From Marsupella aquatica (Eukaryota; Plantae; Marchantiophyta): a stretch of DNA of 64,000 bases. The stretch lies in NCBI GenBank assembly GCA_973895155.1, contig OZ316898.1:9225079-9289078 (forward strand). The letters run 5' to 3'. Shown one piece after another: positions 1 through 64,000 of this stretch (position 1 is the first letter of the stretch; each line of letters starts with the position of its first letter). The translations under genes were made by a program, and so were the position numbers. The notes beneath the pieces are model-generated. The model saw nothing but the letters and a program-made list of their open reading frames with translations, was not told where the DNA came from and searched no databases.

Positions 1-1
1 C

Positions 2-133
2 CAATCCAGTGCTAATCCCACCAAAAAGATCCAACAAACAAATACCCTCCGGTGGATACTGCCAAGCAATAGGAGTGGTATCCAATGGTGAAAGAGTCAC
101 AGGTCCATCTGCAAGAGGCTGCTCTGCTCCTGA
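2..133 (-). pseudogene. Start of a putative C5 cytosine DNA methyltransferase (DNMT3-like) domain within the pol frame
   Basis: In-frame continuation after TAG 134-136: SGAEQPLADGPVTLSPLDTTPIAWQYPPEGICLLDLFGGISTGL. The last 14 residues align with DNMT3 motif I (IRVLSLFDGIATGL). Only motif I is visible. Confidence 0.65.
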
Positions 134-860
134 CTATGGTGTAAAAGCATGACGCCATGCATCATGTACCAATTGTGCTGCTGTTTGTGGCAAGGCCTGT
201 GCAGTGCCCCACACTGGTGGCACAACACTACCAACAGGTAATCCTCGCATGATGTGCTCCTTATGAGACTCCTCCAATGGTGGAACATCTGCTGCATGCG
301 CATTACCCTCAATCAAATCATCAGGTCCAGCAATTAGACCATTGAATGCTGCCAAAGACAATGGTGTGGATTTAGGGCCTCCCACAGGTCCACTAAATCT
401 CACTGGCAATTTTCTCAATCGAGCATCTCCTGATTGCCAATCAGGTCTATATGACACTGATTCCTCCCAAAAATCAAGAATAAATCCCATGGGGTAGAGC
501 ATTGTACATCCCACCAACACATCATATGACTCTGCCTTAGTCAGAATAGCTCGCGCCTGTATCTGTGAGCTATCTATGGTATGACCTTCTTGAATCCTCA
601 AATCAAGAGGTCTCCTGGTAATGTGCTGTGTAGGTGTAGGTTCCCCCAATGAAGTCTGAATGGGAAAGGGACAATCCTCTAGACGCAATCCCAATCCACG
701 TATGGCAGACTTTCCCAACATCAAGGGTTAAGCACCAGTATCCAGTAACACCCTCTCTGGCTGGTATACTGCTCCAGAAGGCCCAACTAATCGGAAGATA
801 CCACTCCGATTATCCAATGATACAACACTAGGTTTAAACCTAGTCCTCTCAAATGTAGAG
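134..860 (-). pseudogene. Retroviral-type aspartic protease domain plus linker of the retrotransposon
   Basis: Manual translation upstream of the listed ORF gives YQPERVLLDTGA*PLMLGK (TAA at 728-730). YDVLVG further on matches the C-terminal 'D(V/I)ILG' motif of retropepsins. Confidence 0.8.
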
Positions 861-3220
861 CGTGCTGGTAAATCCACCAATCTCGCTGCTGCTGCATGTC
901 TCACTAGTAGCAGTAGGTGGCATGGTCTTCACTGCATCAACACTGCAAGTTGCTTCTGCATGGGAAACAACTACTAGAGTGTCCTCACAGAGTGTAGCTG
1001 CCAATTTGAACACTTTTGCAGGACCAACTCCCAAGTTTAGCATGTCTGTCACTGAAAATAATGGGGCGCATACCATGGCAGTAGCCGCCCTCAACAAGGT
1101 ACCCGTCATCCCTGCTGCATCACTACCTGATTCTACCAACTTACCCACATCAGGGTTTGTCCGAACCGGGTTCATAGAGGCAGTCTGAACTGTCTCTGAC
1201 AATATAAAAGACTGAGGAAGCTTTGTCTACCAACGTGCATCCCCCCTTTGTGGATCTAACTCCACTACTGCTCCTCGGGGCTCAAGAGCTTTGGCTGCCC
1301 CACGTGTCAAAGCTGCTGATGCATCAATATGTGCAGTGCCACACATGAATCCCATGGTGGCAAGGTCTCCATCAGCTCCATAAGATGTGGAAGGACCATG
1401 GGATGTGGAAGGTCCATAGGATGTTGATGCCCCATCACCAGAAGTAGGTCTCACCTGGGAACTAGCCATGGCAGCTAGCTGTTGCTCCAATTGAGCAATC
1501 TTAGCATCCTTTGGATCTATGGTTACAGCAGGGGCAGTGTCACCTCCCTGTCTCCCTGCATGTGGCATGCCACGACCACATCCACCGCCTTTACCTCCTC
1601 CTCCTCTTCCCTGATCATGTGTACGGGATCCTCCTCTCCATAACTTAGGATGGAGTGAGAAACACCTATCCTTGGTGTGTCCAGGAGCTCCACAGTGATC
1701 ACACTGTTGCTGATCAGGCGCTGATGCTCCCCCTGATCCTCTATGATCTGGGAAATATCTCTGTGCATGATCCCCACCACAGGTCCAACATCCTGATTGC
1801 TGTCCAGCATAAGAGGGCACAGGTCTCTGGCTGGTAGACTCTCGTGCAGTAGGCTTCTCCCTTTGGCTCTTCCGTGCAGTAGGCTGTGGTGTGGATGTGG
1901 ATGCAGCCTTTGGTGCTTCCTTGGCAAATCCGGAAGTCACCACCTTCTCATTCACCATATTGAGCTCAATGCGCTCAGAAAGTGTAAAAATAATTGCTAA
2001 TGTGGGATCTGCATCCCTAAGCAGAGTGACATCTCTCACTCTGCATCGCAATTCTTTGTCCAGAATTGCATACCAAAACTGGACTGCCTGAGCCTCTATC
2101 ACTCCCTTGGTGACAGTGATCAATCTGCGCATACGAGTGTATGCCTCACATAGACTCTCTCCAGTCTTGCGCTGGAACTCCTGAAGACCCTTCAACTTAT
2201 CAGTTCTTACACCCTGATAGTTCTGCTTCAGTACCTCAAAGAATTCCACCACAGGGTTAAATGTTGGCGCAACTCCAGTTCTTGTCACAATCACACCGGC
2301 AGGAGTAGCAATGGATGCTGCTGGAGTACTGCTGGTGGATGGTGTGCCACTCTGGCTAGTGCTGCTAGAAGAAGCAGCAGCTGTGGCAATGGGTTGGGCA
2401 GCCGCACTAGTGCCATAGGTGATGGACACGTAATTAGGCGACCAATGCTGCCTCCATGCCTCAATCTCAACCAAATGAGCCTTCCAAAACTCATGGTAGT
2501 CATCCATGGGTGGCCCCTCCAAATGCTGAAATAATCCCTTCCATGCCATGAAAGGGGTAAACAATGTGGCATTACGCAATGTCTACATATCGCACCACGT
2601 ATCAAACTCCTGGATAAAGTCATCCAGATCAATCGTGCCAACTGCACCAGAGTATCGTTGTGGGCCCTTTGTAGCCCCGTACATCTCGTCCATATCCCAC
2701 AACAAAGGTGCAACCACCTGATGATGAGGAGAACTGGTCATTGAGTCCTCATCAGAATCACTGTCTGAAGCTGCACTACTGACTGCTACCAATGCCGCTA
2801 GCCGAAACTGTGCCCCACTCCGAGTGAAACCGGTCCGTCGTCCATCGGGTAATCCAACAGCACCAGAAGAATCCGTGGTGACCAACCCTAACCTAATCTA
2901 TGTGCTAACCCTAAGGGCAATCTATCCTTGTCAGCACCACAAGCACTCATCATGGTGTGTTGGGCATCATTCCAACATCACCAAGAGAGAAATACACAGC
3001 ACACTAGAATGTCCAGTTGCAAACCCGGATCACTCCTATGGAATCAAGCGCCCACACCGAACCAACATGGCGCATAAACAGGAAACAAGTGTGGAGAGGA
3101 TCCAATCAACAAGAATAGTCAAACACTAACTCTCCACACCAAGAGTGATCACACATTGATCAAACAAATATTCATAATGTTCAATGAAAAGCCTTCATAA
3201 TAGGCTTCATGATGTCCCAA

Positions 3221-4467
3221 TGTTATAGATGAGAAACCATGCACAATTGGTTCAATCTGTGTATTTAGATGAACTTAGAACTATCAAAACCTTCTAAAGA
3301 GCCTCTGATTTGGCTCGAAACAAGGCTCTAAGCAAACCAAAAAGTGTATAAAGCTTCCTGACGCTTGAATCTAAATAACAAGTTGTGAAAACTTGTGTGT
3401 ACACAAGGTGGGATGAGAACTTGCCAATTAAGTGCTTGCGGCTGGGAATAGCCCCGAGATGGATGACCTTCTCGTGCTCGACCTCGTGCCTCCCCTCGTG
3501 CTCACGACCCGAAATAGCCCCGGGATGGGTGACCTCGACCTCGCGCCTGCTTGTGCTCGCGATGGGTGACTTCGCGCTCGCGGTTGGGAGCACTTTCGGG
3601 ATGGGTGACCTCACGCGTCGCCTTATGCGCGCACAGTTGTGTGTGTACACAAAACAGAATTCGTCGGGCTCAGAAATGGCAACATTTGTCACTCGAAAGC
3701 AACGATTTCCTTCACAAAAATGGCAACGTCGATGGCTCTCGACCTCTACAAACCTGTTGCGCACGGTTCTGGGACATTTTGCGAGCGTCCCTTGACAATA
3801 AAACACTGCGAGCACTCAAAATTCCAACAGATCTGTCCACAAAACAGCAGTGCGATACAAGCAGCAGCCTTTGGCCATCTCTTTCTAGATCCAGATCTAG
3901 ACTTTCGACTCAATCCAGATCTAGACCAGATCTAGATCCAACAACGTTCAAGCTTGGCCAGAACCAGATCGAATAGCAACAGAGTACTCAAATAATAGAA
4001 TCAACGATTCAAGAAACATGAATCCGCGTCAAACACAAATCCAATTGATTCGAGCTACCACGAACCGTCACCTTCAACGACAAACTCAGACTGAGCTACT
4101 ATCCGCACAACAGAGTTTGAAGCTCATGATCTTTCAATGTAATGTCCATCCAATCGGCACAACGATCCCGATCAACAATACCCCATCGATCCCGCACCGA
4201 TCCGATCACACACGTATGTCAAGCCAACGCACCTTGCACTACTCAAGGAATCCACGTTACACAAGCGGAGCTCACAGCCACCATAGCCACTCAAGCTCCT
4301 CTCTCTCCAAGGCTCAACATTGAAAGATGACCTTTCAATGCCTCACAAGTGAGAAGTACCCTCTCACACAAACCTGACAAAACTTTATCAGCTCATATAG
4401 CACACATACCAAACATACGAATCTAGATAGTACGATACACTCTAACACTACCTAGAATGGTGTGACA
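3221..4467 (-). mobile_element. Candidate 5' LTR of the left-edge retrotransposon (boundaries uncertain)
   Basis: Lies upstream of gag. The minus strand would read TGTCACACC...ATAACA (TG..CA ends; alternative outer end at 4549, TGTAAC). Contains internal tandem repeats (GATGGGTGACCTC-type) and TCTAGA/AGATCT palindromes. No convincing PBS was found and no second LTR is in the window. Confidence 0.35.
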
Positions 4468-5157
4468 TCTGGCTCCAAAAGTACCACATGCACATCCTTT
4501 TTCAGCCTTTAGAACCTTCTTTTCCACGACTAAACATAGTATTGTTACAAAACCCTATGTTTTGTATGCACCACTCATCGATATTTTTGTGAAAAGGTGG
4601 CTGAGAAATTTATCAGAAGAAATGTTGCACAAAATGTTTTTGGGACTAAAATTTCTTTGCAAACGTTTTTGGAAATTTGCTGAAAGGCAACACTGATAGC
4701 TGGAAATTCGTCAGAGGATAAGAATGGATTGCAGTGGTGTAGCCAACATGGAAACTGAACACATAAGTCTTCAGTAATATTTATTGACAGAGAAAAGGGA
4801 ATAAAGTGTTGGGAGCTGCAAATGTATATATTTCCCCCATTTTCTTGAACCTGTATGCGAGGGTAAGATAGTTGGGAATATTTGCAAATAAATGCCACAG
4901 GACGTAGCCAGGAGGGGTAGGGAGTATGGGATGAAGAGAGGGGGCATGGGATGACTTACAAAAGAGGCCAAACAGAGATAAGTTTGTTCAGTCTTTTGTA
5001 ACCAAAAACTCACATACCTGGTGGCTAGCAAACAAAGCAGGCTTTTCCTAAAGACACTAAAATTGACACCAATTTTACACCAATTTTACAAATAGGGTTA
5101 TTCATATAATTGTTTCCAGAAGTCCTTCCCTTCTCTGCAACATGCTTTCTTCTAGAC

Positions 5158-5330
5158 GTTCGAGAATTGAGATCAAACAAAAAAAAAAACTTCTTTAAAT
5201 AATGGAGACCAGATGACTTTATGAACAACAGAGTTTGAAAATTCCGTTCGAGATTTGAGATCAAACAAAAAAATAACTTCTTTAAATAATGGAGACCAGA
5301 TGACTTTATGAACAACAGAGTTTGAAAATT
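5158..5330. repeat. Tandem duplication, two copies of about 87 bp
   Basis: GTTCGAGA.TTGAGATCAAAC...CTTCTTTAAATAATGGAGACCAGATGACTTTATGAACAACAGAGTTTGAAAATTC occurs twice. Confidence 0.9.
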
Positions 5331-7413
5331 CTGGATGAGCATTCTTAGGAACTCATTTATTGATGCCTAGTAGGAACCCCCCATTCAGTGTGGCTCGTTA
5401 TTGTCCATTGCCCATCACGCCTAGCAAGTGACAGTGAGGATATATATTTTCACATTTTCAGTCTACCCATGGTTCACTGATCCATACAAGTGCAGAGATT
5501 GCTGGCCATTAGTTGTCCCATGAATTGCCTAACAGTAGCAATGTCCATTGCAGCAAGTGAGGTTCTCATTCAAGCTTTACTAGTCAACCAAGTTTGGCGC
5601 AACCCTCATTCCAAAGAAGGGTTCACCAAAAGCCATTTGCACACCTCATTCCATAGAAGGGTTCACCGAAAGCCATTTGCACACAAAGTACCTGACATTA
5701 AAAAACTATGCAGGCCACTCTCTTATCACCTTAATGGAACATAGCGGCACAAAATCCAAGAGTGGGACCCCGTGAGGCCGTGAGTTCACAGAACCTGTCA
5801 ACCAGAATGTTTGAAAGAGAGAAGGAGAGCCTCAAAAGTACTCTTTCAAGCTGGCTCCCATGCTGACCTGCATGGCCTACAGAATTTCCCCAAACCGGCC
5901 TGGCTTCCTTGCATTAGTTTTCCTTCCTTTATTAATGGGTCTTCCCACTTTGTCCTGGTGTTTATATCCGTTATACACATTATTTTCCCCCTTTTTGGAA
6001 ATACGAGGGTTGTCTTTTAGTAGACAACAGCTGTTCACAATGAGTGATGTCACCAGCGTTTTTGTCTAGTGTCCCAGAGAAGTGACTGATGGAGGTCCCT
6101 TTTGCGTTTTGCCCTTTTTGTTTGATCTCTGCAGCGTACAGCTTTGGTAGGTCCGTCTTGCGGTAGGGCCCGAGGCAGCAGGAAGGGAAGCTGCTTCGGC
6201 ACATTCCCCGGCTTGGCAGCAGCCTCCACTTTACCTGTCAGCCTCAAATTAAAGCGCAGCTCACGGTTCCATCTTACAGTGTCACGTGAGCAACTGATGA
6301 ACTGTCCCCAAATAGTGGTTGGACGGAGCAGTTTTAAGGGGTGTCATCCTTGCGTTTGCTGTTTGCTATGAGCATTCCATCCACGAGGAATGTACAGCGT
6401 CTGGTCATTGCTTTGTGGGGCTTCTCAAAGCTTTATAGCTAAGGCTGACTGCTTTTGGCCATAAAGAAAGGGCTGTGATATTTTTCACAAACTTGTGTAA
6501 GGGTTTTCAAAGATTCTTTTCACTAGCCTTTACACTTAGGGTCATGGCATATGATCTTTTTTTACTGAAAAAGGTTATGGTCCTTAAGCTTTATCGTCCA
6601 TAACCTTAATCTTGTAGTTACGGTACATCAACTTTAGCCCCCCTGATTATCCCTGAGATTGGTTAGCTTGACTGAGGGAATGAAGCCCATTACCCCTAAA
6701 CAGGGGATGAGTTCCCTACGTGGATCATTGTTCAACATTTCATATTAATTTTGCATATTTTTGCAGGTGAAACAGTAAAAATTGTTGTTGTGACCTCGTG
6801 AACGGTGGTACCAAAAGTACAATACCCTGGCCCAGGTGTTATAGCCACAATCCTTCCATCAGATACACTATTAAAAATTGGACTAAAAGGGGTACTAAAG
6901 GGAATGTTGATGTGGAGTGTTGACTTTGTCTAGAATGCTAGATCACCACCAGAGGTGCTTTAAATATTTCCAAACCTGAGCTCCTTTATTTACTTTTATT
7001 AAATTTCATTTCAAAAGATTTTTGGTCTGGAGTCTAACTTCAGCACAATAAGTGGCTCTCGGGTTTGCCTTGGTGAAAGAAATCACAAAATATCCCTGAC
7101 TGTTGTCATGTAAAGCCACAATTAGAGTACTCCAGTGGCCCACTATTGGACCTGAGCAGGAGCGAGATACTGGTCAAGCCCAGTTTTTCAACACCCATCC
7201 TGCCCTCACAAGCCAGCAGGACATAGACGACAATTGAGATAGGCACTCTCACTTATAATTTCATCAAATGTCAATGCACATGATGCATTTGTTGCTGGCA
7301 GGTTTCAGTGACTGAAAGGTGGGACAAATAGGGAAGCTCATCTAAATTTTCACCGAGCTGCGCCGCACTGGCTGGCTATACTCCCTAACAGAAAGGCTCT
7401 TTGGTGGCCACCC

Positions 7414-8145
7414 GTGCGAGTGCTCTTACAGTGTCAGGTGGGCTCCTCCTTTTTCCAAGAGCAACCTAGGAGGCTTCTTACCCACCACCACCACCACCGC
7501 AACTGTTTCCCCAGGCCCTTGCTTGGATGTAGCCAAGATATACGATGTGGTCTATTGTTGTCTATCTTGCTCCTGCCCCTAAATCAGCAGCCATTCATGG
7601 TACCATGGTTTCCGGCCTCACCTTAAACCAGCATATTTTCTAAGTGCAAAATTTAGCCAAATTCTACCTCCCCATAAAATGTTCGCCACTTTTGGCTAAT
7701 ATTTGCTAGATTTTTTTAGCACCAATAGCCACTCTTCCATCAAATCATGGACCCCCATTAGCCAGAATCTAACGGTCCTCCTTAAATCTAGGGATATCTG
7801 ATGGTCATGATTCAATTCAGTAAAATCTGATAGAGAATGTTCCTAAAATCTATTCCCTAAGAGTAGCAAACATTCGCCAGTGGCTAAAAATAAAAACCTT
7901 AAAAAATACGCTGCCTTAAACTCCCGAATAGCCACTGGGAATGCTCTTACACTGTAATAGGTGCTCCTCCACTTTTCCTAGAGCAACCTGGGAGTTTTTA
8001 ATTTACACACCACCACCACCACTGCGACCGTCCCCCCAGGCGCTTGCTTGGACGGAGCCAAGCCAAAACACATGACGTGGTCAATCGCTGTGTCCGTCTT
8101 GCTCCCTCTGCCCCTCAATCAGCAGCCATTGATGGTTCCACGGCA
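7414..8145 (+). repeat. Diverged direct duplication of about 200 bp (7414-7610 and 7940-8145) flanking a MITE, upstream of the epsin gene
   Basis: Shared blocks TGCTCTTACA, AGAGCAACCT, CACCACCACCAC, CTTGCTTGGA and AATCAGCAGCCATT occur in the same order in both copies. Confidence 0.85.
7629..7913. mobile_element. Non-autonomous hAT-type MITE (285 bp)
   Basis: TIRs CAGCATATTTTCTAAG and CTTAAAAAATACGCTG (14/16 match), flanked by a perfect 8-bp TSD CCTTAAAC (7621-7628 and 7914-7921). An 8-bp TSD with CAG termini is typical of hAT. Confidence 0.85.
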
Positions 8146-8312
8146 GCATCCCAACCCTGGCGGGCGGGCGGGCGGACGGGCGGGCGGACGGGCGGGCGGA
8201 CATGCAGGTGACGGTGGGTGGGGCGAGGCCAGCCCCGGTCTTCCCGCACCCGACACCATGCTCCCTGTCTCTTTTCCTCTCCTCTCTTTTCTTTTCTTTC
8301 CTTTCGTCTCCT

Positions 8313-8349
8313 TTATTTTATTTTATTTTATTTTATTTTATTTTATTTT
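8313..8349. repeat. (TTTTA)n microsatellite; nearby GGGC-rich run (8160-8200) and (TGAT)n (8678-8706)
   Basis: Read directly from the sequence. Confidence 0.9.
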
Positions 8350-8676
8350 CTTTCCTTGCCTTTTCTTTTCTCTTTGCTTTCCATTCCTCGGATCGTTCTC
8401 CCCGAGTAAACCCGGACCTCCGTCGGCTGACTCCATCGCCAGAACTCGAGGTCCTTCCATTGTTGGATCGTTCTCCCCGACCTTCGCTGCTCGCCTCTGA
8501 GACTACGCTCGTGTCGCAGAGTAGTGTTGTGGTGTGTTACCCCGTGTAAAGAGGAGGAGGAGAAGGAGGAAGAGAAGGAGGAAGTCTACATTATTGTCGG
8601 GGAGGACCGAGTCCGGAGTCCAGATAGACTCCAGAGAGGCACGGAACCGAGGTGTCATGTTGTGTGGGCAGCAGAT

Positions 8677-8707
<31 letters not shown>

Positions 8708-9175
8708 GCGCCATTCGTCGAGTTGGTTTGATCGGGATCGGTGTGTTTTCTGCTGACCCCCATACCGTGCTTGGCTGTCTTGCATGAGCAAGCAGCCTTG
8801 GCTGCTGTGGAGGAGCGGAGGAGCGGAGGAGCGAGGACGAAGAGAGCGAGGAGGCATGACGGTCGTGTGAGACTTTTGCTGTGCTTGATCGATCGATTCG
8901 CGTCTGCGATTAATGCGACGACAGTGGAGGATTGGACCGGACGAGGAGGGGGGCAGTTGAGAGGGGAGATTTGGGCACGGCTCGGGTGGGTGGTGGTTTG
9001 ACCGGGTATCGTCGTTGATCCCAAGGACCTGCATTCGAGCTGCATTGGGAACATCGGCTAGGGTGAAGGACGGTCGATCCCGATCTCGCATGCTGCATTA
9101 GGCGGAGTCCCGATTCGGGTGCTCTTGGAGTTGAAGTTCCCGTGAGTGCTCCAGCACGGACGACGTGTTGCAGCC

Positions 9176-12100
9176 ATGGATCTGAAGAAATTTCTCGACC
9201 AGACTGTCCGCGAAGTGTACGTTTCGCGAGATCAAATGTGTTTCATTTTCACCCCGTTGTCCCGGCATATGCGCAAATTATAGATCCTTCTGGTTGATGG
9301 TCTACTGGTTGTACATTTTGCTGGATCGCATCGCTGATTTGGACATTGAGAGTTGCGATGCAAATTGAGCATTGTGGCGAAGATTCGGGAGCATCCCGTC
9401 GTTGTTTTGATTTGCTGCGAGATTGTGAGTTCATCTGGCATTCGCGGTGATCCGTCTCGAACAGTCTACATGTGTTCATGGCATTGTTGACGCCTCTCAC
9501 GCTTCTAGTGCGGATCTGCTGTTGTGATGCAGGAAGCGGGAAGTGAACAAGAAAGTCCTGAAGGTCCCCGAAATCGAACAGAAGGTGATGTAGCCCAAAC
9601 CGGCCTCCCACTCTTGTTGCCCTTGTGTCCCGATCTGAACCATCATGGCTCGTTTCCGCAAAATGAAGTCCATTTGCTTGTTGATCCATGTGGTTCTCGT
9701 AGACGTCGATTGTATATGTTTCTTACGCAAAACCCTCCCAGCCTATAGGGTTACCAGTCCCTCGAGTTTCTTCGATGGTGGAAAGTCGTATGTCAAGAAT
9801 AGATATTACTAAAGCGTCCAGAGCTCGTCAGGTATGCGACTGCGTCGCATGTTCTTGTGATTTTGTTTCTTAGCAGACATGGATGCTCCTGTGGCTTTTT
9901 TGTGGAGAAAGGTGACATTAAAGCTCACAGTAAGCTTTTCACAATTGTCAGGTTTATGAAGCAACGAGCAATGAGCCTTGGGGGCCTCATGGAACTCTTA
10001 TGGGAGACATTGCCCAGGCCACGCGGAATTAGTAAGGCTTCCCATGCCCTTCTGCTCTACGACAACCGCATTGTGCTCTGCATTCCTACCGCTTTCTCAG
10101 TTTCATCTTCCTCATTTCCTGGGATCTTAGTTGCTTTAGCGAAGTGCTGACTCCTTTCAATGTCTTGGATCACTTCAGCAACGAATATCAAATGATCATG
10201 GGGATTTTGTGGAAGCGCCTCAACGATAATGGGAAGAACTGGCGGCACGTTTACAAGGTGAGGGCTCTCTCACGTGGATCGTTTGTTCAAAGTTTGTCTC
10301 GCATTCACTGTCAGGTTGTAAGTGCTCGTAATTCGACATCAATGGTTCGCGTCTATTCTGATGCAGTTTGCACCTTCGGTTCCTCTTTTGTTCCAGTTTG
10401 GCTAACTACGTCATCCGCAAAGCTACGAGATATGACAGGGTATAACCTCTGCTGAGTAGGCCCCAATGTAGCTGTGTACTGAGAGTTGACCTTTGATTGC
10501 AGTCATTGACCGTTCTGGAGTTTCTGGTCGCCAACGGTGCCGAGAGGATCATTGATGAATTGCGTGAGCATGCCTACCAAGTTCAGGTGAGCGGAGTATT
10601 TTCCGGATCAGCTCTTAATCTGAATGTTGACCTCATGTTTTGAGTTCCCTCTCGATTCGACGCTTCCTTTGTCTCATGACTCTCCGACAAGACCTGATGA
10701 TGTTGGTCACTGGCTGCTTTGTGATTTCTTTCAGACACTCGTGGACTTTCAATATGTTGAACCAGGAGGAAAGGACCAGGGGATCAATGTGAGAAAGAAG
10801 GCTCAATCTGTGGTGGCACTCCTTAGTGACAAGGAGAAGATTCGAGAAGTGCGAGCGAAAGCTGCTTCGAACAGAGACAAGTGCGGCTCGCTTCGATCCT
10901 TGCCCAACATGCCTCGCATCTGAATTGTCCGTCTGTTGATCTACGATGTGATCGGGTGTGATCTTATTGTATGTTGAGCAATTCTCACGCCTGCTACTAC
11001 AGGTATCGTGGAGTGTCGAGTACTGGGAGCTTTACCAAGTCCGGCAGCTATTCCAGTACTGGAGGAGGAGGATACGGTGATTCTTATAGAGACGAGGATC
11101 GCTACGGTGGGAGCAGTCGCTCGGGGCGAGATGACGATAGATATGGTGAGAGGGATAGGGACAGGGAAGACCGTTACAGGGATGAGCCATACAGGGACAG
11201 GGAGGATCGATATAAGGATGACGATCGTTCTACTCGAGACACTTCTGGAGACAGATACAGAGACGACAGAGATCGTGATCGGTTCGAGGATGACCGCTAT
11301 GGATCTAAGGGGGGCGATGGTTATGGCAACGATAAATATACAGACGATATCAAAAGTGAGGGTTCTGGCTCCGGGTTCGGTAAAGACCGAGACCGAGATC
11401 GGAGTTTTGAAGAGGACGACCGGTATCCCCCCAGGTGCTTCCCAGATTTGCTTAATCGGGTCGGGCCGGGAGTCTAGAGAATTAGCTGGAAGCCGATTCC
11501 CTTGATATCCTCAAGCGTGAAGTCCTACTTTTTCTGCCAGTTGTAATGTAGCCTAAGGTGATGAACTTCTGTGTGTCTAATTCTAGTTCTGTCGTACCCA
11601 GGCGCGGAAATGCAAGCGGGAGCGGGAACAAGGCAGATGAGTACGGCCAGGATGATCGGTATGAATTCAATTTTAGCCTCCCAGATCTTTTCGATTTTCA
11701 CACACAAATTAACTCTTCTGAAACCAATTTAGATGCGAGAACACCACGACTACTTTCCTAAGGGCAATCTACGGGGTTGCAGTTTTTACAATTCAGAGTG
11801 TGGGGAGCGTGAATTTCCTAAATGGAGCTGCGCAGTGCAGTGTACAGTATATTCCAGGACACTTCTCGTGCTCGTTTCTTATGGGCATTAACTGAGGACA
11901 TCATCGAGCTGCCGCGAGCACTAACGATTCAGAAAAGAGAAACCTAAACTTTCGGAACCAATAATCGCATAACTGCAAGAAGTTTTAGGTAGTTGGCACA
12001 TATCTAGAGGTCGATCGTTGACTTGCTTGTAAAATGTCTTGCACGCTGGGCTTGGAACAATACCGGTTAGTGATGGACACCCTTTTCATTGACAACTTAG

Positions 12101-14380
12101 ACACCACAATGCCGCTGTTATGTTGTTATCTTCTCCAGTGAGTTTAAAGTAGTTTTTGCGAAATTGTGCAGAGAGCCGAACGGCTTAGCTGCAGCAGTGG
12201 CAAGAGCACACACGAGCCAGTCGAACTTGTCTCAAACCTCCAGTAATGCCAGTCAAGGCACTGAGAAGAAACCAACAGCTTCTGTGGGAGGCTCGTATTT
12301 TGCAAGCATGCCTTCAACGGCAGCCGAGGATTTCGATGATTTTGATCCTCGTGGGAGCTTTAGCGCTACCAGTAAGTGTCTCACGTTCTCGTATACTAGA
12401 TCTGTACAAAACCTAAAGGGAGTTTGTCCGAAAGAGTTGGATCTGACTTTAGGCTAATTAGGGTTTCACTCGGTAACATCAGAAACATTGTCGTTGGTCT
12501 CATGCTGTGCACCTGTAGGTTTAGCTCACCCCATCTATAGCAACATTCTGTGCACCTGCAGTTTTAGTTTACACGATCCATTGTAACGGGTGGATCCTAC
12601 ACGTGTCACCCGAAGTTCTGAGACTTGGAATTTTTGTGTGACGTTTTGTGGGCACCGTATTGGTGATGCTAGTTCAATCTTAACCTGGCAATTTGCTGAT
12701 AAAGCTAGTGATCTTGATTTTTCAGGTGCCCCTGCTCGAGATGATGATCCCTTTGGTGCCTCAGCAGCTGCACCAGCCCCAGCTCCAGTGTCGGTACCAG
12801 CTCCATCTTTACCTCCAGTAAAGAGTACCAGCGGTATAGAGGATCTTTTTGGGGATTCAGGTTTCGAAACGTCGTTTAACGCAGTCCCTGCACAAGAGCC
12901 CAACACAACTGTCCAGGTAGTGATCAGTGGTTTAACTCGTGGCCTCAGCTAGGGCGAGCTTCGCTGGCACATCTAGTACTATTCTATGTCTTTCTATTTC
13001 AGCAAGAGCATGCTTGTCTATCGATTCAAAGACAAACCGGAGGAAGCTTGTTCTTCCTCTAAACGGGAAGGCAAATGGCATGTACATCCAAGATTTACTA
13101 TCAGCCATGTGTTGCAGTAATTATGAGCGCATACACATATGGCTTCACCGTCAAATGTCCACATTTTGGCACCCCTTTTTGTTGTCTTTTGAACAAAGCT
13201 GTCCACTTAACCGATTACATCTTGTGTTTTCAATCTGCAGGGAAATGGCTTGCAGAGCGAGGATCTCTTTGGAGAACCAGCGTTCACTGTCCAGCCTTCG
13301 ATGACTTCGTTCCCTGCAGCACCTCCGGCACCCACTGCGTTTCCTGCACCTACATCGTTTCCTGCACCACCTCCGGCACCAACTTCATTTCAGGCGCCAG
13401 CGCCGGCACACACTTCATTCCAACCCGTCAGTAACGTTTCTAATGGAAATTTCCGAGCTTTCGATGAGTCCAATTCCTCGTTTGGCGCATCGTCCTTCCC
13501 TGGTCCTCCCGCCAATTCTGCATCGATATCTCCTCAGAGCAGCTTTCTCCCTCCTCCACCACCACCTCCTACTGCAAGCTATTCTTCTACAAATTCATTC
13601 CAGGCCCCATCAGGTTCAGCTCAGGCACCTAATTTCCCTTTTACATCAGGGTCTAGCTCTCAAGTACCTTTTGGGCAGGGTCCTTTTGGAGGAACCACTT
13701 ATGCGCAAAGTGCTAACACAAGTCTCGTATCATCTCAAGTGCCACCGACTAAAAGCTATGCCCCTCCCCCTCCTAAACCTCAGCAGAAATCTTTTCAAAC
13801 GAAGTCTGCAACATGGAATGATACCATCAGTTCTGGTCTAGTTGACCTGAATATATCTGGACCAAAGACCAATCCTTTAGCGGAACTGGGAATCGATCTG
13901 AAGGATTCAATATTTTCTGCCCAGGAGTTACGAAAGAGGGAAGAAAAGGTTCAGCCTACTGCGGGTAATATGGGTAGGGCGATGGGCTCTGGAACTGGTC
14001 GTGGGTTGGTTGGTGCAGGTGGTATAGCTGCTCCGCCTCCGCCATCTATGGTCGGTGGTATGAATATGGGAATGGGGATGGGAATGGGGGTGAGACAGCC
14101 TTCCATGGGAATGGGTATGGGCGGTAATACAGGGTTCATGGGGGCCCCAGGTATGGCACCCAATCTAGGCTATGGTGCGGCACCGGGTATGGGAGTAAAT
14201 CCAGGGTATGGTATTTCCCCAGGAATGGGGATGACTCCAGGCATGAGCCAGGGTGTAGGTATGGGTATGAACCCGGGTATGGCTGGTTATGGTCCAGGAA
14301 TGGGGATGGTTCAGGGAGGTTATACTCAGGGAATGGGGATGGGGGGTTATCCCAATCAACAATACAGTGGGTATCGGTAG
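9176..14380 (+). CDS. ENTH-domain epsin-like clathrin adaptor (plant EPSIN2/3-type), about 833 aa; exons 9176-9216, 9533-9584, 9952-10031, 10179-10257, 10503-10586, 10735-10880, 11003-11434, 11602-11658, 12172-12371, 12726-12916, 13241-14380
   Basis: Spliced translation [45 protein letters not shown]...[31 protein letters not shown]...[10 protein letters not shown] is an ENTH domain. All introns are GT-AG with consistent phase (total 2502 nt). The protein has DFDPRG, DPF and DLF adaptor-type motifs and a Met/Gly-rich tail. An extra small exon between 11659 and 12171 cannot be excluded. Confidence 0.92.
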
Positions 14381-15999
14381 CTCTCGCTTTATGTTAGGTA
14401 GTGCATGTAAGTCAATAGATTCCGGAGAGATTCTTTACCCTCGCAATTACGGGAAAGACGATTCATTTGAAAAGTTTTCGAGGGATATTTAGTGGTGGAT
14501 GCTTTCCTGTAGACATTTCTGGAAATGCTGTCTCATTCTTGGATGTGTTTTGTTTTGTGTATTCTGCTTCGCCTGTACCTATAAATGCTTATTTGACAGC
14601 GGATGCTGTCACGTTTAGTTCAGAAACAGATTTCTGGGAGAGCATTTGGATGTTTTGTATTGATGGCTTACCAAGTTCCTATCTTGTTTCCATCTGAGAC
14701 ATTTGGTGGATGGGCTCTTGCTTATTTGGGAGGTTTTTTCCTACAAAGTATCGAGCCGTCGGGAGTCGTATAAATAGTGCGAGTCTGAATCCAATGTTTG
14801 AAGTCATGCAGAATTGTTTTTCTTACAGGTACTTAGTTCAGTGCAGGATTAAGGTTTATTTGTTTATTTGTTACAATACTCACCGTCGTATTGAATATTT
14901 CATCCGATGAATGAAACCTTCACCAATCTACCAAATCTACTTGCAGTGGCTTCTGGTGTACGAGATCGGGTGGCTGATGTGGGTGCCCAGATCTCTGAAC
15001 TTGGCCGCAGTGCACGAGATTACGTGGATGGACTTATGAACGAAGACACTGAGGGCAAGGCCCCTGATCTCAAAGAGTTCCTTTGTCGATGTCATTGTGT
15101 TAGCATCATTGATTGAGGTCTATTGATGGCAGTCTGCACTACTTTGTAGCGACTTGATCTAATTCACTGCCTAGACATGTGTATCGGTCTTGCGTCTATC
15201 CTGAAGCTTTATCTCGTCTTAATGTGGTCTTGTTGAAATGACACAATTATTGTACTCGTTAGATTGAGCCCAAATCGAATATCACATTGCAAACTGTTGG
15301 GCAACATTATTTCCTGACATTCTATGTATGCAGCTGCTGTGAGAGAAAGAGTGTCCAATCTGGCAAAGAACGCCCGTAGTTTCGTGGGAGGATTGTTGAA
15401 GCCACCAGAAAAGTGAACTATTATGGCCGGCAGTTTCAACCAGTCCGTTGAAGCTAATGCTGCCCGAGCCTCAATGCTTATGACCAGTCGGAACTTGTGA
15501 TCACAGTTCAAAATTCGCATCACGGTTTAACAAACGCCGCATTATGGAATGAAAATTGAATGGCCCAGTGTCCCACTCTCTACTATCGTCTCAAATGTGC
15601 AAATGCAGGTTGAGTGCCCTTTCTCGTGAAAAATGTCCCGACTTCGCCAAGAGAGTAAAGCTAATATTAGTTGGATACTTTGTGTATGTATATTAAAGTA
15701 CTCTTTAAGGCATTATCCTGGATATGCTCTCTCTGGGGACATTGTGCTCATGAGAGGGCTTATGGGTGCTTCGTGTTTGACTCCGGTTTTTCTCACTGTA
15801 AATATGTTCGTAGCTGAAAGCCAGTGGTATTGGAGTTGAACTCCGATTTACTTTAATTGTCAACATGTTTGTAGCTGCAAACAAGCGGAACTGGAGTTCA
15901 ACTCGGATTTTCTCAATGTCTGCAGCTGAAAGCAATAGTACCGACATTCACACTTCACATTTCTCTTCCCAGAACATTACGTTATATAATTTCAATGTA

Positions 16000-16360
16000 A
16001 AATACAATCGAAGAACCCACGGTAGACAACTTCGATGTAAAATTTAAACGAAGAGCCCGGGGACAGGAATATGATGCACAGCAAGATTAGATACCTCTGT
16101 TGGATGTAAAATTCAAACGAAGAGCCTGAGGGGCAGGAATGTGATGCACAGCAAGAATAGATATACCTCTTTGGTGCCCAGAGAGGCATGGCAGTGGTGG
16201 GCATGGCTGTGGTGGCTCATTTGAGTGGAGACTGATAGGTTTTGGGTTAACTATTGTGTGGTGGATCACTTGAGTGGAGACTGATAGGTTTTGGGTCCAA
16301 CTATTGTGTGGTGGCTCACTTGAGTGGAGACTCATAGGTTTTGGGTCCAACTATTGTGAG
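16000..16360. repeat. Local tandem repeats: two copies of about 70 bp, then three copies of about 51 bp
   Basis: GATGTAAAATT.AAACGAAGAGCC...GATGCACAGCAAGA occurs twice; TTGAGTGGAGACT.ATAGGTTTTGGGT..AACTATTGTG occurs three times. Confidence 0.85.
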
Positions 16361-18013
16361 AGACTATTTCCTTTCTCTGAGCTTTCACAGATTTCTCCAT
16401 AAATTTTTTGTTTTTATTTTAAAAAAAATACAGTGGGCGAGGAAAGTTATCCAAAATGAAGGGACTGACAATGCAGCACAGTAACCTTTCCTGTGCTTTC
16501 TGGGCACGAAGAACATACTCTAAGGCATTCCGACAACTCCCTAAGCTTGCATGTGTGAAAGGCCTCCAGGATGTTAATGTTCTATTGCGAGGGCCAGGTC
16601 TAGAACGCTAGAGGCCCTTCAGCACTAGTACAACTGTGCTTCACTCATGCTCCATTGAGCAATACCCAGTCCTGTCCTGGATGTGGACCAAATTTTGACC
16701 CCTGCCCTGCAATCCTACATTTTGAGCCAGAGCTCTATAGATGCGAAACCAAGACCGCACTCTAGTCTTACCTTGACCATACTTTGGAAGGTGGTGTTTT
16801 TTTTTGCCTTGAAAGCCAAAAGTAAACTCATCCAACAGAGGATAGACTTTCCACTTTGGAGTATGCACCACTGTAGGGAGCTCACAAGGGGGGATGAGAC
16901 CCACAGGACCCAGACCATGGAAGGAGAGAGGGTTGAACCAAGGCCCCAAAGCCAAGGGCTGAAGAGAAACCAGGACTCCCACTACTACACCCCACCCACA
17001 CACATATCCTCCACACCCCTTGCGTGTGGAAGGGGATTGAACCTGGGACCTCTTGATTCTAGATTCTTGATTCGACCTCACAAGGGGGGACCAAAGCCAG
17101 TTGGTTGGAAGGTGGTGTTCTTCCCTAGCAAATTTGTAGGTGTAAGTTATCTCTGGCATTCATTCAAGCTAATAGTCGAAGGATGTACCTATTTCTTTTA
17201 CTAAAACTACTTGTTTCAATAGTACTTTACATCACTAGCCTGATTACCTGTCCTCAAGAGTAAATAGAAGTGAGGGCAAAACCCTATTCTTCTTTATATC
17301 CCATTCATGGTTGACCCCATCTTTGTTTTCTGTCTACACCCTCACTTTTAGTTACGCCCCCTTAGAGTACATCCATCACCCACAACCTGGGCCATAGGTT
17401 ATCCTACACAACACTCCTTACTGCCCAAGAATCTGGGGAGAATTGTGTAGGGTAACCCATCCCCTCAATGGGGGCATTACAGGCCATGGCCCTCAAAATG
17501 GGGACGATTAACAAGGTAATACATCCATCCATCCAATGATACATATTAGAAAAATCATGCTTGGAAGGAGATGCGGCTTTAAGCCATGTGGCAGTCCCAC
17601 AGAGGTTCAAATCAACAAATTTTCTTGGGAGGCTAGTGAGAGTGTTACCATCAATTCCTTCAATGAAAATACAAAGAAAAATTCATGAGTATAGTTTAGG
17701 AAGGCCCACTTGTAAATAAACAAACTTAGTTATGATACCAGATGTGCAAAACCTCCATAAGTGTTTATGAATACTTCTGAGTAAGTGCACGACCCTCACA
17801 CAACTCCTTCAACTTACACCTAGAGTAAAAGTTGCACTTAGGCAAGAGGATCAAGTTTTGGGCGAGGGTGTAGAATTTACGAAGGAAGTCACAAGAATGT
17901 CAACTCACAAAGGGCCCTTTGCAGATCGAGGCACTGTACACTCTTATCCATAAGTGCAAAAAATAGGTCGAAGCAATGTACACTCTTAAGTGCACAAAAA
18001 TATGACGTAGTGC

Positions 18014-18143
18014 AAACCCTAGTGAAGTGCACAACGGACGCTCCTTCGCAAGAGTTTGCACTTAGAGAGAGCGGACTGTCGGCCCCCGAACCCCGGCCCC
18101 CGGCCTCTTGTCCGCACGGACGTGGGTATTAGGTTTAGGGTTT
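18014..18143. promoter_or_regulatory. Two telo-boxes (AAACCCTA 18014-18021; TAGGGTTT 18136-18143) upstream of NOG1
   Basis: Exact motif matches. Telo-boxes are characteristic of plant ribosome-biogenesis and translation gene promoters. A probable 5'UTR intron runs from GTAAG at 18151 to CAG at 18554 or 18558. Confidence 0.55.
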
Positions 18144-18559
18144 TTCGGGGGTAAGAGATTATGTTTCTCCTTCAGTTCTTTCAGAAATGCGAGGAGAGGC
18201 GAAGACTGAAATCTTCCCTTGTGGGATTCTTCCAAGTGCGATTCGATTGTGAATCTTCTAGTCTGGATAGCGTTTCTCGCTTCTCGTTCGAGTTCTTTCG
18301 ATCGGCTTCGCTGCCCCACCTTGACGATTAGATCGTTCCTATTTCTGTCTGCTCTTTGAATCCCACTTCTGAAGCTTCCGCAGAGTTTTTTGCTCTCGAT
18401 TGAGTCTTCTGTAGGTTTTGGTCCTCGCGTTCTAGTTGATTCGCTCCTCTCTGTCTGCTGTTTGGAACCACTTGTGAGGATTCCGCAGAGGGTTTTGCGC
18501 TCGATTGGGTCGTCGTATGTAGGTTTGGCCCTCGGGCCTTTCGCGTTCCGGCAGGCAGC

Positions 18560-20560
18560 ATGGTGCTCTACAATTTCAAGAAGATCACGGTAGTGCCGTC
18601 CGGGAAGGATTTCATCGACATCATTCTGTCTAGGACGCAGCGCCAGACGCCAACTGTGGTTCACAAGGGCTATGCAATCACCCGAATTCGGCAGTTTTAT
18701 ATGCGCAAAGTGAAGTTCACTCAGTCGAATTTTCATGAGAAGCTGTCCACGATATTGGAGGATTTTCCGCGTCTCGATGACATCCATCCTTTCTATGGGG
18801 ACCTAATGCATGTGCTCTACGACAAGGATCACTACAAGCTTGCTCTCGGGCAGTTGCACACGGCACGCAATCTTATCGAGAAGATAAGTAAGGATTATGT
18901 CAGGTTGTTGAAGTATGGGGATTCTCTGTACAGGTGCAAGCAGTTGAAGAAGGCGGCGATGGGACGGATGTGCACCATCATGAAGCGAGTGAGCCCTAGT
19001 TTGGCCTATTTGGAGCAGGTAAGGCAGCATTTGTCTCGCCTCCCTTCGATTGATCCCAACGCCAGGACTCTCTTGGTGTGTGGTTATCCTAACGTGGGCA
19101 AGAGCAGTTTCATCAACAAAATATCCAGAGCTGATGTAGATGTCCAGCCCTATGCTTTCACCACAAAGTCGCTCTTCGTGGGTCACACGGACTACAAGTA
19201 TTTGAGATGGCAGGTGATCGATACTCCTGGAATTTTGGACCACCCATTAGAGGACCGGAACACTATTGAGATGCTGGCTATCATGGCACTTGTCCATCTG
19301 AGGGCCGCTGTGCTTTTCGTTATGGATTTGTCGGGGAACTGTGGCTATACGATTGAGCAGCAGGTTGCCTTATTCCATAGCATTAAGCCTCTTTTCGCGA
19401 ATAAGCCTCTCATAATCGCATGTAACAAGACAGATTTGCAACCTCTAGAAACCCTACCCGAAGATGAGCGAAAGCTGATTGCTGAGATGGCGAGGGAAGC
19501 AGCAAAATGTTCTGGTGGGCTGATTTCCGATGGGGCTGGTGAGGAGCATGAGTGCTTGCTGTCTATGAGCACCTTAACAGATGAAGGCGTCATTGGAGTT
19601 AAGAATACGGCTTGCGAGAGGCTATTGCAACAACGTGTCGAGGTGAAGATGAAGTCTAAGAAAATCAATGATGTGCTGAATAGGATCCATGTTGCTCTTC
19701 CACGTACAAGGGATCACAAAGAGCGGCCTCCTTGCATTCCAGAGGGTGTTGTCACCAAACCTATGGAACAGAGGCCCAAGAAACAAACAGAGAAGGACCT
19801 GGAGAATGCAAATGGTGGCGCTGGAGTGTACTCTGTGAAGATGACTAAGCACTACATGCTCTCGAATGATGAATGGAAGGATGACATTGTGCCTGAGATT
19901 GTGGATGGTCATAATATCGCCGACTTCATTGACCCTGATATCCTTTTAAGGCTTGAGGAGCTGGAAAGGGAAGAGGAAGCCAGGGAAGCTTCCGCTTTTG
20001 GAGACCAGGAGATGAGTGAGGAGGACCTCACTGCCGAGGAGCACGAGGCCCTCGCGGCTATCAGAAATAAGAAGAAAAAGTTGCTTGAGGAGCATAGGCG
20101 TAAGAAGAGGACGGCCGACAATAATCCGGTTATGCCACGCAAGCATGATAGGGACGGGGAATTTACCACCGGGAGGATGGGCAGACATCTTTCAAGCTTG
20201 GGGTTAGATCCATCAGCTGCCATAGAAAGAGTTCGGAGCAGATCTGTATCCAAACGTGGGCGTAAGAGGGAGAGGTCCGTATCAGAAGCTGGCGATGCTA
20301 TGGACATTGACCAACCCAATAAGCGTCTCAAGTCAAGGTCGAGATCGAGATCCACTGTCCGCCCAGCTTCGGAAGTTGTTCCTGGAGAAGGCTACAAGGA
20401 TTCAGCACAAAAGTTGAAGGCAATCAAATTGAGCAAGACATCTGTGAAGCAGAGGAATAAGGATGCCAGGAAGGGTGAGGCGGACAGGGTAGTTTATAAT
20501 CCTAAGCCCAAGCATTTGTTCTCCGGTAAGAGGGGTACAGGCAAAACAGACAGACGGTGA
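18560..20560 (+). CDS. NOG1: Nucleolar GTP-binding protein 1 (60S ribosome biogenesis GTPase), 666 aa, uninterrupted CDS
   Basis: N-terminus [34 protein letters not shown]; G1 GYPNVGKS, G2 YAFTT, G3 DTPG, G4 NKTD; NOGCT region (GGAGVY...[17 protein letters not shown]); C-terminal [18 protein letters not shown]. Confidence 0.98.
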
Positions 20561-22244
20561 TAGCCCTAGGTTCGATGCAGTTTTGTCAGACCGTACTCTT
20601 CTACTGTGCTTGTACATAGAGATTTTATGCTGGAGAAATTTTCCTCCACGTCGGATGTTAGGAATAATTGTTCATTAGATCAGATACTGGCAGAGTTGTA
20701 ACCTTTTGCAGCAAGTTAAGCAAATGTCCTCATAGATGGATGAATTTTCTTCTTTTCCCTTCGTATTTGCTGCTCAACATTGTGCTTTTACAGAACTGCT
20801 TCGTGGAAAGGGTTTCTAAGGCTTCCAATTTCAGTCTTTTCTCATAGATGTAGTGTCATGTCTGGGTCGTCATTGGTCCCTTGAATTGTAAATCTCATAT
20901 GTCCATCAGTACTGTAGCTGTCGAAACTCATGTGAGCTATGCTAAGGACTTGCATCGAGCTGTGAAGCTGTAGCTGTTTGTGAGTGGACTCGGTGTAGAG
21001 GTCATGTCGACACCAACTTCAATTCAGTTCTCACTACTGTTGCGTCCTCTCATTGTTTTGTGTGGTGAGTGTGAGTCGCGAAGAGTGGTGGAGTGTTGAA
21101 ACTCTTTATGGTGTGGTCATGACTGCACTATGAGTGTCCCACTTGTAGATCGGTTGAATGTCATATGAAGCTGGCAACAACGTCACAACAAGGTGCTTCG
21201 TGGCCAGAGTAGTGGCTTGGGGAATAAGTTTCAAGTAGCAACATGAGCAGATTTGAAATCACTTTTCTTTTGCAAGGTGGATAGCTTGGGAAAAGAAGGT
21301 GCGGCTATCAAGGTGAGTAGCTGAGAACCATGTCTTCGATGCTCCCGTGAGTAGTGTTCTGCTGCCGGGATGAAATCGGGGTTGAGTTTTCAAACACCTT
21401 CTAATGTGCATGAGATTCTTGGACTAGATCTCAGTTACCTACGAAAGTGCATAAGCTTCATGGACTGGAATTACCTACAGGTCATGGCTTCTCGCAGCCT
21501 ACTGCATATAATTCTTCCTTCGCATTGAAGGAGACAAATGGAAGGAAGTTCAGCCTTTTTGAGTGCACTTCTTCCACATTGGAAAACGAGTTCAATGGAT
21601 CGAAACTCCTCTCCTCTCTTTGCTTGCCTCTTAGGTCAACGGGTGTCAGATCTCTAGATACTGGAGCCCAGGATCCGCTCAGAATCTCAAGAGAAATGCA
21701 GGTGAATTCCACCATTTATCTATTCTAGAACTTTAGATAATGGTGCTCTGAATCTGCTCAGAATCTCAAGAAAATTGTAGAGGTGAATTCTACCATTCAC
21801 GTGCCTGTGAATGAATTCCCTGTGAATGATTCCGCTAGTCTGAACTGGTGGCAGAATTCTTCAGCTTCTCCTCCGTGCAATGCTTGTAGACTATTTGCAG
21901 GGCATAGTAGGAGCGAATGATAGCATCCATTCTGTGCCAGGGGGTTGGATCTGGTCCCACACTGTTTGGTGCTGTAGATGATCATCATCTACAGTAGACC
22001 GAAGAATGCGCTCGCACTGCAATAATTGCACATCATATGGTGCGCTAGTGGGGATTCTTTCTGTTTATCTTGTTATAAAAGTAGCAGCTGCCTTTGAGCA
22101 AGCTATACTAGTTGAGGAGTTTGCACGCAAGGAAAACCATGGATATCATTTTGTAATGGTTATATAGTTCTTCTGACTGCCACAAGCCTGTGTGACAGAT
22201 TTGAACACTGCCCGAAGTAATTTGGCACATATGAAGGAGATTCA

Positions 22245-22612
22245 CAGGGTTTTGTTTGTTTTGCGGGGAGAGAAACCAACTAACCTTCCAAAAAGGTATA
22301 ATTGCCTGAAGTGGTTATGGCGTGGTTGGGCACAGAACCCATATTAGGGAGTGGTTTGGCACAGAAACCATATTAGATTCGAAGGATTTCATTTTGTTTT
22401 GGGGGGAGAGAAACCAATCGTGCAAAAGGTGTACTTTCCCAAGGTGGTCCCATACAGCTTTTCTTTTTGTTTGTTTTGGGGAGAGAGAAACCAACCTTGC
22501 AAGAGGTATACTGGCCCGAAGTGGGTTTGGCACAGAATCCATATTAGTGAGCAGCATCACAGGTTTCCTTTTTGTTTGTTTTGAGGGGAGAGAAACCAAC
22601 GTTGCAAAAGGT
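22245..22612. repeat. Degenerate tandem repeat of about 80-120 bp, four partial copies
   Basis: Recurring TTTGTTT..GGGGAGAGAAACCAA and TTGGCACAGAA.CCATATTAG blocks. Confidence 0.8.
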
Positions 22613-24601
22613 TAAAAAAAATGGAAAATCCTTGTGATTGAAACAATAAAAAAATTCAAAGAGTGGACCAAACTCGAGGCTCTCCACAGTTAGGCCATAG
22701 CCATAGCAAGGAAGATATCAACCTTGCAAAAGGGTAAGAAAATATTTCTGAGTAGAAAGATTAAAAAACTCAAAACGAGTGGAACAAAGTCCAGGCTTGT
22801 CATGGATATAATAAGAAAGCACTTCTGACCATAAACTACCTTTTGTTTGCTTTTGGCATACATTCTCTTTCCATGTGTGTCATTGCAATACGAATCTGTG
22901 TGCTGTACTCCAGAGCCCAGGTTTTGGGCAGGTCAAAAGCTAAAACGCACTCAAGAGGGATCAGAAGGACTACAGTACTAAATTGGGATGTTGTTGCTAA
23001 AATGTCAGGCCTGACAATCAAGGGGAGGGGCTTTCCTGAATTATGACGAATATTCTTAAACGGAGGAAATCTCTCTAGATTTAGCATGGGAATAGCTGGA
23101 TGAACACGCTATAACACAGCTGAAGAACAGAAGCGCCAAAGGTGGATAGAGTATCCCAAAGACAATAGACCCAATAACGGGGTGGAAAAAAAGGGAAAAC
23201 CCCAAGAAGACCAAAAAGGCAAACAAATCCAGTGAGTCTCCAACAACCACAAAGAACTAAAACCCTATTGACCAGCAAAATGAGACTCAAAAGTACATGA
23301 GTAAACGGCAAGGAGGGTCACATGGAAGAATCTTTCAGGAGACCCTAAAACTAACAGCTCAGCCCAGCTAAGAATAGTGAAAGCCTGAGCCTTGTGCAAT
23401 GTTAGATAAGGAACTAACAGAATGCTCATGGGTTAGCCTTTTGATAGATTTACTGTGCCTACCTTATTGCCTCCACCTTTGATCCTTGAGCTATACTAGT
23501 ATGTGTGTTTGTGTTAAGGCACTACTTTACACTAAACACCAAACTAATATATGGTCCTCGGTTTGGCCAGTTGCACGGCGTGGTGCTTGGTGTCCCTTTC
23601 TTTAGGGAAAAAACCCAACTTTAAGCCAAATTGTCTCTTGCCATAAAACCATGGCTTATATTACTCAAAACTACAATGTCAAACCTCCTCCAAGGGTAAT
23701 ATGAGCAAAACATTAAATCCATATTATATTGAAGTCTACATGCATGACCCACTCCATCGACTGCTTATGAGTAGGGACGGGAATAAGGAGTTTGGGTATG
23801 GGGAATCCTTCCTGTGAATAAGCACGGGTATTTGGGCTAGTTAGTTGTATTTGACTGAATTGTTAGGCAGGCATCATCTACAAATTGGGTCAGCCAGTTT
23901 TAGCTCTAGTTGTGCCTTTCCGCTAGGCAATGTGCTCAGTCTACATTCAGTTCCTTTGTCTTAGTAGCTTGGGGGAAATTGTGTGTCTTTCTTTGTCATT
24001 TACATGTTGGTGTGGGTCTGTGGTGCATGATCTCCCCTTGACTGCATTTTGGTTTCAAATGTTGGTTTTGGCCTGTTGAGCTTTATACTTTGATTTCCTC
24101 TTTTATGAATTGAGGATTTTCCCTTTTCAGGCTATTGAACTAATTGCACAGTCATTCTGCTCAACCTTGGTGTCCCTTCCCGTTTCTCCCAACAACAAAA
24201 ACTGAAAATATACATCAACCTACTGTAGGCAGTGGCTTATGATAATGTTGTACAGTGGCTTTGCTCTTAATTAAAGAGCTATTAGCTGGAGCTGTCAAGG
24301 TGTCTCCAATTTGGTTTGTCATGTCATGTCGTGGCAGAAGCCTTGAATGCGGAGCGCTTAAGTTAACATTAGAAGTCCAATTGTTGCACGCCCCTTTAAT
24401 TGAAATGAGCATGATAGTTTATCAATAATTATTTATGGCCCATGTACGCAATTTTTAAGTGCAAACTGTAGATTTAGATATACCTCTAACAAGCCAGGGT
24501 AAAAGATTTTGAAGCTGCTATTTTGGTGCATTCACTTCTCAGATTTTGTCTTATTCTTATTTTTTGTGTCATATATTTTGGTTAGATATTGCTCTTAGTC
24601 T

Positions 24602-24925
24602 TGTTGATTCATGAGCTAACTACAATTAGTCTAACTTGGATTAGGAATTAGTTAATGTTAGCGGTAGTGCTGTTGTGCATATAGCCAGGGCTGATGCCAG
24701 ACCCTGGTGGAACTTAGGCTCATTGTTACGAAGCTAGTTGAGAGATAGGGAGAGCTTGTGTTGTGGATGCTTGGTATGGCCGGTCGGCCTAGAGTGCAAT
24801 AAAGCTCTTGTGTGTTCCCTTGGACGTAGCCTCATGTGGAGGTGAACCACGTCTCTCTCTGTGTCGACTATTATGCGTTGGATGGTTCATGGGCTTATTG
24901 TTACGAATGTCGTCTATGCTCAACA
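24602..24925. mobile_element. Solo-LTR-like repeat (324 bp, TGTTGA...TCAACA), homologous to 61301-61921
   Basis: Perfect 6-bp inverted termini. Shares collinear blocks with the 61.3-61.9 kb copy (CTACAATTAG.CTAAC, TCATTGTTAC, GAGAGCTTGTGTTG, CCTAGAGTGCAATAA, TGAACCAC, TGCTCAACA). No clean TSD. Confidence 0.55.
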
Positions 24926-27900
24926 ATTTTTATTTCAATGTGCCTTATCAAGGGGCAGTCTTTGTATCATATACATTTTTAATTAATTTTTAGACCCCTT
25001 CAATTTTAGGTATTCTAGAGTAATTTGAACTTATTTTGGCAACCCCCTTAGAGCTTTAAAGTTTGTGATCTCTTAGAAATGAAACCAACAGCTCCATCAT
25101 TTTAAGTTTTTAACAAGGTATTCTCATGAGTGAGAGAAATAATTTTAAATATCATGAATGCATAGTGTCTTAAGTACATTCCCCTCATGTCTTTTTTTTC
25201 ATAAGTTTATAGTTTTTATTGAAATGAGTGTCATTGATAGGGCACATTGAATTAAGTGTACAAATAGCAGCATGGTTATGTCATAAAACTTGACTGTACT
25301 TTTCATTGGTCAATGTGTTTTTCACTTTTCTTGGCAGACACTTTAAGTACATTATTTTATCCTTCTAATTATGCTCTTATATTTTATTTACTTTCAAATC
25401 ACTACAAGATCAAAAATCAAGCATGTTCGAGGATGAGCATGCTATAATGGAGATGAGGATCACAAATTTAAGGTTTCATGGTATTCCTATCCGCCTTGCA
25501 CTTTTGTCTCAAGTGCAGAAATGCATGAGTGCACTAGACTAGCTGACATCTGAAACAAGGAGCAATGTGGTAATCATTTGACACAAGTATAAATCCTATG
25601 ATATATGCTCCTGGGATATATGTAGGCTAAGCTTTGCCCACTTACTACATTACTTGGTTCACTAAAAGGCCATGAGTTTGACTTAATGACTGGAGAATTG
25701 TATGCTACATGAACACTTTTTAAGAGTTTTGTGGTTTGGTGACACATCTTAAGTCACACCTTCAAGAACTACACCCAATGTGCACGATCTTGAACCTGTC
25801 TTGAATTTAATATCTGCTATCTCCTAATCTCTAGAATTGATGCTCCAATGGACCACAATGCATAAACATGCAACTTGGATAAGCTGAGCACCTTTCTCCA
25901 AAGGAGTGATATTATTTGAGTTCACCTTTTGATATCGATAAGTGTGACCATTCTACAAATGAGTGATATCATTCTTTTGCGATCCATAAGTGTGAACATC
26001 TACAAAGGAGTGATATTATTTGACTTCAAGGCAAGGTTTGAAAACAGTCCATCTAAGTATTTCTGTGAAACATTTTGGTGCATCTGGGCTTCCTAGTTAA
26101 TAATCTCTATCTCCAATCAATCTCACCAAGACGGGCACCAAGTACTGTAAATTTCAAGAATTTTTCTTTAAAATAAGGACAGGTTCTAAAGATGAAAAAA
26201 TCAGTTCTGGTTACAGTACATATATTGTGGTGACTCATGCATGTGTGATACGGTCAAATGTAAACGTACACAACATCTTTGTCTTTCAGTCAGCGTCAAA
26301 CGCTTTAATAACACACTTTCTGTCCCATCTACCCTCTCCAAAGGTACATATTGCCACACCCTTTCTACCCTAATATGATCTGCTGAGGTGGCTTATATCA
26401 AGGTACTCAATAATCCGTCCAGAAATCAATCCAGGAAATTTTCCTTTATTATTTCTCGTCCTTTGTGTTCCCTCCCTATCATGTATTTTCTACCCTTCTA
26501 TTCGTTCTCTCAAATGTGTGCCACATTCTTCTTGACTATCCTAACCTCACATACAGGTTTGAGATTTGAGGTCCTTAGAGCATTCCCACTGGTTGGTCCA
26601 GTCACAACTCTATACATGTGTGAGTACCAATTTTGAAATGGCAAACTGGCTTGTCAGTAACTGGCTGCACCCGGCCAACATCCCCACCCAATGCACAATG
26701 TGTTATGAACTGCAATGGTAGTCTCTCAATTCCGAGACCATTTGCACCTCTGCCATCCAGGTATCTCCCACTGGGTCAATTTGTGCCGTGCACAGTGTTT
26801 GGCAAGCATGGTAGGCCGCTCCCATGCACCCAAACCAGGACCCTCACTTGCCAGTTCTGGTGTGCGGGAGGTAACTTCTGGAGAGCTGGCTCCAGGGTTT
26901 TCATATTTCAGGGCTAGGTTGGGATTGGAAAACTTGTTCCTGAGCCTGTCATTATCAAATTGTCCAGAGCCGGCATTTTTTGTGACCTGTGGGAATGATA
27001 TAACAGTCTAGTTCACTTCCTCAAGTCAAAAATCCTGTAAACAATCCTGACCATCCAGACAAAGGGAGATGGGCTTTCAATTTGAGCTCCAAAATGCACA
27101 CGCCCTGGGAATTCGCAATGGCTGCCAAATAGGAGGGGTATCTAAATTTGAGACCCTTTGTACAGGCTCACTTGTTGATCCCCAAACAAAATTGCAGTAT
27201 CGGACAAGCCAATGGGCAAGGTCAAAAGCGGCAGGGAGAGCTTTTTGAGCTATAATTATTGTTGACATTTTTTAGCTTTGGAGCAAATAATGGACCCGCT
27301 TTAATAAACCGTCCATGGGAAAAAGTGATTTGTACTCGAATAGAGCGCCCATCACAATAGTGTGCCCGGGTGGTCTAATAGGGAGAGTATTTATGGAGGC
27401 ACAACCAGACATACTTATCTAAAAGCAAAGGCACAAACGGACATTCTAATCAAAAAGTGACATTGTGTTATTGAATTTGAAGCACATTCCCAAACATTAG
27501 CCCATTGAAAATAATGCTTTTCAGATTTGAATGGAGTGCCTCCCAAGCAGTGTTTCTTCTTCCTGTGAAATCTGGCACATTTGCTACTAGGCGAAGTGGG
27601 TTGCAAATGCTACAAATTCAGAGCGTAGTTTTAAAACAATTGTTGTGATTATTGGCCAAAATAAACAGTCCATATCTACATAGATGTACCGTTCATAATG
27701 TGACTATACATACCTTTTGCTCCTCAAAGACTTCTCAGCGCGCCATAACTACCACCTGCCCAAAATACAAAAGTAAATCCTGCTCCGTTGCACCTATTGG
27801 AGTACAATGGGTATGTTCATCTCAGGGCACCTACGCACCTGCATGACATGAGCTAAGAGATCCCGAAAGGGTGGGTTTACGAGAATGTGGGCCAAATGTT

Positions 27901-28659
27901 TCTTTTTATTCCCTCTTAGATTAAATCTGGACCATCTAATGATTGGAAACGGCTGCAGTTGGATTTACAAGAACTTAGGCCCAATTCATATCATGGTGTC
28001 TACCAATCTTGCATGACAAGTAGTGGGCCCAAGTTGATATTGATATGGAGTGCTTATTTTGTCCAAAATTCTAGAGTGGTCCAAATAAGCAATTCTGTGA
28101 CACATTGTTAGCAGATTTCACCTCAAAAAATGTGATTGCCATTACTGGCTAGATTTTCTGGTGTCCATTGGCCAGTCCCACCAAGCCACAGACCCATTAT
28201 CCAGAATCTAACCATTTATTATCCTTAAATCCGGGGAGATTTGACCATCAGAAATTAATCAAACCCAATTAGGTAAGGAACACTCCAAGCAGCTTAGTTC
28301 ACACAAGATGAGATTTGCTAAACTGGCAAAAAAATGGAAGAACCTCCTAATGTAGGCAAGTTCAAATACTTTCAAACTTTGGGTCCTTTATTCAAATAAA
28401 ATGATTTGCATTTATTTCAAAGGATTTCTGCTGTGTTTTCTATCTTTAGAACAAACAAGCGGCCCTCTAATTTGTTTTGTTGAATAAAAAAGTTACAATT
28501 GCCCCCAACTTAGTTTCTTGTAAAGCCACCCTTTAAACCTGTCAAAGAAACCTGTGGTCTTGCTCCCCCATCTACCGCCAAATAGTACTACATCCAAGTA
28601 CCCACACCCTTTCTGCCCTGCCCAGCGCATCCGGATTCCACTCGGTACTGCCCCTAGAC

Positions 28660-28830
28660 ATTTACCTGATTGACCCCCAAAGTGAAAACTGAAAAGTGTT
28701 ATTTGATTACGTCCATGAGTTTTGAGTTCACTAATAATTTAGGCACTGCCCCGAAACATTTACTTGATTGCCCCCAAAGAGAAAAGCGTTATTTGATAGA
28801 CTCCATGAGTTATGAGTACACTAATAATTG
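28660..28830. repeat. Tandem duplication, two copies of about 90 bp
   Basis: ACATTTAC.TGATTG.CCCC.AAAG...GTTATTTGAT...TCCATGAGTT.TGAGT.CACTAATAATT occurs twice. Confidence 0.8.
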
Positions 28831-30119
28831 AAGGTCTATCAACGGCCTAGATCACTCATGGGGCCCATCAAGTATAAACCTTTCATTTTGGACGGTCCTT
28901 CAAATCAATGTCTCGTACTGCCCTGGTTAGAGAGCCTTCGGGGGGCTCCTCATTGGGCCGTGGATCGCAAGATGAGATTATAATCCAAGGGCTAATAAAA
29001 CGTACGAGGCACATAGTCGACATCCGTCGTCCGGGCACGCACCTCCTGCCCGCGGGCAACCGACATTAAACCTCAGAGGTCCGCCAAAAGATTCCGTTCG
29101 GTGCAAAGACGAGCCTTCGAAACTTCGGCCGTGTCTGCCCGTCACCCACTCCCAATGCGCTACCGTATGAAACGTCCTTTTCTGTCCGTCTGCCCGCATT
29201 GATCTCGTCGTCCGGTCAGCCGGTGCCCGAGGCTGGCATTCAAAGCGTGCACTGCTGCCCACACCGTAGTACGGTATGAACAATTTGCTTCACTGCCCGC
29301 TGCCCCCTTTTTTTTGTTCTTAGCGGGCAGAAGTTAGTGCACAGGGGGACAGCACCAAAATAATAATAATACGGACTTATTTTGATTCTGGTCAAAGGGA
29401 AGGTTCGAAGTTCAAAGCAACTTTCGTCCCTTGCCCCGCCCGCCGGCCACGGGTGGGTGCCCCATGCCCGCCGGCTCCTGTCCATCAGTCCGTCACGGTT
29501 GCTCTTTCCCTGGGTCCAGAGTAATTTTTCAGGCTCTATCTTTTTCGTGAAGGTGCCCGATCTCCGAGTAGAAATGCTTAATTATTGATGTCTGATCTTA
29601 GGTTTCTCTAGATTTCACTGTCACATTCTGGCCAAAGCACTCTATGACTCGATGGATAATTGGCTAATACATGTTGAGCAACGAAGTGACTCCCAATGGC
29701 ATGCACATAATCATCTGACAAACAAATAGTCTGCATATAGAGATACATAATAGTGAGACTGAGTTTCCCCTCCACAAGCAAACATTGTTTGAGTATCTAA
29801 TGTGCAACACCAATGATCAAGTCTCTCACTATGGTTGGCCAAACTAGGGCTAAAGTTGTAACTTTAGACCTAAGAGAAATACTTTGGGAGTCTTAGCCAA
29901 GAGTGGTGAAGACTTTTCCGGGTAGATGGATTTTGGTGAAGTTTTCAAGTCCCTTGCCCTCTCTGCCAGTTATGGGCATTTTTGGTGGCCCCCTGCTGCT
30001 TGACCACTGGTCCATAAAACTTGCTATTCCCTTGGGTATCAAAATAATTCTTCAGGCTTTTTGTTTTTTTCCCAAGCCAATTTCAGCAACACATTTTTAG
30101 AATACAAGCTCAAGTTGCA

Positions 30120-30500
30120 AGAAGGCCTTTGGGAGGTGCTTCACCCTTTGAAGTCATCAAGAGTTCCAAACAAGACAACTTCTTGATCTAGAGTTGCTGC
30201 ACTATGCTAGATATCTCTTGTTAACTCGATCACCCTCAGTTTCATGACTTGACAGTGTGAGAGATGAATTTACGGATAATCAAAATACCTTGGGGTTTTT
30301 TTTGAAGTAGCAAGATTTTTCTGTGAAACTCCAAGAAGACCTCTCAGAAGGGGCTTCACCCATGAACTCACCAAGAATTCCAAACAAGACAACTTCCTGA
30401 TCTAAAGTTACTTCATTGTATGCTAAAGATCTCCTTGTTAAGTCACTCTCAGCTTCATGAGTTAAGGGTGTGAGGGGATTATACCCATAATCAAAATGCC
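30120..30500. repeat. Diverged direct duplication (30120-30295 and 30340-30505)
   Basis: GCTTCACCC, TTCCAAACAAGACAACTTC.TGATCTA and ATAATCAAAAT.CCTTGGG occur in both copies. Confidence 0.75.
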
Positions 30501-32732
30501 TTGGGAATTTTTCCCAAAAGTGAGACAATGTTGTTGTGAAGAGGTGAGATTTGGCCAATTTTGAGCACCCAAAATAAAACGGTAATTGTTTTTGTCGGAG
30601 GGAATCCCCAAAAATAATTAAAGCAACCGTAGGTACGAAGCTGTACTCTTTTGTCTCGTCCACTGTACAGTCGTCGGGGTCAGGACGGTGATGTGACCTT
30701 GTCCCCAGGAATGAAGACTTTCTATAATTATTTTCTTACAGGTGCCCGCTTGCAGTCCTTGTTTCCTTTTCTGTCTGCCCGCACCAAGAACGGACCGTCA
30801 GAAAAGTTACAGTGCCTTGGTGTTTACCAGAGGACGATCACGTTCGCACATGCTCTGCACAAAGTTAATCCTTTTTGACTTTCAAGTAGTATGCACCGCG
30901 ATGCCATAAACAAGTTGCTTGTATTTCTTTGTATTTTTTCACTTAAAAAAAAAAAACAACGTATAGACTAATGATAGAGTGTACCTTGCTATGTAAAAAA
31001 TCTTCGAAGATCATTTACTAAAATATGCAATCCAAATATTTTTCCAAGTTTGGCAAGCACAACCTAAGATGGCTGAAGTTGTTTTGGTTTATTACACATT
31101 ATAGTTCCAAATATAGGCTATTTTTCAATAATTATCTATCCATTGAGCCAACTTTTTCAGAATTCGTACGGTACTGGAGCTTACACGGTATAGGTATATA
31201 AGCTGTCACTCACTCCGGCTCCGTAATGAGCTTTGAAAGCAGCTGATGAGGAATGAAATCAAATCGCACGTCGAAAAATGGAAGATGGGTTGCCGAATGT
31301 CTTGAATGCTGAGGAGAGCATCCTTTCTTGTTCGAGAGAATTAGCATTACAATGCGTTGAAGATTCACCTCACACGACGCAGATGCAATTACAGCGCTGA
31401 GTGTTCATTGATGACTCTGGGAGAGCTGGAAGTGAATGAATGGTGACGACTGATGAGAGTCTGAGACTTTGAGGCATGAAATTGGCATGAATGCAGTGAC
31501 TGATTGATTGAGTGATAGTCTCTCAGTCTCTCCCTCACTCGGTCACGGACTCCTTTCTGGTACACATACGGTACTAGACGGACGCCATTGTGGGTGGAGT
31601 TCTGTGCATACGGCTAGCAGTCTATCAAAGAGGTGCTGTACACTGTTGGTGCAATAGTCTATAACATCGTAGTAGACTGTCTTGTAGGCAGCTTTGCTTT
31701 CCTCAGTTCCGACAAGGTTCAGCTGGAAAAGGTGAGAGAGGAAAAGGTCTCTGTCTGTCCCACGGGAAGCTCTTTTCCCGAGGCAAAGACGGTGTGGATG
31801 GGTCATTTATTAGTGGGTTGGGTACTTTGGGTAGCTTCCATGGGAGGGAGGAATGAATGAATGAATGAATTCTCCGCCGATTTACTGATGCTTGTCATCG
31901 ATGGTTTTGTTCTGTGGGCCGTAATGTGATGATGCTTGTGCGTGAGTAAGTAAGTTGTAGAAAGGTCTCTGGTACTGGTGGGTCCTCCACCACTTGGTAA
32001 ATCAAAGACGAGAGAGACGGACAGCCGAGCCAGCCTGCCTGCCTGTATACGTGAGTGATGAGTCTTTTGCAGGAAAGCAAGCTGTGGAGGGGAAAGAGAG
32101 ATTGCTGCTGCTGCCCGTCCTGCAGGCTTCTTGCTATTATGCCACCATGTCGTAGCTGTAGACTTCTCTTCTTCTTCTTCTCCCCCATTCTCACCATTCG
32201 TTTCTTCTTTCCTTCCTTCCTCGTCCGCTCCTCCTCCTTCTCCCAATCCACCCTCTCAATCATACGCACTTCTCACTTCCAGCGTGCACGTGCTGTCTTG
32301 CGTTGTGTGATGCCTAGTACTGATTGTTCGGTTGGTTGATTGATAGAGCTGCTCTGTCTGTGCTGTGCTGGTGCAGAGCATTGTGCATAATCTCAGTTTC
32401 GACATGGGTGCTGCGGTTGCCCCGAGACGCGTACGAAGAGGCAAACTGAAACAGGGAGAATGCCTTGCTTCTGTTCCTCTCTCGGTCAAATGCTAACGTT
32501 AGCAACAATCAGTACTCTGGTCACTGGAACGAACGATCCTCGGACGATCTCGGACGTTGGCAATAATTTGTGTGAGGTGAAGGTTGTTATGTGCATGCTT
32601 GTAGCTCAGATAGCAGGACACTGAGCAAGTCAGAATTGCCAGCAGCACGAACAGGACAGCAGGAGCAAGCAAGCGAACTGTAGAAGCAGTGTATTCAAGT
32701 CCTAGGTGAGGAGAGGCAGGCATTCTACAGGT

Positions 32733-35700
32733 ATGGGTATGGAGCCCGTTGCTCTCCCGGGGTCCGTTGCGGCTACTCCAGAGAGGAAGAAGCGGCAGGA
32801 ACAGAAGCTGCCCAGTCCAGACAATGTGGCGTATAAAGGACTCAACAGGAAGAAGACACCATCGTCACCACAGTCTGTGATCAATTCTTTCTCAGCAGCT
32901 CCCTCAAGAGGTCCATCTCCAGCTCGGTCTCCTGCTCCCCGTTCTCCAGCTCCACTGATCTTCCGCGCACCCTCCCCAACGATCAGGAACAGGAAATTGG
33001 GCCGCCGAACTTCGTTCAAGAAATCCGCATCCAGCAAGTCTCGGAGAGAACTGGAGAACGGAGCTGCATCTCCAGCTCCTAATGGTGGTACAGAAACGGA
33101 TGAGAACGGCAAGTGTGATAAAACCATCAAGAAGAGTGTCAGCAGCGACGAGGAGGAAGAAGGGCGCTTGAATCAGGGGCCCTGGTTTTTGAAACTCGCC
33201 AAGACGTATCATGCGCAAGGCGACAATCCCATCAAGGCTTTTCAGTTTGCGTCCCGAGCAGTGCAGTGCTTTGAAAAGAGCGCCGCTGGGAGATCCAGCT
33301 TGGACCTTGCGGTGAGCTTGCATATATTGGCAGCGTTGCAATGTAGACAAGGACATTTCGAGGAGGCTGTTGGTTTGTTGAAGCGATCTCTGAGCATACC
33401 GGATCGGAGTCCGGATGCTGCCATTGACCATACCTTAGCTACATTTGCTGGCCAGATGCAACTGGGAGACACATTGGTGTTGGAGGGCAAGCACCAGCTA
33501 GCACTCAACGAGTATCAGTCTGCTTTGAAGTTGCAGAAGCAGGCCCTTGGGGAATTAGATATACGGGTTGCAGAGACATGTCGATATGTAGCCGAGGCGC
33601 ATTTGCAGGTAAACAACAACATTCCACGCAATGTAGTAGGCTTTATACATACTGTCCTCAGATATGGAGCCAGCATGTTTGTGTCACCTTCCAGTTTCTC
33701 AAAGATCGTGAGCAGCTCGTTTAGGATATGCGACTGTACGTCAGATATATTTTCGATTTGTTGTTGCTTCGTAAAGAGGATAAATAATTGCGAAGAGTTG
33801 TTAGAGCCAGAGGCAACATGTGTTATTTCTAGTTGCTCCTAGACCCTGGAACAGATTTCAATCTGGGACACATTCTTACTACTCTCAGCAGAAACGGACA
33901 GTCATGCAGTTCTGCAATAGAAACTTCCTTCTACCCTTTCCCAGTTACGGTAATTTCATCATGTTTTGCCGTCAAATGATGTGGACTTCACTAAGTTGTC
34001 TGCTCTCCTTGATTACTTCTGCCATTGTTGCTTCCCGTCCCTTTGGACCGTTTTTCCTTCTTTCCCTCGAAGAAAGGGATAGAGACGACGGAAGAGATCA
34101 TTGACTTTATGAAGGTTGTTCTAGACAGATTAGACGCAGTGCTGCTTTTTGCATTTGCTCTTAGTTCCACAGTTTGGCCTCGTTTTGATGAGTCACCCCT
34201 TTCAAATGCCACAAATAACAAATGATTAAGCTGCTCTCTGGGTGATCGTATTCTGTTAATAAACTACTTCCAGACAAATGCAAGCAGCAATTTGGAGAAT
34301 ATATAAAATTCCAGAGTAAATGTCATCGGTCGTTTCAGTTGGAGCCTCACTATCGGTAAATGGGGGCACGTTATGGGGAGAGGAATTAGTGAGCTTGTTT
34401 GTAAGATTATGTTTGTGGATGCCGATTTTGTCCCCTCATCCAACTTGTAGGGTGGTGACATTTAAGTAATATGAACGACTCACTGCTTGTTAACAAATGA
34501 CCCATTTATGCAGGCTTTACAGTTTGACGAGGCTGGGCAGCTGTGCGAGCTAGCTCTGCAAATTCACAAAGAGAAGAATGAATCGGGATCAGTAGAGGAA
34601 GCAGCAGACAGGCGGCTAATGGCTATGGTGTGCAGCGGAACAGGAGACAATGAGGCGGCACTGGAGCATCTGGTTGTGTCCAGCACTCTTTTCCTTGCGA
34701 ATGGATTAGAGAGCGACGTTGCAGCCGTGGATTCCACGATAGGAGATGCTCTCTTTGCTTTGGGCAGGGACACAGAGGCAGCTCTGTCTTACCAGAAAGC
34801 ACTAACAGTCTTCAAGGCCACGAAGGGGGAGACTCATGCTTTGGTAGCCTCAGTCTTACTGAGGTTGGCAGAGCTGTCTATGAAAACAGGGAAACCCAGA
34901 GAAGCAAAGACGTACTGCGAGAGTGCGTTGAGAATTTTTGGAACCCAAGGTGCGGGTCATGCCCTTGAGGACATTGTCTACGGCTTGACAGATATCGCTG
35001 GAATATACGAATTGTTGGGTGAACGAGAACAGGCCATCACTTTGCTGAGTCGGGCTGTGGACATTCAAGGGTCTGCACCTGGGCAGATATTTACAACGGC
35101 TGGAGTTGAAGCACAGCTGGGGATACTATATTGTATGACAGAGAAATTCGAACAAGCATATAGTCCCCTAAAGAATTCTGTATCAAAGTTCAAGTGTGCC
35201 AGTGACGGGAACAAAACCTTGTTTCTTGGGTTACTATTGAATCAACTGGGGCTCACTGCTTTGGAATTGGGTGAGATCGAGGAGGCCAAGGGTGTACTTG
35301 AGGAATCTAGGAGTGTGATGGAGGGCGCTGTGGGCTCGACGCATGCAGACACACTGTATGTTTGTAGTAACCTTGCTGGGGCATATGACGCACTTGGAAG
35401 GTAATTTCAGAGGTTCCCTGCGACTCCTTGCGCGTCACAGCTTTGGAACGTTCTATTCAAAATTCTCTGCAAGTCCAGGAAATTACAAGACCACCCTTGT
35501 GGTTGCTGTTATTGTATCCTCCGAGATTTTGTTTTCGAGATTGTGTCCTCTCTCTCATGCTTTGGGTGCTTGGTCCTACAATGCAACGCGAGAGTCCTAT
35601 CAGTTTCGAACCTACTAGATATTTTGCCTTGGTATCTCAATTTGGCTAGAGTCTTTGTGCCGTAATTCTTGTGATTAGTTCAAGCGAAGGGCTCCCTCCA

Positions 35701-36004
35701 ACCTCAATGTTCTGTGATTTGGATGTTGAGCTTTCCATTGCCGCTAGTATTCTTGAGCTCTAGAAATTAAAATCCCTCTTCTTTGCAATGTTGGTTTGCA
35801 CACAGGACACGTGAAGCAATCTTCCTCCTGGAGAATGTTCTCGAAATCAAAGAAAACAAGATTGGATCGGTACATCCCGAAGTGGAAGAAGAGAAAAAAC
35901 GTCTGCAACAATTACTGCGGGACGTGGGTTTATCTAGAATACGGAAGTCGAATACACTGAAGGAGTTACTTCATATGGCCATAGAGGAAAGCTCTAGACG
36001 CTAG
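32733..36004 (+). CDS. Kinesin light chain-related (KLCR/CMU-like) TPR protein, about 653 aa; exons 32733-33608, 34514-35400, 35806-36004
   Basis: Ser/Pro-rich N-terminus, then TPR arrays with KLCR hallmarks (GPWFLKLA, LATFAGQMQLGDT, RVAETCRYVAEAHLQ/ALQFDEA, SVEEAADRRLMA, SNLAGAYDALGR, KIGSVHPEVEEEKKRLQQLL). Splice sites are GT-AG and phases are consistent. Confidence 0.92.
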
Positions 36005-39000
36005 AAATATGGGTCTCTCCAGGCACGAAAACGGTTCGGTGGAATATAGTAGAATTCGGCCCGCAGATGGCGGCAGCTCTCTGGTTCGCACACGGTATTA
36101 CAATATGCAGTACACGTCTGACAAACCTTTGGGAAAATGAAGTAGTTCCCTCTGCACATTATCGATGACTACCAATACATCTGCTACGAATCAGATAGCT
36201 TGATTGAAGCGAGGCAAGCGACCTGCCAAGTCATTACCGAGGTACTGAAGCTAAATTGAATGCTAGCGTTTTGGAGGAGACTGAAATACTTTGGATGGAT
36301 GACAAGAGTAGGAAGAGCTTCTGCTATTGTTGAGCGTGTATATTCCAAAGGAGAGGGAAGGCATGTAGGATTATCATCATCAAACAAGCGAAAGAGATGT
36401 GGGAATTTTAGTTGTCGTTGTGACTTCAAGTCAAGCTGCAGGATCGAGGATCTCAGTTCTGAACCTTTGTCTTAGGCCAACTCAACGCTATTTCTTGTTT
36501 TTGCTTGGGTGTGTTGAACGTCAGGCATGTTTAAAGCTAGTTCCCCACGCTGTAGTAGGCAGACATTCTCTTAGTTAGCTGACTTACTGCGTCCACACGA
36601 CCATACGTAGTGGAGGTGATTGTACTAAGGTAGCTAGATATGAGTGGGTTTTGCGCATGGACTTCTCAGAGGAGGTAGTTAGGAGTGTTAGGTACCTTGG
36701 AATGAAATGTATAACTGTGAACTGGAGGGAATTCTGAGTGTGTGATAAGTTAGACAAACTGTTAGTTAGCAACTTGCCTCCTCAGCAGAGGGAGCCATAG
36801 ATATTAGTATCTTCGTCTTTCGATAGATCCCATAGGGGAGATATGGACAAAGTCTCTAATAGGGCATATAGATGATTCTTTTCTTTCAATACAAAGTTGT
36901 TCCCACAATTGTCAGTCAGGCCTGCCCTTGGATCTCAGTTTTCTTGCACTCCATGTAATATGTACAGAGGACCTCTCGGTTTTCGTCTTCTTGTTACTCT
37001 CTTATCTTATACCGTGCCTACTTGACTAAAATGATTGCGTGGAAATGGGTTCTGACCCCGTGGGTCTTTTCTGGATTTCGTCCTCTACATTTTCTGGATT
37101 TCTTCCTCTACATAGCGAGAACCAAGTCAATTGTACCCATTTAAGGAGGTCTCAGGGAAATGACAAGCTCCCCTGGTAGTCATGAGGCTGATCGTTGTGA
37201 CTAATGTCTGCCAGAGCATTTTGCAAGTGAGAATCAACTCTCGTGTCCGAAATTCCTCTGTGCTTGAGCCAAAGCCGGAAACGAGATTCACCAAGGGCAG
37301 ACAGATCATTCCAGATGCAACTGAATCTACAGGCACATATTAAACTGCTCTTGAAAGGAAGATTAGTTTGGTGAGCCAAGCATCACAATCGTCAGAATGA
37401 ATCTATCGATCTCTCTTTCGTAACTCGATTTCCTTGCCTATTAAATTCACCACAATCCATCACTATTCATCAACTCCAACGAGCATGAACAACACTGATT
37501 GATCCTCGAGTGGTGGATTTGCATCTGCAAATCTTCGTCCCAACTAAAACCAGCAGTCTGTTCTCACCTATTAGAAGTGTGATTGGTTCGAGGTTGATGA
37601 GGAAGTTGAGACGTCGAGATTCCTGCTGGATAGCATCTTGGATTTCTCAGGGTGGATGGTGAATCTTGGATTTCTCTGGGTGGAAGGTGAATCCTGGATT
37701 TCTCTGCGCGGATGGTGAAGCAGTATTGGGTGCCAGCTAAGGGACAAGATAATTGTGTTAGCCTTGCTTGATGGGATGAAGCCACCCCCGTACTGGACCT
37801 TCATTAAACCTATCTGATAGTGCACAACACCCACAAATTGCAGCTTGTTGGGAACTATGTGGGGTTAATCCTATTTGTGAGGAAACCGGCGTACATCTCT
37901 CCGACCAAGCAGAAGAGATGGCATGGTGTTGATACCTATCTCACTAATGGCGAGTTGTACATTAACTTCACAAGATATTCCATTCTAGATCTAGTACTAA
38001 TGATGCCAAGTTTCACAGACAGATCGATGTAGAGCATTTTTACGTAAGTTGTCTATGCTGCAGCTCTCTCTGCAAGCTTCCGGACTTCGATCACATCCTG
38101 TGCATTCCCGTGAAAAAACTGTGTCCAATAAGGAAGACAGTGGTCATGTCTAGGGAGTTAAGCACTCGACGTCTCTTCTATCTATAGTGGATGAGTACGC
38201 GTGGAGTAGAGTGATCGGCATCTCATTGGAATGGCGAAACTCCCAAAACGGCGTTACACAGAAAGGAACTCCATATATTTTCCGGTTCTCAACTCTTAAT
38301 ATTTTTACTAAAGAAATGACGAAGTTATATTGCGTTCAAGGTTGACTGAGGTTGGTGGATTTCAGAGGTTCATCACGAAGGAATCATCTTCAATTGTTCG
38401 TATGAAAATTGCAATCATATCTCAAGATGATCACCAATGGACAATCATTGCAACATAAACTTGACACGATTCCGGCATTAATCTTCCACCTACAGGTGCG
38501 TTTGGAAACACACCGAAAAAAACTTAATGTTGTTAAAAATCCCATTGCTGAAGCTTGTGGCATCTCATTGAGATTAGAACCGTATTAGTATTACGGTAGA
38601 TATTGCGTTCAAACCAAAAAACTATTCCTCGACATACCTTGACACTGCGTTCTTGCCATTTTTTTGGCGTTGACAACCTTCAGCTTACATGTGTCTCTTA
38701 TATGAATGGAAATTGGCTCGGTATGTCCTCTCTGCAGTTTTCGCATTTCTATCTTATTCTTCTCTCTGGTTTCTCCGCAGGTACTAGTTTGATGAAGAAA
38801 GCCCGACCTCAATCCAGGAAACTCCTCTCCTAGCTGTTCTTCCCTATTGCTTTTTAAATCATGCATGACTCAGTCTCTCATTAGTGTCGATTACAAGATG
38901 TTTCCCTGGCCTTGTTAGGTCCTTTGAAATATTGCCAATTTTAAGGTACCAAATCTTTGCACCTGATGGTTGTGAGGTCAGCTCTTTGGTTTAAGTCAAT

Positions 39001-39134
39001 TGGAAGCTTGTGAGTATTAGCCGAAGAATCAAAGTGAGAGAGATGCTACAACCCAGGCGCTCTCCACTTTGTTATTTCACTGCACTTCTACGTTACACCA
39101 TATCTTTCAGTTGGAAGCGTTCAAAAGGTCCAGC

Positions 39135-39700
39135 ATGGCATCGACAAACTTTGCAAACCATCATTTTCTCCTGATAATCGAGGGCCTTGCACTTATAGTA
39201 GGCCTGGGCAATGCACCGAAAGGAGTGATAGCGGCTGATCCAGATCCGCTCCAAAGATTTCTGCAATTGCGGGGTAGGTACCCATGCCAGGACGTACCCA
39301 GCAATGGCCACCACAAGACTTCGCGTTGTCCGAGCTCGCAAACGTCACTTATATCACGGGAAACCCGCTCCATGGCATTGACTGCACTAGACGCCCTGCG
39401 TTTGGGTTTGGCTCGATTGGACATCAACCCTGGCGGAATCATCATGCCGTATACTCATTAACTTGGCGACGGAGATTCTCTTCGGCTTCGTCACCAACAG
39501 CAGTAACCCTCGTGACCCAATAAGCATCAAACGACACTCAGATAAACATCTTCCAGAGAACAACAGTGATCTATCGGTCCATTTCGCTCATCGTAAGCAT
39601 TTTGAGATTTATACCACACTTCAGTTAAGTCGAGCCAAATTCACGCCTGTGGATGTGGCTATCCACATAAACACTACTTTCAATCTAGCGTTGTAAGTGT
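39135..39700 (+). pseudogene. Germin-like (cupin) pseudogene
   Basis: Signal-peptide-like N-terminus, then AADPDPLQ with DFC in a shifted frame. LGLARLDINPGGIIMPYTH* is followed in another frame by ATEIL and GFVT. These are germin box motifs broken by frameshifts, a stop and deletions. Confidence 0.8.
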
Positions 39701-40162
39701 TGGGAGTGCTCAACATCAATTCTACTCTTAGAAAAAACAAAACAATAAAACATTCTGCTCCTGCAGGTGTATCTAAGTATACTTATACTTCCGAAGCACT
39801 TCAGGCAGACACTCTTGCGAACAAATTTAAAACTTGAACACGCGGAATTCGGTGAAGCACTGTCCCGGTCGGTGGAGAGTAACAGTTACAATGACAGTCT
39901 TTCCCCTTCAAAAGTTTGCAATTATCCGAAAATCATGGCATTGAACTTGAAAGCCTGGATTATTTGGCAAAACATTTGTTCGACAACAGATAGATCCGGG
40001 GGCTTTATCATCAGTCTGTAGCAATGAATAAATAATTCCTGAATGTTTCTGGATCATTTTAGCAAGACAAGTCTCGAACAAAGAAAATCCTAGCCTATGA
40101 CGATACCGCAAAACTTGAAAGTCCCGTCGAAGTAAGACCTGGCCTACCTACGGATGATCTGC

Positions 40163-41465
40163 TCAAAGGCGAAGGGAAACTATGAAGGGTGGCTCTAGGA
40201 AGCCTTTAAAGGGAGGAAACCCCTCTGCTTTCTCCCACACAAGTTCGGTGTCCTCGACCCCGAAGCCTTTACTTTGAAGAAGACCTAGAACCCTCGAAGT
40301 ATGGAATCGACGTCGGTTGCCCGGTCGTGAGTCCGAGTCACTTACTCGAGATGGTTCGGACTGGACCTCGTACCAAACCATTGCTAAAAGCTCACCATCC
40401 AAGTGTACAATTTTTCCTGGTCCTAACCGCGGGGCGTTCACCAATCCTTCAATTGAATACGAACAATGATGTAGAAGTGTCTTCGATTCGTTCTCAATAT
40501 CAATGGTATAAATGTCCAACCCACCCATGTAATGCAATTTTCCTTCAGACATGAAAAATGTTTGGGAGAGCGAATCTCTCCAAGGATCGGATACGATTCT
40601 CCATGTATTCTGTACAGGGTTATAAATCTCGAAATAATTTGCAATGCTTACCTCCCTCCATCTCACTGCAAAGGCAGGTCTAGCCTGCTCGTTAGCATTG
40701 AGACGGTTTCCGCCGTAGACCAACAGCTCGTCTCCAAATGTTCCAACTTGGTGACCGAACCGCCAATCTGCCATGGGCTTGATCGCAGTCCAAGCATCTA
40801 CTTCGGGATCATACACCTCTGCTGCATCAAGAGGTGTGCGGAAAGTAGCACCACCGACTGGTGTGCGGGAAATAACACCACCAAAGACGTAAATTTTGCC
40901 ATTGATAACCCCACATCCAAATTCATGTCGTGCTACTAGCATACCTGCACACCTTTTCCATGGCCTCTGCCCAGCTTGATCCAGCTTGATCCAGCATATA
41001 CACTTCATTACTGCTGATTCCATCAGAGTATCCTCCCAAAATATAGACTTTTCCATGCATCGTTACGCATCTGCAGGCGTGTAGAAATTCACGTCGAACA
41101 GTTCTGAAGGGAGGAAGTTGATAGCAAGCGTCGTCTTTCATGGAATATAGAACAATGCCATTGGTATTATGAGGAGAATACTCATCATCATTATATTTAA
41201 TGACAGCAAGCGTGTCTGTTGAGTGAGAGTGAACTCTTGCTTTATAAATTTCGTGACGTTCAGCTGCTTGTTTCCAGGGACGGCTTACTGATGTTAGAGT
41301 TTGAATTGTTGTCCATGGCAAGAGTGTTACAATCTTGTGCAAGGTGATAGTGTTAGGAATCCCTGGAAGCAATTCCGTGCTGGCGACTTTCTCGTCTTCC
41401 GTTTGATTTCTCTGTGGCTGCCTTACCGAACTCGTGGCTTCCTCCTCGTCTGCTACTCCAGTCAT
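40163..41465 (-). pseudogene. F-box/kelch-repeat gene, frameshifted by a 10-bp tandem duplication (430 aa if repaired)
   Basis: N-terminal F-box-like LLPGIPNTITLHKIVTLLPW...VSRPWK; kelch motifs GKVYILGG, GKIYVFGG, AEVYDPEVDAW and EIYNPVQNTW. CCAGCTTGAT is duplicated at 40971-40990, exactly where the two ORFs switch frame. Confidence 0.85.
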
Positions 41466-41479
41466 CGCTTATGAATCCT

Positions 41480-41725
41480 CGTTACAACGTAACGACCTGT
41501 AGATGTCTTCAATTTCCCTGACGGAATGGATTTTGCAGAACTATCGCTCCAGATACACAACGTAACTACCTGTAGACGTCTTCAAGTCCAGCCTCAATTG
41601 CCCTTGACGGAATGGATTTTGCAGAACTATCGCTCCAGATACACAACGTAACTACCTGTAGATCTTTTCAATTGCCCTTGACAGAATGGATTTTGCAGAG
41701 CTATCAGTCCAGATCTCGCTCCAGA
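41480..41725. repeat. Three tandem copies (about 75-85 bp) directly upstream of the F-box/kelch start codon
   Basis: ACAACGTAAC.ACCTGTAGA...TGAC.GAATGGATTTTGCAGA.CTATC occurs three times. Confidence 0.9.
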
Positions 41726-42514
41726 TAAACAAGATTCAAGTCCTTCACCGAGACATGACCCGTTTCCGACTTGCTGTACAGCAAATAAGAATTACCGAAC
41801 GAGGTAATGAATCGAATTGCAAGACCAGAATCGTGGCAAAACTGTCAAATTATACTCAACGCAGATTTCTCGATGCCCCCTTTGTACAAAACTGACTTTA
41901 GTACTGGGAGGACTCTAATTCACAATCATTTGGAAATCGATGGAGGCACAATACCCGGTAGGTTATTCTGAACTCTGAAACTTGGCAACTAATTGCAGAT
42001 TGGTGTATCCGGAACGTTACAAGATATTGTCTGTTACATAAGAAGTTAATCGTTAGTAGACAAAGATGACGTCTGGGGTTCGGGTCCACTAACAAGAACG
42101 AGGAGAGCCGTAAAACAGCAGCCGCTGTACTCTAGCTAAGAGTTCCGCAAACTATATCTATATCGGAAGCGTAAAAATTACGTGCTTTCAATAATTATAT
42201 CGAGATCATTACAGTAGTTGACCCTACTGTAGCCATATGTCTACATCAACTTAGCCACTGAACAAGATTTTGAGCCCCAGATAATGATCCCAAAAACCGA
42301 ACGAAAATCCATTCTCTTCATCAGCCTAATAATGCCAACGATCGGACTTCTCGAATTGCCATCATCGAAGAAACACGGAGAAAGACATTTTCAATAAGTA
42401 CCGTCAATGAAGGAGCCAAGTTTGTAGAAAAGACGTTCTTCCCCAAACACTGAAATGTTTGAAGTTAGACCTCGATCGATAAGTCGCTCACGACGACTGG
42501 AGGAGAATTGTAAC

Positions 42515-42516
<2 letters not shown>

Positions 42517-42571
<55 letters not shown>
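42517..42571. repeat. (GA)27 microsatellite
   Basis: Read directly from the sequence. Confidence 0.97.
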
Positions 42572-42573
<2 letters not shown>

Positions 42574-44734
42574 CTCTAATGCAGTTGTGGTCCAAATCTC
42601 CTCTCTCTTCAGGATCAAGATTCGCGGGGTACCCGGATCGAGTAGCTTGGTTGGTGACCTGGAAAGCTCGGCTGTATGGAGTCAAAGCTAAAAAGCCTGA
42701 AGAGCTGTAGTATTTTCAGGCTGACGAGTTATGACCAAACACGATTGGGTAGAGTGTCTGGTGACTTGGAAAGGTGGGCTGTATTCAAAGGAAGAAAGCT
42801 GATGAGCTGTATGGGGAGGCGGGATATTTGGTGACACATTGGCCTGGTGGTTTCCATGATTCATGAAGTGGGATCGAGTCTCAAGTACTTAAACAACTTT
42901 TTCCAAACGTGGATGGCTAAGCGCGCCTTGTACTGTCCACCCCTCACCTTCAATTCCATATTATTTTGACTTCCAATCGATCCGAATTCCAGTGGCAGTG
43001 GGGACTAGACTCTGATCGATTCTAAGCGGACCTTCGATTGTCCGACCCCCCACCTTCAATTCCACAATTTGGCTTCCAATCCGAATTCCAATGGCCTCCT
43101 CCGTAGGCACAGGCGAATGGGATTTCCAAGCACGGGCCATTTCTTCGATTCACAGTGGTGCAGCCGTGCTGCAAACTTCTTACCTTTTTCGTGATAATTT
43201 ATGATTTGGGATTGGGGCCGATCATCAAAGGTCTTCACCCTCCATCTGAACCTGTGCACGGATACTTCAGTCAATCAAGAGATTTACTGTACTTGATGGA
43301 CCCTCTAAATTGAAACAAAGCACTATTTGATGGACCCATATCGTCCATCATGGTCTGGATCACTCATGGGATTTACAAACTGTCTAGATCACTCATGGGA
43401 GCCATCAACTAATACCCATTTGGTTTGCTTAGTTTGGAATGTTTGGATTGGGTTCATAATTAGACAATGATTTGGACACAATAGGAGATAAATAATGAAT
43501 GAATCACAACATGGAAAGTATCTAGGGTTGAAGTTGATATAGGCAATCAGCTTCGATGATCATGAAGGTACAAGCAATTCAAAAGTAAGGGGAAATTGGA
43601 TGAGCACTAATATAAATCTATTCATTAAAAGTGAATTATTATTCAAAATCTCAAAATTTGGGTAATTGAAAGTGTACATTTGGTTTTCAAAAAGTATACA
43701 ATTGGGCAAGAAATAAAGATGATGATCATCAGATATACCACCATGTTCATCCTTTATAAATGAACCATGTTCATCCTTTATAAATGAATTAAGATGAGAC
43801 TCCTTCTAGTAAAGATCATTTTTGTGTCCTCAAGTTTATAATTGGCCATTTAGGTGTAGAGTATTGTACTATAATGTACCTTTTGGGTTTAAAAAGTATA
43901 TATTTAGAGACCAAAAAATGAATATTTAGAAGCATAAAAGTGAACAAAATCCTTCATCTTCATCAAAAAAAATTTAAAATTTAAATAAATAAATGCTCCA
44001 TTCTCATATTAATCATAGGTGGTCATCATGTAGGACTCATGTGAAGGCATATGACTTCAATACAACACTTATAAATATTTCCAAGAATTTATCTCATTGA
44101 AATTAAGAATAGCTATGGGGTGATGGGGTCCATGAACTAATTTGATTAATTTCTGACCCTGACATCTCCCTAGATTTCACCATAATCAAAAGATTCTTGC
44201 TACTGGGGTCTGTGGCTGGGTGGGAAACTGAGAGACAAAAAACTTAGCAGACTTTGCCAAAAGTGGTAAAGACTTTCAATGAGGCGGAGTCTAGCTAGTT
44301 CTCGTCACTGAAAAAAAGGAGGACAAGAAGGTCCAAAGTTGGAGAAGTTGAGGAGGCCTTCATAATTTTAGGAACTGTACATCTACATGCCCCCACATCT
44401 GATTGTTATATGTTTTTTTGCCTCGAAAAAACTAATTGAATTCCATTCCAAAAAGTCAGCATACAACGCAGGGGGCCCAAAAGCGGGACCAACCCCAAGG
44501 GACCAAAGGTCGAGAGAGCCGAGGCCAGAAAGGCCAGAACCGGAGAAGGAGCAGAGCCTCAAGATGAGGCAGTAACCAAACCAGAAGTTTAGAAAACTAC
44601 AGAAGGAGGAGCAAAACTCCGAAGACTGGCCAGTGCCCAGGGACCGGCGAGGTCCCCTGCAGTGGATCCAAGATAGAGATAATCCTATCAGTCTACCTGC
44701 AATACAACCCCTAACCCAGCAAGGCTCAAGGAAA

Positions 44735-47700
44735 TCACGGAGGGCGCGGGGGAACTGGTGGGACTTGGAGAATGTTTTCGTGGATCTTCCATAGTCCATC
44801 CCAGGTACCAAAATCCTGGCACATCTGGTGGTGTGCCGCAACAAAAGTGGATTTCCCAACCCGGATCCTGGCTCGATGTCGTGCCCAGTCACGCCTGATG
44901 TAGATACCGAGACGATGCCAGGTCTTCCTAATGACAGTGTACGTGTTGGGGTGTGTATGCTCTATGTAGTGGGTACAGCGTTCTTTCCATACTTGCCAGC
45001 AAGTGATAGCCGTTAGGATGTGCCAAAGCTTTGCGGGAACATCCCATTCTTCCGGTACGCCTGCTCCCACAAAAATGTGTATTGGTTGCAGTTGGACCGG
45101 AGTACTCCTGGAGAAAGCGCAGAGTTGTAGAATGTTTTGTACCCAACTCCAAACTGCTTGTGACAACTCGCAATTCCATATGCAATGGACGATGTCCTCC
45201 TGCTGATTCCTCCCGCATCTGGTACACCAGGTGGTAGGATCAGTTGGAGGAAGTGTGGGGAACCTCCAATGTTGTGTGGCGGGTATTCTATGTATGAGCT
45301 GCCACAGATAACAGTTTTCGCTAGCAGAGCGGAAAGGAAGCCAGGTGTTAGCCCAAAGGTGAGGGAGGTTGGGGCTCCAATTCAACCTGCTCGCCCATTT
45401 GCGGATAGCCTTGTGTGCAAAATCTGCTGGCCGTCCTTGAATCTCCCTCAATTGTGCAGTGGTCGTGTCCAAGAAGGATTTTCCGTCTTTCCATTCGTAT
45501 TGTAGCAATGGTGTGAGGGTTCCGGTGGGACGCCCAATTCTCAGGAGGAGAGTTACGCTGGTGTTTTGCTGCCGAACCATCACCCTGTGTAGAAGAGTCC
45601 CTGTAGGGGGAGGAGCATTATCAATTCTAGATAGGCAACCGTTCGATACATTGAATGTTCTCTTGGGGACGGATGCATCCTGGAATTGTTGCCATTGGGT
45701 CGTGATGTACCTCCTCTGTGTGAGGTACTCCCAGATGTAAAGAATCCCGTCAGGTAGAGTTGCCTCCATGAAAATAGATAGTACTTCCTCTGGGGCGCAG
45801 TGCAGCTCCGGGACACTCCTGAGATTAAGAATCATCTTTCTATAAGCACTAGCACAATTGCCTGGTAAAATCACACAAGGACCATCCTCCCAGGTAATAA
45901 AATTCCCTTCCCCATCCAGGACGTCTCTCATGGAGCGGAAGCCAGCTTGCTTGATTTTCCGTTGAGGGTTGGTGCGGCACTTTGCCATCGACGAGTTGAT
46001 GTGGTTTAGATGTGGCCTCCACAGAGGGAGATCCCTCCAACCCTCAAGGTGGCCAGGTTGTGAAGGTCTCAGATTTTTCTTAAGGACATTCCATGCGGTG
46101 CAAACGTTGGTCCATACGCGTGATCCGGCCAGTGGTAGAGTGTGACATTGTGAGAATACCCAGGTGAAGTCCTCCGTTCCCCATCTTTGTAGTGATAGCT
46201 GCTTCATTTCGTATTGGAGGATGTGGCGCAAGGGATGATCCCCTTTAGCAAGTGCCCAAATGATGAATTTTCCAGCGAGGGCCCTGAATTGAGCTGAAAG
46301 CGAAATCAAGCCCAATCCGCCAAGTCGCTTAGGTCGTGTAATAGAAGCAAAGTCCACCCTTGCCCTGGCCTTCGTGTTCTGTCCAGCCCATACGAAAGTA
46401 GTAATCTTCTTCTGGAGATCGTCCAAGGTATTCAATTGGCCTGCCCACACGGTGAGCGTGTACCAAAGGGTGCTCATGACTAAGTGATTGGCCACAGTGA
46501 CCCGAGCAATCAGAGAAGCAGAGCTCCTGCGGACCCGATCTAACCAGTCTCCAGCCTCTCAGACAATGTTGAGACCATCTGTGATTCCGAGATGTGTTGA
46601 GCCAAAGGAACTCCTAGAAGCTTGGTGGCATTGGTGTCGTCCTCCCACTGCCAGGGTAAGCACTTGAATTCCGTTGGAATGGGATGGGGTGAGATATACA
46701 CGGCTTTGGTCTTCTCCCAGGCACAGTAGAGACCAGAAGCCATGCCGAAAAGCTGAAGAATCATCTTGCATCGATCCACATAATGCATCACTGCGCGAAT
46801 GAGCATGGCAATATCGTCTGCGAACAAATTGTGCACATTGTGTACCGCCACATGTTGAATGTCCACGCCTTGAATTGTGCCCCGGCTGACTTCCCACTGA
46901 ATTATTCGGCTGAGGGAATCAATAGCGATGAGGAACAACAAGGGAGATAATGGGCATCCCTGCCTAACCGAGCGAGCCAATCTGAAGGGTGAGGCCATTC
47001 GCCCGTTAATCATTACCGCAGAGGTGGCAGATGCATGTGTGGCCTGCAAGAAATCCATGAGCAGGCCCCCGAATCCAACTTTCGCCAACAGGGACTCGAG
47101 GAAGCGCCATTCCAATTTATCGAATGCCTTGGTGATATCCAACTTCAGTAGGATGTATTCCAAACCAGAACACTCGGCATGGTGTAGCATCTCGTTGAGA
47201 AGCATAAGTGAGTGGTGGATATTGCGGCCCGGAAGGAAAGCGAATTGTTGATGCGAAATGAATTTCTGGAGGATAGGGGTTAACCTCAGCTGAAGGGCTT
47301 TCGCACCAATCTTATGCACCGTATTGAGTAGCGTGATGGGTCGCTTATTGGTTAGGTATCGTTGGTCATCTTTCTTGGGAAGAAGCACAATGAATCCGCG
47401 AGTTATCTCCTGAGAGAAATTCCCCATGCTGATCCCGTGAAGCAGGGCGCGTTGCACAGATGGTCCCACCTTGCCCCAATGTGCCAAGAAAAATTCAACC
47501 GGGACCCCGTCTGGTCCAGGGCATTTGTTTTTCGCTAATGCCGCAGTTGCCTTCCCAAGCTCCTCCACCGTAAGGGGTTGGTTCAGCAGAATCCTGTCTT
47601 CCTGGGGGATGCGCTCTGATTGTTGGTCGAGTACTTGCATCACCTGTTCCCAGTGGTGTCCAGAAGATTGGCCAAGAATGCCTTGAAAGAAGAGGGTGGC

Positions 47701-49026
47701 AGTGTCTGCCATGGGATTCCACTCACTGACGATGCATTCCTCTGAGTTGAAGAGTTGAGTGATCTCCTTGTTTTGGGCCAGCCCCTTGAAGCTCCTGAAG
47801 AAAAGTTTAGAGCATTTATCTCCCTCCCCGATCCACCTTGATTGTAGGACATAGTCCATCCATTGGACCCGCTCAACTTCAAATTCATGAAGTAAGATTT
47901 CTGCCTCCTTCACCGCAGCTTGTTTCCTGAAGTCCTGTGGGTTGGTTTCAAGAAGCAGTTGTGCTAAAGCCAGATTACGGCGTAATGTAATTTCCCTTTG
48001 ACGCCTTTCAGCAGCCTTCCTCTTGCCCCAACACCTGTCAATCTTCCTAGCTTTTTTGAGACAGCGAATGAGAGTGAGGTCCGGTGGCAATCCGTTCAAA
48101 TTGCACAAAAGTTCCTCCTGTTCCCACATGGTGATGATCCGTTCCTGATAGTCCCCCTGCTGCTGGTGGCTGGTATTCATGCGGTGCTGTGATGGCCTCG
48201 GAATGGGGACAAGAGGTTCGACAGTGGCCAACACCGGTGCATGGTCCGATAAGGTAATCCCGGGCAGAATGGTTGATGTAACTGTGAAATTCCCTTGGAA
48301 CGTCCCCTTGGAAGTGTAGATTCTGTCAAGCCTTCTCAAGACCCGTCCGCCAACCAGCACCTCATTCGTTCTGTCAGGTACGTGTCAAAAGCTCCTTTTG
48401 TTATCCCAGCTGAATCGAAGATGCCCCTGTTGCGCCTGAAAGGAGTCCACCAAATGCAGCCTCCTCTTGAGATGTTGCCAGGCTCTCTTCTCACTGCCCG
48501 CAAGGGTAGATCCCTGGCCCCCACAGTAGTCAGAGATATTCTCGATCATATTGAAGTCGCCCAATAGCATCCAAGAAAAGGATGGATCCAGCCGATTGAA
48601 AAGTTCCCTCCACAAGTTAGTCCTTCCGCGAGCAGAATTAGGTGCGTAGATTCCAAGGAAACCCACCTTGCCAAGCCCAGCGTGGACCATACAGCACCAA
48701 GCAGCCCGCCCGCAAGTTAAAACCCCCTCCGAGACCACAAATTGAAAGAGACTATTCCTAATGGCAATCGCCATTCCACCCTGGCCAGCCTCCACCCTGT
48801 TATTACGTGTGGAATGAGCTCCATCCGCTGCAGGAGCACAAACCCAGTGTGCAGTTTGCCAAGTTTCTTGAAGCTTATTGATTCTACCAGCCCGAAGCTT
48901 GTGTTCCTGTATGCACAAAATATCAGGGGAATGTTGTAGCCCCTCCAGGATGAATCTGGCTCGTAGTCGACGCCGCCTGGATGCTAGTCCCCGCAAATTG
49001 TATGTCAGAATGGTGAGTTTGGTCAT
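44735..49026 (-). pseudogene. LINE ORF2 (AP endonuclease, reverse transcriptase, C-terminal zinc finger), about 1430 aa if repaired; one nonsense codon (48385-48387) and one frameshift (about 46541)
   Basis: EN motifs TYNLRGL, LCIQEH, GDFN, RLDR, SDH. RT motifs KCPGPDG, RPITLLN, KLDITKAFD, RQGCPLSP, LFADD, KLLGV. C-terminal CTRC...EDIVHCIWNC (zf-RVT). Confidence 0.93.
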
Positions 49027-50668
49027 CTTGAGTTGGTGGTATTTTGTGGCAGAATATTGGGTGTGAAATGGGCGCCAGGAGTCTGGGGCGTTTAGCCCTA
49101 GACGAAGTCTCACACGGTGATAGAGGTAACGGGTCTGAATCCGTCGTCGATGGTTCACGAGAGAATTGACGCTTGCGGATGGTAACGTTTTCCAGATCAA
49201 TGGGTACAGATGGAGAGGTGATAATCGGCAGAGACAATGGCGGTGTATCGGTTGTCGTTACCACTACCTCTATCAGCTCCTCCCTGGGGGTCGGGGCTTG
49301 TGTTGAGCCACTGGCATGTGAGGGCCTGACGATCCAAACCCGTTTTGGTGGTCGTCGTGGATTGGAGGGTTGCTGCACCTTGCCAGAGTTGGCAATTGAG
49401 CCCGTAGGGACAATCGCCGATTTGGTAAATGGATGAGCAGCGCTGCCCTTTTCGCGGTAGGCCTGACCAGATTGCTTGCAGTTCGTAGCGCTAGTGGTGG
49501 CGTCAGCGGGCTGATTACCTTGTAATTGGCGTGATTTCTGCAATGCCTTTCGTGCACTCCTACGTGGTCCTCGCTTGGAGGAGTTGGAGGATTGAGGTCT
49601 TGTGGATCCTTTGATGGCGGAGGAAGCCAGGTCCGTGTCCCCCTTAGATGCCTTCTCAGCCTCAAAGAGCTCGGCCCTAAGTGCTAGACTTTGGAGTTCT
49701 GATTCTTCACGACGTTGTTGTTCTTCAGCCTGGCCCCTCCAGTATTCAGCCTCCGCCGTTGCCTTGTCGGCCTTCTTCTGGTATTGGTGAAGTGCCACCT
49801 TGTCAAGTCGCACCTTAAGTTTGGCTGATTGATTGGATGCGATGGGATGATTGGCCTCCTTGCCCGGGGCGTTGAATAGTATGTTGTGGCCCTTGAAGAT
49901 GGGGGGGCGTGGTAGTGGACACTTGGATGCGAAGTGTCTGTAGGAAAAACAGAAGCAGCAGCGGAGGTTCCTGCCAATGTAGTCGAATTGAACAGTAGTA
50001 GCGCCCGGGCTGCTGAGTTGGAATTTACCGTGCGAGGGGAAAATCTTAAGTGTAGTCTCCACAATAGCAGAAATGTGGTGCTGCTCTGTGCCTGGTGCTT
50101 GCTTAGCCCGAATGAAGCGCCCAATCGGTGCCACGACAAACTTAATGTATTCGTAAATCTCTGGACTACCTTGCTTAATGTACACCGAAACCAGATGTTT
50201 GAAGTCAGGTGAGCTGCATGGATCAAACTTGGGGGTGTAATCGTTCACGGCCGCATATCTGTCTAAAGCCTTGAGAGGTGAGGCTCTCAGCAGACAGTCC
50301 TTGATATGGTCCCCCGAGTTAGCATCAAACTGTACTACGAATAAGGCCTGAGACAACTCATCATGCAAGGACAATTTGGTTTCATTCTCCTGATTGTAAG
50401 CTGAAATCCAATCCCTGGTGAGCCGAGCGTCGAATTCCGATTCGAATCCAAGAACAACCTTATTCCCATAGATCCGTTTTGTCCCCTGCTGCAGAACATC
50501 TTCTGGAATGTAGAAAATTTCCTGAGTCAGCACGGTGGGGATCATGGGATGGCCTGTTTCCACAAGTGACTGACCGTGTGATGCGCGTTGTGTCTCGTCA
50601 TTGTGGTTGGAGATTGTTGGGCGATTCGTTGCTGATCGGGCAGATCGCCTGGATGCACTGCTCGCCAT
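48923..50668 (-). CDS. LINE ORF1 protein (581 aa) with CCHC zinc knuckle
   Basis: Open frame inside the TSD-bounded element. FDYIGRNLRCCFCFSYRHFASKC is a CX2CX4HX4C knuckle typical of plant L1 ORF1, followed by coiled-coil-like and low-complexity sequence. Confidence 0.88.
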   Translation of the reverse strand: MASSASRRSARSATNRPTISNHNDETQRASHGQSLVETGHPMIPTVLTQEIFYIPEDVLQQGTKRIYGNKVVLGFESEFDARLTRDWISAYNQENETKLSLHDELSQALFVVQFDANSGDHIKDCLLRASPLKALDRYAAVNDYTPKFDPCSSPDFKHLVSVYIKQGSPEIYEYIKFVVAPIGRFIRAKQAPGTEQHHISAIVETTLKIFPSHGKFQLSSPGATTVQFDYIGRNLRCCFCFSYRHFASKCPLPRPPIFKGHNILFNAPGKEANHPIASNQSAKLKVRLDKVALHQYQKKADKATAEAEYWRGQAEEQQRREESELQSLALRAELFEAEKASKGDTDLASSAIKGSTRPQSSNSSKRGPRRSARKALQKSRQLQGNQPADATTSATNCKQSGQAYREKGSAAHPFTKSAIVPTGSIANSGKVQQPSNPRRPPKRVWIVRPSHASGSTQAPTPREELIEVVVTTTDTPPLSLPIITSPSVPIDLENVTIRKRQFSREPSTTDSDPLPLSPCETSSRAKRPRLLAPISHPIFCHKIPPTQDDQTHHSDIQFAGTSIQAASTTSQIHPGGATTFP

Positions 50669-53600
50669 AACACCAAGGGGAGAAGCTCGTAATAGCTCGT
50701 TCTATAGCGGGGATTGCCGGGAGTCTTCCAACCACCTTGGTGTTGCATGTGAGTAAGCGGACCAGTTTGGCCAGTGTTGCGCGAGCAGCAGGAGATACAC
50801 CAATGTGGCGCTTGCTGAGAGAAGGATGCTTGATGCCCAGCTCGAAGAATCGCAACAATTTGGCTCCTGTTCTGCTTACACTCAATGTTTTACAAAGAGT
50901 TTGAACTGATTGTTATATGTTGTTCCAGTTGAGGGAGCATGCATGTCAAAGTTTAGGTCAGCAACCATCCGAATCTATAAAACATTGTATCCATGGTTCA
51001 ATCTGTCCTTAAATGCAGCCAATTCAGATAGTTTGAAGATCACTGAAATCATGGAAATGATGTGTTAACTTTCCTAAAATCGCACTCTACTTAGATATTC
51101 ACATATTATCACATGGCATCTAGTATCGTACTTAAGTGGCTTTGGCTCCATTCTGGCTAACAGATAGGAAGATACAACCACTCAAAGTTTGACTAAATGA
51201 ATTATATGTGGAGAATCTACAAAACTTCCCTATGAGTCCAATCAAGATTCCATAAAAGACAAAATGAGACCTTTTGATTGCCACATTTTTACTTCCATGA
51301 GACTGTCAAATATTGAAGAAGATATGGTCAGAAGTAACCTACACTATAATTTAGGAAATATTAAATGAAAGTAGAAAACTGTTTGCACAATCATCATCAC
51401 CTGGAATCTAGTGACGAGACTCTTTCGGATTGAGGGGAAAATTAGTGAAACCCCACAGAAAGGGAACACTCAGTCACAATATTTGAACCCAAAACCTATG
51501 CGTCACTAGTCAAGTGAGCTACCACACAACCATGCCTCTCTAAGCAGTGTCAAGACTCTTTTGAATCATTCACGTGCTATATCTTGGTGTATACACTGAT
51601 ATTGCACTGTTTTTAAAATTGAAAAATTAAAGCACAAGCATAATGTTATTTCATCATTTCCTCACATGAAATAATCAATGTATACATGAACTCAGATGGC
51701 ACTAGAATGTAACATCACAATATATGACCTGCAAAACAAATGGCATTACATTATCAGAATGTAAGTTCACAATGACATAATTTAAGGTAACCTTTTGAAA
51801 CCTGGAAAAAAAATGAACATGTCTAGGAGTATTTAAGCAATTCCTTGTAAGGGCAAATATTTAATCTGGTCATTAAAGGCCCAACGATCAACATACCGTA
51901 CTCCCTCTTATTGCCCATAGGTGTACACCAAAGACAAGGTGGTCAAACTCTACGACAGTTACACAGGCTCAACCCTTGGGACTAGTCATCAAATGTCTTG
52001 GAGATATGAAACCTCTAAATGAGCTAAAGAGTAGTACCTGTCAAAACTGGCAAAATATCTTTTATTTTTATTGTATGCTAACCACAGCTGCCACTATAAA
52101 AGGGGCCTTGCCTCCCAATAGGCCACCGTGTACTCCATTCCCCTTATAGGACCCTTGTGCCTTAAAAACACTTTTTGATGATTTTATAAAAAAACATGAA
52201 CTGTCTAGTTACTTTTAGATGCAGTTGTTTGTGAAACACATAGATTTCACCAAGAGCTAGGTTTTGAGTCATATATGGACACCTGTAGCGAGCTAACAAG
52301 ATGGCACTGATACACGAATTTTCCCCAAAATATGGTATAGTCTTTCAAACACGCGATAGTATTATATGTAAAATGATTACTACAGGTTACTGGGAGTACT
52401 TTGTAGGGAAACTTGTGCATAAATGAATGAGAGAGTAAGCATCCCAACTCAGACCTTGAATCTCTAAAAATGGCCAAATACCTACGTATGTTTAAGATTT
52501 TTGTACACATCTAGGATATTAGGGATCAAAGCATTAGAGTCTTGTAGAAAGGATGAAGCTGAATTCGTAGTCGAATTTTTATTCCAGGTTATGACAGACT
52601 TCAGATGATTAAATTTTGCTTTGCACACTTGTACCAACCTTCTACAGTGAATCTTACTTGGAACCAGCATTCATGCTTTCCTGCCTCTCTCAGTCTTGAT
52701 ATAACACCTATTTCAATGGTCAACCTTTTTCTATAATTTCAAAGGGTGCCACTTGTCCAGAGAGAAGCCCGCTCCATACAATGTAAAGCTTCAGGGTATA
52801 AGGGATTTCCCACATTATGCTATAGAAACCTCAAATTTCAATGACATCCCAGTCAGCTTGGCTTCAAACTTATCCAAAGAGAAGGTTGCTCCATGAGATT
52901 CAGAGCCTCAGCACTAGATTGCTTTCCCACGTCATGCTGTGAAAACCTCAAATTGCTTCAAACTTCTCCACAGAGAACGTTACTTGCCTCAGGAGTAGAA
53001 GTGCTTTCCCACGTCATGCTGTAGAAACCTCAAATTGCTTCAAACTTGTCCACAGAGATGGTTACAAGATGAGATTTCAAGCCTCAGGACTAGAAGGGCT
53101 TTCCCTCATCAAGCTACAGAAACCTCAATTTGTGATGACATGCTCCCCAAGTTTACCACTTCCCAGCAACGCCACATACCTATCATCCAGGTTTGCCCAA
53201 GCTTTAAGGGTCTAAGATCTCAAGGCACTCCAGCGGTTTCGTTCTTTGTTAAATTGATGTAGAGAAATTCCTTTACAGGCCAAGTGTTCACAAGTAACAG
53301 CTTCGACCCAATTTGGCAACAAATTGACTTAGTCCACAGGCGTAATAATTACAATGTCTATATGGTAGAAATCCACCTAAACGTGATCACCAACGGGACT
53401 GTCTCATGTCGATTCAGAAGCGCATCAGTTTCCAATCTTGTTACTGTGGGGGGAACGCAACAAAATACAAAGAACAGAAAATGAAATTCTTTGGAAGACA
53501 TCCGCGAACAGCCGGCCATAGTAAAGCTGAAGTATTAATAATGGTAAACGTATTGCAATGTCTCATCTTCTGCCTCACCACAACGCTACCGTGCAGTAGG

Positions 53601-54593
53601 TGGGTGGACTTTAAAAGGTGACTTCTGTGGAAATGATTCATCATCAATGGGCGTGATCAACTGAAGGACATGAACTACCACTAGTGAAAGCTGGAATAAG
53701 TTGTGACTGCTTGCTTGCCCTACTTCTCAGCTCACAAAAGCTACTTGTCCTTCCAGGGTAAATTGGATTTTATCCTTGGTCCATCGAGAGCTTGCAAAGC
53801 CTGCAAGGAAATGGACTTCTAGTATGTACTCCTACGAACCTACAATTGTGTACAAACAAAAGATCTGCATAGCATGCAAGGAATGGACTTCTGGCATGTA
53901 CGCCTAACACCCTCACTCTATACAAACAAGAGTCTGTAGTTGCTGGAAGAATCTCTGCTTTGAGTGCCGCCACTACCTAAGGCCGCCTGCTAAACGTTAC
54001 CTACGCGGTTTTTGTTTCCAACTGAAGATCACTCGTACTATTGGCAAAACTACAACTCGTTCCCTTGTTATCGTCATCCCTGGCTCAGTATTACCTTCGG
54101 CACACTGAGCAGTGAACTGCTTCTCCATCTAAATTCTCCTCTTCCGCCCTTTCTGCCTTGCGAAGGCATACACGAGCTTTCCGCCAACTAAGAACGTCCC
54201 TCTCCCGTTGCTGTATCCTGCGAAACTGCCCTTTTGCAAAGTATGGATCTTACTGAAAATCATGTGGGGATGTCATCTTGCAAGGCGCATGCAGATGAAC
54301 TTTGTGCTAACGACTTTCTTCTCACTCCCACTATCTGCTTATTTGCAGAGGGGAAAATCGTATCATCCAGGTGTCAAAATTGTTGGTGCGTTTAGCTGAG
54401 CAATCCGGCTTGAACAAAACTCCAACCAATTCAACATGATCGGAATTTCTTAAGGCATCACGAACTCTCCAATTCCTTGCAACAGAGCAGCAATCTGCTC
54501 TCCAGGTTTGAGAGAGTGTTTGCAAGTACTCTTGGAAGTACTTGCCATATAGTACATAGTGCAAGACATAATCTGCAGCTTCCAATGCACTCG

Positions 54594-57500
54594 TTACACA
54601 ATATCTGCATAAGGGGGAGAGGAGTTGCGTTTCTGTACAGCCTTTACGGCAGCCACTCGAGCTGCATTGGCGGCGCGGTTGGCACAAGTTACTGCTTTGT
54701 TCACTCTGTCTTCTACCCGGGAAATATCCATAGCTTTCGCAGCTGCCCGCCGTGATTCCTGAACCAGAACAGCGAGAAAAACAATCAGTCCCATAACCTA
54801 TTTCACAAAATTGACTAAAGAAAGTACCGCTGGGAGAATTATCTATTCACATATCAGCGTCCTTCACATTGTCACCCCGACTTCAATCCTTCAAAGATTC
54901 GAACAGCCCTACAATTTAGTGTGCTGTTGAGGTAAGTATTCCAGACCGCCATTGAGGATGAAACAAGATGAATGCTAACATTTCCCAAAGTTAGTTCCCT
55001 CCCGACGACATGTATGCAACGCGTTTCGATTTACATATTTAGGTTTCCTTTTTGGATGAGGAATAACTGTTGACGCAAGGCTTCCTCGATCATATCATGG
55101 TTTTTAGTCCACTACAAACAAATTTCCTTTGGAGTGGACCAAAGAAATACCGAAATAAAGGACTGGACAGTAAGGCGACCAGAGCACAGACCAAACATGA
55201 ACAAAGAAGATGTATTTACTAATGGGACAGGGACGGAAGAGGAGAGGTAAGGAGCATTTTAATTAATTTCCGGGGAACATCTGAGGATAAAGAAGAAAGA
55301 AGCGAAGGAGAGACGTGCAAGGAACTGGAGTTGAAGGCCTGAGAGTGTACCTGGACTGCATTCAAGACTTTGGAATGATAGACGGCCGTCGGAGAGCCCG
55401 GGGTAGGGTTCTGAGAACTTCTAGTCTCCAAGACACCATGATGCCAGTGCCCAGCATGAGTCTCTCCATTTCTGAAGGTGTAAATGCCCAATCCTTGCTT
55501 CCGACCCTCGTGCCAAGATCCTTCGTATCTGTGGCCATTGGCGAATTGATATACCCCATAACCATGCATTTTGTCAGCGAAGTACTCCCCCGCATAAGTA
55601 TCCCCATTCCTGAAACCAGAAGAGACAAAGAATTGGTAAATATAGAAATTCATCAACCAAATAAGTCCATGGCGTAGCGTATGATAAGCCTCACGCACGG
55701 ACAGATCAACCAATTCGACATCAGCAACTTCAAAAGAGATCCTCGCGGCCTTGTTTGGTATCAGAGGAGTTTTTCCAGACAACAGAACCTACTAAAGATA
55801 TCCAAGACGTGGAAGCGCGAATTGTTCGGGAAAAGCCCATCACTCCCGCGATTAATTTCATTACACCGGGAAATCCAAAAATGTAAAAAATATCGACTTA
55901 GCACGATTTCGATGTCAATATCGCCGAATAGTGGTACCAAGAACGCATCACCCCGACCCGAACATACGGTATCAATTGACACACAGCCATGAGGACCAAC
56001 TCTGACAAAATCAGGACGACAGCTGCAGAAGAGATAAAACTTCCTACGATGGATTGCGCTCTCGTTCAAATTCTCAGAAAATTGGTGCGATTCGGGGGAG
56101 AAAGAAACGCATAAGCCAGTAAAACCGAAGCAAGAATCTACAGTCGGCCCGAAAGATTTGTGTTGATTGACCAATTGACAAGAACAACACAAAGACGAGG
56201 ACTATTGAACAATGAAAGGCCTGTCAAGCTTACCGGAAATGGTAGAAGCCGTAGCCATGTTTCACGCCCCACTTGAACTCGCCCCGATACCTACTACCAT
56301 CCTCACAAGTCTGGGTTCCGCAACCGTGGCTTTGACCATTCGACCACTCGCCAGAATAGACATCCCCCGTGTAGAATCGATACACTCCATAACCATCTCG
56401 CAAGCCCCGTCTATACTGTCCTCTATACCGACTGCCGCGTGCCCAAGTCTCAACCCCATATCCATCGTATTTGCCATCTACCCACTCCCCTTCGTACCGT
56501 CCGCTCATGTAGAAGTAGTACACCCCGTTCCCAGAGCATCGACCTTGGTGAAACTCTCCCTCGTAGACATCCCCATTGCTGTAGGTCTGCACGCCTTCCC
56601 CATAAAGCTTCTCCTTCTCTTGTTGCGGCACACCTGGTTTGAAACTTGAGCCGATCGTCCAAGTGACGTTGGAGTTCTTTTGAGAGATAGGTAAAGTCTC
56701 TTTCCGATGCTGCTGGTGCTTATCCTCGGTGAGAAAGGCGGCGAGCGGCTTAAGCCAGCTACTGCTCAAACTTCCCCAGCTATGACTCAGAACGGCCCGG
56801 ACAATACAGAGCGGGGGAGCCTTGGAGTTGAAAGAGATTTGTGGGAAAGCCAAGCGGGCGGAGACAATGAGCGCTGTGAAGAAGACGATTAGTGCCAAAA
56901 AATCGAACCAGTACCAGAGCGCGATGTCCTCTGCGCGGAAACCTGAGAGCCGGTAATACTGGCTGCCTTTGACGTACCACCACACGCAGGGAATAGTAAC
57001 GAGGACCAGTGGGGGTAGAAGCACTTGCGAATCAAAACGTCTTCCTTGGTGTCCTAGATGTTGCTGCACACCACTAGAGTTGGAGAAGGAAATATCTCCC
57101 ATTAAGATTGCACGATTCCTGCTTGCTTCCCGCACCAAGGCAATGTTCTTATCAAAGCTTCTGCCGCTGCTGCTCTCCCGCGGAAGCCCTCCAGAGATAC
57201 CCTTTTCATAGCTCCGAACGGCGTCGGATAAGTTCGAGACACTGTCAATGTTGGACTTGATTGTGGGCGATCTGGAGAGCGAGGAGGGCGACCTACTCAT
57301 CTTAGAGACCGTCATGGTAGAGTCGGACTTCAAATTAGACAAAGAGGGTGGGTCTCTGGCCTTGGGAGATGGATGGTCCTGTTGCTGGATCATAGTAGAA
57401 TCGGGATTCAAATTGGACAGAGATGACGGGTCTCTGGCCTTGGGAGATGGATGATCCTGGAGCTGGTTCTTTAAAGACGGAAATCGGTCCAGGTTATTCA

Positions 57501-57636
57501 CTCTCTTGTGCGGCGTCGAGAGGTACTCTTCGTGCCAAGCTCCGTTACTGAGTGCTATTACAAGAGGAGGCCGACGGTAACCTGATGTAACTCCCGCCGC
57601 ACCGCCACCACCACTTTCAATGTCTCTAAAATGCAT
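54594..57636 (-). CDS. MORN-repeat membrane protein (plant family often mislabelled 'SET7/9-like'), about 608 aa; exons 57636-56234, 55609-55351, 54758-54594
   Basis: Two hydrophobic segments, then tandem MORN repeats (YSNGDVYEGEFHQGRCSGNGVY, YTGDVYSGEWSNGQSHG, FANGHRYEGSWHEGRKQG) and a conserved tail KAVTCANRAANAARVAAVKAVQ. Splice sites are GT-AG and phases are consistent (1827 nt). Confidence 0.92.
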
Positions 57637-58887
57637 CCTACTGCTATTGCCGACACGGTTCGCGTTTTCCTATGGCATCCCTTGCTTACCATCCTCCCGT
57701 CGAACACTGGCGTACCTCCTCCTTTCCCTCCCACTTTTCAGAACCCGCTTCCTCCTCTTACTCGCCTTCTTCTCGCCTCCACCTTTGTTCCGCTTAACCC
57801 TGTCTCCTCCCTGAGCAATCGCTTCTCCTGCACAATGGTCGCCTGAATGAATGCCTGTCTGCTGCCCCTCCCTGCTCCGCAACGATGATCAACAACAGCG
57901 TCAGCACCCGAAACAAACAACATACGGCATCTCCCTCGCTCGCTCTCCCCCGGCGCTCCAACGAAAATTCTACTCCTCAGCCGATCATCTCACCCCTCCA
58001 CGTCGAGACCGGAGACGTCAGCTTTCCAAAAAACACGATAAACCAGCAACAATGCTCCGGTTGGTCATCCCGCTCTTGAGAGCTCCCGCTCGTAGCTATC
58101 CGACGGTGTAGTGATGCGACTCCCTCGGACCATCCTCATCCTCATCCTCCCTCCCTCCCTCCTATCGACAGCAGCATTAGGTCCCCATCGCTCGATCCAT
58201 TCTCACCCGAAGCTCATCACCGAAAGCTGTCGCCCAACGTAGGCAGAACGAAAACAACCCCCATGGGACCAGAGAAAGAAATTCATCAAATCAATCACAC
58301 CAGCAACCAAACCAACGACGGGGGACCGCGTCAAACATTCTTCCGAGGCGTCTACACGATCACTGCACTTCCTGCTGTCCCTTCTGCGGCAGTCTCGGCC
58401 CAGACAGATGACGACGCTGATGGCTCAGCAGGTCGATCTCCTTCTGCAGCGATTTCCCTACAAAGCACGAAGCTTCTCATCTCTCTCGTGACACCAGAGG
58501 GAGCTCTTGCTTCACTTTCGTGAATTGCAGTTCGTCTCCATCGTCGTCTTCTTTTTCTTCTTCTTTCTCTTCCTCTGCTGCTTCTCGAGAAAGAGCGATG
58601 GAGTCAACAAGAGAAGAAGAAGAACAGAGCGAAACCAATCGATCCAACGTACTGAAGAAAAAACACAACTACCCCCTCTTTTCTGCTTTCGTTCGTCCTT
58701 ATTTACGAGTCAAAAATCGAACGACACTAGTCTTCTTTTGCTCCTGTCCTCGAGCAACCGGGAGTTTGATGAGGGCCCCACCGCGCCGAAGCAAGATCCG
58801 ACCGGCTCAGGCCACTCTACCGGTGAGAGGCGACCGGAGACCGGAAGCTGGCAGTGCCCCATTGGTGGAGGAGAGACGGGGCCGGTG

Positions 58888-59135
58888 GTTTTAAAGGCTC
58901 TCGTCAGAGTCCAAGAAAAGGTCATTTTCTTGCTATTCTGGACCATTGTCCCCGGATTCCCAGCCAATTGCGGCTCGGATGGCTCGAGATAATTCTTTTA
59001 GGCATGGGTACGAGGCGACCGGGGACAGGGGAGTGGTCCCTTGGCGGAGGATATCTGGTTCCGGTCATTGCGGACGCATTGGCCGATTTTTTAAAGGCTC
59101 TCGTCAGAGTCCAAGAAAAGGGTCATTTCCTTGCA
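58888..59135. repeat. Short direct repeat (about 40 bp) upstream of the MORN gene
   Basis: TTTTAAAGGCTCTCGTCAGAGTCCAAGAAAAGG occurs at about 58888 and about 59089. Confidence 0.85.
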
Positions 59136-61300
59136 ATTACTCAACACGGGTCAGGGTTCCAGACACAATGCTCATTTCGAGCTTTCGAAGAGCATTTCAA
59201 AAATACTCAAGAATAAATTCTTAAAAACAAAAATTGATGCCAGATACCTGAATTTGAAGCTCCTACAGTAGATACCTTGAGGTACAGTGCTTATTTGAGT
59301 GAGTTTTATTTAAATTAACCTCCAAGGTATCAAGATTATTTAAATATTTTTCAAGTTTAAAATTTTCAAAATCAGCTGAAGTGCTCTCAAGCAAAGTGAG
59401 ATGACTACCATTTGACCCCAAGATTCCCATGAACCAGACAAGTTGTTTTGGGTAAAACAACTCATACTTGAGAGTTTGTGTGTGGGTTGTAAGAGTCTCT
59501 GGGAGCTTTGGTGTCAACTGAGAAGAGTTAACTTGTCCAGTTATTTTTTAACATTTTTATTTCTATAATATAAGCATGAGCAATTTGAATTTTCATCACA
59601 TCAGCAAAATAAGCAATCCATTTGGGGCTACATTAGCATCCAATACAATTATTCAAATGGACAATTCACACTTGATCGAGCAAATTGAAGGGAACACATG
59701 ATGTTAAGCTTAGATATTTACAGTAAAAATATTGTTATGAAGGGGATGCAAGACTTGGTCAATAGAACTATTCACTGACAAACTTGACCAAGTGATACAC
59801 TCGATGGACCTCAAATTTGAAAACTGTTAGTTGATGGACCCCATGAGGCCCGTGAGATTTTGGGTACATTGATTTAAGGTCTGCCAAGAGTCTGAATCAC
59901 TCATGCCGTGCATAAAGTAACACTTTTTATTTTGGGGGTCCTAGAATTTTCTAAAATCATTAAAATGATTATATTATATCAGGTATAGCACTCTGGTAAA
60001 ATATTGTGCATCATTCAAGTCTGGATGATTGCATTTGAATTGTGTGTCAACTTTAAATTCTAGCCATCAGATTGGTTGATATATAGCAATTAATAGATTC
60101 AAAATAAATTTGTTGAAGGAACACTTAGATATTGGTTAAAAGGGAAATCATGATTCAAGCCAACAAAAAGAGTTCTAACTCTAACTCTAGAGATCAAAAT
60201 TTGGCTTTCTGCAGTTGGGTTATAGATTATTCACTTTAACCCTCAACTCCGGGCCCCACTCCTAGGCCCACTCCTAGCCCCACTCAAATCCCCTACCTCC
60301 AGTTTAAGGTTTATATGGAATGGTTTTTTTTTAATCCTCAAAGGTTTGTAACTATGGCACCCCCAATGGCACCTGCATTCCTCTCATTTTGGAGCAAATC
60401 AAGTTGTGTGGACTTCAAAGAAAGAGGCCATTTAGGGGTTCCCTATTGTTCACTTGTTTTGAGTTTGGTTTTGCCCACTTGGACCCTCTTTTGTTTGTTC
60501 TTTTGTACTCTGTTTGGTCCGATTCTGTAAAAAATTTGTATATTGATTTGATAATAATTTTGTTGGAGTGTCCCAAAACAAAAATGGTCAGTGCAGGTAG
60601 TTTGCATTCAAACCACTACAAAGAAGTTGGCAATAGCTTTCTAGGATGAAGGGTTTACAATAGTTTTACCATCAGGTTTGCAATCCAAATTAATACAAAA
60701 TTATAAACCAGGGGTTTTTCCCCACTTGCAAGTCATTTGCGCCATTGCAATTGTGCGGTGTTCCCTTCTAAGTTGGGAAGGGTTCCCCCTTTGCAAATTA
60801 CTAGGTTTTTGGTTTTCTTCGGGAAGGCAAAGGGAAACTGCAAAGCTAACTAATGTGTCAATACTAGTAGAATATATTACATCTGCAATTAATATTGAGT
60901 GTATCATATGCACATAACTTTTGCTTGAATTAATTGTTTAGTTTCTGGTCTCTCTAGTATCAACAATGTTTTTCCTAAAGGTTAGACCAAACAAACAGTG
61001 AGTGTGTTTCTTGCCTTCTCAGAAGGCAGAAGTTGGGACACAATAGTGCAAAGGACCTACACGAGAATTCACTTATTGAATTATTTTGCACTTCAATAAG
61101 TGAATGTTCTTCTTCTTTTTTTCTCTTTAATTTAAGAAACAAAGCATACACTGAAAAGTCAGTGTTTACACCAGGATACATAGTTTTCACAAGGACTCCA
61201 ACCCAATTTTGTTAGTTTGACCCAAAATTATAATTCTTATTTACTCATGGCTTGTGCGAACTAGGATGATACTACATCATGTTAAACATTTACTCTAAGG

Positions 61301-61921
61301 TTTGGAGTTATGAATGTAGCTACAATTAGACTAACGATAGTCGTAGGCTTGGTAGGTTAGCTGTGCTCTTGGGGGGTTGACTATAAAAAAATTTAGGAAC
61401 CACGTGCGATCCAAAATAGGTATTTTAGATAGAACTTAACTAAATTTTTAAAAAGCGTAGGAGGCAAAAGAAGGTATTATAAACTCATGTTTATAGAATA
61501 TTCTCTAATATATACCTTTTATAAAGCAAAATAGGTTATTAATATTGAAAATAGAGAATATTCTTGGAATATTTTCTTTATAAAATAGGTCTATTTATAT
61601 TAGGCTAGGATCGCACGTGGTACCCCAAAATATACACTTACTTAACCCCCCCCCCCCGAGTCTGTGCTACTATTATATACTCAAGCAAGTGCTCTCATGT
61701 GATTGGAAACTCAGATTCATTGTTACTAAAACATTTGAGAAATAAGGAGAGCTTGTGTTGCGTACTCTTAGTGTGGCCGAGAAACCTAGAGTGCAATAAG
61801 TTTTTTGTGTGTTCTTGTGAATGTAACATCAATAAAGATGAACCACATATCTCTTTATGTCAAATACTGGTTTGTTGGATAATCATGTGCATGTGGTTGC
61901 GACTTGAGTCTTTGCTCAACA
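61301..61921. mobile_element. Second solo-LTR-like copy, interrupted by a MITE
   Basis: Collinear with 24602-24925 once 61368-61668 is removed; ends in TGCTCAACA. Confidence 0.55.
61368..61660. mobile_element. MITE (293 bp) nested in the solo-LTR-like repeat
   Basis: Termini CTTGGGGGGTT and AACCCC...CCGAG; internal perfect inverted repeat ACCACGTGCGATCC (61399-61412) / GGATCGCACGTGGT (61608-61621); flanked by GCTGTGCT and TCTGTGCT (8 bp, one mismatch); absent from the homologous copy at 24.6 kb. Confidence 0.75.
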
Positions 61922-64000
61922 CTAGAGTAATCTACATTAAAGACTAAGGTGCTTCAAGTTTGCATGTAGAGCTTCTTCATGTCCTCTTTGGCATTGAAAA
62001 TAACCTTTGTTTTAAGCTAAGGATTAGAGTAGAATTAGTTGTTTATTCATTTCCACTTGGGCTGACTATTTGTGTTCTAGGGGCAGTGAGTACATATGCA
62101 TTGGTCTTTTATTGTTCTTGTTCATTATGTTGTCCATCCTTTTAAACATTACACCAAATTTTTTTTGTGTCCATCTCTATTCCCTACTTAATCTCTCGTT
62201 TATCTTTCAATGTTTTGGGGGGAACCTGCGAGAGACAGGGGAGGGAGCCAAGGGTCCATCAGGCATTAATTTAAAAAAGGAACTTCTTGGTGGGCTTTAC
62301 AAGACAATTTTCTATGGAATTTTAAGACCAAAAGCATTTTAGAAGTATGCAGAACACAATCTCAAACCTATCTGGGTCTCAATGTTAGATTGTTTGATAG
62401 GCTGTGAGGGAAGACAACCGTGATTATCCCTATGGTTCTCGATGGGTCTTCTACCCTATGACTAAATTTCAGCGCTTTCTCTTCAACTGCAATTGCCTTG
62501 TTTCTTTGGTTAGGCCCTGACTGTGGCTTGTTGCATTTTCCCCATCCTTTATAAATTTGAGGTTTTCATGGCTTGAGTAGGGGGCTTATTGTGTGGCAGT
62601 CAGACTCGGCTCTGTTGCCGGGCTCTTAAGAAAGAATACCCAATGTAATTACGGACCCCACTAGAGGTCCCTTCCAAAATTCCTGGCACCACAGCGTGCC
62701 ACATCAACAACAACCGTAACAAACAAGACTCGCCGGTTTGTGAATCAAACTTATAGTTTTCATTCGTGTTTGTGTCAATTTGGGTGTAAATTTTGGGACA
62801 CCGTGCCATAAAAAGAAAAGTAAAAACATTGGAAATGCAAAGAGCAAGACGATTAAAACTGTCACTATGTAACCGTTTTAGTTACATTTCCAATTTTAAA
62901 ACTTAAATTCAAAGATTTATAAAAAGTATTTTTCATATAATAGATAATGACTAATAACTAATTTGATAACTTCCTTGTTAAACCGCAACTCCCGGTATGT
63001 AAGGACCTCTCGTATTGTACGGCCATTAATGCTGGGAAGAGCACATAGAAACCCAGGATGGGGGAGGAGGAATGGCTGGAATCTTGAAAGTTCATCCAAT
63101 TTTATACTCAAAACTATTTACTCATTCTCAAAACAAAAATACCCAGTCGTAGATCTCATTGAGATATTTCTTTTGCACCCTAGATCGCCTTCTAACATGG
63201 ATGAATAAGATTTCTAGAGACATTACAAAATGGACGGCAAAGATCGTAAAATCAACAAAATTGACGGCTAGGAAGGCTTGGATTTGTTTAATTTTTCATT
63301 TGAAAATATTTACCCATTTGCAAAACAGACAGAACCCATCCATAGATCTATTTGAGATCTTTCTTTTGAGCCATAGATTGGCCATTATGATGGACGGGCG
63401 AGATTTCCGGAGATAAGAAATGGAGACGGCTCAGATCGACTCTTCCCCCTGATTTTATTAGCCAAAGGGTACACTAACTAATTGTACTAATATGTCTCCC
63501 TCTACTAAACAGTGAACATGTCAAAGAGGTTCTTGCGTAACCTAGGCTATGGAAACCAGAGTGGAGTGACCCATCCACTCTCACTAGAAACTTTAGGGTT
63601 ATTTTGATTTGAAACATGGCTCCAATCTTGGTCAAGATTCTTAGATGACTCCAATCTTACTGAAGGGCTAAGCTACTTGAAGGCTGCTGAAACAACGCCC
63701 GTCTAGCTCTCCCTCCATCCCTTGACATGGTCAATCTTCTACATCAATTTCTAATGTTTTTCCTTCGTTTTTTTCCTGGAGTATGGCTGCATATTGACTT
63801 TCCACTTCTGAATTCTCAAATTTTCCTGCCCCTTGACTCGGAATTATATCATAGTCTCTTGCATTGAAGATACCCTTGAACCTCTATCAAAAAGGACAAA
63901 TACGTCAGCATATACGTTGGGACCACCCGAACTCGTAGATGCATTCACTCAAATCGTTTCAGTATAAAAATAAAAATTAAATAATATATATATTTCAAAG

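What the first reader, a model, noticed from the sequence alone, without database searches (positions are those of the whole stretch)
2..760. LTR retrotransposon apparently encoding its own DNMT3-like cytosine methyltransferase downstream of the protease
Seen: the minus-strand pol frame carries the protease active site LLDTGA (DTG at 734-742) and about 200 further residues up to TAG 134-136. It then stays open to the window edge as ...WQYPPEGICLLDLFGGISTGL. The ORF track misses this segment. Known: C5-methyltransferase motif I is a hydrophobic strand followed by (D/S)LFxGxG, and DNMT3 enzymes read IRVLSLFDGIATGL. The match includes LF.GI.TGL with identical spacing. A normal Gypsy has RT after the protease and a normal Copia has integrase; neither starts with this motif. 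As I recall, DNMT-carrying retrotransposons were reported from the dinoflagellate Symbiodinium and the charophyte Klebsormidium (de Mendoza et al. 2018), and I know of no well-characterised land-plant examples. Inference: this is a gag-PR-DNMT-(RT-RH-IN) element in an embryophyte genome that may methylate its own cDNA or insertion. This copy is dead, but the family may have intact members.
Basis: partly seen in the sequence, partly recalled or inferred. Interest (0 to 1): 0.92.

Follow-up and report, generated by a model that had tools for sequence, protein, structure and literature searches.

The report
Bryophyte-type retrotransposon carrying its own methyltransferase
This is a broken copy of a jumping gene whose relatives in liverworts and peat mosses carry a complete DNMT3-like DNA-methylating domain, likely used on their own new DNA copies, and whose rearranged ends suggest it inserts from a DNA circle; in the papers I could search, such elements are described only from algae.

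Summary
Real, and richer than reported. The window holds the 5' half of a decayed Ty3/Gypsy element: gag, protease, then only the first ~16 codons of a methyltransferase before the window ends. All 17 longer homologues continue into a DNMT domain; 15 are named from Marchantia, Calypogeia or Sphagnum. A relative's domain is closest to DNMT3A by sequence and fold and shows purifying selection. Complete relatives read gag-PR-DNMT, an in-frame stop in a CAA context (39 of 41), then RT-RH-IN-PHD: the DNMT sits in the Gag frame, and Pol likely needs readthrough. Their ends are A-coding-B-A-B or A-coding-B with 4-bp duplications. B+A carries the LTR hallmarks (PPT before B, self-priming site after A, the latter also in the window), so these look like 2-LTR and 1-LTR circles opened at a palindrome inside the LTR (inferred). 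Closest known: KnitGypsy-Dnmt3 of Klebsormidium. Enzyme activity, readthrough and circle integration are untested; the window's own 3' half is unseen and its host unnamed. This scan noted the family twice before on other, peat-moss-like DNA.

The parts
4140..4467 (-). Candidate 5' repeat A (3' part of the LTR); starts TGTCA at 4467, flank CAGA would be the target duplication
   Evidence: Weak profile hit to relatives' repeat A at 4322-4208, E 0.025; pairwise test inconclusive (score 155, shuffles up to 156); position fits the self-priming pair. The 4467 boundary is tentative.
4317..4328 (-). Putative transcript start (R start), 12 nt complementary to the primer-binding site
   Evidence: Perfect 12-nt complement to 4140-4129; 1 of 139 other window segments reaches 12 nt. 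Same geometry as relatives, different letters. No TATA box seen ~30 nt upstream in the window.
4129..4140 (-). Putative self-priming primer-binding site (Tf1 type), no tRNA-type TGG site
   Evidence: function inferred from Tf1 (PMC7175516 passages).
1227..2897 (-). gag region, first conserved Met at 2693; stops at 2585-2583 and 1229-1227
   Evidence: 50-53% identity to Marchantia proteins over 505-562 columns; frames.
1662..1703 (-). CCHC-type zinc knuckle (second of two; the first, from 1790, is decayed)
   Evidence: Read from the translation; homologous to PF00098 hit in relative L027.
849..1226 (-). Gag-protease linker, with a frame change near 900-850
   Evidence: continuous in P0003/P0020.
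425..769 (-). Aspartic protease domain, DTG at 742-734, broken by TAA 730-728
   Evidence: PF13650 E 0.0016, below cut-off; 72% identity to P0003 over the whole PR-linker stretch.
50..424 (-). Protease-DNMT linker, TAG at 136-134
   Evidence: Aligns with the linker of all relatives.
2..49 (-). Start of the DNMT3-like C5 methyltransferase: strand 1 and motif I (LDLFGG from 34); runs off the window
   Evidence: 35 of 35 last residues identical to P0003, which goes on to motifs II, IV, VI, VIII, X.

Best explanation
The window holds the 5' half of a dead Ty3/Gypsy retrotransposon from a family that carries a complete DNMT3-like methyltransferase at the end of its gag-protease frame, which is likely packed into the particle at Gag level and likely methylates the element's own new DNA, which then likely integrates from a circle. 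Steps: (1) shown in relatives: order A, gag-PR-DNMT, stop, RT-RH-IN-PHD, PPT, B-A-B. (2) inferred: RNA runs from R in A1 to R in A2; most ribosomes stop after the DNMT, a few read through UAG-CAA to make Pol. (3) inferred: reverse transcription self-primes as in Tf1 and gives a normal linear copy with LTR = B+A. (4) inferred: the copy closes into a 2-LTR or 1-LTR circle and integrase opens it at the palindrome CA-GC-TG inside the LTR, giving A-coding-B-A-B or A-coding-B with 4-bp duplications. (5) inferred: the protease-released DNMT methylates the cDNA (CG by analogy with DNMT3A and SymbioDIRS-Dnmt3), so a new copy arrives looking like host DNA or pre-silenced, and the PHD finger steers it by reading histone tails.
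For: Domain order. Motifs I, II, IV (PCQ), VI (ENV), VIII, X all present in 8 of 8 proteins of the window's clade checked. DNMT3A best PDB hit by sequence (E 4.8e-11; DRM 1e-4, M.HaeIII 3e-4) and by fold (pLDDT 96; 29 of 29 listed matches DNMT3A/B/C, best E 9e-21), both run on relative L027. dN/dS 0.15-0.17 between subfamilies, dS near saturation. Junction codon TAG 31, TAA 8, TAC 2 of 41, next codon CAA in 41 of 41; ORF1 proteins of Marchantia, the Calypogeia cluster and P0003/P0020 end at the matching place; unnamed relatives such as P0192 have one continuous 2300-aa frame. Ends: 4-bp duplication in 6 of 7 loci holding both ends; 0 of 22 5' ends preceded by B; purine run before B1 in 6 of 6 B-A-B loci and 7 of 10 A-coding-B loci; 2-nt spacer at B1|A2 in 6 of 6 and at A2|B2 in 5 of 5, the latter GT (3) or AT (2), where GT is also the pair of letters between PPT and TG. 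R-start/PBS complement of 10 nt or more in 13 of 22 relatives and 12 nt in the window, against 2 of 139 control segments at 10 or more. The window groups with P0003 (99) inside a clade (99) with Marchantia, Calypogeia and Sphagnum.
Against: No activity data; the Klebsormidium domain gave no methylation in yeast, called inconclusive by the authors. CpG depletion is inconsistent: 0.30 in the window element and 0.28 in L027, but 0.55-0.57 in L023 and L035 against 0.31-0.40 in their flanks. No RNA structure or extra synonymous conservation after the stop (z -0.6 to +0.3), 40 of the 41 junctions come from one subfamily, several are the same insertion assembled twice, and that subfamily has an in-frame ATG three codons after the stop, so reinitiation is possible there; only L027 fits the CAR-YYA motif fully. 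End structure was seen only in the Sphagnum-like subfamily; the window's 3' half is unseen. A-coding-B forms could also come from recombination between B1 and B2.
Confidence: 0.6

Rival explanations
1. Same architecture, but the DNMT acts on chromosomal DNA (the element's own integrated copies or their surroundings) after being made in excess with Gag, as a self-limiting or chromatin-shaping device, not on cDNA.
For: The DNMT lies in the Gag frame, away from RT and IN; de Mendoza et al. list slowing of transposition as an option.
Against: A Gag-fused domain would be expected inside the particle with the cDNA (established retroelement biology); no targeting domain was found next to it.
Confidence: 0.2
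2. The ends work like DIRS/PAT split direct repeats: the RNA runs into B2, the internal B1-A2 junction is the template for new ends, and A-coding-B copies are recombination products.
For: de Mendoza et al. describe the Klebsormidium repeats as DIRS-like; the layout A-coding-B-A-B is the same.
Against: A purine tract before B1, a self-priming site right after A1, TG and CA at the ends of B+A and 4-bp duplications fit a normal LTR = B+A and a DDE integrase; no tyrosine recombinase domain was hit in the ORFs scanned.
Confidence: 0.25
3. The domain is a catalytically idle or RNA-directed DNMT3 fold kept for binding nucleic acid or SAM.
For: No activity of the Klebsormidium domain in yeast; other subfamilies have ECQ in place of PCQ at motif IV.
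Against: All catalytic motifs are kept in the window's clade and C103, E146, R186, R188 are at least 90% conserved in 55 rows; related SymbioDIRS-Dnmt3 domains methylate CG.
Confidence: 0.12
4. Chance motif, or a one-off capture or assembly join of a host DNMT3 gene.
For: Only about 16 codons of the domain are in the window; no Pfam hit there.
Against: 17 of 17 homologues continue into a DNMT; intronless, in frame and under purifying selection across subfamilies; thousands of contig pieces from four runs lie on 1-900 with no dominant loose end at the linker.
Confidence: 0.02

Closest known systems
KnitGypsy-Dnmt3 of Klebsormidium nitens (de Mendoza et al. 2018, PMC5890265; read parts 1-4 of 7, passages, term search of 3 supplements; main supplementary PDF and Fig. 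4c not seen)
   Same: Gypsy-type domains with an intronless, unpermuted DNMT3-like domain under purifying selection; A-coding-B-A-B repeats. A K. nitens protein (GAQ93235.1, P0083) is gag-CCHC-PR-DNMT with 38% identity in the DNMT.
   Different: Land-plant hosts (Marchantia, Calypogeia, Sphagnum). The authors state the DNMT shares the ORF with RT and RNase H; in this clade a conserved stop separates them. PHD, self-priming, PPT, target duplications and the A-coding-B form are not in the text I read ('PHD' 0 occurrences). The tree does not resolve whether the two are sister groups.
SymbioDIRS-Dnmt3 and the EpiLTRs of Cymbomonas and Euglena (PMC5890265; bioRxiv 10.64898/2026.05.21.726589, passages)
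   Same: Retrotransposons with a built-in cytosine methyltransferase; EpiLTRs pair it with a chromatin reader.
   Different: DIRS use a tyrosine recombinase; EpiLTRs carry a DNMT4-sister domain, DAM and a chromodomain.
Tf1/Sushi and moss Tcn1 chromoviruses (PMC7175516 passages; PMC6317226 section 9)
   Same: No tRNA site; about 11 nt at the RNA start pair with the PBS.
   Different: Those have chromodomains and ordinary LTRs; this family has PHD, DNMT and permuted ends. RT clade placement was not tested.
PHD-bearing Gypsy elements of Chlamydomonas (Gypsy-7a_cRei, REM1; PMC9940879 and PMC6673714 passages; the REM1 paper itself is not held)
   Same: PHD finger on a Gypsy polyprotein; subdivided LTRs are drawn for Gypsy-7a.
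   Different: No DNMT is mentioned for them in the passages seen.
HIV-1 2-LTR circle cleavage by integrase (PMC4372172, passages)
   Same: A DDE integrase can cut a palindromic CA..TG junction in a circle and integrate the product.
   Different: There it is a back-up at the LTR-LTR junction; here the site lies inside the LTR and accounts for every 5' end seen (22 of 22).

Membership tests
Ty3/Gypsy LTR retrotransposon | Order gag-PR-RT-RH-IN | tested here: met
   Relatives L027, L023, P0192; the window itself shows only gag-PR.
Ty3/Gypsy LTR retrotransposon | TG..CA termini and 4-6 bp target duplication | tested here: met
   4-bp duplication in 6 of 7 loci, 5 of 6 independent insertions.
Ty3/Gypsy LTR retrotransposon | Two full, identical-type LTRs flanking the coding region | tested here: not met
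   0 of 22 5' ends carry B; forms are A-coding-B-A-B and A-coding-B. It is Gypsy by its proteins, not by its end layout.
Ty3/Gypsy LTR retrotransposon | Placement in a named plant clade (Tcn1, Phygy, Selgy, Chlamyvir, OTA) | not testable with these tools
   No reference RT set. Duplications (CATA, AAGG, TGTT, ATTA, CACA) do not fit the NCGN preference given for Phygy.
DNMT3-like C5 methyltransferase | Motifs I, II, IV, VI, VIII, X in unpermuted order | tested here: met
   8 of 8 clade proteins checked; only motif I lies in the window.
DNMT3-like C5 methyltransferase | Closer to DNMT3 than to other C5 methyltransferases | tested here: met
   on relative L027; no tree with host DNMT3, DRM or bacterial enzymes was built.
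DNMT3-like C5 methyltransferase | De novo 5mC activity | not testable with these tools
   Needs an assay.
KnitGypsy-Dnmt3 lineage | A-coding-B-A-B repeats | tested here: met
   L023/L044, L033, L035, L041; not visible for the window copy.
KnitGypsy-Dnmt3 lineage | DNMT in the same ORF as RT and RNase H | tested here: not met
   In-frame stop in 39 of 41 junctions; met in other unnamed subfamilies such as P0192 and P0047. P0083 from K. nitens also ends just after the DNMT.
KnitGypsy-Dnmt3 lineage | One clade with the Klebsormidium domain | tested here: inconclusive
   Quick tree leaves the base open; no outgroup.
DIRS/PAT tyrosine-recombinase elements | Tyrosine recombinase, no DDE integrase, no protease | tested here: not met
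   rve, H2C2 and protease present; no recombinase hit in the ORFs scanned.

The most novel reading that the evidence does not exclude
An old green-lineage group of Gypsy elements, alive in the model liverwort Marchantia, has moved its integration site to a palindrome inside the LTR and integrates 1-LTR and 2-LTR circles as its normal route, while loading a DNMT3 enzyme at Gag stoichiometry by placing it before a leaky amber stop, so that each new copy is methylated before it lands.
Probability: 0.4. Interest if true: 0.88.

Novelty: new variant of a known kind. Interest (0 to 1): 0.74.

Why it matters
Why a transposon would carry the enzyme that silences it has stayed open since 2018, partly because the hosts were hard algae. 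Marchantia polymorpha has several unbroken gag-PR-DNMT frames, genetics and methylomes, so the question becomes directly testable. If the end structure is read correctly, this is an LTR retrotransposon for which circles, usually dead ends, are the substrate of integration, and ordinary LTR finders would mis-annotate or miss it. These frames also inflate DNMT gene counts in bryophyte annotations.

Tried and rejected
No genome is held for the window, so the 3' half of this copy was not read. First metagenome scan with the decayed window protein found nothing; viral contigs gave nothing. No RNA holder listed. RNA structure after the stop: not above shuffles in 3 of 3; synonymous conservation in the first 30 codons no higher than further on. 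CpG depletion as a sign of self-methylation: inconsistent. Pairwise alignment of the window's candidate repeat A to L035: within the shuffle range. Read support for the 5' boundary at 4467 was not obtained. tRNA-type PBS: no TGG after repeat A in 19 of 19. The careful DNMT tree did not finish; a quick tree was used, with 22 near-duplicate or fragmentary proteins and all domains under 235 aa left out. Host lineage: the window's NOG1 is not in the collection, so 'bryophyte' rests on the element's named relatives. Searches of earlier findings by sequence and by place were empty. REM1 paper not held.

Full report
Observation. Upstream lie gag (first conserved Met 2693, stops at 2585-2583 and 1229-1227) and a frame change near 900-850. 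The copy is dead. No genome is held, so everything beyond position 1 is taken from relatives. Contigs from four public runs pile on 1-900 in hundreds to thousands of pieces, and most depth lacks the stops at 730 and 136: a high-copy family with copy-specific decay.

The motif is the start of a real methyltransferase. A search among longer proteins gave 17 hits of 5910 candidates: 11 Marchantia polymorpha, 2 Calypogeia fissa, 2 Sphagnum, 2 unnamed. PF00145 passes its cut-off in 14 of 17 and a local profile finds the domain after the protease in 17 of 17. The closest, P0003 (72% identity), shares the window's last 35 residues exactly and continues with motifs II, IV (GWPCQ), VI (ILENV), VIII and X; the same holds for 8 of 8 proteins of this clade checked. 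The domain of relative L027 hits human DNMT3A best in the PDB (E 4.8e-11), folds with pLDDT 96 and matches DNMT3A/B/C in 29 of 29 listed rows. Between subfamilies dN/dS is 0.15-0.17 with dS near saturation; within the decaying subfamily it is 0.62-0.96. On a quick tree of the part the window holds, the window pairs with P0003 (99) inside a clade (99) with Marchantia, Calypogeia and Sphagnum proteins. The host was not identified; a bryophyte is inferred from those relatives.

Whole-element anatomy, from 79 metagenome loci. Order: gag with CCHC, PR, DNMT, RT, RH, IN, and a C-terminal PHD finger (PF00628, E 2.7e-8). Of 44 loci reaching the start of the RT frame, 3 rearranged ones were dropped; of 41, the codon before it is TAG in 31, TAA in 8, TAC in 2, and the next codon is CAA in all. 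Forty of these belong to one Sphagnum-like subfamily and some are the same insertion twice; L027 is the one divergent locus and reads TAG CAA CCA, which fits the plant-virus readthrough motif UAG-CAR-YYA (PMC3159437 passages). ORF1 proteins of Marchantia (1278-1281 aa), of the Calypogeia cluster and P0003/P0020 end at the matching place, whereas P0192 is one 2300-aa frame with all domains. Readthrough is thus inferred; no RNA structure or synonymous signal backed it, and an ATG after the stop leaves reinitiation open in the Sphagnum-like group. The consequence either way is that the DNMT is made with Gag, in excess over RT and IN.

Ends. Repeat A (339 bp) starts TG at 22 5' ends, none preceded by repeat B. 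At the 3' end six loci read B-A(-B) and ten read B followed by flank. Of 7 loci holding both ends, 6 have an exact 4-bp duplication, among them both forms (L023/L044 and L035; L003 and L022); L062 is rearranged inside, L015 has one mismatch. B+A has the marks of an ordinary LTR: a purine run before B1 (6 of 6 and 7 of 10), TG at the start of B, CA at the end of A, a TATA-like box at A138 in 16 of 22, and directly after A1 a site complementary to the sequence about 30 nt past that box (10 nt or more in 13 of 22, two of them on the adjoining stretch), as in Tf1 self-priming (PMC7175516 passages). The window has such a pair with different letters, 12 nt at 4328-4317 and 4140-4129, reached by 1 of 139 control segments; this supports a 5' end near the TGTCA at 4467, which is otherwise weakly supported. 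The A2|B2 joint is CA, two letters, TG, as expected from joining the two ends of a linear cDNA; the B1|A2 joint is the palindrome GACA-GC-TGTC (intact in 3 of 6, spacing kept in 6 of 6), and it is where the element meets host DNA. A staggered cut after CA on both strands would leave integrase-ready ends. A 2-LTR circle opened there gives A-coding-B-A-B and a 1-LTR circle gives A-coding-B. This is inference; HIV integrase cutting palindromic circle junctions is a precedent (PMC4372172 passages). Recombination between B copies, or a DIRS-like template mechanism, remain rivals.

Function. Most likely the protease frees the DNMT in the particle and it methylates the cDNA, so the copy evades sensing of unmethylated DNA or arrives silenced; the PHD finger likely guides integration. 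Against: no activity of the Klebsormidium domain in yeast and inconsistent CpG depletion. I put the architecture at about 0.95, the enzyme being active at 0.8, cDNA as its target at 0.6 and circle integration at 0.6.

Known versus new. De Mendoza et al. 2018 (PMC5890265; parts 1-4 of 7, passages, term search of three supplements) describe KnitGypsy-Dnmt3 with DIRS-like repeats and the DNMT in the RT frame; Marchantia and Sphagnum have 0 occurrences in the files searched. Two later papers from that group refer to these elements as found in 'streptophytes', citing 2018 (passages); their supplements and trees were not seen and could include land plants. Searches found no paper describing a land-plant DNMT3 Gypsy, the stop, or permuted LTRs; subscription papers, Repbase, the main 2018 supplement and the REM1 paper were out of reach. 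The wider family is large: 300 clusters at E 1e-30 or better with a three-sequence profile; of the best 150, 73 have the DNMT between RH and IN, 21 after PR and 56 show the DNMT alone, with named members in Klebsormidium, Closterium, Haematococcus and Monoraphidium. Two earlier notes of this scan report the family, one with the PHD, from peat-moss-like DNA; I saw them after this analysis and count them as agreement, not support.

Verdict. A real land-plant-type member of a rare class, a new variant of a known kind; interest 0.74, driven by testability in Marchantia and by the odd ends.

Noticed in passing
P0120, P0122 (Haematococcus lacustris), P0143 (Monoraphidium neglectum) and many unnamed proteins: A second architecture, PR-RT-RH-DNMT-IN-PHD, with the related DNMT between RNase H and integrase; 73 of the best 150 clusters. 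Not seen in the papers read.
   Followed up: partly
P0047, P0119, P0122, P0126, P0192: Motif IV reads GWECQ, not GWPCQ, in several subfamilies; the cysteine is kept.
   Followed up: no
L043:5538-5819 and L062:15899-16180: Part of A, the start of the PBS and B joined directly, with an inverted piece of A nearby; a rearranged or miniature form.
   Followed up: no
window 44735-50701, minus strand: LINE-like element with four long ORFs, RT by Pfam; CpG ratio 0.63 against 0.30 in the Gypsy copy.
   Followed up: partly
window 18560-20560, plus strand: Intronless NOG1 GTPase gene, 666 aa.
   Followed up: partly
window 32706-35404 and 40163-41468: TPR-repeat gene and kelch-repeat gene.
   Followed up: no
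window 10962-14380 and 55219-57669: Exons resembling an epsin-like adaptor and a MORN-repeat protein (labels recalled, no Pfam hit for the first piece).
   Followed up: no
window 16208-16404 and 51429-51529; 24711-24834 and 61708-61831; 28841, 43378, 59886: Dispersed non-coding repeats, one with a 50-nt tandem unit.
   Followed up: no
L023:19841-20108 and L043:12290-12602: AT-rich arrays with an 11-nt period near two insertions.
   Followed up: no
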